Made by a program: the position numbers and the translations under genes. DNA of 61,516 nt, counting the filler, from Actinomycetota bacterium (GTDB lineage: Bacteria > Actinomycetota > Acidimicrobiia > IMCC26256 > VFJJ01): the NCBI GenBank assembly GCA_009886115.1. It is 5 parts of 5 records of this genome, joined end to end, with 100 filler letters (N's around TTAATTAATTAA, not from the genome) between each part and the next. Parts side by side here need not be neighbours in the genome. Positions count along the whole stretch, not along the records: positions 54,673 to 61,516 come from VFJJ01000117.1; 4 more parts are not named here. One strand, given 5' to 3'. Positions 1 through 61,516 of the stretch are shown one piece after another (positions within the stretch are counted from its first letter, which is position 1; every line of letters starts with the position of its first letter). The notes below the pieces were generated by a model. It saw nothing but the letters and a program-made list of their open reading frames with translations. It was not told where the DNA came from and ran no database searches.

Positions 1-155
1 TCGAACCGGCGTCGGTGCCCATGTTCATCGTCATGCAGCTCGCCGGGACCCTGATCGCCTACGGCCTCATCCGGTTCCTGTACCCGCAACCCGGGTCCTC
101 AACGGTCGAACCGTCGAACCGTCGAACCGTCGAACCGTCGAACCGAGGAGTCACG
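1..155 (+). CDS. C-terminal part of a MIP/aquaglyceroporin-like (arsenite channel) membrane protein, 5'-truncated, open in frame into arsC
   Basis: Hydrophobic helix PASVPMFIVMQLAGTLIAYGLIRFLYP resembles the last MIP helix; ars context; no stop codon before the arsC ATG at 156. Confidence 0.55.
105..144 (+). repeat. 8-bp tandem repeat (GTCGAACC)x5
   Basis: Read directly: five exact copies at 105, 113, 121, 129 and 137. Confidence 0.95.
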
Positions 156-593
156 ATGACCGAGATCACCGATCGCGACGCAGGCGACACGCTGCCGATC
201 GTGCTGTTTCTCTGCGTTCACAACGCCGGGCGATCGCAGATGGCCCTGGGGTGGTTCGAGCACCTTGCCGGCGCCCGTGCCGTTGCCTGGTCGGGCGGCT
301 CCGAACCGGGACCGGCGATCAACCCGACCGCCGTCGCGGCGATGGCCGAGGTCGGCATCGACATCTCCCGGGAGTACCCCAAGCCCTGGACCGACGAGAT
401 CGTCCGGGCAGCCGACGTCGTCGTCACCATGGGATGCGGCGACGCCTGCCCCATCTTCGCCGGGAAGCGCTACGAGGACTGGCCCCTCGACGACCCGGCA
501 GGGCAGGGCATCGACGAGGTCCGCCCCATCCGGGACGAGATCCGCGCTCGTGTGGTCGCCCTCCTCGAGTCGCTCGAGGTTCCCGCCGGCTGA
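156..593 (+). CDS. arsC: Arsenate reductase, LMW-PTP fold
   Basis: P-loop FLCVHNAGRSQMA, TMGCGDACP and WPLDDPAG motifs; GAGGAG RBS at 145-150 before ATG 156. Confidence 0.92.
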   Translation: MTEITDRDAGDTLPIVLFLCVHNAGRSQMALGWFEHLAGARAVAWSGGSEPGPAINPTAVAAMAEVGIDISREYPKPWTDEIVRAADVVVTMGCGDACPIFAGKRYEDWPLDDPAGQGIDEVRPIRDEIRARVVALLESLEVPAG

Positions 594-728
594 CCTTGTC
601 TGAGCAGTGGGCCGTTGGGGGCGCCATTCGACGTCGTTGTGCCCAGCGCCCGCTGATGAGCCTTCGGTGAACAACGAGGACCGGTAGAGCCCCGGGGGCC
701 GAGCCCCGAAACTGAGATCTGTCGAACC

Positions 729-3700
729 TCAGGTGGGGTCGTCGTCGTGGACGGTGACGACGGCGGTGGCGTCACCGATCGCTGCGTTGGTGGGGTTCGA
801 CAGGGTGATGGTGATCGTTTCGCTCGGCTCGACGGTGGTGTCCTGCAGAATCGTGACGGGACACGTTGCCGTGGTCTGGTCGGCGGGGATGGTCACGGTG
901 AGGGGTGGGCGGGTGTAGTCGGTGCCGTTGGTGGCGGAGCCGGCGGTCGCGGCGCACGTGACGGTGACGGCGTCGGGCAGGATCCGGCTCAGGGTGACGA
1001 CCACGGTGGCCGTCCCCGAACGCTCGAAGGTCTCGACGACGCCGGCGCGCAGGGTCGCGGTGTGGTCGTCGTCGGCGATGCGTCCGGTGGCCGAGCTGTC
1101 GGCGATCGACACGCCGGCCGGTGGGTTCGCCAGCGTGACGGTGAGCTGCTCGGCCGACTCGTCACGGGCGTCACCGGCCAGGACGACCACCACGGTGGCC
1201 GACGTCGACCCCGCAGGGATCGTCACCGTCGTGGTCGGCGACAACGGTGCGAAGTCGAGTCCGGCTGACGCCGTCCCGGCCGTGGTGGCGACGTCGAGCA
1301 CGGTCGCCGAGGTGCGAAGGGCCGACAGGATCACCTGGAAGGACAGGGCTCCCGCGCTCTCGCTGACCTCGGCGTCGAGAATTCGGACGGTTACCGGCGC
1401 TGCGGTCGGGGCGGGATCGTCGTCGTCGATGATGCGCCCGGTGCCCTTGGAGTCTGCGAACGCGGCCACCGACGGCAGGGTCGGTGACCCCGACAGGGTC
1501 ACGGTGAAGGTCTCGGTGGGCGCTTCGTCGAGTGGGTCGTCGGTGACGGGAATCGTGACGGAAGCGGCCGTCGTCCCGGCAGCGATCGTGACGGTTCCCG
1601 ACGAGGCGGTGAAGTCGAGCCCGGCCGTGGCGCTCGCCCCAGCGGCGGTGTAGCCCACCACGACGTCGACGGCGGCAGGTTTCGACAGCACGATGGGGAA
1701 GCTCAGACCAGCAGCGGTCTCGACGAGCTCGGCGTCGAGGATCCTGATCGTCGCCGGTGCCGGGGTGAGCGGGCCGTCGTCGTCGACGAGGCGGACGGTG
1801 GCGGTGGGGTCGGCCCCCGCTACGCCGGCCGGTGGGGTGACGGTGACGGTGAACGTCTCGTTCGACTCGTTGAGCGTGTCGTCGAGGACGGCGATCTGGA
1901 CGGTCGCCGCGGTGGCGCCGGCGGGGATGGTGACCGTTCCGGTGGCCGTCGTGAAGTCGGAGCCGGCTGTCGCGCTTCCTGCCACGGTCGTGAACGTCAC
2001 GGCCGTCGCGACCGAACGAGCGGGGACCAGCTGCAGTGTCAGCCCGACCGTCCCGCCACCTTCGAGCACCTCGGCGTCGTTCACCCGCAGCGTGTGGGTC
2101 GGGGGCGCGATCGGCGGGCCGTCGTCGTCGACGAGGCGGACGGTGGCGTTGGTGTCGGCCCCGGTGACACCGGCCGGTGCGGTGATGGTCACGCTGATCG
2201 TCTCGTTCGACTCGTCGGCCGTGTCGTCGAGGACGGCGATCTGGACGGTCGCCGCGGTGGCGCCGGCGGGGATGGTGACCGTTCCGGTGGACGCCTGGTA
2301 GTCGGCGCCGGCGGTCGCGGTCGCCGTCCCCCCGGTCGTGGTGTACGCCACCGCGGTCGCTACCGGGCGGGCCGGGAGGAGCTGCACCGTGACCGGCGCG
2401 GTTCCACTGCTCTCGAGAATCTCGCTGTCGTTCACCCGGAGCGTGGGTATGGCGTCGTCGTCGCCGATTCGTCCCGTACCGGTGGTGTCGGCGATCACGA
2501 CCTCGGGCGGCGCCCCGGTCAACGTCACGGTGAGTTGCTCGTCAGGCTCGTCGATGGTGTCGGCCAGGATCGGCACGGCGATCGTGGAGGTCGTTGCGCC
2601 CGCAGGGATGGTCACGGTGCCGGTCGTGGTCTGGAAGTCGGTGCCGGCCGTGGCGGCCGAACCCGAGCCCGACGTCGCGGTGGTGAACGGGATGGCGGTC
2701 GCGCTCGCCCGAGCGGGAGCCATCCGCACGACGAAGGTCATGGCCCCGTTGGCTTCGGAGCGCTCGCCGTCTTCGATCCACACGGCCGGCGTGGTGTCGT
2801 CGTCGATGATCGTGACCCGTCCGACCGCGTCACCCAGCGTGGCCCCCACCGGTGCCGAGATCCTCACGGTGAAGGTCTCGTGGGCCTCGTCGGCCGTGTC
2901 GGCAGCGATGGCCACGGCGACCACGGTTTCGGTCTGACCGGCCGGGATCGTGGCCACGGCATCCGGGGCGAGCGTCGTGTAGTCGGGACCCGGCGAGGCC
3001 GTCACGCCGGTGGCGGTGACCGCGGCCGAGACGGTCAGGCCGCTGGCGGCCGACAGGCTCACGCGCACCTGTGCGGTCGCGGCTCCGAAGGCGTCCTCGA
3101 CGACGGTCACGTCCGAGACCGACACCGACGGGGTTGCGTCGTCGTCGGTGATGGTCGCGGACGACGTCGTCGATCCGGCGAGGATGCCCGCGGGAACGGT
3201 GATGCTCACCGAGAAGCTCTCGGTCGCTTCGTCGAGCGAGTCGTCGTTCACGGGAACCGAGACCACCGCGCCGAGCGAACCGGCCGGGATGGTGACCGAC
3301 GACGACAGGGCCTGGTAGTCGCCGTCGGCCGTGGCCGTACCGTCGACCGTCGACCAGGTCACGGTGATGTCGGACGCGACCGCCTTCGACAGTGTGAGCG
3401 CAAAGCTCAACGAGCCGATCGACTCGGGGCCCGACGCCGATGCGATCCCCAACACGGGGGGAGCGGAGCTGTCGTTGCGCAGGAATTCGGCCCCCTGGGC
3501 GGGAAGGGTCACCGTCGTGACCAGGGTGTCGGCGCTGTCGCGCATGGCGGCACCGAGAGGCACCGTGACGGTGGTGGCCGAGGGGTTCACGAGCACGCGA
3601 CCGTGCTCGAACGTCCGCTGGTGGGCGCCGTCAGCGAGAACGTGAGCTCCGAGGGGCGCACCCAGGTCGAAGGCGTCGTCGTCGTACCACGGTACCTGCC

Positions 3701-4793
3701 ACGCGCCCGGGCCCGTGCTGGTGACCGGGAATGCGAAACGGAAGGTCCCGTCGGTGCCGAGCAGGAACGTCGCCGCGGCGAAGCGGAACCACTGCTGCTC
3801 CTCCGCCGGGGTGTGCGGCACCCAGAGCTTGGTCGTGGTCATGATCGACTCGCCGCGAGCGGCTGCGTCGGCCAGGAACGCCACCTCGTCGGTCCACGAG
3901 GCGAGCGACGGCCAGGCCGTCGCGGCGTCGCCGGGTGAGCGGGTGAAGACCTCGGCCATCGCCTCGTCGGGCAGCGCCGCGGCGAGGACGTCGGTGTGGC
4001 GGGTCGGGTCGAACCACACGACTCCCTTGCCCAGCCCGTTGCCGCTCACCGGGATGGCACCCAACCCTGCTGTCACCACATCGGTCAGCCCGGCGGCATC
4101 GGCCAGCCAGGTGTTGGGGTCCCAGACCTGCCCCGTGGCCGGGTCGATGGGGTGTCCGGTGGCGTAGGTGCCGAACAGGGGAGCCGTGCCGAGCGAGTCG
4201 AGGAAGCAACCGTCGAAGCCGGAGATCGCGATCTTGGTGGTGCAGCGGTTGAGGACCTCGGCCCGCCACGCCGGATGACGCGGGTTCATGATCCAGTTGC
4301 TGCCCGAGGTCTCCTTGATGCGATTGCCGGCAGCGTCGTGGGTGTACCAGGCCTCGGGGAAGGCCGTCCCCCCGCCGGTCGCCTGGACGTACACATGGAG
4401 CTCGAGCGCGGGGTTGGTTGCCTTCATGGTCGCCACGTGCTCGTCGAGCGAATGGGCGAAGGCGATGACGAGGTCGTAGCGATCGGCGATCTCGACCGCC
4501 TGGGCCGTGGTGTAGGTGACCGCACCCTTGTCCTGCCACACGGGTGCCCACGGCTGGAGGGGATTGAGCGGCGAGAGCGCCGGGGCTGCGCTGGCGGGCG
4601 CGGCTGTGAGCGTCGAGAGCGTTGTGGTCGCGAAACCGAGGCTCGTGGCCGCGAAGACCCATCCGATGGTGGCCGCGAGGCCCCGCCGACGACCGCTCGA
4701 CCCGATGGGAAGCGTGCGATCTCGGATCGACACCTTCGGCGATGACACCTTCTGCACGGACACCTTCGACAACTTCAGATTCGACAACTTCAC
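729..4793 (-). CDS. Secreted putative glycoside hydrolase (GHL15-like TIM barrel) with 8 Calx-beta repeats
   Basis: AGGAG RBS then GTG at 4793; signal peptide ending APASA; GFDGCFLD motif; eight repeats of the type TATAGxDY...TIPAG...DDxxDE..E.F.V...I.DDD. Confidence 0.8.
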   Translation of the reverse strand: MKLSNLKLSKVSVQKVSSPKVSIRDRTLPIGSSGRRRGLAATIGWVFAATSLGFATTTLSTLTAAPASAAPALSPLNPLQPWAPVWQDKGAVTYTTAQAVEIADRYDLVIAFAHSLDEHVATMKATNPALELHVYVQATGGGTAFPEAWYTHDAAGNRIKETSGSNWIMNPRHPAWRAEVLNRCTTKIAISGFDGCFLDSLGTAPLFGTYATGHPIDPATGQVWDPNTWLADAAGLTDVVTAGLGAIPVSGNGLGKGVVWFDPTRHTDVLAAALPDEAMAEVFTRSPGDAATAWPSLASWTDEVAFLADAAARGESIMTTTKLWVPHTPAEEQQWFRFAAATFLLGTDGTFRFAFPVTSTGPGAWQVPWYDDDAFDLGAPLGAHVLADGAHQRTFEHGRVLVNPSATTVTVPLGAAMRDSADTLVTTVTLPAQGAEFLRNDSSAPPVLGIASASGPESIGSLSFALTLSKAVASDITVTWSTVDGTATADGDYQALSSSVTIPAGSLGAVVSVPVNDDSLDEATESFSVSITVPAGILAGSTTSSATITDDDATPSVSVSDVTVVEDAFGAATAQVRVSLSAASGLTVSAAVTATGVTASPGPDYTTLAPDAVATIPAGQTETVVAVAIAADTADEAHETFTVRISAPVGATLGDAVGRVTIIDDDTTPAVWIEDGERSEANGAMTFVVRMAPARASATAIPFTTATSGSGSAATAGTDFQTTTGTVTIPAGATTSTIAVPILADTIDEPDEQLTVTLTGAPPEVVIADTTGTGRIGDDDAIPTLRVNDSEILESSGTAPVTVQLLPARPVATAVAYTTTGGTATATAGADYQASTGTVTIPAGATAATVQIAVLDDTADESNETISVTITAPAGVTGADTNATVRLVDDDGPPIAPPTHTLRVNDAEVLEGGGTVGLTLQLVPARSVATAVTFTTVAGSATAGSDFTTATGTVTIPAGATAATVQIAVLDDTLNESNETFTVTVTPPAGVAGADPTATVRLVDDDGPLTPAPATIRILDAELVETAAGLSFPIVLSKPAAVDVVVGYTAAGASATAGLDFTASSGTVTIAAGTTAASVTIPVTDDPLDEAPTETFTVTLSGSPTLPSVAAFADSKGTGRIIDDDDPAPTAAPVTVRILDAEVSESAGALSFQVILSALRTSATVLDVATTAGTASAGLDFAPLSPTTTVTIPAGSTSATVVVVLAGDARDESAEQLTVTLANPPAGVSIADSSATGRIADDDHTATLRAGVVETFERSGTATVVVTLSRILPDAVTVTCAATAGSATNGTDYTRPPLTVTIPADQTTATCPVTILQDTTVEPSETITITLSNPTNAAIGDATAVVTVHDDDPT

Positions 4794-4930
4794 CGGGACA
4801 CTCCTGGATCGACGACGTGGTTCGATCGACCCAGGAGGTGAACGGAGGTTGAACGCCAAAGGGTGAAAAGCGCGCTCAGCGCACGTAATCTCCCGGACGA
4901 GCTCGCCCTTTGTCCGTTCCGGAGGGAGTG

Positions 4931-5578
4931 TCAACCCGCCGGTGCGGTGTCCTCGACTGCCGCCGGAGCCACGTAGCCCGGCGGGGAGGGGATCTGCTCG
5001 GGCTCGAGGCCGGCGCCGCCGGCCAGGCCGATGACCGATGCGAGCAGGTTGCGGTGCGCGGTCTCGTACTCGAGGGAGAAACCGAGCGCGGCCGACGTCT
5101 CGTCGCCCGCGGCCAGGCAGGCGTCCAGGCCGGTGCCGAGATGCTCGAGCCCCAGCTGCAGCGCCGTGTCGGAGGCCGCGGTCGGACCCGGCAGCAACGC
5201 GTCCTCGATCTCGCCGAGCCGATCGTTGACGAGCGAGCAGCGTTCCTTGGGGCTGATGGTCGCCGGTGGGGTGGCCGCACCGGGGATCACCATTCCGGTG
5301 CTGAGCGCGATCGGGTCGAGGATGTCGAGGGTCGTCAGGAGCACCGAACCGCTCGCGCCCCACCAGCCGACGAAGGTGTCGTACTCCTGCTCCTTGCCCG
5401 CCACGGGAGCCGCGACGGGCGGGACTGCCACGGGCGGGACCGCCACGCCGGCCCCTCCGGCGGTCGCACCGGCAGCAGCGGTCGCGACGGGGGCGCCCGG
5501 TGGGGTCGACCCGGTTGCGGACGGGTCCGAGGAGTTGCCCGAGCTGCAGCCGACGAGCATCAGGGCCATGACCGCCAT
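4931..5578 (-). CDS. Lipoprotein of unknown function (start uncertain)
   Basis: Lipobox LMLVG-C followed by an Ala/Pro linker and a helical domain with 2 Cys. Confidence 0.6.
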   Translation of the reverse strand: MAVMALMLVGCSSGNSSDPSATGSTPPGAPVATAAAGATAGGAGVAVPPVAVPPVAAPVAGKEQEYDTFVGWWGASGSVLLTTLDILDPIALSTGMVIPGAATPPATISPKERCSLVNDRLGEIEDALLPGPTAASDTALQLGLEHLGTGLDACLAAGDETSAALGFSLEYETAHRNLLASVIGLAGGAGLEPEQIPSPPGYVAPAAVEDTAPAG

Positions 5579-5697
5579 CGCAGCGCGGACCACGATCGGA
5601 GGTCGGCCCCGTGACGGCCGTCCGACGCCACGGAACCTCGGTGGCTCGGGCACCACCCGTGGGGCCCCCGACGTCGCGCGCTCCGATCGTACGAGGC

Positions 5698-6150
5698 TCA
5701 GCAACACGGAGCGCCGGGGTCGACCTGGAGTCGGCCGGTGATCGTGGTATCGGTCGCCAGGGCGAAGGTGATGCTGGCGATGGTCACGGGCCGGAACGAC
5801 CACGACCCGCCCGGGGGGATCGCACCCGACGTGGTCGAGCCGTCCTCGAGGACCCAGTTCGTGAACAGGAGCTCCTGGGCCTGGGCGGTGTCGTTCACGA
5901 AGACGACGTCTTGATCCTTGATCGACACGAGTTGCGCGGGAGCGATGGCACCGTCTCGGATGCGGATCTCCTGACCGAATGCGAATGCATCGGGATCGGG
6001 CGGGGCTTCGGTGTCGCTGGTGGTGAGATCGGTGATGCTGTCGGGCTTGTCGGCCACGCCCGAGTTGTCGGCGCAGCCCGCCGCGACCGCGGCTGAGGCG
6101 ACGATACCGACGACGGCGATGACCCTGCGGGAGAACGAGATCTGCTTCAT
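5698..6150 (-). CDS. Lipoprotein with a cupredoxin-like beta domain
   Basis: Lipobox VAAG-C; V.F.N and SGAIPPGGSWSF resemble the cupredoxin fold; TACCGT -10 box 8 nt before the ATG. Confidence 0.6.
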   Translation of the reverse strand: MKQISFSRRVIAVVGIVASAAVAAGCADNSGVADKPDSITDLTTSDTEAPPDPDAFAFGQEIRIRDGAIAPAQLVSIKDQDVVFVNDTAQAQELLFTNWVLEDGSTTSGAIPPGGSWSFRPVTIASITFALATDTTITGRLQVDPGAPCC

Positions 6151-6469
6151 GGGCGCGCACGGTATCCGGGGCGATCGTCCGCCCGATCGCGTGACGGCGA
6201 CGCTCAGGCGAACTCTTCCCAACCGCAGGTGAACGATCGCCGTCGAACGATGGCGCTTACGGCGCAGCTGACGATCGGCGGGTGCGCCGCCGGAAAGGCC
6301 GACACCGTCGGTCGTCACCATCGTCCGGTTTCGGAAGATTCCCGGGCATGTCGTCGGACGGCCACCCTGACGTCGCCTCGGTTTCAGATGGCCCTCGTAC
6401 GGTCGACCCCGTCCGGCAGAGCTGACGAGACCAGCTCGCCACCGAGCCCTCGAGCAACCAGGAGCGTCG

Positions 6470-9400
6470 ATGCGACCTCAAACCGCCGCTGTCGAGTCCC
6501 GCCGTCACCGATCACTCGCAGGGCTGCTGGCCCTGGCGGTGGCCGCTCCGCTGATCGCCATCCTGGTGGCAGGTCCGGCCGTGTCGGCGCCGGGTGAGCT
6601 GTTGATCTCGGAGTACGTCGAGGGCTCCAGCAACAACAAGGCGATCGAGCTCTACAACGGAACGGGCGCCCCCATCGACCTGGCGGCGGGCGGCTACACG
6701 CTCGAGTTCTCGTTCAACGGTGTCGTCGCGCCGGGCACGACGATCGCGCTGGCCGGCACCGTCGCCGCCGGTGACGTGTGGGTGGTGGCCGACGACAGCG
6801 CCAACGCGACGATCCTGGCTGTCACCGACCAGCAGAGCACGGCGTCGTTCTACAACGGTGACGACGCCATCGTGTTGCGCACGGCCGGCGCCGTGGTCGA
6901 CTCGTTCGGCCAGGTCGGTTTCGACCCGGGCACCGAGTGGGGCACCGGCATCGTCAGCACCCAGGACAACACGCTGCGCCGCATGGCCAGCGTGGAGGCC
7001 GGCGACACCAACCCGTCGGACGTGTTCACTCCGGCCACCCAGTGGGACGGGTTCGCCGTCGACACCTTCGCCGGCCTCGGGGCGCACTCGACGAGCGGTG
7101 GCGGGGGCGACGCGCTCCCCACGCTCACCTGCGGCGGTGCCCTCTCGGTTCTCCAGGGGTCGTCGGCCAGCCGGCCCATCTCGGCTGTCGACACCGACGA
7201 TGCCGTCACCTCGCTGGCGATCACCAGCGCCCCGGTCGCGGGGATCACCCTGGGCTCGGTCGTGCCGGCCGGGGCCAGCGGAGGCACGGCGACCGCCAAC
7301 CTCGACGTGTCCGACACCACCGCGCCGGGCACCTACCCGGTCACGATCACCGCAACGAACGACGACGTCGTCACCCCCCAGTCGGCGACGTGCACGATCT
7401 CGGTACGGGTCGTCGCCATCGTCCCGATCGGCACCGTCCAGGGCGCGGTGGCCGACGGGGCCAACGGTGCCACCCACGCCTCACCGTTCGCGTCGCTGGC
7501 GCCGCCGGCCAACGAGGTCGTCGTGCAGGGCGTCGTGACCCAGCGCACGCTGGCCCGCTCGACCGGCGGAGGACTCCAGAACGGCTTCTTCCTCCAGGAC
7601 GCCGGTGACGCCAACCCGCAGACCTCCGACGGGATCTTCGTGTTCATCGGGGCGTCGACCACGATCGGCGGCGGCTACACGCCGACCGTCGGCGACGAGA
7701 TCGTGCTGAGCGGGCGGGTCACCGAGTTCTTCAACCTCACCGAGCTGGTTTCCACCTCGCTGGTGCAGGTCGTTCGCAGCGGTGTCGACCTCGACACGGA
7801 GCGGCCCGCCTTCGACGCCGACCCGCCCGCCGGCATCGCCGACGCCGCCCGGTACTGGGAACGGACCGAAGGGATGCGCTCCCGGGTGGTCGCCGACAGC
7901 GTCGTGCTCGGTCACCGCAGCGAGTTCCCGTCGACCGCGGATGCCGAGGTGTGGGTCGCCCATCCGGCCAGCACCGTCGCCACTGCGGCCGACCCGGCGG
8001 CACAGCGGAGCTTCCGCGACGCCCATCCCCTCGACGACGACCCGGCGCTGGTCGACAACGGCAACGGTTACCGGATCCTCATGGGCAGCTTGGGCATCAA
8101 GGCCACGGCCGGTGATTCGCTGGCGCTGATCGCCCCGGTGCGCACGTTCGACCGGATGGCCGCCCCTGTGGTCGGCGGCGTCTATTTCTCGTTCAGCAAG
8201 TACTCGGTGCAGCCCTCGAGCCAACCCGTGCTCGTGCGTGGTCTCGACCCGTCGACGATCGCGCCGCCTGTGGCCGCGACCGGTGGCGAGTACGCGGTGG
8301 CGACGTTCAACGTCGAGAACCTCTACGACTTCCGCAACGATCCCACCGACGGATGCGACTTCACCGGCGACGCGGGCTGCCCCGGCGTCAGCCCGCCGTT
8401 CAACTACGTGCCCGCCAGCGCGCTGGAGTACGGCGACCGCGTCGCGGTGCTGGCCGGGCAGATCGTCACCGACCTCCGCTCACCCGACGTGATCGCGGTG
8501 CAGGAGGCCGAGGACCAGGACATCTGCTCGATCGTCGCCGGTGCCGTGGACTGCAGCGCCGGCGACGGGCGCCCCGACACCTTGCAGGAGCTGGCCCTGT
8601 CGATCGTCGCCGCCGGTGGACCGGTCTACGACGCGGCCGCCGACCGTGACGGTGCCGACGCCCGGGGCATCATCTCGGGCTTCCTCTTCCGGACCGACCG
8701 GGTCGAGCTGCTCCCGGCCTCGCCGGCGGATGCCGTCCTCGGATCGGCGCCCACGGTCGCGTACCGCTCCGGCGGGCTCGCCTACAACACGCAGGTCTCG
8801 AACCCCAAGGCGCTCAACGCTCCGCTGCCCGGCGACGTCGACATCTCGACCGGTGTCGACGGGGCGAACGTGTTCACCCGGGCCCCCCAGGTGGCCCTGA
8901 TGCGGATCTGGAAGGGCACGGTGGGCAGCGGACCCTCGAGCGACGTGTACGTGATCAGCAACCACTTCAGCTCGGTGCCCGACCAGCGGGTCGGCCAGCG
9001 CACCGAGCAGGCCGCCTACAACGCGGCCATCGTCACGGCACTGCAGGGTGCGGATGCCAACGTCGGCGTCGTCGTCGGAGGCGATCTCAACGTGTACCCC
9101 CGCCCCGACGACCCGTTCCCGACAGCGCCCTCCGACCAGCTCGGGCCGCTCTACACGGCCGGGCTCACGAACCTGTACGACGTGCTCCTCGCCGACGTTC
9201 CCGCGGCGGCGTACTCGTACGTGTTCGACGGCCAGACCCAGACCCTCGACCAGCTGTTCGTGACCCCCAGCCTCCTGGCCGAGGTGACACGGGTGCGGGC
9301 CGCGCACGTCAACGCCGACTGGACCGCCGGGATCTCCCCCGCGACCCGGGCCGCGAGCGACCACGATCCGTGGGTAGCCACGTTCGCCGCTCCCGTGGCT

Positions 9401-10099
9401 GGCGATTCCTTGAGCATCGGTGACGTCACCGTCACCGAAACCCGGGCCCGCGGTGACTGGGCCGCGGCCCGCATCCCCCTCGTGCTGTCGAACGCCCAGG
9501 CGGGCCCGGTGGTCGTTGCCTACACGACGATGTTGGGAGGGTCGGCGACGGCCGGACCCGACTACGAGCCCCGTACCGGGTCGATCACGATCCCGGCGGG
9601 CAGGCTCACCGGCGAGATCGTGGTGTTCGTCAAGGGTGACCTGCTCCCCGAGCCCGACGAGGTTGTCAACGTCGGGATCGTCACGGCGTCGGGCGACGTC
9701 GACGTCGTCGACGACGACTTCGGGGTGATCACGATCCGCAACGCCGGCCCCCCGCCTCCGGGTGCGGTGGCAACGCCGTCGACGGTCGTGGTCCCCGAGC
9801 CCGACGCCGCGTCGGGGATCGTCTGGCTCCCGGTCACCATCCAGGTGAAGTCGGCCGTCCCCGTGGTCGTCAACTACGCGACGGCACCTGGCACGGCGAG
9901 GTCGCCGTCGGATTTCCTGCCCCGGACGGGCTCGGTGACGGTCCCTGCGGGCGCGAGCTCGTTCAAGGTTTCCGTGTACGTGCGGGGCGACGTGGTCGTC
10001 GAACCCGACGAGGTGTTCACCGTGTCGCTGACCGGCGGGTTCACCTACCCGTCGGGATCGCAGATCGTCGTCACGATCAGAAACGATGCCAATGGTTGA
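6470..10099 (+). CDS. Extracellular nuclease, ExeM/NucH-like (lamin-tail domain, OB fold, EEP domain, 2 Calx-beta repeats)
   Basis: Signal peptide; LLISEYVEGSSNNKAIELYN (lamin-tail domain); GFFLQD...SDGIFVF (OB fold); ATFNVENL, QE, GDLN, LDQ and SDHDP (EEP catalytic motifs). Confidence 0.9.
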   Translation: MRPQTAAVESRRHRSLAGLLALAVAAPLIAILVAGPAVSAPGELLISEYVEGSSNNKAIELYNGTGAPIDLAAGGYTLEFSFNGVVAPGTTIALAGTVAAGDVWVVADDSANATILAVTDQQSTASFYNGDDAIVLRTAGAVVDSFGQVGFDPGTEWGTGIVSTQDNTLRRMASVEAGDTNPSDVFTPATQWDGFAVDTFAGLGAHSTSGGGGDALPTLTCGGALSVLQGSSASRPISAVDTDDAVTSLAITSAPVAGITLGSVVPAGASGGTATANLDVSDTTAPGTYPVTITATNDDVVTPQSATCTISVRVVAIVPIGTVQGAVADGANGATHASPFASLAPPANEVVVQGVVTQRTLARSTGGGLQNGFFLQDAGDANPQTSDGIFVFIGASTTIGGGYTPTVGDEIVLSGRVTEFFNLTELVSTSLVQVVRSGVDLDTERPAFDADPPAGIADAARYWERTEGMRSRVVADSVVLGHRSEFPSTADAEVWVAHPASTVATAADPAAQRSFRDAHPLDDDPALVDNGNGYRILMGSLGIKATAGDSLALIAPVRTFDRMAAPVVGGVYFSFSKYSVQPSSQPVLVRGLDPSTIAPPVAATGGEYAVATFNVENLYDFRNDPTDGCDFTGDAGCPGVSPPFNYVPASALEYGDRVAVLAGQIVTDLRSPDVIAVQEAEDQDICSIVAGAVDCSAGDGRPDTLQELALSIVAAGGPVYDAAADRDGADARGIISGFLFRTDRVELLPASPADAVLGSAPTVAYRSGGLAYNTQVSNPKALNAPLPGDVDISTGVDGANVFTRAPQVALMRIWKGTVGSGPSSDVYVISNHFSSVPDQRVGQRTEQAAYNAAIVTALQGADANVGVVVGGDLNVYPRPDDPFPTAPSDQLGPLYTAGLTNLYDVLLADVPAAAYSYVFDGQTQTLDQLFVTPSLLAEVTRVRAAHVNADWTAGISPATRAASDHDPWVATFAAPVAGDSLSIGDVTVTETRARGDWAAARIPLVLSNAQAGPVVVAYTTMLGGSATAGPDYEPRTGSITIPAGRLTGEIVVFVKGDLLPEPDEVVNVGIVTASGDVDVVDDDFGVITIRNAGPPPPGAVATPSTVVVPEPDAASGIVWLPVTIQVKSAVPVVVNYATAPGTARSPSDFLPRTGSVTVPAGASSFKVSVYVRGDVVVEPDEVFTVSLTGGFTYPSGSQIVVTIRNDANG

Positions 10100-10560
10100 C
10101 GGCCGACCCGGCAGGCTGGGTGGCGGGCGGCACGGCGGCCGACGGGGCGGCCGGACCGGGCTGTGGCGCTGGCTGGGCGGTACGCGCCGGGCGGGTCGTG
10201 TCGCACCCGCGGATCGGGTGTTCTTCGCGGCGCTGGCGTGTGGGGTCGTCGTGTCGGCGCTCTCGCTGGTGTCGGGTGCCCGCCCGGCGTTGGCGGGCTC
10301 GCCGATCACGGGAGCCGGTTCCACGTTCGCGCAGATCGCCATCGAGCAGTGGCGGGTCGGCGCGGCGAACCAGCTCGGTCTGACGGTCGACTACCAGCCG
10401 AACGGCTCGTCGGGCGGGCGTCAGTACTTCGCGTCGGGGCTGGTCGACTTCGCGTCGTCGGACATCTCGTTCGAGGCCGGTGAGCCGACGGGGTCTCGTG
10501 GGTTCACGTACCTGCCTTTGGTGGCCGGCGGCACGGCGTTGATGTTCAACCTGCGCGACA
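10086..10560 (+). CDS. PstS-like phosphate-binding protein, 3'-truncated by the contig end
   Basis: ITGAGSTF, YQPNGSSGGR and VDFASSD motifs after a signal peptide. Confidence 0.75.
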
Positions 10561-10660
10561 NNNNNNNNNNNNNNNNNNNNNNNNNNNNNNNNNNNNNNNN
10601 NNNNTTAATTAATTAANNNNNNNNNNNNNNNNNNNNNNNNNNNNNNNNNNNNNNNNNNNN
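10561..10660. other. Artificial contig linker
   Basis: N44-TTAATTAATTAA-N44, which places stops in all frames. Confidence 0.98.
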
Positions 10661-11244
10661 GAGACGGCCTCGACCTCGCTCGCGCGCCCCACGAACGACG
10701 ACAACTGCAACGGCAGGTTCGTCGACGCGGCCGTCAACGACCGCAACGCCGCGAACGCACCGCCGCCGACCTGCCACACGTGCTCCGCCCGAGAGAGGTC
10801 ACGCAGCCGATGCTCACCCAGATCGTGCAGGTCATCTCGCTCGCGGACCAACTCGACGGTCGCCGAACTGCACACGACCTGCCCACCGTGCGCCACGCCC
10901 ATCAGGCGCGCACACCGGTTCAAGGTCGACCCGAAGTAGTCGTCGTCGCGCAGCTCCGCCTCACCGGTGTGCAATCCCACCCGCACCGGCAGCACCTCGG
11001 CCAACCGCACCTGCGCATCCACCGCCGCGTTCACCGCATCGGCCGCTGACGCGAACACCGCCGCCACGCCATCACCGGTGTGCTTGAACAACCAACCGCG
11101 GCGCTTGTCGATCACCTCACGCCAGATCGCGTCGTGCTCGACCAACAACGCCCGCATCAACTCCGGCTCGTCCTGCCACCGACGCGTCGAACCCTCGATG
11201 TCGCTGAACAAGAAGGTCACCGTCCCCGACGGCAGCGCGCTCAT
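10661..11244 (-). CDS. Class III adenylate/guanylate cyclase domain plus start of a STAND ATPase, truncated by the contig end
   Basis: TFLFSDIEGST, KHTGDG, RVGLHTG, DYFGSTLNRCARL, NLPLQLSSFVGR. Confidence 0.88.
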
Positions 11245-13884
11245 GAGGTGGCCTCGAGTTCGGCGATGAGGGCGAACAGTTCTCGGCGCGCCAGTCGGGC
11301 CGGGGGAAGTGGTGTCGGGATGCCGGCGTCGGTCAGCGCCGCGACGGTGTCGGCACGGACCCACGCGAGGTTGGCGCGGGTCTGCCATTCGGGGAAGGCC
11401 TCGGCGTGGGCGCCGAGGCGCCGGGCGGCGTCGAGCCGACCGGTGCGGGCCGCGAGCATGGCCAGGGTCACCACCGAGCCGTGCAACGCATAGGGCGAGC
11501 CGGCGCGATCGCTCGTCCGGGCGGCATCTGCGGCGACCGAGATCCCGGCCCCTGGATCGAGATCGGTCAGCGCGATCGCCGTGTGGACGCGGAGCCACGC
11601 ACCGGTGTACGTCGCCGTGACCTGCTCGGGGACGTCGGCGCCCAGGAGGCGGAGTCCGCGCTCGAGATCGCGATGCAACCCGATCGCCGTGCCGGCCGCG
11701 CACAGCCGCGCGGTGAGATGCGTGTCCGGGTGGTCGCGGCACTCGCGCAGGACCTCCTCGATCAGCTCCTCGCTGTCCTCGTAGCCGTGGACCCGGAGAT
11801 GGGCATCGAGCCAGATCGCACGCATCGTCCACCTCGTGTAGCGGGTGTGGCACTCCGCGGCCCGCACCGCCTGGCTCATGAGTTCGAGCTCCTCGTCGTA
11901 GTGGCCCTCGTACGCCGCCAATAGACCCAAGCCATGCAGCGCGAACGGGTGGGGCTCCACGCCGGCCGCCGCGGCAATCGCCATGCTCTCGGCCGCGCGA
12001 CGATCCGGGAGGCCGGCGCTGCCTTCCGCAATAGCTGCCACACAGATCACCGCCCGTGTGTCGACGTCCTCCCGCGACGTACAGGGGTGACCGGCTTCGA
12101 CCACCGCCTCCAGCCAGCGAACCAGCAGTGCAGGTGCGCTCAGGCCGAAGAATGCCGGGGCGCTGAGCCCGAGCCGTCGGAGCTCCTCCCAGCGACCGTC
12201 GTCGATCAACAGCTCGGCGACGGCGGTGACGTTGTCCGTCTCGGCCATGAGCGTCGTTGCCGCACCCACCTACTGGCGTGGGTCCTCATAGCGCGGACCG
12301 ACATCGGCGACCAGCGCGCAGCAGTGGTCGATGAAGCGATCGCGGATGGCGTCGGCTTCGTCTGCTTCCGCAGCGCGATCGGTGCCGAACTGTCGCAGCG
12401 TCTCGAGCAGCCGGTACCGGCCGGTTCCGGGATCGTGCTGCACGAGCGAGCGGTCGACGAGGTGCAGCACCTCGTCGAGGGCCCCAGGCTCACCGACGAC
12501 TGCCTCCGCCGCGGCGAGATCGAAGCTCGACGGGAAGACCGACAAACGACGGAACACCCGCTGCTCCTCGGCGGACAGCAGGTCGTAGGACCACGACACC
12601 GCGGCCTGCAGGGTGCGGTGACGCTCCTGCGCGCGGCGCGCGCCAGAGAGGAGGCGGAACCGTTCGTCGAGCCGGCCGGCGATCTGGTTGGGGGTCATGG
12701 CCCGCACCCGGGCCGCGGCCAGCTCCATGGCGAGGGGGATCCCGTCGAGCTTGCGGCAGATCTCCACCACCGCAGCCCGGTTGCTGTCATCGAGCGCGAA
12801 ATCGCCGTCGGCGGCCGACGCCCGCTCGACGAATATTCGCACCGCGTCCGACGCGGCCACCGCCGCGGGGTCGGTGTCGTCGTCGGGCACGGCCAACGAG
12901 CGGACGCGGCGCACGACCTCGCCGTCGACTCCCAGCGGTTCGCGCGAGGTCACGATCACGTGGACCTCGGGGGCTGCGGTGACGACTGCGTCCACGAGAT
13001 CGGCCGCGGCGTCGAGGACGTGCTCGCAGTTGTCCATCACCAACACGAGTCGCCGGCCGGAGAGGTACTCGATCAACCCCGTCGCATCCACACCGACGGT
13101 TGCCGCCACCCCGAGCGCGGCGGCCGTCGCGCGGGCCACCCCGGCCGTGTCGGCGACCGGCGCGAGCTCGACGAACCACACACCGTCGAAGAACTCCGAC
13201 GCCGCTGCGGCCGCGACGGCCAACGAGAGACGGGTCTTGCCGACCCCACCGGTGCCGGTGAGGGTGACGATCCGCTGCGCGAGCACCAGGCGCGAGAGCT
13301 CGTCGATGCTTTCGCCGCGTCCGACCAGTTCGGTGAGCATCGTCGGGAGGTTCGACGATGCGGCGTTCATGGATCGCAGCGCGGCGAACTCGCGATCGCC
13401 GAGCTGGAACACCCGCTGCGGTGCAGTGAGATCCCTCAGACGGTGCTCGCCGAGGTCGCGTCGCTCGACGGCCGCGTCGAGCAGGGACGCGGTCGTCGCC
13501 GACACCAGCACCTGGCCCCCGTGGCCGACGGCCATCAGCCGCGCCGCCCGGTTCACCGCAGGCCCGAAGTAGTCGCCGCCGCGCTCTTGGACCTCGCCGG
13601 TGTGCAGGCCCCATGCGCACCCGGAGCAACGGGTTGTCGGAGAGAGCGGCTTGCGCCTTCAGCGCGGCGTCCACCGCATCGCCGGCGCGCGAGAACGCCG
13701 CCGCGAACCCGTCGCCGCCCGTGGAGAACACGTACCCGCCGTGCGCATCAATCGCGGAGCGAACAACGCCGTCGTGTTCGCCGAGCGCCGAGCGCATCTC
13801 GTCGGGCCGCTCCTCCCACAAGCGCGTCGAACCCTCGATGTCGGTGAACAGGAACGTCACCGTCCCCGTCGGCGGCCCGGTCAC
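11241..13884 (-). pseudogene. Class III cyclase-STAND (NB-ARC-like) ATPase-TPR protein, interrupted
   Basis: Cyclase frame breaks at about 13610 (one extra base in ATG GGG C CTG CAC); Walker A GTGGVGKT and DNCEH follow; in-frame TAG at 12270-12272, after which the same frame continues to 11241. Confidence 0.8.
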
Positions 13885-14037
13885 CGGAGCAGCTCCAGCG
13901 CGAAGCCGGTGGGCTCGTCGAGTGTCATGGCCTCACCGTGACGTCGGGTGGCGGTGAGGACGCTGGGTGGGCGTCGACGGCGACCGCGCCCAGGGCTGGG
14001 CCGCGCCGACGAGGACCGGAGCGCGATCCCGACCGGG

Positions 14038-15312
14038 TCATCGTCGGAAGTGCAACCGCACAGGCAGCCGATCGAGCGACACGGCGACCGCCGCGTCGGG
14101 ACCCGTGGCGAGCCATCGGGGTTCACCGGTGCGCTCGATGTGGGTCGTGCGCGCGAGGAGCTGTTCGAACATCGTGCGGATCTCGCGGCGGGCGAGGTGC
14201 GCGCCGAGGCAGAAGTGCGGGCCGCCACCACCGAAAGCCACATGCCGGTTCGGGCTGCGGTCGAGGTCGAGACGGAACGGCTCGGCGAAGACACGCTCGT
14301 CGAAGTTGGCGCTCGGGAACCACATCGTGATGCGATCGCCCGCCCGCAGGTCGCGACCACCGAGCACGGTGTCATGGTTGACGGTGCGACCGAAGCTCGT
14401 CACTGGGCTCGCCCACCGGATCAACTCCTCGATCGCGATGTCGGGGACACCGTCGCGGGCGCGGAGGTCGGCATCGGCCTCGGGGTGGTCGAGCAACGCG
14501 CGCACACCCTGCGAGATCACATTGCGCGTGGTCTCGCTTCCTGCGATCGACAAGACGAGGAAGAACATGTCGAGCTCGAGGTCCGACAGCGTCGACCGCC
14601 CACCTCGTTCGTCCTCGATCGCCGCCGCCGCAAGGAGGCTCCACACGTCGTCGGCGGGATTGCGCCGCTTCTCGGCACCGAGCCGCTGCGCGTACGCGAA
14701 CAGCTCCGCCTCGAGCTGCGCCCGCTCCTCGAGCGTGATCCCGGCCCGGGGATCGTTGGAGCGCATGATGCGGTCGGTGTGCGAGAACACCCAGCTGCGA
14801 TCCTGGTCGGGCATGCCGACGATGTCCGCGATGATGTGCATCGGCAGCGGGTACGCCAGGTCTCGCACCAGGTCGCAGTCCCCTCCCGCGGCCGCGACGC
14901 CGTCGAGGATCTGCGTCGTGCGCCGCAGGACCTGTTCCTCGAGATGGGCGATCATGCGCGGCGTGAAGCCGGCGCTCACGAGCTTGCGCAGCCGGGTGTG
15001 CGTGTCCCCGTCGGACGAGGTCATCGCGATGCCGCTGCGATCCGCCGGGTTGGGGATGACCATCGGGCCCGCGGCCGCGGAGAAGGCCTCCGACGCGCGT
15101 GCGGCCTCCTGGAGCTCCGGGTGGCCGATCACGACCCAGAAGCCGAAGCCATCGGGCGAGCGGCGCATCGGCACGGTGGGGTGCCGCAGCACTGCGCCCT
15201 GGCGCCGCAGCTCGGCGAACAGCTCGTGCGGGAAGCCGTGGCGATATAGCTCGGTGTCGGTGAGATCGACATCGATCTCACCGTCACGCAGTTCGGTCGG
15301 TGCGGTGTGCAT
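14038..15312 (-). CDS. Cytochrome P450 (CYP124/125/142-like)
   Basis: IAGSETTRN I-helix, EELIR (ExxR) and FGGGGPHFCLG heme motif. Confidence 0.92.
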   Translation of the reverse strand: MHTAPTELRDGEIDVDLTDTELYRHGFPHELFAELRRQGAVLRHPTVPMRRSPDGFGFWVVIGHPELQEAARASEAFSAAAGPMVIPNPADRSGIAMTSSDGDTHTRLRKLVSAGFTPRMIAHLEEQVLRRTTQILDGVAAAGGDCDLVRDLAYPLPMHIIADIVGMPDQDRSWVFSHTDRIMRSNDPRAGITLEERAQLEAELFAYAQRLGAEKRRNPADDVWSLLAAAAIEDERGGRSTLSDLELDMFFLVLSIAGSETTRNVISQGVRALLDHPEADADLRARDGVPDIAIEELIRWASPVTSFGRTVNHDTVLGGRDLRAGDRITMWFPSANFDERVFAEPFRLDLDRSPNRHVAFGGGGPHFCLGAHLARREIRTMFEQLLARTTHIERTGEPRWLATGPDAAVAVSLDRLPVRLHFRR

Positions 15313-15479
15313 CGGCGCCCCCCAGCACGATGGCCCTCCGCACGCTACATCGCCGCAGGTCACCTCGCAGTTCCACCCGCCTCGACCAGTCGCGCCGGGC
15401 GCCCGCCGTCGAGGTCGAATGGGTACTCCCGGCGCCAACTGCAGTCGCCGCGGCGCGCGAGCGCGGCACGGGGCGGCAC

Positions 15480-15975
15480 ATGACCGAGGATGCGCGGGAC
15501 ACGTCCGGGCCGGTGCCGTTCCGGGTCGAGTTCACCGCCGACGCCATCGACGACCTCGCGATCCACTTCCTGCACGTCCGCTCACCACACCCGCACGCAA
15601 TGCCCCTCGTGCTCACCCCGGCTTCCCCGGTTCCATCGTCGAGTTCCTCGGCGTGCGACTGGGGCGCGTTCGTCACCACCACCACAGCGCCGTCGGCGCC
15701 GGCTACAGCGCGATCCAGTCCACCCGACCGCAGACCGTCGGCTATGGCCTCACCGACTCGCCGATCGGCCAGTGCGCCTGGATCCTCGAGAAGTTCTGGG
15801 CCTGGACCGACTGCCACGGCGACCCCGACCGAGCCGTCAGCCGCGACACCATCCTCGACAACATCTCGATCTGCTGGTTCACCGCCACCGCCGCCTCCGC
15901 CGCCCGCATGTACTGGGTGTTGGGCGCGGCACGCTCGATGTGGCGCCTGTCGACATCCCGACGGGCGTGTCGGAT
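15480..15975 (+). pseudogene. Epoxide hydrolase remnant with several internal deletions
   Basis: PFRVEF..IDDL|AIHFLHVRSPHPHAMPLVLT, GFPGSIVEF, DWG and QSTRPQTVGYGLTDSP..WILEKF spread over different frames. Confidence 0.8.
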
Positions 15976-16247
15976 GGGTCACCCGCGCCAGCGGGAGCCA
16001 GGCGATCAGCACGGGGACGCGGGTGCGGTCTCGGGAGTGGGCCCGCGCGATCTACCGGGCCCACCCTCACCTGGTCGGTCTCGCCTACCGTTCATCGGTC
16101 TGGGGTCCCGGCCGGTGCGCAGTCCTCTGGGAACGAGCCGAGCGGGCCTTCCCGAAGACCCCGAGCGCGACCAGAACGCTCGACGACCCTGCCCTGGCCA
16201 TCCCCATCGCCACCCCAGCAACGAAACTCGGCACGTTCGCCGTCTGA
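15976..16247 (+). pseudogene. C-terminal fragment of a RES-domain protein
   Basis: SREWARAIY...GLAYRSS...CAVLWERA, with no recognisable N-terminus. Confidence 0.65.
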
Positions 16248-16312
16248 GCGGCCAGAGACGAGACTCCACGAGCTTTACACACACGATCGGACAGGCCCGA
16301 CGGCCCCCCAGG

Positions 16313-17761
16313 TCAACCCACGAGGTGGATGATCGGCTCGCTCTGAAACCCGAACTGGAGTTGGGCGACACCCGAAGGTGTGTCGATGAGGGCTGGTTCG
16401 AAGACCCAGGCGTCGACGGCCTTGACCTTGGTGGTGCTGGCGTAGAGGCGGTACACGTAGATGGCGCGAAAGTTGACGAGGCGTCGAGGTTGGCTCGTGC
16501 CGTTGGGCCAACTTTCGAGCACGGGGATCACCCCGAAACGTCCGTCGGTCACCATCTCGTACTCGAAGATCGGTCGCGGTGGTACCTGGGCCGGGGGGAG
16601 GCCGGCTGCGGTGCAGTTCGGAAGCGTCTCGGTTGTGGTCGCGTAGTTGTACACATACCCGGCGAGGAAGCATTCGAGTCGCAGGTCACCCGCGGTGTAG
16701 GAGGCGTGCCCGATCGGGGGTGTGGGCACCGAGGTGACCTCGGGGTAGAACGCGCTCCGAGCCGCGGGGGTGAGCCAGGTGTAGGCGTGACGACCGTTGA
16801 TGGTGGTTCCCAGGACGGTGATCGTGGGGGTGGCCGGCGTCGCGCAATCGCCAGGTGCGGGTTCGACGAGGTTCTCGACCGTGAGGTCGGGACGCTGCAG
16901 CCGACCACAGAAGTGGATCGTTCCGAAGTCGGTGGTCGGGGCGTCGAAGCCGGTGACGTAGCCCTCGGTGACGGGCGGGACCTGGTTCCCCGTCGCGGCG
17001 TTCAGGTAGTTCGCCACTTTGGCCGAGGTGACGTTCGAGAGCGTGCACGGGCTCGACTTGTCGCCGTCGCAGACCTTGGGGTCGGTCCCGTAGATCCCAA
17101 TCGTGTGGTCGATCCCCATGGCGTAGTTGATCGCCAGTTCGGTCTGGTCGACGTTGCTCGCCGCTGGGTAGATGCGCAGTCGGGGCGAATCGAGCGAGCC
17201 GAAGTTCCCTGTCGTCCTGGCGTCGCAGTCGATGTCGTCGCCTGAGTTCTCGATGCACAGGTTCCCTGTACCGGCCGCTGCGGTCACCGCGGCGGGGATG
17301 ATCCGGTCGTCGCGGTTGAGAATGGCCTCGGCTGTAGCGGCTGCGGTCACGTCGATGTTGTCGACGCCGAGCACCTGACCGAACAGTGATGGGACGTCGT
17401 GTTCCGGGAGCAGGACCCTGACCGTCGAATGGGCTGAATCGACTGAGATACAGGTGTTCGAGTTCGTCAGGTCAGGGTGTACGGGCAGCGCGAGGGCATC
17501 TGAGCATCCGACCCACTCGTCGAGCTCGACATCGAAGTTCGTCGCGGCGTATTCCTTGACGCGAGTCACGACCTTCACGAGATCCGGGAGGTCCTGCGCG
17601 CCCGCCAGGGCAGCAGCGTCGGCGCTGTGCTGGGCCTGGCGCTTCTGCTGGCGGGCATTGGCAAGATCCATGATCATCGCGGCGAACCCAAGCATCACCG
17701 TCAGGATGAGCATGAACAGCACGAGGATGGCGCCCCGCTCATCCGGGGCCCGTCGTCTCAC
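16313..17761 (-). CDS. TadG-like pseudopilin / Tad domain protein
   Basis: Prepilin-like DERG|AILVLF and QAQHSADAAALAGA; GTGA overlap with the upstream TadE stop (start could also be 17767 or 17770). Confidence 0.8.
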   Translation of the reverse strand: MRRRAPDERGAILVLFMLILTVMLGFAAMIMDLANARQQKRQAQHSADAAALAGAQDLPDLVKVVTRVKEYAATNFDVELDEWVGCSDALALPVHPDLTNSNTCISVDSAHSTVRVLLPEHDVPSLFGQVLGVDNIDVTAAATAEAILNRDDRIIPAAVTAAAGTGNLCIENSGDDIDCDARTTGNFGSLDSPRLRIYPAASNVDQTELAINYAMGIDHTIGIYGTDPKVCDGDKSSPCTLSNVTSAKVANYLNAATGNQVPPVTEGYVTGFDAPTTDFGTIHFCGRLQRPDLTVENLVEPAPGDCATPATPTITVLGTTINGRHAYTWLTPAARSAFYPEVTSVPTPPIGHASYTAGDLRLECFLAGYVYNYATTTETLPNCTAAGLPPAQVPPRPIFEYEMVTDGRFGVIPVLESWPNGTSQPRRLVNFRAIYVYRLYASTTKVKAVDAWVFEPALIDTPSGVAQLQFGFQSEPIIHLVG

Positions 17762-18300
17762 GGGCACCACGACCAGTTCCGCCCCGTTGGCGGAGTCTCG
17801 GCAGCCTCGGCGAAATCGACGTCGATCTGCTCGATCCGCATCTCCACCTTGGCTTCGAGCGTTCGGCCGTCCAACACCGGATCGAACAGCCCCGTGACTG
17901 AGTCGAGCGGGTATTGGACGCACACGACCATCCGGCTTCCCAGCGTGTAGTCCCCAGGAACGCTGACCTTGACCCGGGTGAGCGTCGCGTCAAGCCCGGT
18001 ACGCGACTTAACGAGACACATCAACCGACCAGCCACCGTGGACGGGTCGACACCAGTCAGCGTGCACGACGTGTCGACACCGAAGTCGGCCACCACCGCC
18101 TGCCGGGCTCCCTCCCGGGCCCCCTGCCGCAACGTGCCATAGTCGTTGAACGCAATCCCGAACTCGGCCGCACCCAGGACCACCATGAGCATCAGCGGGA
18201 CAACTATTGAGAACTCGACTAGTGCCGATCCCAGCTCCGAACCCCGCGTGCGACCCCGACGCAGAATCAAACAGACCTGGGCACGCCAGCGACTGAGCAC
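17758..18300 (-). CDS. TadE-family pseudopilin
   Basis: ELG|SALVEFSIVVPL...AREGARQA. Confidence 0.85.
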   Translation of the reverse strand: MLSRWRAQVCLILRRGRTRGSELGSALVEFSIVVPLMLMVVLGAAEFGIAFNDYGTLRQGAREGARQAVVADFGVDTSCTLTGVDPSTVAGRLMCLVKSRTGLDATLTRVKVSVPGDYTLGSRMVVCVQYPLDSVTGLFDPVLDGRTLEAKVEMRIEQIDVDFAEAAETPPTGRNWSWCP

Positions 18301-18429
18301 CTCGTCAGGATCGACCCAACCTGGTCGCAGCTTGACAAGTGAGCGTCGGACACTCCCTCGTGCGACCGCGAATCGCGCCGGTTACCTCCACCTTGGGTGA
18401 TTTCCTCAGTCTCGGTGGAGATTCCCAGG

Positions 18430-18645
18430 GGCACGAGACCGGACAGGCTTTGGCGCCGGTGCAGAGGTGCCGCCCGAGCAGGTGGTCCAGGCGTGTGCGA
18501 AGCGGGCGATACCGGTCGAGCGGAACGGTGATATTCACAGCGGGGCGATCGTGCGGGCATCGAGCTTGATGGTGAAGTCGTCGAGGGTGAACCCGCTGGG
18601 AATCGCTGGATGTCACGGGTCTGGCTTGATCACCGCGGTCATGTC
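18430..18645 (-). mobile_element. Degraded transposase fragment (IS1182-like)
   Basis: MTAVIKP.P*.PAIPSGFTLDDFTI.LDART...GIARF..W..C / LCTGAK, with stops and frameshifts. Confidence 0.5.
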
Positions 18646-18659
18646 TACGGAGAGGGACG

Positions 18660-18910
18660 ACGGCGGGCACACCCGGACCGCGATCCGAACGAGGTCGACG
18701 CCGGTGAGCGACTCGATGACGATGTCACCGCCAGCGACCGAACGGAAAGACTGGGCCTCCGCGGCGGGCCCAACTGACGGGCGATCAGATACGCGGTCTC
18801 GGCAATGACCAACGGTGTCGTCACGAGCGGACCGGGCTGGCGCTCGACGATCTCAGCGCTCGCGCGATGGTCGGGGTCTGCGCTGTCGGCGGCTGCCAGC
18901 AGAACGCCTC
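18660..18910 (-). pseudogene. PIN-domain (VapC-like) toxin remnant
   Basis: GVLLAAADSADPDH...LVTTPLVIAETAYLI, then a frameshift; both ends are missing. Confidence 0.7.
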
Positions 18911-19042
18911 GAGATTGGCGTGAACGTGGTTGATCCGTGCGCGGTGTTGGGCGCGACACGCCGGCGAGGTCCCCCGTGGCGTGGCTGGGCGATCCCCTGA
19001 ACGGGGGATGTAGTGCGTTGGACTGCGGCGCAGGATCGGCTC

Positions 19043-22000
19043 ATGACGGTGCACGCGTTGCCGGTTTCGTGGTTGGATGAGCCGATGGTCGATGGGGCGG
19101 GTCCTGTTTCGCCGGGGTTCTCGTTACCGGTCGGGACGGTGACGTTCCTGTTGACCGACATCGAGGGCTCGACGAGGCGCTGGGAGGCGGCGCCGACCGC
19201 GATGGCGGCGGCGGTGGCTCGCCATTACGAGATCTTGGATGCCGCGATCACCGGCCACCGTGGGGTGCGCCCGGTCGAGCAGGGGGAGGGCGACAGCGTC
19301 GTCGGCGCGTTTGCTCGTGCCTCCGATGCCGTCGCGGCGGCGGTGGACGCGCAGTGTGCGCTGAGTGGCGAACACTGGCCCGATGGGGCAACGGTTCGCG
19401 TCCGGATGGCGTTGCACACCGGGGAGGCGGAGCTGCGCGACGCGGGGAACTACTTCGGCCGGGCCGTCATCCGTTGCGCACGGCTCCGCGCGATCGCCCA
19501 CGGTGGCCAGATCGTGGTGTCGGGAGCGACCGCAGATCTCGTGGTCGACGGGCTGCCGGATGGTGTCTCGCTGGTAGATGCCGGGCTGCACCGGTTGCGT
19601 GACCTCGGTCGACCGGAACGCGTCTGGCAGGTGACCCATCCCGACGTGCCGGGTGGGTTCGGGCCGTTGCGTTCATTGGACGTCCTGCCCAACAACCTGC
19701 CGGTGCAACTCACCAGCTTCGTCGGGCGCGGCCTGGAGCTCGGTGAGCTGCGTGATCTCCTGGCGACGACCCGTCTGTTGTCGGTGACCGGTGCCGGCGG
19801 GTGCGGCAAGACGCGCTTGGCGTTGCAACTCGCGGCCGACGTGCTCGACCGTTACGACGGCGGGTCGTGGCTCGTCGAGTTGGCCGCGGTCACCGATCCT
19901 GATCTGGTTCTCACCGCGATCGCCTCCGGGCTCGGCGAACGAGATCTCGCCGGCGATCTCCTCGAGATCATCGTCGGCCGGCTCGGCGACGAGCCGATAC
20001 TCGTCGTGCTCGACAACTGCGAGCATCTCCTCGACCCGGTGGCCGTGCTGACGCACACCCTGTTGCAGCGTTGTCCCAACCTGACCGTCGTAGCGACCAC
20101 CCGCGAGCCGCTCGGCGTGCCTGGCGAGACGGCCTGGCGGGTCCCGTCGCTCGCCCTCCCCGCCCGCGCGACGACGCTGGCGGTCGGGTCGCTCTCCCAG
20201 TACGACGCGGTGCGCCTGTTTCTCGACCGGGCCACCAAGGCCCGACCGAACTTCCGTCTCACCAACGACAACGCTCCTGCTGTCGCGCAGATCTGCGATC
20301 GCCTCGACGGCATCCCGCTCGCCATCGAGCTCGCCGCGGCCAGGGTGCGCGGGATGGCCGTCGAGCAACTCGCGGCTGGACTCGACGACCGGTTCCGGCT
20401 CCTGACCGGCGGGGCCCGTACCGTTCTGCCCCGCCAGCAGACGTTGCAGGCGTCGGTCGACTGGGGTTACGACCTGCTCTCCGAACGGGAACGTGCCGTG
20501 TTCCGGCGCCTCACCGTGTTCGTCGGCGGTTTCATCCTCGACGCCGCGGAACACGTCGCGGCCAGTGGCGGCATCGAAGCCGTCGAGGTCCTCGATATCC
20601 TCCTCGCTCTCGTCGACAAGTCGATCGTCGTCGCCAACGACGACACCGCCCGGTACGCGATGCTCGAAACGCTCCGCCAGTACGGCGCGGCGCGGCTGCT
20701 CGACGCCGGCGAGACGCCGGCCACTCGCGACCTGCATCTCGCCTGGGCGATCCGGTTCTGCGAGCAGTTCGAGGTGCCGTGGAACCTCACCCGCTCGGTG
20801 CAGCGCGCCCAGCGGCTCGAACCCGAGATCGACAATCTGCGGACGGCGTTCGAATGGGCGATGGTCATCGGAGACGCCGATGCCGCCCATCAGATCGCCG
20901 GCGACCTGGTCATGTGGGGCAACGTCCGTGGCCGTGACGCCCACGAGTCGGTCGCCCTTGCCACCCGGGCGCTCTCGCTCGCCGGTGCCCGGCAGGATCT
21001 GCGCCTCCTCACGATGGCGCAGCTGCTCGTGGCCCGGTCCAGCGCCCGAGACGCCAGCGACGACACGGTCGAGCTCGACATCCTGCTGGGCGAGGCAGGC
21101 GACATCGATGACGACCTGATGCGCTGCCGGGTCCTCAGCCAGGCCGGTCTGGGCAGCTTCCGCACGCCCAGTCGTTCACTCGAGTTCTGGAGCAGTGCCC
21201 TCGAGGCCGCCGACCGGACCGGTATCGCCGAGCTGCAGAGCGCGGTGGCAGCCGGTCTCGCCTCAGCGCACATGCTCACGGGACAGCGCGACGAGGCCGG
21301 ACGGCTCGCCGTCGGGCTGCTCGACAACCCTGATCCCGGCACCGCCATGCTCGCCGCCCACGTCATGATGATCCTCACGGTCGAGGGCGGCCGCTACGAC
21401 GAGGCGCGCCGCTTGATCGACGTCGTCGAGGCGGCGCCGACGTTCCCGACCGGCCCGTTCACGGCCAGGTGCAGCGTTGCCAACCGACGCGCCTGGATCG
21501 CTCTCGCCCAAAGATCCGACACCGTCGAGACCGGCGACACCGCAGCGGCCGCGGCTCTGCTCGCCGAGGCTCGTCGCCGCCGGTTTCCCGTCGCCATCCA
21601 GCTGCTCGGGTGGCTGCCCGGCGTCCACGCCCTGCTCGGAGGCGATGCGGCGACCGCCGTGCGCGAGCTGGTCGCTTGGCGCTCGGAGACCCCCGGACAC
21701 ACCAGCACGTTCGGGCTTCTCCCCTTCGACGTCCATGCGCTCCTCGCCTCCGATCGGTTCGACGACGCTCGTACCGCCATCCAATCCATACGCCGAACGC
21801 TGCGCGAACCGATCGCAATCATCGAGCAGCCCCTCGTCCATGTCGACGGGCTGCTCGCCCGCGTTTCGGGCGATCTCGCCGGCGCCGAGCGGCTCCACCA
21901 CGAAGCGCTCGCATTGCAGCACGCCGGCGGTTGGCGACCCGACCTCGTCCACACGCTCGAAGCCCTGGCCGGTATCGCCGCCGCGGCCGATTCCCACGTG

Positions 22001-22447
22001 GAGTGCGCCCGCCTGGCCGGCGCCGCGCAGGCCCTGCGCGACTCGATGGGCTACCTGCTGCGTTGGCCGTTCGAGCAGCGGCTGCTCGACGCGGCGATCT
22101 CCGGTGGGCGCGCTGGGCTCGGTGACGAATCGTTCGATTCGGCGTTCGCCGAGGGCCGGTCGCTCGACTGCGCCGCCGCGGTCGCCTATGCGACGAGAGC
22201 CCGCGGTGAACGCCGCCGCCCGTCGACGGGCTGGGCCAGCCTCACCCCGACCGAAGCTGACGTCGCCCGACTCGCCAGCGAGGGCCTCACCAACCGACAG
22301 ATCGGTGAGCGGCTCCTGATGGGCGCCGAAACGGTGAAGACCCACCTCTCGCACGTCTACGACAAGCTCGATGTTCGCAACCGCGCGGCGCTGGCGAACG
22401 TCGTGCTCACCGTGGGTCGGACCCAGCCATCATCACGCCCTGGATGA
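19043..22447 (+). CDS. Class III cyclase-STAND ATPase-LuxR HTH regulator (Rv0386-like architecture)
   Basis: TDIEGST, VEQGEGD, GAGGCGKT, LDNCEH and C-terminal WASLTPTE...GLTNRQIGERL...TVKTHLSHVYDKL. Confidence 0.92.
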   Translation: MTVHALPVSWLDEPMVDGAGPVSPGFSLPVGTVTFLLTDIEGSTRRWEAAPTAMAAAVARHYEILDAAITGHRGVRPVEQGEGDSVVGAFARASDAVAAAVDAQCALSGEHWPDGATVRVRMALHTGEAELRDAGNYFGRAVIRCARLRAIAHGGQIVVSGATADLVVDGLPDGVSLVDAGLHRLRDLGRPERVWQVTHPDVPGGFGPLRSLDVLPNNLPVQLTSFVGRGLELGELRDLLATTRLLSVTGAGGCGKTRLALQLAADVLDRYDGGSWLVELAAVTDPDLVLTAIASGLGERDLAGDLLEIIVGRLGDEPILVVLDNCEHLLDPVAVLTHTLLQRCPNLTVVATTREPLGVPGETAWRVPSLALPARATTLAVGSLSQYDAVRLFLDRATKARPNFRLTNDNAPAVAQICDRLDGIPLAIELAAARVRGMAVEQLAAGLDDRFRLLTGGARTVLPRQQTLQASVDWGYDLLSERERAVFRRLTVFVGGFILDAAEHVAASGGIEAVEVLDILLALVDKSIVVANDDTARYAMLETLRQYGAARLLDAGETPATRDLHLAWAIRFCEQFEVPWNLTRSVQRAQRLEPEIDNLRTAFEWAMVIGDADAAHQIAGDLVMWGNVRGRDAHESVALATRALSLAGARQDLRLLTMAQLLVARSSARDASDDTVELDILLGEAGDIDDDLMRCRVLSQAGLGSFRTPSRSLEFWSSALEAADRTGIAELQSAVAAGLASAHMLTGQRDEAGRLAVGLLDNPDPGTAMLAAHVMMILTVEGGRYDEARRLIDVVEAAPTFPTGPFTARCSVANRRAWIALAQRSDTVETGDTAAAAALLAEARRRRFPVAIQLLGWLPGVHALLGGDAATAVRELVAWRSETPGHTSTFGLLPFDVHALLASDRFDDARTAIQSIRRTLREPIAIIEQPLVHVDGLLARVSGDLAGAERLHHEALALQHAGGWRPDLVHTLEALAGIAAAADSHVECARLAGAAQALRDSMGYLLRWPFEQRLLDAAISGGRAGLGDESFDSAFAEGRSLDCAAAVAYATRARGERRRPSTGWASLTPTEADVARLASEGLTNRQIGERLLMGAETVKTHLSHVYDKLDVRNRAALANVVLTVGRTQPSSRPG

Positions 22448-22496
22448 CCCAGCGCGTCGACCTGCCACGTGCGCAGACCGCGACCAAGGAGCTCCG

Positions 22497-23735
22497 ATGC
22501 GATTCCTGATTACCGCCCACGCCGCTCTGGGTCATCTCCGACCGCTGATCGGCGTCGCTCAGGCGCTCGAGGCGGCGGGCCACACGACCGTCACCGCGAC
22601 CGACAATGTGGCCCGAGACGACCTGGCGGCCGCCGGCCTACCGTTGCGTGCCCTGCCAACCACCGACGGCTTCAAGGGCATCACAGACGACGGGATCGTG
22701 CAATCCGCGACCGTGCTGTCCCCGGCTGAACGGCCGGCCTTTGCGCTTCGCTACTTCGTGGATCGAGCCGTGGCGTGGACACCTGCCATCGTGGAGCTGA
22801 TCGAGGAGCTCGCACCCGATGTGATCGTGCGCGAGACGTCGTTCTGGGCCTCATGGCTCGCCGGCGAGATCACCGGGGTCCCCGTGGCCATGTTCAGCTT
22901 CACGCCCGTGGTGAGCGGCTCGACACTCGACTTGGTATCTGGGAATCGGTTCGCGGATGCGTTGGCTCGCTTCGGGTGCCCCGCAGACCCGGACCTCACG
23001 TCAATGACACGGTGGCTCACCCTCCTGGGTTTTCCACCGAGCTGGATCGGGCCGGAACCTGCACTGGAACCGACGACCCATCTCGTGCAGCCGCCCGAGC
23101 CGGAAGAGATCGACGACGGCCGGGTCGCCGCATTGATCGCCGACCTGCCCGACCGTCCCACGGTCTATGTCACGTTGGGGACGACCTTCAACGCCACGCC
23201 TGGCGCGTTTGCCATGGTGCTCGCCGGCTTGCACGAGCTCGACGTCAACGTCATCGCCACGACCGGCCGTTCGCTCGATCCCGCGTCGTTGGGCCCGCAG
23301 CCGGCGCACATCCGCCTCGCCGAGTTCATCCCCCAACGTCTGCTCCTCCCCCATTGCGACGCGGTCGTCGCTCACGGCGGTTACGGTTCGCTCATGGGCG
23401 CGCTCCAACACGGTCTGCCTGTCGTCTCCGTGCCGCTGGCGGCCGCAGACAACATCAGCAAGGCCTCCCGATTGGCCGAGCTGGGTGCGGGGATCGCCGT
23501 GCACGAGGAGGTGCGATCGCCCCGAGCCGTCCACGAAGCCGTGAGCGCCGTGTTGCACGACGGCAGCTACCGGGCCGCAGCACGCGCGCTCGCCGACGAG
23601 ATCGCCGCACTTCCCTCCCCGGCGGCCGTGGTCGGACTTCTCGAACAGCTCGGCAGCACCCGCGCACCAGTCGAATCGCGAGGCCCTGATCGTCGGCCAT
23701 CGGTACGAGGAGATGGCTCATGCGTGTGCTCGTGA
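22497..23735 (+). CDS. GT1-family glycosyltransferase (EryCIII/MGT-like)
   Basis: GHLRPL, VYVTLGT, IPQ..LL..CDAVVAHGGYGS; AAGGAG RBS. Confidence 0.9.
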   Translation: MRFLITAHAALGHLRPLIGVAQALEAAGHTTVTATDNVARDDLAAAGLPLRALPTTDGFKGITDDGIVQSATVLSPAERPAFALRYFVDRAVAWTPAIVELIEELAPDVIVRETSFWASWLAGEITGVPVAMFSFTPVVSGSTLDLVSGNRFADALARFGCPADPDLTSMTRWLTLLGFPPSWIGPEPALEPTTHLVQPPEPEEIDDGRVAALIADLPDRPTVYVTLGTTFNATPGAFAMVLAGLHELDVNVIATTGRSLDPASLGPQPAHIRLAEFIPQRLLLPHCDAVVAHGGYGSLMGALQHGLPVVSVPLAAADNISKASRLAELGAGIAVHEEVRSPRAVHEAVSAVLHDGSYRAAARALADEIAALPSPAAVVGLLEQLGSTRAPVESRGPDRRPSVRGDGSCVCS

Positions 23736-24922
23736 CGGCCAACGGGGCGACGGGACACCTCCGCCCGATGCTGGGGTTGGCGCAAGGACTCGAAGCTGCC
23801 GGCTTGGAGGCGATCGTCGTCACTGATGTCGCCAAGACAGAGAGTCCCGAGCTCGGCGATCTGGCGAGCCGCGTACTCCCCGATGTGAATGAGGAGATCG
23901 GAATCGATCGCGCCGCGTTCATCGCATCTCAGATCAGTCGGGCGCCAGCCGAGCGGTCGGCAGCAGCATTGCGGTACTTCCTGGCGAAGTCCGAAGCCTG
24001 GCTGCCGACGCTGACCGGACTGATCGACGAGCTCCGGCCCGACGTGATCGTTCGCGAGTCCACCTTCTGGGGTTCATGGCTCGCGGGCGAGCTGACGGAG
24101 ACGCCAGTCGCCACGTTCAACTTCCATCCGCCTAGGCCAGCCTCCCGGCTCGATGCCATCGCTGGCGGCGAGTTCAGTGCAGCACGCGCCCGCGCCGGAC
24201 TGCCCGAGGACCCCGAGCTGTCGTCGATCGACCGCTGGCTCACCTTGGTCGGTCTCCCGGCCAGCTGGATCGGCACTGACCAGCCGCGACGCCCGACGAC
24301 CCACCTGATCCAACCGCCCGAACCCGAGACGACCGACGACGGCTCCGTCGACGAGCTGCTTTCCGGGCTGCCAGACCGGCCGACGGTGTACGTCACGCTG
24401 GGGACGACCTTCAACGGTGAACCCGGCGTCTTCGAGATGGTGCTCGACGGTCTGCACGACGTCGACGCCAACGTCATCGCGACGACGGGCCGTTCGATCG
24501 ACCCTGCGTCGTTCGGCCAGCAACCCGAGCATGTGCGACTGACCCGCTATGTCCCGCAGGGACCGCTGCTGTCCCGTTGCGACGCCGTCGTCGCTCACGG
24601 CGGATACGGATCGTTGATGGGTGCACTCAAGCACGGCCTGCCTGTGGTGTCGGTGCCCCTCGCCGCGTCCGACAACAACACCAACGCCTCGCGCTTGGCA
24701 CAACTCGGCGCCGGGATCGCCATCCACCACCACGCACGCTCGCCCCGAGCGGTCACCAACGCCGTGCGCGCCGTACTCGACGACGGCCGCTACCAAGCCG
24801 CCGCACGGGCTCTGGCCGACGAGATCGCGGCGCTCCCGTCCCCGACCGACACCGCGAAGCTGCTCGAACAACTCGGTCAGACCCGCGCGCCCGTCGAGTT
24901 GCCGTGGCCGGTACGAGAGTGA
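23720..24922 (+). CDS. GT1-family glycosyltransferase, paralog of the upstream gene
   Basis: GHLRPM, VYVTLGTTFN, VPQ, AHGGYGS; GAGGAG RBS. Confidence 0.9.
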   Translation: MRVLVTANGATGHLRPMLGLAQGLEAAGLEAIVVTDVAKTESPELGDLASRVLPDVNEEIGIDRAAFIASQISRAPAERSAAALRYFLAKSEAWLPTLTGLIDELRPDVIVRESTFWGSWLAGELTETPVATFNFHPPRPASRLDAIAGGEFSAARARAGLPEDPELSSIDRWLTLVGLPASWIGTDQPRRPTTHLIQPPEPETTDDGSVDELLSGLPDRPTVYVTLGTTFNGEPGVFEMVLDGLHDVDANVIATTGRSIDPASFGQQPEHVRLTRYVPQGPLLSRCDAVVAHGGYGSLMGALKHGLPVVSVPLAASDNNTNASRLAQLGAGIAIHHHARSPRAVTNAVRAVLDDGRYQAAARALADEIAALPSPTDTAKLLEQLGQTRAPVELPWPVRE

Positions 24923-25120
24923 TGACCTCTGCGTGCGCTCGTGGCCGCACCGTCGCCAGGATCGTCCTCGGCCGGGGCCACCCGGTCCCAGGCAGGAACG
25001 GTGCCACATGCGCCCGAGCAACCTTCCTCGGAGGTGAACGGATGACCGTCACGTTGGACAACGTTCGCGGCTTGGCTCGCAGCATCGTGGAGCGGGCGGC
25101 TGAGATTGAGCGGGGTTTGG

Positions 25121-25969
25121 ATGATGAGTGACGAGCCGGTGGTAGCGGTGGGCGACAAGGCTGACGCGAAAGCACGCGTGCTCAGTATGTTCACAGAGAT
25201 GGCACCCACCTACGGCGCTGGCGCAGACCTCTTCGATGTTTTTGGCCGAGCACTTGTCGACGCAGCGGCAATACAACCTGGTGAACTCGTGCTGGACCTC
25301 GCATGCGGGCGCGGCGCGTGCCTGCGACCCGCGTCCCAAGCTGTGGGTGTCGGTGGCCACGTTGTCGGTCTTGACCTGTCGCCAAGGATGGTCGAATTGA
25401 CCGCCGACGAACTCCGCCGGGACGAGGTCGCAAACGCCGAGGTTCGGGTCGGCGACGCCGAGCACCTCGATTTCGCCGACGAATCCTTCGACGTGCTGAC
25501 GTGCGGATTCGGCGTGTTCTTTTTTCCCCAGCCCGCCGCGTCGATAGAGGCCCGACGCGTCCTGCGCGCCGGTGGTCGCTTCGCCGCGTCGACCTTCACC
25601 GACACCCTGCTCGACTACCCATGGCTTCCCGAAGTTATCGAAGAAATCGGTCTGCCGAATGAGATGCGAACTCGTTCCGGGCAGACAGCGCCGTTGCTGA
25701 AAGCAGACGGACTCTCGCAGATCCTCTCGGATGTGGGGTTCGAACGCGTGGCAATCACGAGTAGCGAGCATCGGTTCGTCTTTCCAGACGTCGACGGTTA
25801 CCTGCTCTGGGTGCGGTCCCACGCGTTTGGTGCGCTCCTCAGCCGGCTCAGCGAGCGCGATCTGCGACGCTTCCGTGACGGATGCGAGCGACGGCTCCGG
25901 GACCACGAGGCAGCGGACGGTTACGAGCTCGTCAAACGAGTCCACTTGACCGTGGCGCATTGCCCCTGA
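25121..25969 (+). CDS. Class I SAM-dependent methyltransferase
   Basis: VLDLACGRG, GLDLSPRM, GDAEHLDFADESFD, RRVLRAGG. Confidence 0.88.
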   Translation: MMSDEPVVAVGDKADAKARVLSMFTEMAPTYGAGADLFDVFGRALVDAAAIQPGELVLDLACGRGACLRPASQAVGVGGHVVGLDLSPRMVELTADELRRDEVANAEVRVGDAEHLDFADESFDVLTCGFGVFFFPQPAASIEARRVLRAGGRFAASTFTDTLLDYPWLPEVIEEIGLPNEMRTRSGQTAPLLKADGLSQILSDVGFERVAITSSEHRFVFPDVDGYLLWVRSHAFGALLSRLSERDLRRFRDGCERRLRDHEAADGYELVKRVHLTVAHCP

Positions 25970-25999
25970 CGCCGTCGCACACGTACCCGAGGAGCTGAC

Positions 26000-27406
26000 A
26001 TGACGTCCGATCCAACTCGACGCCAACCGCTTCGCTCGACGCCGGTCGTCACTGAGACGGGCGATCAGCAGTTGAACGGGGCGGCGGTGCCGGTCGCGGA
26101 ACCGAACGACAAGGCGACGATGGGCACGTCGGCAGAAACCAGTGGTCGTACAGCCGTCGGCGTCGATCTCACGGATCATGATCTGTACCGGGGCGGTTTT
26201 CCTCACGAACTGTTCGTCGAGTTGCGTGGCCGGGGAGCGGTGTTGTGGCACGCGCCGGCGGTTCCCCGACCGGGCGGGGCATCGATCGGGTTCTGGGTTG
26301 TTGTTCGCCACGCTGAGGTTCAGCGTGTGAGCCGTGACTCGGAGGCGTTCTCGGCGGCGGACGGCCCGAGCATCGTGGCGTCCCCGGCGCTGAGGGGTCA
26401 TACCCTCACGCATTCCGACGGGCATGATCACACGCGCCTTCGCACATTGATCAGCGCCGGCTTCACGCCACGGATGATCGGCCGGTTAGAGGATCAGATT
26501 CGGATCCGGACCCGCGAGATCCTCGACGTCGTTGCCGGCATGGGCGAGTGTGAATTCGTGCGCGACATCGCGTACCTGCTGCCGATGCAGCTCATCGGCG
26601 ACATCATCGGGATACCCGAAGCCGACCGGTCCTGGGTGTTCGCCCAGACCGATGCGATCATCGGTGGCGCGAGCTCGGCGCCCGTCGGGGCGAGCGAAGC
26701 GGAGCGGCAGCTCTTCGCATATGCGCAGCAACTGGGCGAGGCGAAGCGGCGCCAACCAGCTGACGATGTGTGGAGCCTGCTCGCGGCGGCCGAGATCGAC
26801 AAGAACGAGGGGGCCTCGCTGTCGGGGCTGGAGCTGGACTTCTTCTTCGCGATCCTGTCGATCGCGGGCAGCGAGACCACCCGCAACGCGATCTCGCACG
26901 GACTCCTCGCCTTGCTGGACCACCCCGAGCAGCTGGCGTCGTTGCGGGCGGCGTCGCTCGGTGGCGACACCCACCTGCTCGACACCGCAACGGAGGAGAT
27001 CATTCGCTGGGCGAGCCCGGTAACGTGTTTCAGCCGCTCCGCCACCCGCGATGTCGAGCTCGGCGGCGCGGAGATCCGCGCCGGCGACCGCGTCACCGTC
27101 TGGTATCCGTCGGCCAACCGTGACGAGCGGGCGTTCGACGATCCCTTCCGGTTCGACATCACGCGCTCACCCAATCCGCACGTGTCGTTCGGTGGTGCCG
27201 GATCGCACTACTGCCTGGGTGCCCACCTCGCCCGCCGGGAAGTACGCGTCATGTTCGAGCAGCTCCTGACGCGCTTCGAGGGGATCGAAGTGACCGGGCC
27301 GGTCACCCACAACGTGAACGGTCTGGCACACTCGATCGCCGTGTCGGTCAAGCATGTGCCGGTTCGCCTCGTCACCCGACCATCATCACGGACCCCGGGA
27401 GCATGA
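26000..27406 (+). CDS. Cytochrome P450, paralog of 14038-15312
   Basis: IAGSETTRN, EEIIR, FGGAGSHYCLG; GAGGAG RBS. Confidence 0.92.
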   Translation: MTSDPTRRQPLRSTPVVTETGDQQLNGAAVPVAEPNDKATMGTSAETSGRTAVGVDLTDHDLYRGGFPHELFVELRGRGAVLWHAPAVPRPGGASIGFWVVVRHAEVQRVSRDSEAFSAADGPSIVASPALRGHTLTHSDGHDHTRLRTLISAGFTPRMIGRLEDQIRIRTREILDVVAGMGECEFVRDIAYLLPMQLIGDIIGIPEADRSWVFAQTDAIIGGASSAPVGASEAERQLFAYAQQLGEAKRRQPADDVWSLLAAAEIDKNEGASLSGLELDFFFAILSIAGSETTRNAISHGLLALLDHPEQLASLRAASLGGDTHLLDTATEEIIRWASPVTCFSRSATRDVELGGAEIRAGDRVTVWYPSANRDERAFDDPFRFDITRSPNPHVSFGGAGSHYCLGAHLARREVRVMFEQLLTRFEGIEVTGPVTHNVNGLAHSIAVSVKHVPVRLVTRPSSRTPGA

Positions 27407-27489
27407 CCATGACGTCCGTTGCAACCCGTCGAGCTCGTGAAACCAGCCGGCGATCGTCGACGGCGTCGAGCACCGCGTGACGCGGTGTA

Positions 27490-27717
27490 CGAGCGGCCTC
27501 CAGGTAGGCGTCGAGCCGTTGAGCCACGACATCCTCGGGGAGCGAGCTGGCCCAGCTCGCGTAGCCCGACGCCAGCACGAGGCTGCGCGGGACGCTCGGC
27601 GCGATCCGGTACAGCTCGAGGGCAACGCCGCTGCCCCATGACAGGCCCAGCAGATGCGGCCGTTCCAGCTCCAGCCGCTCGATGAACGTGGCCAGGTGCG
27701 CAGCTACCTCGCTCGTG
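27490..27717 (-). pseudogene. Alpha/beta-hydrolase fragment truncated by an IS
   Basis: FIERLELERPHLLGLSWGSGVALEL (GxSxG) abuts the IS end at 27718. Confidence 0.65.
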
Positions 27718-28049
27718 TGTCAGCCGTCACGGAATTCCCTCGAGTGATGTGCTTTCCCGTCACGTAATTCCCTGTTCCTCTGTCACGGAATTCCCTGGTG
27801 GGTGGGGGTCCCTCGTTCCGGCTGCAGGTCCGTTGAGCATTCCTCCTGGTCGGATCGACGAGGAGGGGGACACGTGCAAGGAGAACGTTCATGGTCAGTG
27901 ATGTTGTGGAGATCCTCATGCATTGGCATGCGGGCCGGAAGTCGTGGTTGCCGGAGGGCACGGTCGCGGCGGTGGTTGCTGACACGCAGACGAACCGGCC
28001 TGATGATGGTTCGACGCATTGGTCGACCCGGCTGATGGCTGCTCGTCAC
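27718..28049 (+). mobile_element. IS21-family left end with the istA start, joined to an IS630-like transposase fragment
   Basis: TGT terminus; three GTCACG(G/T)AATTCCCT repeats (27726, 27759, 27782); RRTFMVSDVVEILMHWHAGR followed by PDDGSTHWSTRLMA. Confidence 0.75.
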
Positions 28050-28149
28050 NNNNNNNNNNNNNNNNNNNNNNNNNNNNNNNNNNNNNNNNNNNNTTAATTA
28101 ATTAANNNNNNNNNNNNNNNNNNNNNNNNNNNNNNNNNNNNNNNNNNNN
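28050..28149. other. Artificial contig linker
   Basis: N-run with TTAATTAATTAA. Confidence 0.98.
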
Positions 28150-28286
28150 ATCCAAGAGATCTCAGCCGACCCAACGCCACCCGCCGGGGACGAGCCGCGA
28201 CCGACCAAGCGCAACCGTTGAACCCTCAACAGAACCCCGTCAGGCCTGACACGCCCTCGACAGGAACTCGTCAAGACCTCGACGCG

Positions 28287-28300
28287 TCAAGATAGGTTGA
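28287..28300 (+). promoter_or_regulatory. Putative operator (TCAA-N6-TTGA) overlapping a TAGGTT -10 box of the TA operon
   Basis: Palindrome read directly; the -10 box lies 6 nt before ATG 28305, consistent with a leaderless transcript. Confidence 0.45.
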
Positions 28301-28304
28301 TACA

Positions 28305-28526
28305 ATGGACCCGGTGATTCTGGCCAGTGCCCGAAGACACGGGATCACCGACGAAGACATGCTGCACGCCTACCGCAACCCGATCCGAGTCTTTGAACGC
28401 GACGACCTGACCATCCTCGTGGGGGCCGACAGCGCAGGGCGCCTCCTGGAGGTCGGCGTCGCGACGAGTGAGGGCATCGACTTCGTCGTCCACGCCATGC
28501 CCGTACGACCCAAGTTCCTGAGGTGA
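28305..28526 (+). CDS. Putative type II toxin (RelE/BrnT-like small RNase)
   Basis: 73 aa; SARRHGITDEDMLHA...GRLLEVG...VVHAM..RPKF pattern; overlaps the downstream HTH gene. Confidence 0.7.
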   Translation: MDPVILASARRHGITDEDMLHAYRNPIRVFERDDLTILVGADSAGRLLEVGVATSEGIDFVVHAMPVRPKFLR

Positions 28527-28804
28527 TCACCGTGCCCCGATCCATCCAAGAGATCCTCGACCACGCCGACGAGCTCGCGACACAGTTCGAGAACTACGAA
28601 CCCGCCCCAGAGGACGAGCAACCCGTCGAGGAGTACCTGCTGCGACGTGCCGTCCTCGCTCGAGCCCGCAGCGAACGCCAGATCATCGAGGCCGTCGACG
28701 CCGCGCGAGCGGCCGGCATCCCATGGAATCGCATCGGCAAGCTGCTCGGCACCTCAGCGCAGGCAGCACACCAGCGCTACAGCGTCCCGACGGAACGAGC
28801 CTGA
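28523..28804 (+). CDS. Putative antitoxin with a C-terminal HTH
   Basis: Acidic N-terminus; ARAAGIPWNRIGKLLGTSAQAAHQRY; GTGA overlap with the toxin stop. Confidence 0.7.
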   Translation: MITVPRSIQEILDHADELATQFENYEPAPEDEQPVEEYLLRRAVLARARSERQIIEAVDAARAAGIPWNRIGKLLGTSAQAAHQRYSVPTERA

Positions 28805-29089
28805 CCCGACCAGCGTCGGACCAGCGCACGATCACATCTCGCCCGCCGACGTGCCCGACAAGAGATTGCGGCCGATCTCCTTGTGGCGCTCGCTCAGATC
28901 ATCACGACCCGAACGACCGATCGCGATGAAGCTCAGTCGGTCGCGCGGAGCGGGGAGCCCTCTCCGAGACGGCCTCGACCACAACCTGGTTGGGGCTCGA
29001 CCCCCGAGCAGCCGCCTCGGCGCTGACACACTCGGCAAGGTCATCAGAAGCTGCACGGTCAGCCTCACGGTCGCCAGTGTGGAGCCGGC

Positions 29090-29111
29090 AACGTAGCCAC
29101 AAACGTAGCCA
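29090..29111 (+). repeat. Direct repeat AACGTAGCCA x2 (candidate integrase arm-type sites)
   Basis: 10-bp copies at 29090 and 29102, about 180 bp from the tRNA fragment. Confidence 0.55.
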
Positions 29112-29288
29112 GGCACGCCGAACGCAGGATCGCCGGACAGGGCAGCACAGCAACGCTCCCGGCCGCATGGCCCATCACTCAGCGACACCGGAGAGTGCTT
29201 GCGACCAGGGAGTTCGCGGTCGGACGGAGCAACATCCCGACGGACCAAACAGCACTGCGCCGCACCATGCGGACGGCCTCTGAGCTGC

Positions 29289-29330
29289 ATGGCATACAAG
29301 AGGTAGGGAGTTCGAAGCTCCTCAGCTCCA
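29289..29330 (+). pseudogene. 3' half of tRNA-Ala(GGC), probable att site
   Basis: Anticodon loop ATGGCAT, T arm GGGAG-TTCGAAG-CTCCT and acceptor strand CAGCTCCA; no GGGGCTG 5' strand or D arm upstream. Confidence 0.8.
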
Positions 29331-29338
29331 CACCAAAA

Positions 29339-29367
29339 CCCCAGGCCAGCCCCTCGCTGGCCTGGGG
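29339..29367 (+). terminator. GC-rich hairpin after the tRNA fragment
   Basis: 12-bp perfect stem CCCCAGGCCAGC/GCTGGCCTGGGG with a 5-nt loop. Confidence 0.7.
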
Positions 29368-29470
29368 GTCGTCGCGTCCCGGCGGGCACGCGACACCACC
29401 AGTTGAGAGGGCCCGTTCGCTCCCCGTCAGCATCGGCGCTCAGTCGAGCCATCTCAGAAGTGGGCCTGGC

Positions 29471-29750
29471 GTGACGCAATGGCCGACGGTGCCGTGGTAC
29501 GAGAACGCGGAGCGGTGGACGTGAGTGGGCCCGGTTCCCTGACGGTTCGCGCCGCAAGGTCGAACGGATGTGGAAGCGCGACGCCCAGAAGGATCTCGAC
29601 GATCTCGTTACGCTGCGGGCCACCGGCGCCCGTCGAGCCCGCCACGAGCCCCTCGCGACTTTCGAGCAGGTCATTGACGGCTGGCTCGACGCCGGCGCAC
29701 AAACGGCGCAGCCGGGTGCCGTCGTGCGCGGGATCGGGCGGAGGCGCTGA
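29471..29750 (+). pseudogene. Possible N-terminal remnant of a tyrosine integrase
   Basis: WARFPDGSRRKVER..KRDAQKDLDDL...TFEQVIDGWL resembles arm-binding N-termini; frameshifted; no catalytic domain. Confidence 0.45.
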
Positions 29751-30007
29751 AGTAAAGGTCGAATGGCGGTCGCTCGGATCCGGGGCTGTTCCAGGCTCGA
29801 ACTCGTCATCGGTGCGACGGTGGGTGGAGGACATGGTGGACGCCCTACGACGCCCGCATGCCGTGGGGCCCAGCCGATGGTGAGACCGACGAGCTGCTGG
29901 CGTCGACCGGGTCTGTCGGGCTCGAAGCAGACCTCGGCGACCCGACCGCGCGGTCACGGTTGGGGCGAGCCCCGGAACGCGGTGCTACCGCGCTCAGCTG
30001 ATGGTGC

Positions 30008-31570
30008 TCACGGCGCGTCGTGGACGAGCTGGCCTGCGATCCAGGTCTGAGCGACCCGGGGCTCGGGTCCGCCGCGGTCGAGCACCACGAAGTCGGCGCG
30101 GAGGCCGGGCGCGAGTCGGCCGCGTTCGTGTTCCTGGCCTCCGGCGAACGCGGCGCCCAACGTGTACGCCCGGAGCCAGTCGTCGAGGTCGACGCGCTGA
30201 TCGGGCTCGAACGAGATCCCCGACGACGTGGCACGGCTCTCGCCCAACCGGGCGCACCACAGGGGCGGGTACGGGGCGCACGGATCGTCGCTCGAACCGG
30301 CGATGACCACACCCGCGTCGGCCAGACCGGAGAAGGCGAGCCAGTGCGCGTCGTCGAACACCACGCCACCACTCTGGATGCCGACGTGCTCCACGAAACC
30401 GGGTTGCACCACGGCAACTGCGTCCAGATCGGCCAGGGCCCGCCACGAGGCCGGGGTCGTGACGCCAGCGTGCTCGAGGCGAAACCGATGGTCGCCATCG
30501 CCGAGCGCCTGTCGAACTCGGGTGAATGCGGTGGTGGCGTGGTCGACACCGAGGTTGCCCATGGCGTGCACCGCGATCCGGAAGCCGGCTCTCGCGGCTC
30601 GGAGGGCGGCGCCGCCGAGATCGTCCATCACCGATCCGTAGCGCATTCGGCGCCCACCGACGTGGACGTCGAGTGCGATGGCGATACCGCCGTCAGCGAA
30701 CAGCTTGACCGGCCCGACGCGGACGCGATGATCGCCGTCGCCCGTCGTCGCCCCGTCGAGCCGCCCGCCGAGATCGTTGGTCAGCAGTCGGGCGCTGTGG
30801 GGCATGACGAGAACCGAGACGGGAAGATCGCCGGTACGAGCGAGCCGATGGTAAACGGCTTCCGCCTGCGGGGAGCAGGCCGCGTCGTGGACCGCGACGA
30901 CACCGTCGCGCAGCAACAGACGCGCTCGCGTCGCGACGTGATCGGCCCAACGGTCGGGATCGGCGTAGGCGGCCATCGATTGCGCGTGCGCGTCGCTCCA
31001 GGCCCGCTCGACGAGCAGCCCGTTGGGTGTCCCGTCCGGGTCGTGGGCGATCTCACCGCCTTGCGGGTCGGGCGTGCTGCGACCGATGCCGAGGCGGTCG
31101 AGCGCGGCCGAGCTCACGACGCACTGGTGGAGCGAGGAGTGCGCGAGCACGATCGGGCGGTCGATCTCCGCTGCGTCGAGGTCGGCTCGAAGCGGTGCGT
31201 AGCCAGGTCCGTTCTGGCCCCAGCCCCAGAGGCGGACCCAGTCGGCCTCGGGCTCGGCCGCGGCCTGTGCCCGTACCGCTGCTACCAGCGCATCGCGGTC
31301 GGCGACGGCTGTCGCTTCACCGAAGCGAGGATGGAGCGCGGCGATCGAGAGGTGGTTGTGCGCGTCGATGAAGCCGGGCAGGAGCGTGCGACCGGCAAGG
31401 TCGACCGTCGGGGTATCGGGGTAGCGCTCCAGCAGAGCCCGAGCACCGACCGCGACGATCGTCTCGCCCTGCACGACGACCACCTCGGGGCCAGGCGTGC
31501 TCGCATCCATCGTGCTGATGGGTCCGCCGCTGAACACGACGCCCTGCCGGAGTTGCGGTGTGGCGCTCAC
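30008..31570 (-). CDS. Amidohydrolase (YtcJ-like, Amidohydro_3)
   Basis: LPGFIDAHNH, KLFADG, VHAMG, RLEH, GSSD, GRLAPGLRADFVVL. Confidence 0.9.
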   Translation of the reverse strand: MSATPQLRQGVVFSGGPISTMDASTPGPEVVVVQGETIVAVGARALLERYPDTPTVDLAGRTLLPGFIDAHNHLSIAALHPRFGEATAVADRDALVAAVRAQAAAEPEADWVRLWGWGQNGPGYAPLRADLDAAEIDRPIVLAHSSLHQCVVSSAALDRLGIGRSTPDPQGGEIAHDPDGTPNGLLVERAWSDAHAQSMAAYADPDRWADHVATRARLLLRDGVVAVHDAACSPQAEAVYHRLARTGDLPVSVLVMPHSARLLTNDLGGRLDGATTGDGDHRVRVGPVKLFADGGIAIALDVHVGGRRMRYGSVMDDLGGAALRAARAGFRIAVHAMGNLGVDHATTAFTRVRQALGDGDHRFRLEHAGVTTPASWRALADLDAVAVVQPGFVEHVGIQSGGVVFDDAHWLAFSGLADAGVVIAGSSDDPCAPYPPLWCARLGESRATSSGISFEPDQRVDLDDWLRAYTLGAAFAGGQEHERGRLAPGLRADFVVLDRGGPEPRVAQTWIAGQLVHDAP

Positions 31571-31741
31571 CGTCGAGTCATGGCGACCGCGGTGGCGCCA
31601 TCGCGTGCCTGCCAGTCCATGAGCACCCACGGGGAGCCCGAGCCGAAGATCCGAAGCACGTGCAACCTCCTGCATCGATCCGCCGCGTCGTCTCGGACGG
31701 CGGGTGACGCACGCAGCGAGTGAAGCGACATCGCGCCGTCG

Positions 31742-32398
31742 TCAGCGACCGCGGAGCATCTTGTAGACCGGAGCCATCTTCTTCCGTGTCGCCTCGGGGA
31801 GAGGGACGAGCGGACCGAGCGCCCGTGCGCCCCACACGATCTCCGCCGTGATCTCGATGAGGTTGGCGATCTTGAGCGCGTCTCTGGGCGATGCGCCCAC
31901 GGTCAACAGCCCGTGGTTGGCCATGAGGACCGCGGCACGGTCGCCGACCCACGTCGAGACCTCGTCGGCGAGTTGCTGGGAGCCGGTGAACTCGTAGCCA
32001 GCGACCGGGACGTCACCACCGACGAACGCGTCGACCTCTTCGATCACGCACGGGATCGGTTGGTGCGTGATCGCGAACATGGTGCAGTACTTGGCGTGGC
32101 AGTGGATCACGGCATGGATGTCGTCGTAGGCGCGGAGGCACGCGAGGTGCAGCGCCTTCTCCGACGTGGGCTGTCGCTTACCCTCGACGATGGTGCCGTC
32201 GAGGTCGGTGACGACCAGGTCGTCGATCGTCATCGTCTCGTAGTCGAGCGACGACGGCGTCAGCGCCACGTTGCCGTCGGGCAACCGGGCCGAGAAGTTC
32301 CCGGCCGTTCCGTGCACCAGACCGGTACGGAGGCTCTCCTTCGCCACCCACAGCAGATCGGCCTTGATCTCGTCAGTCGTTCCGTGCAACCTACCCAC
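31742..32398 (-). CDS. Class II aldolase/adducin family (fuculose-phosphate aldolase-like)
   Basis: GTAGNFS, LTPSS, PTSEKALH, HCH, LMANHG. Confidence 0.88.
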   Translation of the reverse strand: MGRLHGTTDEIKADLLWVAKESLRTGLVHGTAGNFSARLPDGNVALTPSSLDYETMTIDDLVVTDLDGTIVEGKRQPTSEKALHLACLRAYDDIHAVIHCHAKYCTMFAITHQPIPCVIEEVDAFVGGDVPVAGYEFTGSQQLADEVSTWVGDRAAVLMANHGLLTVGASPRDALKIANLIEITAEIVWGARALGPLVPLPEATRKKMAPVYKMLRGR

Positions 32399-32521
32399 AA
32401 CCCGACCCCTCTCGTGCTCGGACAGTCCCCGGGTCCGCGACCGACGACACCGTGAAGGTCGACGATTTCCGCGAGCTCCGACTCCTGCGGACCGGCCGGA
32501 CACTAGAACCTGACATCGGCG

Positions 32522-32860
32522 TCAGCAATCGGGGCCGAGACGGTCACAGATCGCGTCGACAGCGCGATCGACGGCCCACCGGGCGGCGCCGGTCTCGGTG
32601 CCCGGTCGCAGTCGCTCACCGGTCGGATCGCCGGTGTCGAGCGGCAGCTCGAGCTGCAACGCGTGCTCGTTGACGAGGTGCGACACCGAGATCGCCAGCA
32701 GCGTGATCTCGACCTGGTCGAGGCGATCGCGCAGCGCGGTACGGACGAGGTGCTCGGCGTGCCCTGCGACCACCCGGGTGGCCGACACCGGTGCGGACAC
32801 CGTCACCGAACGGGTCACCGAGCGCATCCCGACGAAGCGCACGCGCACCGTCGGGTGCCC
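32522..32860 (-). pseudogene. C-terminal (little finger) fragment of DNA polymerase IV / DinB
   Basis: VRVRFVGMRSVTRSVT...ITLLAISVSHL...QLELPL...VDRAVDAICDRLG; catalytic domain absent. Confidence 0.7.
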
Positions 32861-33219
32861 ATCGCCAGACGTCGGGTCCGTCGGTGCCGCCCCCCGGGAA
32901 CGCCCCGACGAATGCGATCGCCGGCGGGGGTGGCGATGAGCCCACTCGGGAATCGCCTGACAGGCTGGCCGTCAGCACGGGCACGGGCACGGGCACGGGT
33001 GACCACGAGCGCGCCGAGCAGCGAGTCGCGCTCGGCGCGGTCGAAGTCGTCGAAGAGCCGAGCGGTGACGGTCATCACCCTCGACAACACATGAGCGGGC
33101 GCATCGGTTCTCCGGTCGTCGCTGCCCTTTCGCCGACCTCCTGTCGGCTTTCACACCGGCGACCCCGGCGACCCGGGTCAGGGTCAGGGCCCGGCCCCGG
33201 CTCCCGTGAGTGGCGGGGG

Positions 33220-33420
33220 ACGGCTGGTGAGGGTGCGGCCGGTCGGGAGCGTGATCTCGACCGTGGCATCGGGGAGGATGCTTCATCTCGCAGCCCCTCT
33301 GGTGGATCAGCGTGTGGTGACGTTCGCACAGCAGGGCGAGGTTGGTGGGGTCGGTGGCGCCGCCGTGTTGCCAGTGCACGACGTGGTGGGCGTCGCAACG
33401 GGGGCTGGGGATGGCACATG
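33220..33420 (-). pseudogene. HNH endonuclease (DUF222/REP13E12-like) C-terminal remnant
   Basis: CAIPSPRCDAHHVVHWQHGGATDPTNLALLCERHHTLIH. Confidence 0.75.
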
Positions 33421-33502
33421 CTGAGCGCGTCGGGTCGTGTCACAGGGCCGGTTCTGCACAAGGTGTTCCGCCGCGCTCCAAGCGTGCGTGTACGTTCGGG
33501 CT

Positions 33503-34591
33503 GTGGAGTTCGGGATCTTCTTCGAGCTGTCGACCCCGTGGTGGCCCGGTGCCGCGGGGATCGAGCGTCTGGTCTATGACAACGCCCTCGAACAGGCCCG
33601 CCTGGCCGACGAGCTCGGCTTCGACGTCGTGTGGGCGGTCGAGCACCACTTCCTCGAGGAGTACTCGCACAGCTCGGCCCCCGAGTTGTTCCTCACGGCG
33701 ATCGCCGCGACAACGACCCGCGTGCGCGTGGGCCATGGCGCCGTCATCTGCGTGCCGGGCATCAATCATCCGGTGCGTGTGGCCGAACGCGCCGCAGTGC
33801 TCGACGTCATCTCCGGTGGCCGGCTGGAGTTCGGCACGGCCCGCTCGTCGACCTGGACCGAGCTCGGCGGGTTTGGTATCGATCCCGATTCCACCAAGAA
33901 GACCTGGGACGAGTTCGTTCGGGTGCTGCCGGGCATGTGGGCTGACGGTCCGTTCGAGTTCGACGGCATCGGGTTCTCGATGCCTGAGCGCAATGTGATT
34001 CCCAAACCCCTGCAGAAGCCGCACCCGCCCATGTGGGTCACGGTCACGAGCCCAGGGACCGAGCTCGACGCCGCCGACAGGGGGCTGGGTTGTCTGGGGG
34101 TGGCCTCGGCCGGTTTCGCCGAGCAGGAGCGTCGGACCCTCGAGTATCACCGGCGGATCCAGCTGTGCGATCCCGTCGGCGCGGTCAACGAGAAGGTGGC
34201 GACGCTCAACTACCTGCATTGCCATGAGGATCGGGCGATCGGCGCCACGAAGGGCTTGGAGATCCTCGGCCTGTTCCGCACGGTGAACGCGCATCTTCTC
34301 TCCACCCGCGAGGCCTACCCCACCCGGGCGTATCAAGGGAACGGCTTGGCGCATCTGGTCCCGACGAGGATCGACCCGGGCGACCCTGGTTCGGGGCCGC
34401 CCGTCCCCGAGGGTGCAGCCGTCGGCGATCCCGCCTCGATCATCCGAGCTGTCAAGCACTGGGAGTCGGTCGGGGTCGACCAGATCAACTTCCTCGTCAA
34501 CGCCAACGAGGTGCTGCCCCAAGCCGAGGTCCTGGCCAGCTTGCGGATGTTTGCCCGCGAGGTCATGCCCGCCTTCGGCAAGGGTGCCTGA
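33503..34591 (+). CDS. LLM-class flavin-dependent oxidoreductase
   Basis: ADELGFDVVWAVEHHF, HPVRVAER, LDVISGGRLEFG, PKPLQKPHPP. Confidence 0.9.
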   Translation: MEFGIFFELSTPWWPGAAGIERLVYDNALEQARLADELGFDVVWAVEHHFLEEYSHSSAPELFLTAIAATTTRVRVGHGAVICVPGINHPVRVAERAAVLDVISGGRLEFGTARSSTWTELGGFGIDPDSTKKTWDEFVRVLPGMWADGPFEFDGIGFSMPERNVIPKPLQKPHPPMWVTVTSPGTELDAADRGLGCLGVASAGFAEQERRTLEYHRRIQLCDPVGAVNEKVATLNYLHCHEDRAIGATKGLEILGLFRTVNAHLLSTREAYPTRAYQGNGLAHLVPTRIDPGDPGSGPPVPEGAAVGDPASIIRAVKHWESVGVDQINFLVNANEVLPQAEVLASLRMFAREVMPAFGKGA

Positions 34592-34592
34592 G

Positions 34593-35348
34593 ATGCCGCT
34601 CACCGGGACTGCCGACGTCGACGCGTTGGCCCAGGGACGACCCACGATGCCGACGCTGCACACACCGCCGTTGGCACTGCCGGGCGCCGAGGTGGTGCAG
34701 GTCCTCTATGAGATGCGGCGCGCCGGCCGCGAGACGCTGGTCCCGCCCGCCCTGCACCCGACCAACCCCGCGACCTTGTGGGTGTTGGCCTGGCACCTCC
34801 CCGAGTCGCCCTACGGCCCCTTCGACGCTGTGCACCTCCGGGTGGGCTGCCGCAGCGGCGCCCGCACCCGAGGCTTCGTCACAGTCACCGCATTGAGCGG
34901 CTCGCCCGAAGCAGCCCGGCATCTCGCCGACGACTGGGGCTTCCCGGTCCGCCCCGCCGAAGTCGCCTTCGGCCGTCGCTACGACCGCGTCACGCTCGAC
35001 GTCGTCGCCGACGGCCGCCCGGTTCTGGCGTTCGAAGGCGTCGACCCCGACCCGCTCGGAGCGCAGGACCTCGAGTACACCGCTTCGCTCAACCTGGCCC
35101 ACACCGAACGAGGCGTGCGCATCGTGCAGGTGGAGGCCCGCTACGAGATCCACCGAGCCGAGCGGCTCCGGCCGCGCAACCTCACGCTCGACGGCGCATG
35201 GTGGGGGAACGACCTCCTGCGCCCGGCCTTCCCGATCACGGCCTCGGTCGCCCACGCCGACATGAAGATCCCCGCGCTGCGGTTCGTGTGCCGCCCCGAC
35301 GTGCCCGCCCACGAAGGCTCCGAGCCCCTCTCGACACCGCGCTCGTGA
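34593..35348 (+). CDS. Acetoacetate decarboxylase-like family protein
   Basis: LVPPALHP, ESPYGPF and WGFP motifs; starts 1 nt after the LLM stop codon. Confidence 0.65.
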   Translation: MPLTGTADVDALAQGRPTMPTLHTPPLALPGAEVVQVLYEMRRAGRETLVPPALHPTNPATLWVLAWHLPESPYGPFDAVHLRVGCRSGARTRGFVTVTALSGSPEAARHLADDWGFPVRPAEVAFGRRYDRVTLDVVADGRPVLAFEGVDPDPLGAQDLEYTASLNLAHTERGVRIVQVEARYEIHRAERLRPRNLTLDGAWWGNDLLRPAFPITASVAHADMKIPALRFVCRPDVPAHEGSEPLSTPRS

Positions 35349-35406
35349 ACCCGCCGACGATGGCGTGGCACGACCGCAACCGCCTCGAGCACATCCCGGC
35401 AGCCGA

Positions 35407-36119
35407 TCATCGATAGTGGCTCGCCCGCAGCGAGTAGAGCTCGGCGTAGAGCCCACCGGCAGCCGACAACTCCTCGTGGGTTCCAAGCTCGGCGATGCCT
35501 CCGACTGCGTCATCAGCAGGCGGTGCATCTCCATGTACCCGAGCGCCGTGGTCGCGGCCATCAGGACGGCGAGGGGCCACGAGACCGATGCCAGCAACAC
35601 CAGATACGCCAACGGCTCGACGCGCGCTGCGACGACGATGCCGAGCGCGGGGACAGCCAGCCCCGGCGTCATTCCGAGCGGTGACAGGTTCCGTGCGGCC
35701 TCGAACGCATTCAGCATCTGGGGATCCTCGAGGTGCCACACCGACGCCGGGGTCATCGCAGCCTCCATCGTCCGGTCCCGCAGCTCGGCGTCGAGGAGGC
35801 GCGCCATGCCACTGGCGAGATACCCGCCCAGGTACGTCACCGTGGAGCGAACGAGGAACAACGTACCGAGCACCACCATGGCCCGTGTGATCGTGTCCCC
35901 GGCGGAGCTGTCGATCCCGGCTCGGGCGACGCCCTCGATGTTGCCGACGACATGGCTCCCCGCCAGCAATACCGCAGCAGGCAACGCCCCGAGCGTCAAC
36001 GCCGTCGCAAGCATCGTGATGGTCCGGGCCCGGTTCAGCCGCCACAGGACACCGACGACCGCGGTCGCGCCCGTCACGACCTTGCGCATCTCGCCGAGGC
36101 CGACCTCGCTGCGCGACAT
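35407..36119 (-). pseudogene. ABC exporter with a large internal deletion
   Basis: N-terminal TM helices are joined out of frame to the extreme C-terminus GIAELGTHEEL..AGGLYAELY; Walker motifs are missing. Confidence 0.8.
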
Positions 36120-36314
36120 CGGACGAGACTACGGGGAGGGCCCGACGCCGGCGCTCGGGGTTTCACGGAGCGATGCACGCGACGAGCGATCGCCTGCGGC
36201 TTCCGGTCGCCGTCCGATGCATCCGCACCCACACGAACTCGCCCCGACACCGGCGTCGGCGGCACGGCTGGTCGCCAGATGGGAAGGGCCGGGTCGGAGG
36301 CGCACCGAGGTTCC

Positions 36315-36343
36315 TTGACAGGCGCTGGAACTCCGGCCACGAT
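36315..36343 (+). promoter_or_regulatory. Putative sigma-A promoter of the coxL-like gene
   Basis: TTGACA-17 nt-CACGAT; palindrome GGTGCA-N5-TGCACC at 36350-36366. Confidence 0.5.
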
Positions 36344-36444
36344 CGCCAGGGTGCAACGTGTGCACCGCGTGGGTCGTGTGCGGCACAATCGAGCCGCGGG
36401 CGACCGGGCACCATCGATGACGTTCGATCACGGGAGATCTCGAC

Positions 36445-38748
36445 ATGGCTGGATCCGGTTCGATCCTGGGCAACGCGGTGCTGCGCCTGGAGGATCCGAC
36501 GCTGCTCACCGGCGAGGGTCGGTACGTCGACGACCTCGTCGAGCCCGGCATGCTCCACGTGAGCTATGTCCGCTCCACGGTGGCGCACGGGACCGTCGTC
36601 TCGGTCGACGTCGGCGAAGCCGCGTCGATGCCCGGGGTGCTCGGCGTGTACCACGCCGCCGGCGACGACCTCGGGCTGCCGTCGTTCCAGGGCTTCGCGA
36701 TGATGCCGCCCACGCTCAACCGTCCGATCTTCGCAGGTACGACCGTGCGGTTCGTCGGCGACATCGTGGCGGCCGTGGTCGCCGAGACCAAGGCCCAGGC
36801 GAACGACGCCGCCGAGGCCGTGGTCGTCGAGTACGAGCCGCTCCCCGTGGTCACCACGCCCATGGCCGCCATGGCCGACGGCGCTCCACTGCTGTTCCCC
36901 GAGCACGGTTCGAACGTGTGCTTCGGCACCGAGTTCGGCCAGGACACCGACCCGCTCGCCGGCTCCGACTCCATCGCCGAGGTCACCATGGTGAGCCAAC
37001 GCCTCGCCGGCGTGCCCATGGAGAACAACGGCATCCTCGCCGTGCCGGCCGATGGCGGGCTCACACTCTGGGTGTCGCACCAGGCACCCCATTCCATCCA
37101 CGGCAGCTATGCCCCGATGCTGGGGCTCGACCCCGACAAGCTCCGAGTCGTGTGCCCGTGGGTGGGTGGCGGGTTCGGGCCCAAGGCTGCCGGCTATGTC
37201 GAGCACGTCGTCGCGGCCAAGATCGCGCTCACCTTGAACCGTCCGGTGAAGTGGGCCGAGTCGCGCTCGGAAGACATGGTGTCGCTGGTGCACGGCCGCG
37301 ACTTCGTCATGACGGCCAAGCTCGGTGTCACCAAGGCCGGCAAGATCGTGGGCCTCGACGGCAACGTGATCGCGTCAGCCGGTGCCTACCCCGCGATCGG
37401 GGCGATCCTGCCGATGCTCACCCAGATGATGTCGGTCGGGGTGTACGACATACCGGCAGTGCGATTCAAGACCGCGGCCGCCATGACCAACACCACCACG
37501 GTCGGGGCCTACCGTGGCGCCGGACGGCCTGAAGCCACACAGCTCATCGAACGCGTGCTCGACATCGCCGCCGACCAGATCGGCATGGACCCGGCCGAGA
37601 TCCGGAGGGTCAACTTCCTCGATCCGACGTCGTTCCCGCTCACCACCCCGACCGGCGCCAACTACGACTCCGGCGAATACGCGAAGTCGCTCGACGCGGC
37701 GCTCGCGGCGTCCGGGTACGCCGAGCTCCGAGCCGAGCAGGCACGACGCCGGGCCGTTGGCGACACGATGCAGCTCGGCATCGGCGTGTCGGCCTACGTC
37801 GAGGTGACGGCCCCGGTCGGTCTCCACGTCGAGTTCGGGGCCGTCGAGATCCACGACGACGGCTCGGCCAGCGTGTTCGCCGGGACGAGCGTTCACGGCC
37901 AGGGCCACCACACGGCGTTTGCCATGTTGGCCAGCGATGTGCTCGGCATCCCCATGGCGAAGATCACGCTCGTCAACTCCGACACGGCAACGGTCCCCCG
38001 TGGTTCCGGCACGCTCGGATCGCGTTCGCTCCAGACCGCCGGCAGCGCGATCCACCTGGCGTCGAAGGAAGTGCTCGATCGGGCCAAGACCATCGCCGCT
38101 CACCTGCTCGAGGCCACCGCCGACGACATCGTGATCGGCGGCGGCGGCGTCCACGTCGCCGGTGTGCCGGCCCGGGTCATCTCGTGGGCCGATCTCGCCG
38201 TGGCATCGAAGGACGCGTCGAGGCTCCCGTCCGGCGTCGAGGCCGGCGTCCTGCGCCACGAGCTCGACTTCGACGGCACCGGCTCCACGTTCCCGTTCGG
38301 GGCCCACGTGTCGGTCGTCGAGGTCGACACCGAGACCGGTCGGGTGCAGATGCTGCGTCACGTGGCCGTCGACGACTGTGGACGGATCCTCAACCCGATG
38401 CTCGTCGCCGGACAACAGCACGGCGGTATCGCCCAAGGCGCCGCTCAGGCCCTGTTCGAATGGGTCCAGTACGACGCCGAGGGCAACCCCATCACGGCGA
38501 ACCTGATGGACTACGCGATCCCGTCGGCCGCGGAGCTGTGCAGCTTCGAGACATCGAACACGCAGACCGACAGCCCCCGAAACCCTTTGGGGGCCAAGGG
38601 AATCGGCGAGTCGGGCACCATCGGATCGACCCCGGCCATCCAGAACGCCGTCATCGACGCGGTGTCGCATCTCGGGGTGACCCACATCGAGATGCCCTGT
38701 TCCGCCGAACGTGTCTGGTCGGCCATCGCCACCGCCCGGAACGCCTGA
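36445..38748 (+). CDS. Xanthine dehydrogenase family molybdopterin-binding subunit (form II CoxL-like)
   Basis: VGGGFG, AYRGAGR, HGQGH, GGIAQG, AKGIGESG. Confidence 0.92.
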   Translation: MAGSGSILGNAVLRLEDPTLLTGEGRYVDDLVEPGMLHVSYVRSTVAHGTVVSVDVGEAASMPGVLGVYHAAGDDLGLPSFQGFAMMPPTLNRPIFAGTTVRFVGDIVAAVVAETKAQANDAAEAVVVEYEPLPVVTTPMAAMADGAPLLFPEHGSNVCFGTEFGQDTDPLAGSDSIAEVTMVSQRLAGVPMENNGILAVPADGGLTLWVSHQAPHSIHGSYAPMLGLDPDKLRVVCPWVGGGFGPKAAGYVEHVVAAKIALTLNRPVKWAESRSEDMVSLVHGRDFVMTAKLGVTKAGKIVGLDGNVIASAGAYPAIGAILPMLTQMMSVGVYDIPAVRFKTAAAMTNTTTVGAYRGAGRPEATQLIERVLDIAADQIGMDPAEIRRVNFLDPTSFPLTTPTGANYDSGEYAKSLDAALAASGYAELRAEQARRRAVGDTMQLGIGVSAYVEVTAPVGLHVEFGAVEIHDDGSASVFAGTSVHGQGHHTAFAMLASDVLGIPMAKITLVNSDTATVPRGSGTLGSRSLQTAGSAIHLASKEVLDRAKTIAAHLLEATADDIVIGGGGVHVAGVPARVISWADLAVASKDASRLPSGVEAGVLRHELDFDGTGSTFPFGAHVSVVEVDTETGRVQMLRHVAVDDCGRILNPMLVAGQQHGGIAQGAAQALFEWVQYDAEGNPITANLMDYAIPSAAELCSFETSNTQTDSPRNPLGAKGIGESGTIGSTPAIQNAVIDAVSHLGVTHIEMPCSAERVWSAIATARNA

Positions 38749-38823
38749 GCGCCGCTCGGCTCGTCTCGGCGCGGCTCGGTGCTCCATCGACTCAGCCGGG
38801 GTGCCTCGCTGTAACGTCGTTCC

Positions 38824-39951
38824 ATGCTGACCGACGACGTCCAGATCGTGTCCGTCGATGACCACCTGATCGAGCACGGCACGGTGTGGAGCGACCGTCT
38901 CCCCGCGAAGCTCGTCGAGCGAGGTCCCCGCAACATCCGCAACGACGAGGGCCACGACGTGTGGCACTACGACGGCCAGACGAGCGTCAACATCGGGCTC
39001 AATGCCGTGGCCGGAAAAGACTACAAGGACTTCGGGATCGACCCGGTCAGCTACGACGACATGCTCCCGGGCTGTTACGACATCACGGCCCGGGTGCGCG
39101 ACATGGACACCGACGGGATCCACGCGCAGCTGTGCTTCCCGAGCTTCCCTGGTTTCGCCGGGAGCACGTTCTTCGCCGCCGCCGACAAGGGCCTCGCCGC
39201 GCTGTGCGTCTCGGCCTGGAACGACTTCGTGCTCGACGAGTGGTGTGCCGGAGCGCCCGACCGCCAGATCCCGTTGGCGCTCGTGCCGTACTGGGATGTC
39301 GACGCCACCGTGGCCGAGATCGAACGGGTCGCGGCGCGAGGGTCGAAAGCCATCTCGTTCACCGAGGCCCCCCACAATCAAGGCCTGCCCTCGATGCACA
39401 CCGACCACTGGGATCGGGTCTTCGCCGCCGCGCAGGCTGCCGACATGCCGCTGTGCCTGCACTTCGGCAGTGGCGGCGCACCGTCGGTCGCGCCGGGTGG
39501 CCCCTTTACCGCGGCAATCTCTCTCTACGGCCTGAACTCGGTTCAGACGACCGTCGAGCTGCTCAACTCCCGCATCTTCGAGCGCTTCCCGAGGCTGCGG
39601 GTCGCCATGTCGGAGGGCGGGATCGGTTGGATGCCCTGGGTGCTCGAACGGTGCGACTACGTGTGGGAACGCCACCGGTGGTACACGGGTATGGAGAGCG
39701 CCCGTCGCCCGTCCGAGATCTTTTCCGAGCACATCTTCGGGTGCTTCATCTACGACGATGCCGGCTTGGCCAACCTCGACCGCATCGGCATCGACAACGT
39801 GATGTTCGAGGGCGACTATCCGCATTCCGACAGTAACTGGCCCAACGCCCGCAAGCTGCTCAGCGAGTCGTTGGCGACCGTGCCCGACGACCACGCCCGG
39901 AAGATCGCTGAAACCAACGCCCGACGGGTCTTCAACTTCCCCCGTTCGTGA
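38824..39951 (+). CDS. Amidohydrolase family (Amidohydro_2)
   Basis: SVDDHLIE, WND, LCLH, SEGGIGW, FEGDYPHSD. Confidence 0.9.
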   Translation: MLTDDVQIVSVDDHLIEHGTVWSDRLPAKLVERGPRNIRNDEGHDVWHYDGQTSVNIGLNAVAGKDYKDFGIDPVSYDDMLPGCYDITARVRDMDTDGIHAQLCFPSFPGFAGSTFFAAADKGLAALCVSAWNDFVLDEWCAGAPDRQIPLALVPYWDVDATVAEIERVAARGSKAISFTEAPHNQGLPSMHTDHWDRVFAAAQAADMPLCLHFGSGGAPSVAPGGPFTAAISLYGLNSVQTTVELLNSRIFERFPRLRVAMSEGGIGWMPWVLERCDYVWERHRWYTGMESARRPSEIFSEHIFGCFIYDDAGLANLDRIGIDNVMFEGDYPHSDSNWPNARKLLSESLATVPDDHARKIAETNARRVFNFPRS

Positions 39952-40033
39952 CGCTGGAATCCCCACTGCGCGCGCCAGGCTCGGTCTCCGACGGCGTCGT
40001 GTCGGCGGTCGGCGTGAGCGCCGCGCGGCCCGA

Positions 40034-41194
40034 TCAGGTCATGGGACGCTCGAGCGGGATGCCGTAGCGCTCGACGTAACCGGCGAATCGCTCGGCGATG
40101 GACCCGGCATCGAGGCCGAGCGTCGCCAGGTCGTAGGCGTGCGAACCGAAGCGCCCCTTGGGATGCGACTCGACGTGCGCCGTCATCGACCCGAGTGCCT
40201 GCGCGTCGAGCTCGTCGCCGAACGCCTCGTAGACCCCCCGGACCGTTGCCAGCGGATCGAGCACCAGGTCGCTGTAGAGCACGTCGTGGATCACGGTCTG
40301 CGGGTGCCGGGCTCGGAAGTCGTCGACCCCCGCAATGGAGTCCTCCAGCATCGCGGTCCAGTGCCGGGCGATGTACTCGCCGTGATCGGCATCGCTGAAC
40401 GTCGAGGTGAGGGTCGTGATGAGGCTGCACACCGAAGCGCTCAACACCACGGGATCACGGTGCAGCACCACGATGCGAGCGTCGGGGTAGACGGCGGTGA
40501 GCGCGTCGAGGTGCATGGCGTGGTGGGGGCTCTTGAGCGACCAGCGCCCGCGCACCCCGCCGCTCTGGAGTGTCTGCAGCACGAGGCGGTGATAGTCGTA
40601 GGCCGAGCGATGATCGGCCGACCGGAGCCACCGGCCGTAGCTCTCGACGTTGGTGAGCGCCTCCCACATCAGGCTCTTGAAGTCCTGGTTGAGCACCGAG
40701 ATGCACTCGGTGGGGCCGTCGGGCTCCTCGTTGTTGACTACCTTGATGCGCGGATTGATCGCATCGAGCGCGGCCGAGGCCGCTCGCAGCGGCTCGACCC
40801 TCGGATCGTTGCGGTGATCGCCCCGTGACGGGGGCACGCTGTCGCTGGCCTCCCAGCGCAGCAGCGGACGCGACCGATCGTCCTTCTCGAGCAGGTAGCT
40901 GAGGAAGGTCGTCCCGGCCCGGAAGATCCCCACGATCACCCACGGAGCCTCGATCGCCTCCGACCGCACCTCGGGATGGTCCTTCACCCAGGCGACGACC
41001 CGCAGGCGGTTCGCCAGCGCCGCGACGATGCTGGCCGGGACGGCCGCCTCCCCGATGCCGTTCAGCCGAGCCTCTCCGGCGACCGATTCGCAATAGACGT
41101 CGAGCCCCTCACGGTGGCTGTCGCTCCCGAAGTCGTCGGAGCCGGTCTGCTCGATCGCCGCGGCGACGAGGTCGTTTGGGTCCAAGCGCGTCAT
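40034..41194 (-). CDS. Sulfotransferase (Sulfotransfer_3-like)
   Basis: GIFRAGTT (PAPS-binding), LKSP, HRDP...SVCSL. Confidence 0.88.
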   Translation of the reverse strand: MTRLDPNDLVAAAIEQTGSDDFGSDSHREGLDVYCESVAGEARLNGIGEAAVPASIVAALANRLRVVAWVKDHPEVRSEAIEAPWVIVGIFRAGTTFLSYLLEKDDRSRPLLRWEASDSVPPSRGDHRNDPRVEPLRAASAALDAINPRIKVVNNEEPDGPTECISVLNQDFKSLMWEALTNVESYGRWLRSADHRSAYDYHRLVLQTLQSGGVRGRWSLKSPHHAMHLDALTAVYPDARIVVLHRDPVVLSASVCSLITTLTSTFSDADHGEYIARHWTAMLEDSIAGVDDFRARHPQTVIHDVLYSDLVLDPLATVRGVYEAFGDELDAQALGSMTAHVESHPKGRFGSHAYDLATLGLDAGSIAERFAGYVERYGIPLERPMT

Positions 41195-41318
41195 CGACAC
41201 CTTCGCTCTCAGCAAGACCGACAGCGACAGCCTCGATGACCGCCGCCGGAGCAACGGTAGGTCGTGGCGGAACGACCCGTCCGGCTGCGGCCCCCTGTGC
41301 TCGGCCCGGCGCCAGCTC

Positions 41319-41771
41319 GTGGCCGACGCTGGCCCCATGCCCAACGGGGGCTTCGAGACCGGGAACCTCGCCGGCTGGAGCTCAACCGGCACCGCCTCGG
41401 CGCACGACACACCCCGAACCGGCTCCTGGACGGCGCTGGTGGGGGCCACGACCCCGACAAACGGCGATTCGAGCATCACCCAGGACTTCACCGTGCTCGC
41501 CGGGGCCACGACCCTGCGATTCTGGTACCGCCCCCGGTGCACCGGGGGGATCGCCAACGACTGGGCGACGGCCACCCTCACCAACCTGACCACGTCGGCG
41601 ACGACGACCATCCTCGCTCCGAACTGCACCAACACGACCACCTGGCAACCGGTGTCGGTCGCCTTGGCGCCCTACGCCGGCACTGTCGTCCGGCTCACAC
41701 TCGTCAACCACGACGACAACGCATCGACCACCGCGAACCGGACCCGTTTCGACGACGTGAGCGTGTCGTAG
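41319..41771 (+). CDS. Orphan carbohydrate-binding-like domain typical of C-termini of secreted actinobacterial peptidases; possibly a fragment
   Basis: NGGFETGNLAGW...DSSITQDF...FDDVSV; no signal peptide. Confidence 0.5.
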   Translation: MADAGPMPNGGFETGNLAGWSSTGTASAHDTPRTGSWTALVGATTPTNGDSSITQDFTVLAGATTLRFWYRPRCTGGIANDWATATLTNLTTSATTTILAPNCTNTTTWQPVSVALAPYAGTVVRLTLVNHDDNASTTANRTRFDDVSVS

Positions 41772-41914
41772 CGCCGTCCCGAACCCGGCGTCACCCACCT
41801 CGGAGCACCGCCACGACCCGAGAACGCCCCGTTCGGGCCGAATCTCGCACCCGAACGGAGTTGGCGACGCCCACAGGCCACCCTCAGCAGGCAGACTGAG
41901 CGCGTTCTCAGGAG

Positions 41915-42925
41915 GTGACCGCGGTGGCCGTGCCCAAGACTCGGACATCTCGTCGATGGAGGTTGGGGCTCGCCATGATCGCCGCTGCGAGCGTGCTCGG
42001 CTCGTGCGGCGATGCCAGCAACGACCCCGGGGCCGCGTCCCCCGAGACCACGCTCGTGCCCACGCGCACAGCTGCGACGTCGTCCACGAGCGCAGGTACC
42101 GTGGCAGCCCCGATCGAGACCGATTCGTCGCCGCCCGAGGCGACGACCCTGCCCGGTTCGGCCCCCGGCGCGCCCAACACCACGGCCACGCCCGACGCCA
42201 CCGCGAACGCCAGCGGCACCTTGGGCGAGACGGTGCCCGCGACGACCCCGCCGCCCGCGCCCGCGGCCGCCCCCGCAACCCGATCGGCCGCACCCCCGGG
42301 ACCGACGTCACCTGCTCCGGCGGCGCCGGGTTCCGGGCCCGCACCGCCACCCGCACCCGCGCCGCCGACGCTGACATGCCTCGTTCGCCTCCACGGCAAG
42401 GGTGGCGGCGGTGCTCCCGCCGCGGTCGACGGCAACGGCCTCACCGTCGTCAGCCCAGGCGGCAACGGCGAGGGCTGGGGGGGCCGCCAGTGGCTCTACT
42501 TCCCCGACGACCGCTACAGCGCGATGCGATCAGGCATCACTGCGGCGATCGACGGCGCAGGATGCGGGCGTGTGATCGTCAACGGCTTCTCCAACGGAGG
42601 TGCGGCTGCTGCCGAGCTCTATTGCCGCGGCGAGACGTTCGGAGGGCGCCTGCTCGGGGTGGTCATCGACGACCCGGTCCCCGACGCCAGCGCCAACGGC
42701 TGCCGGCCCGGGTCAGGTGTTCGCGGAGCGCTCTATTGGACGGGAGGCCTGGCCGGGACCGCCCAGCCCGGCTGGAACTGCGGTGACGGCGACTGGACGT
42801 GCGAGGGCGGAACCACCATCGGCATCGATGCCTATGCGGCCAACCTCGGCCTCGCCATCTCGCCGAGCATCCACGGAGACCACGAGCCCTACACCAACCC
42901 GCCGGAGCTCACCGCCTGGAGGTGA
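41915..42925 (+). CDS. Lipoprotein with a Pro/Thr linker and an alpha/beta-hydrolase domain
   Basis: AGGAGG RBS; lipobox VLGS-C; LHGKGG and GFSNG nucleophile motif. The true start may be the GTG a few codons downstream. Confidence 0.75.
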   Translation: MTAVAVPKTRTSRRWRLGLAMIAAASVLGSCGDASNDPGAASPETTLVPTRTAATSSTSAGTVAAPIETDSSPPEATTLPGSAPGAPNTTATPDATANASGTLGETVPATTPPPAPAAAPATRSAAPPGPTSPAPAAPGSGPAPPPAPAPPTLTCLVRLHGKGGGGAPAAVDGNGLTVVSPGGNGEGWGGRQWLYFPDDRYSAMRSGITAAIDGAGCGRVIVNGFSNGGAAAAELYCRGETFGGRLLGVVIDDPVPDASANGCRPGSGVRGALYWTGGLAGTAQPGWNCGDGDWTCEGGTTIGIDAYAANLGLAISPSIHGDHEPYTNPPELTAWR

Positions 42926-42956
42926 TCGCCCCTTGGGACACGGCCCCGCAGCACGT

Positions 42957-43394
42957 TCAGGCCGAGCGAGCCCCTGGTGCGACGGCGAGCTCCCACGGGA
43001 TCACGGCCACGTCCGACCACAGGCGTTCCAGGTCGTAGAAGCGACGGCTCTCGTCGAGGAAGACGTGCACCACGAAGTCGCCGTAGTCGACGAGCACCCA
43101 GGTGCCCTCCTTCAGGCCCTCGACCCGGTTCGGCTTGATCCCCTCCTGCTGGGCGAGCCGGAGCTCGATCTCCTCCGCGATGCTGCGCACCTGGCGAGGG
43201 TTCGTGGCGCTCGTGATCACGAAGGCGTCGGTGATCGACAGCACCGGCCCGACCTCGAGGATCACGGTGTCGACGCCCAACTTGTCGTCGGCCGCGCGGG
43301 CCGCGATCACGACTCGGCGGATGATCGTCGCCGTGGTCGCGGTGCTGACAGGGACGGCGCTGGAGAGGGCTCGCTGGACAGAAGTGTCGGCCAC
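42957..43394 (-). CDS. rsfS: Ribosome silencing factor
   Basis: AADDKLG, ITDAFVI, WVLVDYGDFVVHVF, FYDLERLW. Confidence 0.92.
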   Translation of the reverse strand: MADTSVQRALSSAVPVSTATTATIIRRVVIAARAADDKLGVDTVILEVGPVLSITDAFVITSATNPRQVRSIAEEIELRLAQQEGIKPNRVEGLKEGTWVLVDYGDFVVHVFLDESRRFYDLERLWSDVAVIPWELAVAPGARSA

Positions 43395-43515
43395 AGGCTT
43401 CCTTGATCGACGAGATCGGATACGACGCGTCACGCGTCTGCACCATTGTCGCAGGTCGCCGAGAGATTCCGGCAGCTCGGCCCGAGATCGGGGCCAAGCC
43501 CGCCCCGGCCCGCGA

Positions 43516-44088
43516 TCAGGTGAACAGGCCCCGGGCCCGAATCAGCTCGATGACGGGACCTGGTACCAGGCCCTCGACCGGGCGCCCCGAAGCCAGACGG
43601 GCGCGGAGATCGGTCGATGAGATGTCGAGCCAGGGGATGGTGATGGTGCGCCAACGCCAGCCCGTCGGGTCGGCCGGCTCGCCCGGATCACCGGCCCGGC
43701 TCACGACGATCAGCGTCGCCAGCTCCTGGCATCGGGCCACCTCGACCCAGGTTCCGGTGTTGCGCGCCGCGTCGGCCCCCAGCACCAGGAACAGCTCCCG
43801 CCCGGGAGCGGTGAGCGCCTGGAGCGTCTCATGGGTGTATGACGGCCGTCCGCGCTCGATCTCGAGGGCCGAGGCCTCGAGACCGTCGATCCCATCGACG
43901 GCCGCTCGAACCATGTCGAGACGGTCGATGGCCGACGCGACGACGTTCCCACGTTTTTGCCACTGATCGCCCGCCACCATCAACAGCACACGATCGAGAC
44001 CCACGTCGTGGCGGACCGTCGCCGCCGCGACGAGGTGCCCGACGTGGATCGGGTCGAACGTGCCCCCGAACACCCCGATCCGTTCCAC
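43516..44088 (-). CDS. nadD: Nicotinate-nucleotide adenylyltransferase
   Basis: FGGTFDPIHVGHL, LGAD, ISSTDLR; conserved nadD-rsfS order. Confidence 0.95.
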   Translation of the reverse strand: MERIGVFGGTFDPIHVGHLVAAATVRHDVGLDRVLLMVAGDQWQKRGNVVASAIDRLDMVRAAVDGIDGLEASALEIERGRPSYTHETLQALTAPGRELFLVLGADAARNTGTWVEVARCQELATLIVVSRAGDPGEPADPTGWRWRTITIPWLDISSTDLRARLASGRPVEGLVPGPVIELIRARGLFT

Positions 44089-44140
44089 GGCCCCTCACGC
44101 TACCGGTCGAACCGGCTCAGCTCGTCGACCGGCGAGCAGG

Positions 44141-45385
44141 TCACGGGATGGAATTGGCCACGACTGCATCGCGCTTCCACAACGGCCTGCTCCACCACCA
44201 ATAGAACACCGCCCACACCGCAGCCACGGCGGCGAACACCAACACGCCGGTCTCGGGGCTGAACACGGCCCCCAGCACGCCGGCACCGAGGAACGACACC
44301 GACAAGGTCGCGCTGGCCAGCGCGAAGTCGAGCGAGAGCACCCGCCCCATGAGCCGGTCGGGCGCGCTCACCTGGAGCCCGTACGTCGACATCACCCAGT
44401 TGGCGCCACCCCCGAAATGCGCGAGGGCCACGAACACGGCGGCCACGGCGATCGAGCCGGCCGCCGGAACGAGGCCATAGCCGATCCCGAACACCAAGGC
44501 GCAGATGGCGCACGCCGGCATGATCGCCCTGTTCCCCTTCCGCATGATCGGCGCTGCGGCCATGGGTCCGAGGAACGCGCCCACCCCGCGGGCCGCGAGC
44601 AGCGCGCCGATACCGCCGTCGCCCGTCCCGAAACCGTCGGTGGCGATCACCGCGAGCAGCCCCGCGACCCCGGCCGAGAGCCCCAGACCGAACTTGGCCA
44701 TGATGAGCTTCGAGAGTTGGACGTCGCCGCGGACGTGGCGCACGGCCTCGGTGAGCTCGCGGATGGGCTGCGCTCTCGGACGCTCACCGTGGGAGCTCGC
44801 CAGCGCGGGCTCGGTCCGAGACATCGGACGACGGATGCCGGCGATCAGCGCACCCGCGAGAGCGAACGACGCGACGTCGGCGAGGAACGCGGCGTCCCGT
44901 CCGAACGCCGCGGTGAACAACCCGCCGATGCCGGCGCCAGCAGCCAGCATGGTCCCCCAGGTCGACGACTGGAGGGCGTTGGCCGTCGGGAGATCGTCGG
45001 GCTCGACGAGGTGTGGGACGGCGGCACCGACCGCGGGGGCCACGAAGGCGCCGAGGAACGAGATCGCCGCCTGGGCCGCCAGGCCCAGGCCCACGCCGAC
45101 CGTTCCGGCCAGGAGGAACCCCGATGCGGCCACCACCTGCGCGGCACAGACGACCATCACCAGGCGACGCCGATCGTGGCGATCGGCGGCCGGGCCGGCG
45201 ATCGGCGTGGCGAACAGGCCGGGGAGCACCTGGGCGACGAAGACCGCGGCCGCCAGCACCTCCGACCCCGTCTCGTCGAGGATCAGCCCGATGAGCGCGA
45301 CGGTGGCGAACCAGTCACCGAGGTACGAGACGAGTTGAGCGAAGTAGAGCAACCTGAAGTCACGGTTTCGCCTGAGCAGTCCCAT
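44141..45385 (-). CDS. MFS transporter
   Basis: About 12 hydrophobic segments; GPAADRHDRRR motif A. Confidence 0.88.
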   Translation of the reverse strand: MGLLRRNRDFRLLYFAQLVSYLGDWFATVALIGLILDETGSEVLAAAVFVAQVLPGLFATPIAGPAADRHDRRRLVMVVCAAQVVAASGFLLAGTVGVGLGLAAQAAISFLGAFVAPAVGAAVPHLVEPDDLPTANALQSSTWGTMLAAGAGIGGLFTAAFGRDAAFLADVASFALAGALIAGIRRPMSRTEPALASSHGERPRAQPIRELTEAVRHVRGDVQLSKLIMAKFGLGLSAGVAGLLAVIATDGFGTGDGGIGALLAARGVGAFLGPMAAAPIMRKGNRAIMPACAICALVFGIGYGLVPAAGSIAVAAVFVALAHFGGGANWVMSTYGLQVSAPDRLMGRVLSLDFALASATLSVSFLGAGVLGAVFSPETGVLVFAAVAAVWAVFYWWWSRPLWKRDAVVANSIP

Positions 45386-45523
45386 CTGCGATCGAGGCTA
45401 CGACCAGCCCCCATGGCCGACCCGTTTCCGGGCAGTCCCTGCAGCCGTGACCGGCGGCACGCGAGTACCGGACCGTGACCGGCGTGTCACACAGTGGCAC
45501 CGTGCACCCGGTACCCTCCCCCC

Positions 45524-46249
45524 ATGCCCACGACAGCTTCCAACCTCGATGCGACGACCGACTCGAGCCGGCCGCCGACGGTGACCCCGGTCTTGATCCG
45601 GGTCTGGCTGAGCGATCGTCCCGGAGCGCTCGGCCAAGTCGCCTCCCGCATCGGCGCCGTGCGCGGCGACATCGTCTCGATCGACGTGCTCGAGCGGGGC
45701 GACGGGATCGCCATCGACGAGTTCGCAGTCGAGCTGGCTGATCCGGCCCTCATTCCCGTGCTCATCAGGGAGATCGAGGAGGTCGATGGAGCCTCGGTCG
45801 AGGAGGTCCGCCCGGTCGAGCGCTTCCCCGACGCCCATCTCGACGCGCTGCGCGCCGCCGCCCGGTTGTGTGAGACCCACTCGTCCGACGAGCTCGTCTC
45901 CACGCTCGTCAGCCATGTTCGCCGCGAGTTCACGGCCGACTGGACGGCACTGGTCCTTGGCCACGACGTGCTCTCGGCCAGCGGCGACGACGTACCGACC
46001 GGACGGGCGCTCCAGGCACTGGCCCTGGGGATCTCGGCGTCGCCTGCGGTCGTCGAGGGCGTCTCCGGGCCCGACGACCTCGCCGTGGCCACCCTCCCCT
46101 CTCGGGGCGCGACCGTGCTGGTCGGGCGCAACGGCCGGCCCTTCCGCCGCCTCGAACGCAGCCAGCTCATCGGGTTGGTGCGGATCGCCGACCGGGTCTG
46201 GAATCTCCTCGACGAACGCCACGAGACGCGAGTCGACACCTCGGCCTGA
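45524..46249 (+). CDS. ACT-domain protein
   Basis: RVWLSDRPGALGQVASRIG. Confidence 0.75.
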   Translation: MPTTASNLDATTDSSRPPTVTPVLIRVWLSDRPGALGQVASRIGAVRGDIVSIDVLERGDGIAIDEFAVELADPALIPVLIREIEEVDGASVEEVRPVERFPDAHLDALRAAARLCETHSSDELVSTLVSHVRREFTADWTALVLGHDVLSASGDDVPTGRALQALALGISASPAVVEGVSGPDDLAVATLPSRGATVLVGRNGRPFRRLERSQLIGLVRIADRVWNLLDERHETRVDTSA

Positions 46250-46273
46250 GCTCTCGAAGGCCCGACACTCGCC

Positions 46274-47794
46274 TCAGTGCTCGACGATGCGGGCCACGAA
46301 CTGCTCGAGCTGGCGCAGGTTCCGACACTCGTGGACGGCGTCGCAGAACCGGCCGTACTCGCTGACGATCGAGTCGCCGGAGTCCCAGTAGCCCCGCGGC
46401 TCAGGGTTGAGCCAGTAGACGTGACGGGCCCGCTTCGAGAGCTCACGCACGACCCACGATTGGGGCGCGTGGTAGTTGTTGCGGGCATCACCCAGGAACA
46501 GGATCGTGGTCTTGGGGCTCACCTGGCGGGCGAAACGCTCGTGGAACACCTCGAAGGCATGGCCGTAGTCGGAATGGCCGTCGACCCAGACCACGTCGGC
46601 TTCGGTGTTCACCTTGTACACGGCCTCGTTGATGTCGCCCGACTCCTCGAAGAACCGGGTGACCTCGTCGATGCCGTCGATGAACACGAACGAGCGCACC
46701 TTCGAGAACTGTGACGCCATGGTGTACACGAACATCAGGGTGAACCGGGCGAAGCTGGCCACCGATCCCGAGATGTCGGCCACGACCATGATCTCGGGCT
46801 TGGACGGGCGCGGGTGCTTGAACTTCGGATCGGCCGGTACGCCACCGTACGACAGCGACGCACGGACGGTCTTGCGGAAGTCGAGCGTGCCCCGGCGCCG
46901 ACGGCGGCGGCGCTGGGCCAGACGGGCGGCCATGGCCCGCGTGAGAGGCTCGATGGCCTTTTGGATCGCGGCCATCTCCTCACGCGAGGCGTGCATGAAG
47001 TCGACATCCTCGGGCAGAGGCTTGCGCAGCGTCTTGGCCAACGCCGCCGATCCCCGGTCCTCGACGAGCCGACGCCGGATCTCGGACTCGACGAGGTCGC
47101 GCAGCTTCTTCAGCCGGGCCTGGAGCTCCTCGTCGAAGAGGCGACGGTCGAGGTCTTCCTCGGGGTAGCGACCCCGGCTCTTCGACTGCTCCTGGAGTTG
47201 CTGCAGCAGCCCGTCGAAGTTGATCTGCCGCAGCGTGCGATACAGGTAATAGGTGCCCCCGACGGGGCGGCCCGGCTCCATGCCCGCGTAGAGCGAGACC
47301 GCGGCGGCAGCCAAGCGGCGCAAGGCATCGCGGTTGTCGGCCATGAGGGCCTCGAGCAGCATCTGGGCCAGCTCCTCGGCCGAGAGCTCCGTGAGGGCCC
47401 CTTCCCCCTCGGCCTGCTCGCCGTCACCGGCGGCATCGAGATCGGCCTCGTCGTCACCGGAGCCGTCCCCGGGACCGGGCTGGGCCAGCAGCCCGAAGTA
47501 GATGTCGAAGACGATCTCGAACGTCTTCCAATGCCGCTCGTGCTTGACCAGGGTCGACGCCAGCGCAGCCCGAAAGGCGTCGCGCTCGCCCATCGGGATG
47601 TGCTCGAGCGCGCGCATGGCATCGAGGTTCTCGGTCATCGAGACCGGCAGGCCGGCCGTGCGCAGCTCGTGGACGAAGCCCTGGAGCACGTCGAGCATCT
47701 CGGTCTCGGAATGCGCCAAGGCGAGCGGCTCGCTGGCCATCGTCGTGCTCTCCCTCAGCCCCTGGAGCCCGGCTGCGACCTGAGGCCAACGCAT
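46274..47794 (-). CDS. VWA domain CoxE-like protein
   Basis: DISGS (MIDAS), GDARNN, WLNPE; follows a MoxR ATPase. Confidence 0.88.
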   Translation of the reverse strand: MRWPQVAAGLQGLRESTTMASEPLALAHSETEMLDVLQGFVHELRTAGLPVSMTENLDAMRALEHIPMGERDAFRAALASTLVKHERHWKTFEIVFDIYFGLLAQPGPGDGSGDDEADLDAAGDGEQAEGEGALTELSAEELAQMLLEALMADNRDALRRLAAAAVSLYAGMEPGRPVGGTYYLYRTLRQINFDGLLQQLQEQSKSRGRYPEEDLDRRLFDEELQARLKKLRDLVESEIRRRLVEDRGSAALAKTLRKPLPEDVDFMHASREEMAAIQKAIEPLTRAMAARLAQRRRRRRRGTLDFRKTVRASLSYGGVPADPKFKHPRPSKPEIMVVADISGSVASFARFTLMFVYTMASQFSKVRSFVFIDGIDEVTRFFEESGDINEAVYKVNTEADVVWVDGHSDYGHAFEVFHERFARQVSPKTTILFLGDARNNYHAPQSWVVRELSKRARHVYWLNPEPRGYWDSGDSIVSEYGRFCDAVHECRNLRQLEQFVARIVEH

Positions 47795-47795
47795 C

Positions 47796-48683
47796 TCACG
47801 ACTTCTTGAGCCCTGACGGCGCGTTGAGCTCCTTGACGGCCTTGGTGATGTCGGCCTGGTACTTGAGCAACACGTGGAGGGTCTCGGTGATCGTGGCCGG
47901 GTCCAACGTGGTGTGACCGAGGTAGATGAGCGTGCGGGCCCAGTCGATGGTCTCCGAGATCGATGGAGCCTTCTTCAGGTCGATCTGGCGGATCGAACGC
48001 ACGACCCGGGCGATCTGCTCGGCGAGCGAGGCGTCGATCTCCGGGACCCGGACCCGCACGATCTCCTTCTCACGCTCGATGTCGGGATAGTCGATGTGGA
48101 GGAAGAGGCACCGACGCTTCAACGCTTCGGAGAGCTCTCGGGTGTTGTTGGAGGTCAAGATCACGATCGGACGGGTCGTGGCGCCCTCGATCGTGCCCAG
48201 CTCGGGGATCGACACCTGGAAGTCGGACAAGACCTCGAGCAGCAGGGCCTCGGTCTCGATCTCCACCCTGTCGACCTCGTCGATGAGCAGCACGACCGGC
48301 TCGGTCGAACGGATCGCTTCGAGGAGGGGTCGGGTCAGGAGGAACTCTTCGCTGAAGATGTCGGCCTCGAGATCCTTCCACGAGGCTTCGTGCTGACGGT
48401 CGGCCTGAATGCGAAGCAGCTGCTTCTTGTAGTTCCACTCGTAGAGCGCCTTCGACTCGTCGAGGCCCTCGTAGCACTGCAGGCGGATGAGGCGGCTCCC
48501 GGTGATCGCAGCGAGGGCCTTGGCCAGCTCGGTCTTGCCCACTCCGGCAGGACCTTCGACCAGGATCGGCTTCTCCAATCGGTCGGCGAGGAACGCCACG
48601 CTGCTGATCTGCGAGCTGGCCAGGTAGTCGACGGAGCGCAGGCGTGCCGTCACGTCGTCGATCGAGGTGAACCGCTCAGCCAT
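47796..48683 (-). CDS. MoxR-family AAA+ ATPase (CoxD-like)
   Basis: EGPAGVGKTELA, RLQCYEG, LLIDEVD, TSNNTRELSEALKRR. Confidence 0.92.
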   Translation of the reverse strand: MAERFTSIDDVTARLRSVDYLASSQISSVAFLADRLEKPILVEGPAGVGKTELAKALAAITGSRLIRLQCYEGLDESKALYEWNYKKQLLRIQADRQHEASWKDLEADIFSEEFLLTRPLLEAIRSTEPVVLLIDEVDRVEIETEALLLEVLSDFQVSIPELGTIEGATTRPIVILTSNNTRELSEALKRRCLFLHIDYPDIEREKEIVRVRVPEIDASLAEQIARVVRSIRQIDLKKAPSISETIDWARTLIYLGHTTLDPATITETLHVLLKYQADITKAVKELNAPSGLKKS

Positions 48684-48919
48684 CCGCTGCCTTTCGCCGG
48701 GTCAACCCGGGCACACTACGGGCGTATCCTCCTTTCGACGCAATCGAAGCAGGTCAACGCCCTGCGCCGTTGCGAGCCCCTAGGGGTCCTCCCCGATCCC
48801 CATGGTCGTCTACAGCGGGAGGGGGATGGTCCCGATGTATCGAACGCTCGCTCTTCGTATCGTCCTGACATCATCGTCGTGGTTCCCAACGAGGGCCACG
48901 CTCACAGGAGGAACCCCCA

Positions 48920-49243
48920 ATGGCTGCATTGTCAAGCTTGATCGAGATGCTCCAGGGCATCTTCTCCGATGAACAGGCCCGGGCCGCGTTCAACGCCGAC
49001 CCCGAAGCGTTCATGGAGGCCGCAGGATGCGGCGGTGCTCACCCGTCCGACGTGGCCGAGGCGGCCGAGATCGTCGCCGGCGAGTTCTCGGCCTTCGGCA
49101 CGTTCGCGCCGCAGGGCGGCAGCGGCATCGCCGACAGCCTCTTCGTCGACGCTCCTCCCGCGCCCGGCGGATCGGCGCCTTCAGCGCCCCCAGCGCCCCC
49201 AGCGCCCCCAGCGCCCCCAGCGCCCCCAGCGCCTTCAGCGCCC
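48920..49243 (+). CDS. IniB N-terminal-like protein with a Pro/Ala repeat, truncated by the contig end
   Basis: AGGAGG RBS; SLIEMLQGIFSDEQARAAFNADPE...DV; 9-bp CAGCGCCCC repeats at about 49180-49243. Confidence 0.6.
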
Positions 49244-49343
49244 NNNNNNNNNNNNNNNNNNNNNNNNNNNNNNNNNNNNNNNNNNNNTTAATTAATTAAN
49301 NNNNNNNNNNNNNNNNNNNNNNNNNNNNNNNNNNNNNNNNNNN
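49244..49343. other. Artificial contig linker
   Basis: N-run with TTAATTAATTAA. Confidence 0.98.
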
Positions 49344-50566
49344 AGGCGCTCCTCGTGCACGACGCGACGGGTCTGCGCGAAGAGCTCGCGCAGCGCTGGA
49401 TCCCATGGCGTGTGCGGTACCGGGCGATCGTCGACGGGAAGCTCGACGCCTTCAGCTCGCGCTCGCTCGACGGCACGTTGGTAGTCGACGGCGTCCATGT
49501 GCCAGGGCGTGAGCCCCAGCGCCTGGAGCCGTCCGCAGATGGCGAGGCCGGCTGCGTCGAAGTCGCCGTGATAACGCAGGTGAGCGCCGGCTCCGATCAT
49601 CAGATCGAGCAGGGTGCGCACCGCTGTCGACGGGTTGCCGTTGGTCGACACCACAGCCTGGGCACTGCGACGTTGCGCGGCGAACTCGACGACACGGGGG
49701 TTCTCGACGACCAGCACGTCGGCTCCGGCCACCAGCTCCAACGGAGCGCTTCGCAACGCCAACTGCGACAGGTGGATCGGGATCCCGAGGGCGGTGGCCC
49801 CACTCACCAACGCGCCGAGCCCTGAAGGTGCCGGCGATGCCGCGACCGGGAGGGCCCAGGTGAGCACCGGAGCCGACGTGAGATCGAGGTGCACCCCGGC
49901 ATGCTCCCAGGCCTCGCGTCGTAGAGACGCCCGGTGCTCGTGTGCCAGGGCGCGTCCGACGGCGGCCTCCAGGCGGGTGCCACTGTCGAGGGCGTGGGCA
50001 TCTCCGAACAGGGTGGCCGCGAGGTCGACCCGGCTGATCGGCCTGGGTGAATCAGCCAGGCCGGCGCCGCCGGTCGTTGTGGCCCATGTGGTTTCGAGCC
50101 GGTCGAGCACGGCGCGGGCGGCGCTCAACAACTCGAGGGCCCCCGGCTCGTCGAGGCCGCGCAAGATCCCGGCTCGGATGATCTCGTCGATCCAGGCTCG
50201 AGCCCAGTCGTCGGACCACTGGGCGACCGTCGCCCGAGCCGCGTCGCGAGCGCGCCCGGCGATCGCGCGCTGCTGGCGTTGGCGTTGCGGTTCCTCGGAG
50301 ACCGGATGACCGAGGACGCCCAGCGCGTCGGCCAGGTTCGCGGCCACACCCAATCGGGCCAACGCCTGTTCGAGAACGCCGAGATCGACCGTGGCGCCCG
50401 GGGAACGGCCCAGCAGGCTGGTCAGCGTCAGACGGGCCGACGGCCCGAGCGGCGGCAGTCTCACACGGCCCAGCCCTTCGTACCCACGGCGTTCCAATCG
50501 GCGCGCGACCGTTGCCCAGAGCACGTCGAGCTCGGCGTCGAGCAATGACGACGGTGGTGCGCTCAC
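49344..50566 (-). CDS. jetD: TIGR02679-like (DUF3323+DUF2399) Toprim nuclease, Wadjet II JetD-like; 3' end cut
   Basis: GDAHALD, VVENP, TNGNPS, YHGDFDAAG. Confidence 0.82.
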
Positions 50567-51729
50567 CAGAGCGTCTCCTGCTCGGACGGGTCGGCGTCGG
50601 GTGCAGCCCGGGGCACGGACCGAAAGCGCGACGCCCCCGGGAGGATCCGTACCACCCGCCGATCGCCGTGCTCGTCACGAGCGATGTCGACCACCTCGGT
50701 GATCTCGGCGAGGCGGTGGTCGATGAGCAGGTCGAGCACCTGGCGGGTGAGCCGCTCGGGGGATGCCACGAGATCGCCGGCCCACCCGGCGGCGTGGCCC
50801 TCGGCCAGCCGGGACACGGCGTCGACCACGGCGCGGTAGGGGTGATAACTGCCCGATTCGGTGTAGGCCAGCTCATCGACCAGCAGCAGGGCGGCGTGAC
50901 CGACCGTACCGGTGCTGGGGAACCGGCGATGCGACAGTGCGCCCGACGGGTCGATCGCCGCCACGCCTTCGGCCCGAGCCTCGACGACGAGGCCGAGCAT
51001 CTCGTCGAGCAGACGCTCCTCGTCGCCCAGGCGTCGACGGAGCTCGTCCCATTCGTCGTCGGTCAGGTCGGGGCGGTAGATGACCGGTGTCTCGACGAGC
51101 CGGCAGCGCAGCCACTGGCGGGTGGTGCTGCGCCGCTCGGAGCGGGCCACGAGCTCGCCAGCGTCGGCCGCGCCCACCAGGGCCGGCAGCGCCAGGAGGA
51201 CGATGCGATCGGGCCGGACCCTGAGCACGGCGTCAGCGTCGTCGTCGGTGGCGTAGGCATCGACCTGGGCGTGCAGCTCGCTGGCCAGGCCGTGGTCGAT
51301 CATCCACCGCAGGACGGCCACCAGGGCTCGCCGCTCGGCGGAATCTCCGACGAGGACGATCTCGGCTTCGGCGGCCGCCGATCGCACCTGATCCACCAGG
51401 TCACGCAGGCTGATCACGGCCGGTCCCGCGGCCGTGCTCGCGAGCACGAGGGCCAGCAGCACGTGCTCGAGCTGGTGCAGTGCCCGTCCGCTTTCGGTGC
51501 GCAGCGGCTGGCGCTCTATGAGCACCCCGGACTTGAACAGCCGGGCCGTGTCGGCGTCGACGTGCAGGCGGTAGCCGAGCCGTTGGGTGAACCAGCGGTC
51601 GAGCTCGACCTCGTGGCGGCGGATCAGCCGGAAGACCTCGGGATCGTGCTCGGCGCACGTCAAAGGCTCTTGGACGAGTTGCCGCATCGCCTGGCGGCGC
51701 TCGGCTGCGGCGTGCGGATCGTCGCTCAC
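50563..51729 (-). CDS. jetB: TIGR02678-like (DUF2398), JetB-like
   Basis: WFTQRLGYRL...ARLFK, RRALVAVLRW, LVETPVIY, EARAEG; GTGA-coupled to both neighbours. Confidence 0.78.
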   Translation of the reverse strand: MSDDPHAAAERRQAMRQLVQEPLTCAEHDPEVFRLIRRHEVELDRWFTQRLGYRLHVDADTARLFKSGVLIERQPLRTESGRALHQLEHVLLALVLASTAAGPAVISLRDLVDQVRSAAAEAEIVLVGDSAERRALVAVLRWMIDHGLASELHAQVDAYATDDDADAVLRVRPDRIVLLALPALVGAADAGELVARSERRSTTRQWLRCRLVETPVIYRPDLTDDEWDELRRRLGDEERLLDEMLGLVVEARAEGVAAIDPSGALSHRRFPSTGTVGHAALLLVDELAYTESGSYHPYRAVVDAVSRLAEGHAAGWAGDLVASPERLTRQVLDLLIDHRLAEITEVVDIARDEHGDRRVVRILPGASRFRSVPRAAPDADPSEQETLW

Positions 51730-53351
51730 GAGCCCGATCCCCACTCGCCGGTGATTTCGAAAGCGGTGGCTTCGAAGGCGGTGGCCCCGTCGACGATCAT
51801 TTCGAAAGCGGTGGTTTCGACGGTACCAACAGGTTCGATCGTCACGTGCAGACGGCACAGGGTGAGCGTGCCATCGACCGATGCGATGGCCAGGTCGGCT
51901 TCGACACGCCGCTGGACGATGCAACGCAGAGCGCCGTCGTCGACGGACGCGCCGAGATGCTCGACGCCGAGGCCCGTCATCGCCCGGGCGAGGACGCGTT
52001 GCAGCCGTGCCATCGCGGGTCCGCTGAGCGTGCGTCCCGCCAACGGCCCGGCGAGCAGCTCTTCGTCGACCTGCCGGGCGGCGTCGAGCTCGGCGGCGCG
52101 CCGTTGCCGCAGAACCCGTTCTTCCAGGGCCCGGTCTCGCAGCGGGCTGGCTCGTCCTCGATTGGTGGTGTCGCCCCGTTCGCGCAACGACACCGGCACC
52201 ACGGCGCGCGGGGCGTCGCGCCACGGCGTTGACGTGGTCACCGGATCGCCGGCGTCGTCGGCCAGCACGCCCCAGTGCGTCGTGGGATGCAGGCCGAACG
52301 CCGCGACGACCAGCTGGGGCAGCTGCTCGGGCGTGGCGTCGTGGAACCACCGGGCGATGCGCAGGAAGTCGGCCCGTCTCGACGACGCCCCGACGCCCAC
52401 CCGCGAGAGACGGGCCAGGTTCAGGGTGAGCGTGCGGATCGCCGCGACGGCCTCCCGACCGAGCTGCTCGATGCGCGATGGTCGACCGCGCCGGCTCACG
52501 AACCATCCCGCAAGATGGTCCCAATCGGCGATGGTGGCTCCGGCGCGACGAGTCACGCTCACCGAGTCGTCGAGCCCGGCCTGGGCCACCCGGGTCGCCA
52601 GGCCCAGATGGGCCCGTTCGACGATGAGCGCGAACCTCGGGGCCAGCTCGTCGAGCACATGGCCGATCGGACGGGCGGTGCGCTCGATCTCGTCGAGTCG
52701 TTCGGCCACGTAGCCGACGAGCACCTCGGCGAAGAACCGGAACTCGTCGGGACTGAGGTCGTAGCGGCTCTGCCACTGGTTGATGGCGGCGAAGAACTGT
52801 GTGATCTCAGCGGTGAAGACCTGATGGGGATCGAACACCGCGCCGACGAGATCGCCCAGGGTGACAGGATCGATCACCGCGATGTCGTGCGCGGCCAGGG
52901 TGCGCAGCGCCTCGAGCAGCACCCGGAGCCGGCCCGTCGAGACGTCGCGCACCTCGTCGACCCGGGCAAGCACGCCCTCGACGAGGTCGTGCACCTCTTG
53001 ACCGGCCCGGGTGATCAGGTAGCGGTTCCGTCGTCGGTAGTAGTCGGCGATGCTCGTGGGGTTGCCGATCGACGTCGACACCGTGAGATTGCCCCAACGG
53101 CGCAGGCTCTCGAGGCGGTCGGCGACCACCGTTGGATCGACGTCGTCGGCCCGAGCGCCGAGCGCCGCCTGCACGTCCTCGGGGGTGAACTCCGAGAAGA
53201 ACGTGCCCGCGAACACCGCCATGATGGCCCGGTACTCGCGCCATTCGTCGCCGCCGAGGTAGCGGAACAGCCGCCGGCCCTGGTCCTCCCGCTCGTCGAC
53301 AGGCGCGGCCGATGAAGTCGGTGCAGTCGGCGCGTTCGGCGTCTCGCTCAT
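51726..53351 (-). CDS. jetA: TIGR02677-like (DUF2397), JetA-like
   Basis: LFRYL...EYRAIM..F, LRRWGNL, SRRADFLRIARWF, AAFGL, WRDAP. Confidence 0.8.
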   Translation of the reverse strand: MSETPNAPTAPTSSAAPVDEREDQGRRLFRYLGGDEWREYRAIMAVFAGTFFSEFTPEDVQAALGARADDVDPTVVADRLESLRRWGNLTVSTSIGNPTSIADYYRRRNRYLITRAGQEVHDLVEGVLARVDEVRDVSTGRLRVLLEALRTLAAHDIAVIDPVTLGDLVGAVFDPHQVFTAEITQFFAAINQWQSRYDLSPDEFRFFAEVLVGYVAERLDEIERTARPIGHVLDELAPRFALIVERAHLGLATRVAQAGLDDSVSVTRRAGATIADWDHLAGWFVSRRGRPSRIEQLGREAVAAIRTLTLNLARLSRVGVGASSRRADFLRIARWFHDATPEQLPQLVVAAFGLHPTTHWGVLADDAGDPVTTSTPWRDAPRAVVPVSLRERGDTTNRGRASPLRDRALEERVLRQRRAAELDAARQVDEELLAGPLAGRTLSGPAMARLQRVLARAMTGLGVEHLGASVDDGALRCIVQRRVEADLAIASVDGTLTLCRLHVTIEPVGTVETTAFEMIVDGATAFEATAFEITGEWGSGS

Positions 53352-53353
53352 GG

Positions 53354-54572
53354 TCACCGCACCTCGTGGCGCGTGCGACCGTCCCAGCGGGCGTGCTCGA
53401 GGACGATGACGCCGAGACCGGCATCGCGCACCACCTCGGTGATCGCCAGCTCGGGAACGGTGGCGTGGGTACCCCAGAGGCGCTCGCTCGTCGCCACGAA
53501 GTCGAGATCGAGCTCGACGAGGAGCCCGAACAGCTTGGGGTGGTTGTCTTCTGAGACCTTGGCGAAGGCGTCGTCGATGACCACGAAGCGAGGCGCGTCG
53601 GCCGCCTTCTCCGAGATGGCGTCGCACGAGGCGGCGACGGCCGCGAACAGGGCGAGGTAGCTCACGACCTTCTTCTCACCCTCCGACAGTGCCGTACGGC
53701 GCGAGAGCCGCTCGTCGCTGCTGCCGGGCCGGTGCAGCATCACGACGGTACGGTGCCAGTTGCGATAGTCGAGCACCTCGGCGACGAGCGATCGGTACGG
53801 GGTGTCGGGCTGCTCGCGCCGGGCCGCCGCGATCCGTTCGGAGAGCGCAGCGACGAGCTCGGCGTCCTCGTCGACGGTTCGCAGGTCGGGTCGCTTCGAC
53901 AGCAGCGTCATCATGGTGACGAGCCCGTCGTCGAGGTCGTCGCGCCGGGTCCATCGGAGCGACACGCCGATGCCGTGAGCGGTGGTCACCGAGCCGAGCC
54001 GCCGGTTCATCAACGTCACGAGCTCACGGGCCGCGTGGAGCTTCTCGGCCACCTCGCGGGCGATGAGCCCCTGCAGCAGGTTGCGCAGCGCCTGATCCTG
54101 CTTGACCGACAGGAGGCTGCTCATCGAACGCAGCTGCGCCCCGACCTCGGCCAGCGCCGCTCGCAGCGGCATCCGCCCGAGCGGACCCGTCACCTCCACG
54201 TGCAGCGGCAGGGTCTCGTCGGGCTGGCGGTCCTCGGCATCCCAGCCGGCTCCCAACGAGTCGCGTCGCTGGCGCAGCGACTGGCGGACGCCGTCGGCGG
54301 TGGTGGGTCCACGCTCGGGCGGGGGCACCCGGGCCCGCAGCGCCTGGGCGAGCGTCCGCAACCCGTCCGACGATTCGTCGACGACCGGGAACACCCGGGC
54401 CTCGGACTGCTGGGACTGCTGGGACTGCTGGGACTGCTGGGACTGCTGGGCGCCCTCGGCGCCCGCGTCCACCGCGCCCTCGGCGCCCGCGTCCACCGCG
54501 CCCTCGGCATCCCCGTCGTCCGCGGTGTCGTGGGCGGATGCGGCCGTGGTGGCCAGGGCCGAGTCGACCAGC
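53354..54572 (-). CDS. jetC: TIGR02680-like SMC ATPase C-terminal part (JetC-like), 5' end cut
   Basis: VLDYRNWH, LSEGEK signature, FVVIDDAF Walker B, LDLDFVATSERLWG. Confidence 0.82.
54403..54506. repeat. In-frame tandem repeats within jetC: 9-bp GGACTGCTG x5 and 21-bp x2
   Basis: They encode QQSQQS... and (M/V)DAGAEGA twice. Confidence 0.85.
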
Positions 54573-54672
54573 NNNNNNNNNNNNNNNNNNNNNNNNNNNN
54601 NNNNNNNNNNNNNNNNTTAATTAATTAANNNNNNNNNNNNNNNNNNNNNNNNNNNNNNNNNNNNNNNNNNNN
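54573..54672. other. Artificial contig linker
   Basis: N-run with TTAATTAATTAA. Confidence 0.98.
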
Positions 54673-55149
54673 CGGCTCACCGGGCAGCGGGCGGTGGACC
54701 TCGGGCAGGTCGCCCTCGTCGCTCGTGACGGTGAGCCCAGCGTCACGAAGGGCCCGCGCCGCCACGCCGTCGCCGTCGACGAGGGTCCGGGTGAACGTGC
54801 CGTCGTAGACGCGCCCCGAGCCGCACGACGGGCTGCGGGCCTTGAGGACGGCCCGTTCGGCTCCGACCGCCCGGGCAAGCTCCACGGCCTGACGGGCACC
54901 GCGCTCGTACGCCGCAGTCACGTCGACGCCGTCGCGGTCGAGCACCCGCAGCCCGTCGCCCGGCTGGATCTCGGCCGCGGTGCGGGGCGTCGGGAGCCCG
55001 CCGGCGAACTCGGGACAGATCGGAAATACCCGGAACCCCTTGGCCGCCAAGGGTTCGCGGAGATCGACCCGGGCTGATCGTCCCTCGTGGTTGCACGCCA
55101 CGCCGCACAGGCACGCCGACACCACGATGGCCGGACGGGCGGCGCTCAC
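54673..55149 (-). CDS. DUF523 family (2-thiouracil desulfidase TudS-like)
   Basis: VSACLCG, ICPEFAGGLPTPR, LKARSPSCG. Confidence 0.88.
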
Positions 55150-56087
55150 GTCCCGGCCAACCGGGCGACGATGGGAGCGAGCTCGGCGGCCCGCTCCGCC
55201 GGGAACGAGAAGTACGAGAACCCGTAGCGCTCTCGGCGCGCCTGCAAGGTCTCGCAGATCCCGTCCACCGTCCCCACCACGACGAGCGGCACCTCGAGCG
55301 CTTCGGCAGCAGAGATGCCGAACAAGGGAGCCATCTCGGCGGCGAAGCCCGCCGGATCGTCGGTGACCTGAGCGACGAACGTGTGGCAGTGGAGCTCGAG
55401 GTCGTCCCAGCGCTCGCCCGCGGCCTCACGGGCCCAGGCCACCTTCTCGTCGAAGCGGACCGCGGTCGCCGTCGCCGCCGCCTCGGGGGTGACGGCTCCC
55501 GCGGCCAGCGATGCGTTGAACGCGACGATGTCGGCGTGCCTGGCGGCGACGGAGAGGATTCGCTTCGATCCCCCGCCGATGAGGATCGGCGGATGGGGCC
55601 GCTGCACCGGGGTGGGAGCGCCGTCGAGCGCGGTCACGGTGTAATGCTCGCCGGCGAACGAGAAGGGCCCGTCCGCCATGAGCCCCTTGATGATAGCGAT
55701 CCCTTCGACCATCCGCTCAATGCGCGTGCCTGGAGCGTCGTACGCCATTCCGGCGGCGTCGTAATCGGCGCGCATCCAGCCGGCACCGAGGCCGAGCTCG
55801 AAGCGGCCGTCGCTCAGGAGGTCGAGTGTCGCCACCTCCTTGGCCAGTACCACCGGGTGCTTGTAGTCGTTGTCGAACACGAGCGCGCCGACGCGCAGCG
55901 TGGTCGTCGCCTCGGCTGCCATCGCCAGTGCCGGAACGGGGGCGAGCTGCGAGTCGACGAAGTGGTCGGGCAGTTGCAGCGTCGAGTAGCCCAGCCCTTC
56001 CAGCGTGCGGGCCAGCTCCCGCCACTCCGTGGCCGACCCGATCCCGTGTGCCTGTGCAGCGAAGCGGAACCTGCGGGGATGTGCCAT
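55146..56087 (-). CDS. F420-dependent LLM-class oxidoreductase (TIGR03621-like)
   Basis: LPDHF, VFDNDYKHP, ELGLGAGW, PVQRPHPPILIGG. Confidence 0.88.
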   Translation of the reverse strand: MAHPRRFRFAAQAHGIGSATEWRELARTLEGLGYSTLQLPDHFVDSQLAPVPALAMAAEATTTLRVGALVFDNDYKHPVVLAKEVATLDLLSDGRFELGLGAGWMRADYDAAGMAYDAPGTRIERMVEGIAIIKGLMADGPFSFAGEHYTVTALDGAPTPVQRPHPPILIGGGSKRILSVAARHADIVAFNASLAAGAVTPEAAATATAVRFDEKVAWAREAAGERWDDLELHCHTFVAQVTDDPAGFAAEMAPLFGISAAEALEVPLVVVGTVDGICETLQARRERYGFSYFSFPAERAAELAPIVARLAGT

Positions 56088-56138
56088 CGCGGCCAGGGTA
56101 GCGACCCGGCCAACTGTCAGCGTCAGACCCCGGACATC

Positions 56139-56191
56139 CCGTTCTTTGTGGCCAGGACCACGCCAGGCGCGGGCTGGGACACAAAGAACGG
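56139..56191. repeat. Intergenic inverted repeat (REP-like)
   Basis: CCGTTCTTTGTG / CACAAAGAACGG perfect 12-bp arms, extendable imperfectly. Confidence 0.7.
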
Positions 56192-56207
56192 AGGGATACG
56201 GGGCGCC

Positions 56208-56948
56208 TCACCCCACCATGGGGCGGAGCTCATCGAGGAGCTCGGGAGTACAGGCAGCGACCACCTGACGTCGCTCGGCGACCGAGACGTCGAGCAGATC
56301 GTGCGGCGACGGCGACCACACCACCCCACCCGCCTCCTGCACGATGAGCATGCCGGCCGTGTAGTCCCACGGCGCCGTGTGCCCGATGCCCACGTAGGCC
56401 TCGACCGAGGCCCCGGCCACGTCGCACAGCCCCAGGGCCTGCGAGCCCAGCGCCCGGTACTGCTTCCACCGCACGGGCCTGCGGGGGAAACCGTCGAGGA
56501 TGAGCACCGAGTCGGCCGCCCGCTCGACGAACGAGACCTGGAGTCGCTCGCCGTGACGCCAGGCGCCCTCACCCCGAACCGCGGTCGTGGCGATCCCGGT
56601 GGCGTGGTTGACCACGTACGCGCACAGCAGACCGTCGGCGTCGAGTGCAGCGATCGAGGTCGCCCAGTACGGGATCCCCCTGGCGCAGTTGGTCGAGCCG
56701 TCGATGGGGTCGATCACCACCATGATCGCCGAATCGGTGGCACCCGTCATCGCCGTCTCCTCCGACAGCACGGCCACCGGGTGCTCGTGCAGCACAGCGA
56801 GCGCAGCGCGATCGGCGACAAGGTCGATCGCATATTGGCCCGGAACGTTGGTGCGAGCCCGGCGGGCCAGTCCCAGCACGGGTTTCACGGCATCGCGCAC
56901 AGCCGCGGCTGCCTGCTCGAAGATGGCGAGCAGGCTGACGGGGGTCAT
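56208..56948 (-). CDS. Inositol monophosphatase family protein
   Basis: LSEE, IDPIDGSTN, RALGS, PWDYTAG. Confidence 0.9.
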   Translation of the reverse strand: MTPVSLLAIFEQAAAAVRDAVKPVLGLARRARTNVPGQYAIDLVADRAALAVLHEHPVAVLSEETAMTGATDSAIMVVIDPIDGSTNCARGIPYWATSIAALDADGLLCAYVVNHATGIATTAVRGEGAWRHGERLQVSFVERAADSVLILDGFPRRPVRWKQYRALGSQALGLCDVAGASVEAYVGIGHTAPWDYTAGMLIVQEAGGVVWSPSPHDLLDVSVAERRQVVAACTPELLDELRPMVG

Positions 56949-57038
56949 GAGCTCCTGGTGTTCGGCAGAAGGCTCGTCGCCGGGCTCGGACAACTCGATG
57001 GGCGGCGCACCTGGTCAATCTACCGGTACGGTTCGAGG

Positions 57039-58502
57039 ATGTCCGAGGCCGCCACACCACGCCCCACACCTGCGCTGTCCGACGGGTGGGTGGCGATCGT
57101 GAAGCGCGACTGCCCCACCTGCACCCTGGTGGTCCCCGCGTTGCGACGGCTCTCGGAGGCGTCCGAGGGCACCCTCACGATCTACACGCAGGACGACCCT
57201 GCGTTCCCCGAGGGCCTGGCGCCGGTCACCGACGCCGACCTGTTCGTGAGCTGGCGACTGCAGGTGGAGACCGTCCCGACGTTGCTCCGGGTCACCGATG
57301 GTCTCGAACGCGACCGGCTCGTGGGCTGGGACGCCGACGCGTGGGCTGCGCTCACCGGCGTCGCCGGCATCGGAGACGGCCTTCCGCCGCACCGCCCGGG
57401 GTGCGGTTCGAAGACGCTCGATCCAGGCATGCCCGAACGTTTGGCGGTCCGCTACGACGGGGAGCGCCTGCGTTCGCGCCGGGCCGAGCTGGCGAGCCTC
57501 GAGGACGACATCGAGGCCTGCTACGACAGGGGATGGTCTGACGGGTTGCCCGTCGTGCCTCCCACACCCGAGCGGGTGCTGCGCATGCTCGCCGGCACCA
57601 CCCGGGCCCCCGACGAGATCGTGACCATCGTTCCCCCCGACTTCAACGAATGCACGGTCGAGAAGGTGGCCATCAACGCCGTGATGGCGGGATGCCTCCC
57701 CGAGTACCTGCCCGTCGTGCTGGCGGCGGTGGAGGCTGCGTGCAACGAGACGTTCAACATGCACGGGCTGCTGTGCACGACCATGCCGCACGCGCCCGTG
57801 ATCGTGGTGAACGGACCGATCGCCAAGGCCATCGGCATGAACGGCGGCGGCAACGTGCTGGGCCAGGGGAACCGGGCCAACTCGACGATCGGACGGGCCC
57901 TGCAGCTCGTCGTGCGCAACGTGGGCGGCGGCAAGCCTGGCGGCATCGATCGGGCCACCCACGGCCAGCCCGGCAAGGTGGGTCTGTGCTTCGCCGAAGA
58001 CGAGGACGGTTCGCCGTGGGAACCGTTGTCGGTCACGCGTGGCATCGAGCCCGGACGCTCAGCGGTGACGCTCTTCGCCGGCGAGGGTCCCCGGGTGGTG
58101 GTCGACCAGCTCTCGCGGCGTCCCGAGTCGCTGGCTCGTTCGCTGGCCGATGCGCTGTTGACCGTCGGCAGCGCCAAGGCCGTCATCGCCTTCGACGCCA
58201 TGCTCGTCGTCGGCCCCGAACACGCTCGGGTCTTTCGCGATGCCGGCTGGACCCGCGACCGGCTCGTGGCCGAGCTGAACACCATGACCACCCGGCCCGG
58301 CTCCGCGGTCGTCCGTGGGGCCGGGGACTGTGACGAGGGCATGCCCGAGGGCTTCGCCGGCGCGCCCGCCGTCCCCAAGTTCCGGCCCGGCGGGCTGATG
58401 ATCGTCCACGCTGGCGGCACCGCCGGGCTGTTCTCGGCCATCATGGGGAGCTGGGCCGCCGGCGAGATCGGTAGCGCACCCGTCACCATGGGCGTCAACT
58501 GA
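57039..58502 (+). CDS. Thioredoxin-like (CPTC) domain fused to an uncharacterised domain (GWSDGLPVVPPT) associated with UGSC loci
   Basis: KRDCPTC, VETVPTL, RPGCGS, EKVAINAVMAGC, GNRANSTIGRAL; TACGGT -10 box 6 nt before the ATG. Confidence 0.78.
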   Translation: MSEAATPRPTPALSDGWVAIVKRDCPTCTLVVPALRRLSEASEGTLTIYTQDDPAFPEGLAPVTDADLFVSWRLQVETVPTLLRVTDGLERDRLVGWDADAWAALTGVAGIGDGLPPHRPGCGSKTLDPGMPERLAVRYDGERLRSRRAELASLEDDIEACYDRGWSDGLPVVPPTPERVLRMLAGTTRAPDEIVTIVPPDFNECTVEKVAINAVMAGCLPEYLPVVLAAVEAACNETFNMHGLLCTTMPHAPVIVVNGPIAKAIGMNGGGNVLGQGNRANSTIGRALQLVVRNVGGGKPGGIDRATHGQPGKVGLCFAEDEDGSPWEPLSVTRGIEPGRSAVTLFAGEGPRVVVDQLSRRPESLARSLADALLTVGSAKAVIAFDAMLVVGPEHARVFRDAGWTRDRLVAELNTMTTRPGSAVVRGAGDCDEGMPEGFAGAPAVPKFRPGGLMIVHAGGTAGLFSAIMGSWAAGEIGSAPVTMGVN

Positions 58503-58593
58503 TCCCAGCCGACTGTGGACCTGCCGCCGCAGCTGCCCGACCACCCGACCACTCATCTACCCGACAGCCCCCACCCGTGAGAGGGAGTCCGAC

Positions 58594-59127
58594 GTGGAGA
58601 TCCAGACGTTCGAACCGCGCACCCTGCTCGACCCCACCGGTGAACAGACGCCCGGTCATCGAGAGCTGAGCGCCCGGCTCGACGGGGTCGGTGGGCGCAC
58701 GATCGCGCTGCTCGACATCTCCAAGGCCCGGGGCGACGTGTACCTCGACGAGCTGGCCCGGCTGCTCGAGGCCCGCGGCGCCGCTGTCGAGCTGTTCCGC
58801 AAGCCCACCTTCACGAAGAACGCCCCCATCGACCTGCGCCACGAGATCGCATCGAAGGCCCACGCCGTCGTCGAGGCGCTCGCCGATTGAGGCAGTTGCA
58901 CGTCGTGCAGTGTGCACGACATCGCCGACTTCGAGCGTCGGGGCATCCCGTCGGTCTTCGTCGCCTCGACCGAATTCGTGGTCGCCGCCGCGGCCCAGTC
59001 GGCTTCGCTCGGCATCGAGCCTCGCTCGGTGTTCGTGCCCCATCCCATACAGGACCGCACCGACGACGAGATGCGGGCCCTCGCCCGGGCATCGATCGAC
59101 GAGATCGTCGCGGCGATCACCCGCTGA
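58594..59127 (+). CDS. UGSC-family selenoprotein (Sec at TGA 58888-58890)
   Basis: ORFs 58594-58890 and 58912-59127 are in the same frame; readthrough gives ALAD-U-GSCTSCSVHD; a hairpin follows the TGA; GAGGGAG RBS. Confidence 0.88.
58902..58920 (+). promoter_or_regulatory. Bacterial SECIS-like hairpin
   Basis: GTCGTGCA-GTG-TGCACGAC, a perfect 8-bp stem with 11 nt between it and the TGA, and G in the loop. Confidence 0.72.
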
Positions 59128-59134
59128 GGTCCCG

Positions 59135-59497
59135 TCAGCTCCGGAGGTAGAAGAACCAACTGGCGATCGAGAGCGTGCCGATCATGAGGATCAACGCCGC
59201 GGCCACGGCCGAGCGGCGCACCTTGCCGTCGGCTCGCCGGGGCAACCGACGGCGAACCCGCTGGAGCAGTCGATCGGCCCAGGCGACGTCCTTGGCCAGG
59301 ATCGACAGGCCCGAGGCGATGATGACCCATCCGGGGCCGGGCAACGGGAGCAACACGATCCCGATCACGACGACCACGAATCCCACGAACATCCGGGGGA
59401 AGCGGACGTACCACGGGGCTCGGCGCCGGGGCCGAGCGTCGCCGCGATCACGATCACGGGCCAGCTCTTCGACTCGACGCTCTGTGCGGCGGCTCAC
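59135..59497 (-). CDS. PGPGW-domain membrane protein
   Basis: LPLPGPGW between hydrophobic helices. Confidence 0.85.
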   Translation of the reverse strand: MSRRTERRVEELARDRDRGDARPRRRAPWYVRFPRMFVGFVVVVIGIVLLPLPGPGWVIIASGLSILAKDVAWADRLLQRVRRRLPRRADGKVRRSAVAAALILMIGTLSIASWFFYLRS

Positions 59498-60399
59498 AGC
59501 GCGATCCGCTCGGGATGGCTGTAGACGTTGAACCCTCCGTCGCGGACGAAGCCCGCCACGGTCACGCCGAGCCGGCGGGCGGCATCGACGGCCAGGCTCG
59601 ACGGCGCCGAGACCGCAGCGATGAACCCGATCCCTGCCATGGCCGCCTTCTGCACGATCTCGAAGCTCACCCGGCCCGAGACGAACAGCGCGCGCGAGCG
59701 CAACGTGTGGAGACCGCCGTTCAAGAACGCGTGGCCGATGACCTTGTCGACGGCGTTGTGACGGCCCACGTCTTCGCGCACGATGCTCAGCTCACCCGCG
59801 GCGTCGAACAGCGCGGCCGCGTGGAGGCCACCGGTGGCACTGAACACGCGTTGGCCGACCCGGAGCCGCTCGGGCATCACGACGAGCACGCCCCGAGGGA
59901 CGATGGGCCCCGGCCACATCGGCGGGCACTGGCGCTCCACCTGGTCGAGGCTGGCCGCGCCGCAGATGCCGCACGATGCGTTCGTCGTGAACCGGCGCAC
60001 CTGATCGGGCAGGGTCACGTGTCGCCTGACTCGCACGGTGACGATGTTGTACTCCTGCTCCCCCTTCACCGGACCGCAGTACGCCACGGTCTTGATCACG
60101 TCGTCGGCGTGCAGGATGCCCTCGGTGACGCAGAACCCCACGGCCAGCTCGAAGTCGTGCCCCGGCGTGCGCATGGTGACGGCCAGCGGCGGCACCTCAC
60201 CGTGCGGACCGCCGACGCGGATCTCCATCGGTTCCTCGGCGGCCAGCTTGTCGGGCCGTTCCCGAGCCGGGCCGCCGTCGCCCGGAACGACCAGCACCCG
60301 AACCTCGGCCGTCGAACGCCGCGGCGTACGGCGCGATATCGCCGGTGAGCCGGTCGGGTGCGATCGACCGGTGCCGGTGGGAATCTGTCCCTCGCTCAT
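59494..60399 (-). CDS. fdhD: Formate dehydrogenase accessory sulfurtransferase
   Basis: EEPMEIR, MRTPGHD, SCGICG, TGGLHAA, EDVGRHNAVDK, SGRVSFE. Confidence 0.93.
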   Translation of the reverse strand: MSEGQIPTGTGRSHPTGSPAISRRTPRRSTAEVRVLVVPGDGGPARERPDKLAAEEPMEIRVGGPHGEVPPLAVTMRTPGHDFELAVGFCVTEGILHADDVIKTVAYCGPVKGEQEYNIVTVRVRRHVTLPDQVRRFTTNASCGICGAASLDQVERQCPPMWPGPIVPRGVLVVMPERLRVGQRVFSATGGLHAAALFDAAGELSIVREDVGRHNAVDKVIGHAFLNGGLHTLRSRALFVSGRVSFEIVQKAAMAGIGFIAAVSAPSSLAVDAARRLGVTVAGFVRDGGFNVYSHPERIAL

Positions 60400-61016
60400 G
60401 GTGTCACCTCGGCGTGAAGCCCGAGCCGGTGGAGGTCGGCGGGCGTGTCGACATCGGCGAGCACCATCGCCCCGCCGACAGGAGCGAAGGCCGGCTCCCG
60501 CAACGCGGTCCACGGGACCCGTTCCAGCAGCGCCCGCATCGACCGCACCCCCGTGGCGAGCAGCCTGGATGCACATTCGAGCGCATCGGGCGACCAGCGG
60601 GCGCACAGCACCTGCGCCCGTCCTTCGACGACCGGTACCACCGACGCCCGTGCCGGATGGTCGACGATGATCGTCAGCGCTGCGGCGGTGATGAACGGCA
60701 GATCGACCGCGAGGACCAGGACCGGGCCCTCGTGGCCCCGCTCGAGGAGCCACCGGTGGCCGGTGACCAAGGCCGCCAACGGGCCCGCCCCGGGTGTCTC
60801 GTCGGCCACCCGGGCCAGCCCCGAGACCCCCGGCCCGACCTCGACCGCACGGGGACACGCCTCGAGCAGGATCGAGCCCGAACGCTGGCCCAGGCTCCAC
60901 GGGGCGTCATCGACGACGAGGCGCGCCTTGTCGGCACCCATGCGCCGACTCGCCCCTCCCGTGAGGAGCACTCCAGCGACCGATCCTGGCTCTGACAGCG
61001 CACCATCCCGAGACAT
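60396..61016 (-). CDS. mobA: Molybdenum cofactor guanylyltransferase
   Basis: LTGGASRRMGADKA, GPLAAL, AVDLPF, DVDTPAD. Confidence 0.88.
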   Translation of the reverse strand: MSRDGALSEPGSVAGVLLTGGASRRMGADKARLVVDDAPWSLGQRSGSILLEACPRAVEVGPGVSGLARVADETPGAGPLAALVTGHRWLLERGHEGPVLVLAVDLPFITAAALTIIVDHPARASVVPVVEGRAQVLCARWSPDALECASRLLATGVRSMRALLERVPWTALREPAFAPVGGAMVLADVDTPADLHRLGLHAEVTP

Positions 61017-61146
61017 CGCACCATCTTGACGCGCCACGCGACATGATGGTGACCAAGCCCGGCTTCGAGGCCGCTCGGGCTCGCTGCCCGGCCCCGCACC
61101 GTCGCTGTGCCGAGCCCGTCCCGTCGGCCCAGGAGGTCCCGCGCCC

Positions 61147-61329
61147 ATGACCGAGCCCTTGCCCTGCCCTCGCTGCGGCGGTGCGCTCTCGTCGGCGTTG
61201 TACGGACCGTGCCCGGCGTGTCGGACCGACCTCCGGGCCCGCTCCGTGCGCCAGTCCGAGCTCCTCGAGGTCGCGGCATACGAGCCCAGGATGAACGTGG
61301 TGCCCAACCAGGTTGCCACCAAGGACTGA
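61147..61329 (+). CDS. Small CxxC-CxxC zinc-ribbon-like protein
   Basis: AGGAGG RBS; CPRC...CPAC in 60 aa. Confidence 0.7.
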   Translation: MTEPLPCPRCGGALSSALYGPCPACRTDLRARSVRQSELLEVAAYEPRMNVVPNQVATKD

Positions 61330-61440
61330 CGGACCGAATTCCGGGCTGCGCTCCCACGGAGGCCTCCCGATGGCCGATAATGGGTCCGTGCACCTCCCCC
61401 AACGTCGATCGGTGCCCGCTTCAACCCGACGGCAGCGGTC

Positions 61441-61487
61441 CGCGCCCCGTGTCGCGCCCCGTGTCGCGCCCCGTGTCGCGCCCCGTG
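61441..61487 (+). repeat. 12-bp tandem repeat CGCGCCCCGTGT, about 4 copies
   Basis: Read directly. Confidence 0.85.
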
Positions 61488-61516
61488 GTCGCGCCACCCG
61501 CGCCGTCCGCGCCGTC

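Follow-up and report, generated by a model that had tools for sequence, protein, structure and literature searches.

A predicted UGSC-family selenoprotein gene with an intragenic SECIS-type hairpin and a conserved thioredoxin-Unknown_1 partner in an Actinomycetota bacterium

Introduction

UGSC was reported in 2007 as a selenoprotein of unknown function (PMC1976440). In 2008 Zhang and Gladyshev described it as a major aquatic family, in which the UGSC protein is fused in some GOS reads to a domain designated Unknown_1; their survey of the GOS data counted 255 selenocysteine (Sec) forms and only 21 Cys forms (PMC2398784, Table 2). The passages that deal with this family in the reviews of 2022 (PMC9312934) and 2026 (PMC13188914) still present it as uncharacterised. 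In the full-text literature that we searched, the mentions of UGSC are bioinformatic only. The original prediction for the locus analyzed here, which was made from the DNA sequence alone, knew of no established biochemical function for the family, in agreement with the statement on UGSC in PMC13188914.

In bacteria, SECIS elements are located just 3′ of the Sec codon. The minimal SECIS of E. coli is described as a stem-loop that starts at nt 15, is separated from the UGA by 11 nt, and carries G23 and U24 in its apical loop (PMC8659212).

The protein described here shares with the "UGSC-containing protein" of Zhang and Gladyshev the U-G-S-C motif, the length class and the link with Unknown_1. 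The family is known from fusions to Unknown_1, whereas in our case the partner is encoded by a separate gene that also bears a thioredoxin (Trx) domain. Nothing essential differs between the two, and the protein is a new member of a family already described.

Gene organization and family assignment

The gene is located within a stretch of 61,516 nt of Actinomycetota DNA (assembly GCA_009886115.1), the whole of which was analyzed and is referred to below as the window. The following features were distinguished in the gene:

58581–58587, + strand: putative Shine-Dalgarno-like sequence GAGGGAG, 6 nt ahead of the GTG start, proposed from its sequence
58594–59127, + strand: predicted UGSC-family selenoprotein gene of 177 aa, with a GTG start, a Sec codon at residue 99 and a TGA stop codon at 59125–59127
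58888–58890, + strand: in-frame UGA, predicted Sec codon (U99), within the motif ALAD-U-G-S-C-T-S-C and corresponding to a TGA column in the relatives

The ORF caller reports two genes in this region, 58594–58890 (98 aa, GTG start) and 58912–59127 (71 aa), both in the same frame. According to the original prediction these are two parts of one coding sequence, interrupted solely by the TGA at 58888–58890, whose readthrough would yield a 177-aa protein. Both points were borne out by the sequence, the ORF list and the translation, which with TGA read as U gives ...VVEALAD-U-GSCTSCSVHD.... The GC3 value is 0.90 before the TGA and 0.88 after it in the same frame, which indicates that coding goes on beyond this codon. 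Since TGA is the usual stop codon in 29 of the 30 Pfam-supported genes of the window, the end of the UGSC gene itself included, a global reassignment of the genetic code is excluded.

The readthrough protein scores 144 bits with the NCBIfam model NF041046, "UGSC family (seleno)protein" (cut-off 125), and 140.5 bits with the Pfam model PF24696, "UGSC" (cut-off 25). It is therefore a scoring member of the named family that had been brought into connection with the locus. The expectation that standard annotation would miss the gene proved to be half right: the gene is indeed split by plain ORF callers, but NCBI offers a curated family model (NF041046).

Conservation of the UGA codon among relatives

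To identify related loci, the species genomes of GTDB were scanned with a peptide pattern; this yielded 595 confirmed relatives, of which the best 80 loci were analyzed. The pattern was placed upstream of the Sec column, so the search carries no bias toward TGA. The 80 loci originate mostly from MAGs of Acidimicrobiia and other Actinomycetota, and some from genomes labelled as Myxococcota, Chloroflexota or other groups; the closest genomic relatives of the UGSC protein are 59–69% identical to it.

It had been anticipated that relatives would carry either Cys or TGA at this column and would be similar to the query on both of its sides. Among the best 80 of the 595 loci, tblastn matches cover residues ~9–176, i.e. 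both sides of the TGA, and TGA occupies the Sec column in all 80, as it does in the window. The sequence ...ALAD-TGA-G[ST]C[TS][ST]C was recognized in 79 loci by pattern, and in the eightieth (L042) by eye, where the TGA is followed by GSCASC. No Cys-codon form was found at the Sec column among these 80 loci.

The picture given by protein databases is shaped by gene calling. A word-seeded search of a set of 5.8 billion proteins returned 588 relatives of the readthrough protein, and most of the best 120 of these are 97–115 aa long, align with roughly half of the query and terminate precisely at ...EALAD. The original prediction had regarded homologs ending at this codon as evidence against Sec. 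However, at the DNA level the frame continues past this codon in the 80 loci, so these database proteins are ORF-caller truncations and do not refute the assignment. About twenty full-length database relatives have C at the column, either a true Cys or a converted U; W was found there in two records and R in one (P0002, P0007 and P0003 are the records with W or R).

The idea that a nonsense mutation or a sequencing error gave rise to the TGA, leaving a pseudogene or two small ORFs unrelated to each other, agrees with the splitting of the gene by plain ORF calling and with the hundreds of database proteins that end at ...EALAD, but it has a negligible probability in view of the TGA shared at this column by 80 of 80 independent genomes (best 80 of 595), the protein conservation and high GC3 on both sides, and the position of the GTG codon of the downstream ORF, which lies inside the hairpin described below and lacks a ribosome-binding site.

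The putative SECIS element

Two structural features were distinguished downstream of the UGA codon:

58902–58920, + strand: putative SECIS upper hairpin with an 8-bp stem and the loop G-U-G, equal to nt 15–33 counted from the U of UGA, as judged from the fold and an 81-sequence alignment
58895–58926, + strand: possible continuation of the SECIS stem at its lower end, formed by nt 8–11 and 13 with nt 35–39

The stem of the upper hairpin is formed by 58902–58909 (GTCGTGCA) and 58913–58920 (TGCACGAC), which enclose the loop 58910–58912 (GTG). A perfect 8-bp hairpin 11 nt past the TGA had been predicted, and the fold and the sequence agree with this exactly. The proposed analogy with E. coli fdhF, whose SECIS lies just 3′ of the Sec codon, also holds for the geometry given in PMC8659212: the hairpin likewise lies inside the coding region, starts at nt 15 after a spacing of 11 nt, and has G23 and U24 in its loop. 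The two elements are not identical. The E. coli fdhF SECIS has a bulged U17, whereas the UGSC hairpin has in its place a C17, which forms a pair with G31 in every one of the 81 sequences; unlike that of the E. coli element, the UGSC stem is a perfect 8-bp helix, with a loop of 3 nt (or 5 nt with its closing A-U pair open). To our knowledge, the bulged U17 belongs to the E. coli element and is not common to all bacterial SECIS. Searches against Rfam revealed no SECIS or other credible family, either in the window at the gathering threshold or in the segment 58850–58960 at permissive E-values.

On folding energy alone the hairpin is no better than chance: folding of a 71-nt stretch gave z = -1.05, a value equalled or bettered by 28 of 200 shuffles, in DNA of 69% G+C. 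The case for a SECIS must therefore rest on comparison with relatives. For this purpose, the 53 nt from the UGA were aligned without gaps for 81 sequences, comprising 78 distinct rows. Within the hairpin, columns 19–24 and 26–29 are invariant, G23 and U24 of the loop being present in 81 of 81 sequences. All 81 sequences retain the six inner pairs of the upper stem (17–31 to 22–26); of the two outer pairs, one is intact in 75 and the other in 70 of the 78 distinct rows. Pair 18–30 has ten variants, nine of them G-U and one a compensatory A-U (L079). The covariation score was matched by 2 of 500 shuffles and the percentage paired by 6 of 500, a modest excess over the controls, and kinship alone can give such values without any structure. 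The upper stem is near-invariant, so true covariation is thin and amounts to one double change.

The lower extension is imperfect in the window, where it contains one U-C mismatch and one G-U pair. Among the distinct rows, pair 10–37 is paired in 78 of 78; pair 9–38 occurs as CG, GC, UG, GU and AU, with 12 double changes, yet it is unpaired in 48 of 78. This extension (nt 8–13 with 35–39) is thus a weak candidate, possible and poorly kept. A further lower helix proposed by single-sequence folds (nt 1–5 with 42–46) was rejected, as column 45 varies freely.

Codon usage in the region of the hairpin was analyzed by aligning the 81 genes codon by codon, the entropy being calculated among the sequences with the majority residue. 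At the seven codons after C102, which in the window read ACG TCG TGC AGT GTG CAC GAC, the codon entropy is 0–0.5 bit, versus ~1.2–2.2 bits at four- and six-fold sites conserved elsewhere in the gene. The near-frozen codons are the following:

Thr: ACG in 77 of 80 sequences
Ser: TCG in 72 of 73 sequences
Cys: TGC in 81 of 81 sequences
Ser104: AGT in 81 of 81 sequences
Val: GTG in 78 of 78 sequences
His108: CAC in 71 of 81 sequences
Asp: GAC in 81 of 81 sequences

By comparison, the invariant Ser101, located two codons past Sec, is encoded by six different codons in the 81 genes. Synonymous sites that are frozen beyond the constraint on the protein imply selection on the RNA, and this pattern points to a SelB-type SECIS under RNA-level selection.

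The hairpin might instead be a by-product of the conserved peptide C-T-S-C-S-V-H-D and have no function as RNA. Its arms are indeed composed of the TGC, GTG and CAC codons of invariant residues (the codons of Cys, His and Val being palindromic in this respect), and its covariation is minimal. Conservation of the peptide does not account for the frozen synonymous sites, however, since equally conserved residues elsewhere use 2–6 codons. Moreover, the C-to-T changes at His108 are either accompanied by a compensating change in the 5′ arm (L079) or, in the other nine cases, converted into G-U pairs. We consider a mere peptide by-product highly improbable. The comparative data strongly support the assignment of 58594–59127 as a genuine UGSC-family selenoprotein gene, in which UGA-99 is predicted to be decoded as Sec via an intragenic SECIS.

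Selenocysteine machinery

Neither tRNA-Sec (selC) nor any other tRNA was identified by ARAGORN in the 61.5-kb window. No SelA, SelB or SelD domains were detected by Pfam in the 51 ORFs of the window that were scanned. In five of the 80 related loci (best 80 of 595), a tRNA-Sec gene is located upstream of the operon in divergent orientation, 20–85 nt from the partner gene described below (L034, L049, L059, L066 and L075).

These observations bear on the possibility that the Sec machinery was lost by the host or was never present in it. The UGA would then be a true stop codon, leaving a 98-aa fragment, or would be subject to low-level near-cognate readthrough with insertion of Trp or Cys. The absence of the sel genes and tRNA-Sec from the window would fit such a state, as would the database records with W or R at the Sec column, which may be caller artefacts. 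However, a window of 61 kb is ~2% of a genome, and absence from it says little. The nucleotides of the window hairpin are identical to the family consensus of the 81-sequence alignment, while an element no longer served by SelB would decay, and in relatives tRNA-Sec adjoins the operon itself. A host devoid of Sec machinery therefore seems very unlikely, and Sec insertion at UGA-99 is the reading retained below.

Predicted fold and distant relatives of UGSC

The AF2 model of UGSC (pLDDT 91.6) is a five-strand parallel alpha/beta domain. Sec99 is placed after the strand 91–97 and caps the helix 100–115, and it is followed by Cys102, with which it forms U-x-x-C, and by Cys105, which completes C-x-x-C. 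As modelled, this arrangement would correspond to the usual layout of a selenenylsulfide/disulfide redox centre. The best fold matches in the PDB are flavodoxins, FMN reductases and MdaB, with TM values of 0.3–0.5, and there is no thioredoxin-fold chain among the matches listed. The domain thus appears to be flavodoxin-like, a generic sandwich, for which TM values as low as 0.3–0.5 are indicative only. A sequence search of the PDB with the UGSC profile gave no matches at E ≤ 1, and the ESM Atlas contained only unannotated or UGSC-bearing clusters among the hits.

Thioredoxin-fold selenoproteins (Trx-like, Prx-like and SelW-like) resemble UGSC in having a UxxC redox motif where a helix begins. 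They appear to differ from it in fold, the UGSC model being a parallel five-strand sandwich of the flavodoxin type; a true Trx-fold CxxC domain is located in the partner of UGSC.

Selenoproteins of the GrdB type show a more distant resemblance. The NCBIfam models of GrdB, GrdF and GrdH and the broader selenoprotein-B models match residues ~85–171 of the window protein, with E-values from 5e-5 to 2e-2. TIGR01917 (GrdB) is matched at E ≤ 0.01 by 21 of 35 UGSC members, always near the Sec region. The scores remain far below the thresholds of the models (22.3 bits versus 602.2 for TIGR01917, 17.2 bits versus 65.45 for TIGR01918), and the matched model positions are restricted to ~333–416; the Pfam GRDB model gave no match to UGSC. 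Taken over GrdB, GrdF, GrdH and PrdB (TIGR01917, NF040794, TIGR01918), the similarity is local and weak but repeated, and concerns UGSC residues ~85–165. The sizes of the proteins differ, selenoprotein B having ~430 aa and UGSC 177 aa. PrdB is listed among the UxxC proteins in Table 2 of PMC2398784. Judging from the coordinates, the Sec of the GrdB family should fall within the matched model region, so that Sec would be aligned with Sec. No GrdE/PrdA-like pyruvoyl proprotein, GrdA or GrdC/D was found by Pfam in the genes of the window, in the partner family or in recurrent neighbours. The resemblance to GrdB is therefore treated as a lead only: it may reflect shared ancestry of a Sec-bearing core, and it does not amount to membership.

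The upstream partner gene

A second gene precedes the UGSC gene:

57039–58502, + strand: partner gene of 487 aa, co-oriented with the UGSC gene and ending 91 nt ahead of its start

The encoded protein has no match in Pfam or NCBIfam. It consists of an N-terminal thioredoxin fold with the motif C25-P-T-C28, a linker containing Cys122, and a C-terminal domain (~residues 145–487) with Cys219 and Cys317. The C-terminal part was recognized as Unknown_1 on the basis of the motif block AINAVMAGC.PEY.PVV.AA.EA...FN.HG...TT......VVNGP, which corresponds to that shown in Fig. S1A of PMC2398784. In the AF2 model of the partner (pLDDT 94.7, pTM 0.90), residues ~14–110 adopt a thioredoxin fold, matched to thioredoxins in the fold search. 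For the C-terminal ~340 residues, neither sequence nor fold comparison gave a convincing match in the PDB; the fold search was run with the whole partner model, and its match list was occupied by thioredoxins aligned to the N-terminal domain. Class I fumarate hydratase, which gave the sole long alignments, was rejected as noise (TM ~0.2, rmsd 14–16). The PDB sequence search with the partner returned only a thioredoxin at E 0.66 and chance matches at E > 1. When 42 partner relatives were compared with Pfam at E ≤ 1, only N-terminal redox domains were detected, with nothing for Unknown_1 and no GrdE/PrdA-like signal.

A tblastn match to the partner was found in 76 of the 80 loci (best 80 of 595), and it nearly always ends just before the UGSC gene. 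In L009, L030 and L039, where the match is missing, the UGSC gene lies within ~400 nt of a contig end, which leaves no room for the partner. L014 has no partner, and in L018 and L021 it is located farther off. The other window neighbours are rarely encountered in the 80 loci: FdhD in one, a luciferase-like gene in four, and the rest in none. Clustering of ORFs showed that no other recurrent neighbour family exceeds 25 of 81 loci. Six such families (prolyl oligopeptidase, HhH-GPD glycosylase, flavin reductase, MauE/DoxX, acyl-CoA dehydrogenase and alpha/beta hydrolase) were considered as linked neighbours and rejected; at ≤25/81 loci their presence was taken as lineage synteny. The count of 76 in 80 strongly supports an obligate genomic association between UGSC and the Trx-Unknown_1 protein.

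The distribution of Unknown_1 extends well beyond these loci. An exhaustive HMMER search with the partner gave 6171 cluster representatives at E ≤ 0.001; the family therefore comprises at least 6171 clusters at 50% identity, and its architectures were examined in the best 150 of these 6171. Approximately 19 UGSC-Unknown_1 fusions were found among the best 150, in both orders: five are whole UGSC-Unknown_1 proteins, three are Unknown_1-UGSC proteins stopping at the Sec column, and 11 start just after it. Other architectures, seen in the best 150 and in samples, include free-standing Unknown_1 proteins of ~350 aa, tandem doubles of ~710 aa, and proteins with an N-terminal module, i.e. Trx (as in the window), AhpC/TSA-Redoxin or, in one case (P0290), a beta domain of ferredoxin-thioredoxin reductase. 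Such interchangeable redox modules would fit a catalytic domain fed by dithiol modules. Among the best 150 of 6171 representatives, 133 of 142 sequences have Cys219 and 116 of 141 have Cys317; in the close partner family, C25, C28 and C122 occur in every one of 119 sequences.

UGSC could alternatively act as a free-standing general thiol-disulfide oxidoreductase or antioxidant, with the neighbouring gene being incidental. The presence of UxxC and CxxC motifs is compatible with such a role, and the family was suggested to be likely Trx-fold in the relevant passage of PMC2398784. The AF2 model, however, is flavodoxin-like, with no thioredoxin-fold chain among the matches listed. The genomic data also speak against an incidental neighbour: in the best 80 of 595 loci the partner adjoins UGSC in 76, elsewhere the two are fused in both orders, and no other neighbour family rises above 25 of 81 loci. 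An independent role is accordingly considered unlikely, though less so than the alternatives discussed above, and a module consisting of UGSC and its partner is preferred.

Discussion

On the basis of its motifs, it is reasonable to infer that UGSC is a redox protein. We propose that it may constitute one module of a two-gene redox system, the other being the upstream Trx-Unknown_1 protein. In such a system U99 and C102, together with C105, would form a selenenylsulfide/disulfide centre. The C-P-T-C domain of the partner and the U-G-S-C centre might exchange reducing equivalents by selenol/thiol-disulfide exchange, and these would pass to or from the Cys219/Cys317 site of Unknown_1, which would be the catalytic end of the dithiol relay and act on a substrate. 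Taken as a whole, the explanation that combines Sec decoding, a SECIS and a two-gene redox module with the partner is in our view quite probable.

A more specific reading is put forward tentatively. If the local similarity to GrdB, GrdF and PrdB, which is a lead only, extended to mechanism, it would suggest reductase-like chemistry, with Sec as the attacking nucleophile and Cys as the resolving residue. UGSC and Unknown_1 could then jointly represent an undescribed selenium-dependent reductase, in which the Sec module might count as a minimal relative of the GrdB/PrdB core, Trx, Prx-like or FTR-beta modules would supply the reducing equivalents, and Unknown_1 would contribute a new fold and new substrate chemistry. 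We regard this as possible, with the balance of probability against it.

The selenoprotein call in itself is ordinary for the field, as UGSC has been in print since 2007–2008 and curated models exist. Several of our observations, all of them computational, go somewhat beyond the literature that we found: the operon statistics, the fusions in both orders and the alternative redox modules of Unknown_1, as well as the predicted non-Trx fold, the GrdB-like local similarity, the frozen SECIS codons and the adjacency of tRNA-Sec. Correct annotation of UGSC genes would avoid the split ORFs that fill databases, and the nearly E. coli-like geometry of the SECIS may make heterologous expression of UGSC feasible.

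Among the selenoproteins of aquatic bacteria, UGSC ranks with the most abundant families. The locus described here offers a clean two-gene unit composed of a Sec module and its apparently obligate partner, whose putative catalytic domain belongs to a very large family without annotation or structure. Should the reductase reading be true, the Sec module would serve a catalytic family of at least 6171 clusters that has no relative in Pfam, NCBIfam or the PDB, and the system would be widespread in aquatic Acidimicrobiia and other bacteria.

tRNA genes at related loci

Five of the 80 best relatives (from 595 UGSC-bearing loci) carry a tRNA-Sec gene 20-85 nt upstream of the Trx-Unknown_1/UGSC operon and divergent from it. 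The anticodon of all five operon-adjoining tRNAs is tca. Their positions within the respective loci are as follows:

L034, 8407-8502, minus strand: tRNA-Sec
L049, 8401-8490, minus strand: tRNA-Sec
L059, 8385-8474, minus strand: tRNA-Sec
L066, 494-587, minus strand: tRNA-Sec
L075, 8370-8459, minus strand: tRNA-Sec

At another related locus, L002, ARAGORN predicted a "tRNA-Val (cac)" gene (12505-12600, minus strand) approximately 2 kb 3′ of the UGSC gene; its length of 96 nt is atypically large for tRNA-Val.

Other genes of the window

Shortly downstream of the UGSC gene, on the opposite strand, lie genes for FdhD and a MobA-like protein, separated from it by a gene encoding a membrane protein:

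59135-59497, minus strand: PGPGW membrane protein
59494-60345, minus strand: FdhD, formate dehydrogenase accessory sulfurtransferase (NF001943, 280 bits)
60396-61424, minus strand: MobA-like NTP-transferase

Formate dehydrogenases, the clients of FdhD, are frequently selenoproteins. No fdhA gene was found within the window, and FdhD adjoins UGSC at only one of the 80 best related loci.

Further genes of the window were identified by Pfam matches:

732-5783 (minus strand) and 6371-10096 (plus strand): two very large Calx-beta-repeat proteins, one with a GHL15 glycosyl-hydrolase-like domain, the other with a lamin-tail domain
14041-15531 (minus strand), 22338-24919 and 25970-27403 (both plus strand): two cytochrome P450 genes and two adjoining EryCIII-like glycosyltransferase genes
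19001-22444: large LuxR-type regulator accompanying the P450 and glycosyltransferase genes
49295-54616, minus strand: DUF3323+DUF2399, DUF2397 and an SbcC/RAD50-like Walker B ATPase

The P450, EryCIII-like and LuxR-type genes possibly constitute a small natural-product tailoring cluster, and the 49295-54616 run looks like an SMC-like conserved multi-gene cluster of unknown or defence-like function.

Architectures of the Unknown_1 domain

Among the proteins retrieved by a HMMER search with the Trx-Unknown_1 partner family (6171 cluster representatives), six of ~710 aa each (P0283, P0294, P0306, P0308, P0311 and P0368) contain two stretches matching the query and no Pfam domain; in these, the Unknown_1 domain appears to be duplicated in tandem. 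In P0290 (470 aa), the domain N-terminal to Unknown_1 matches the catalytic beta chain of ferredoxin-thioredoxin reductase (PF02943, E 2e-21), a further redox module in the place taken elsewhere by Trx or UGSC.
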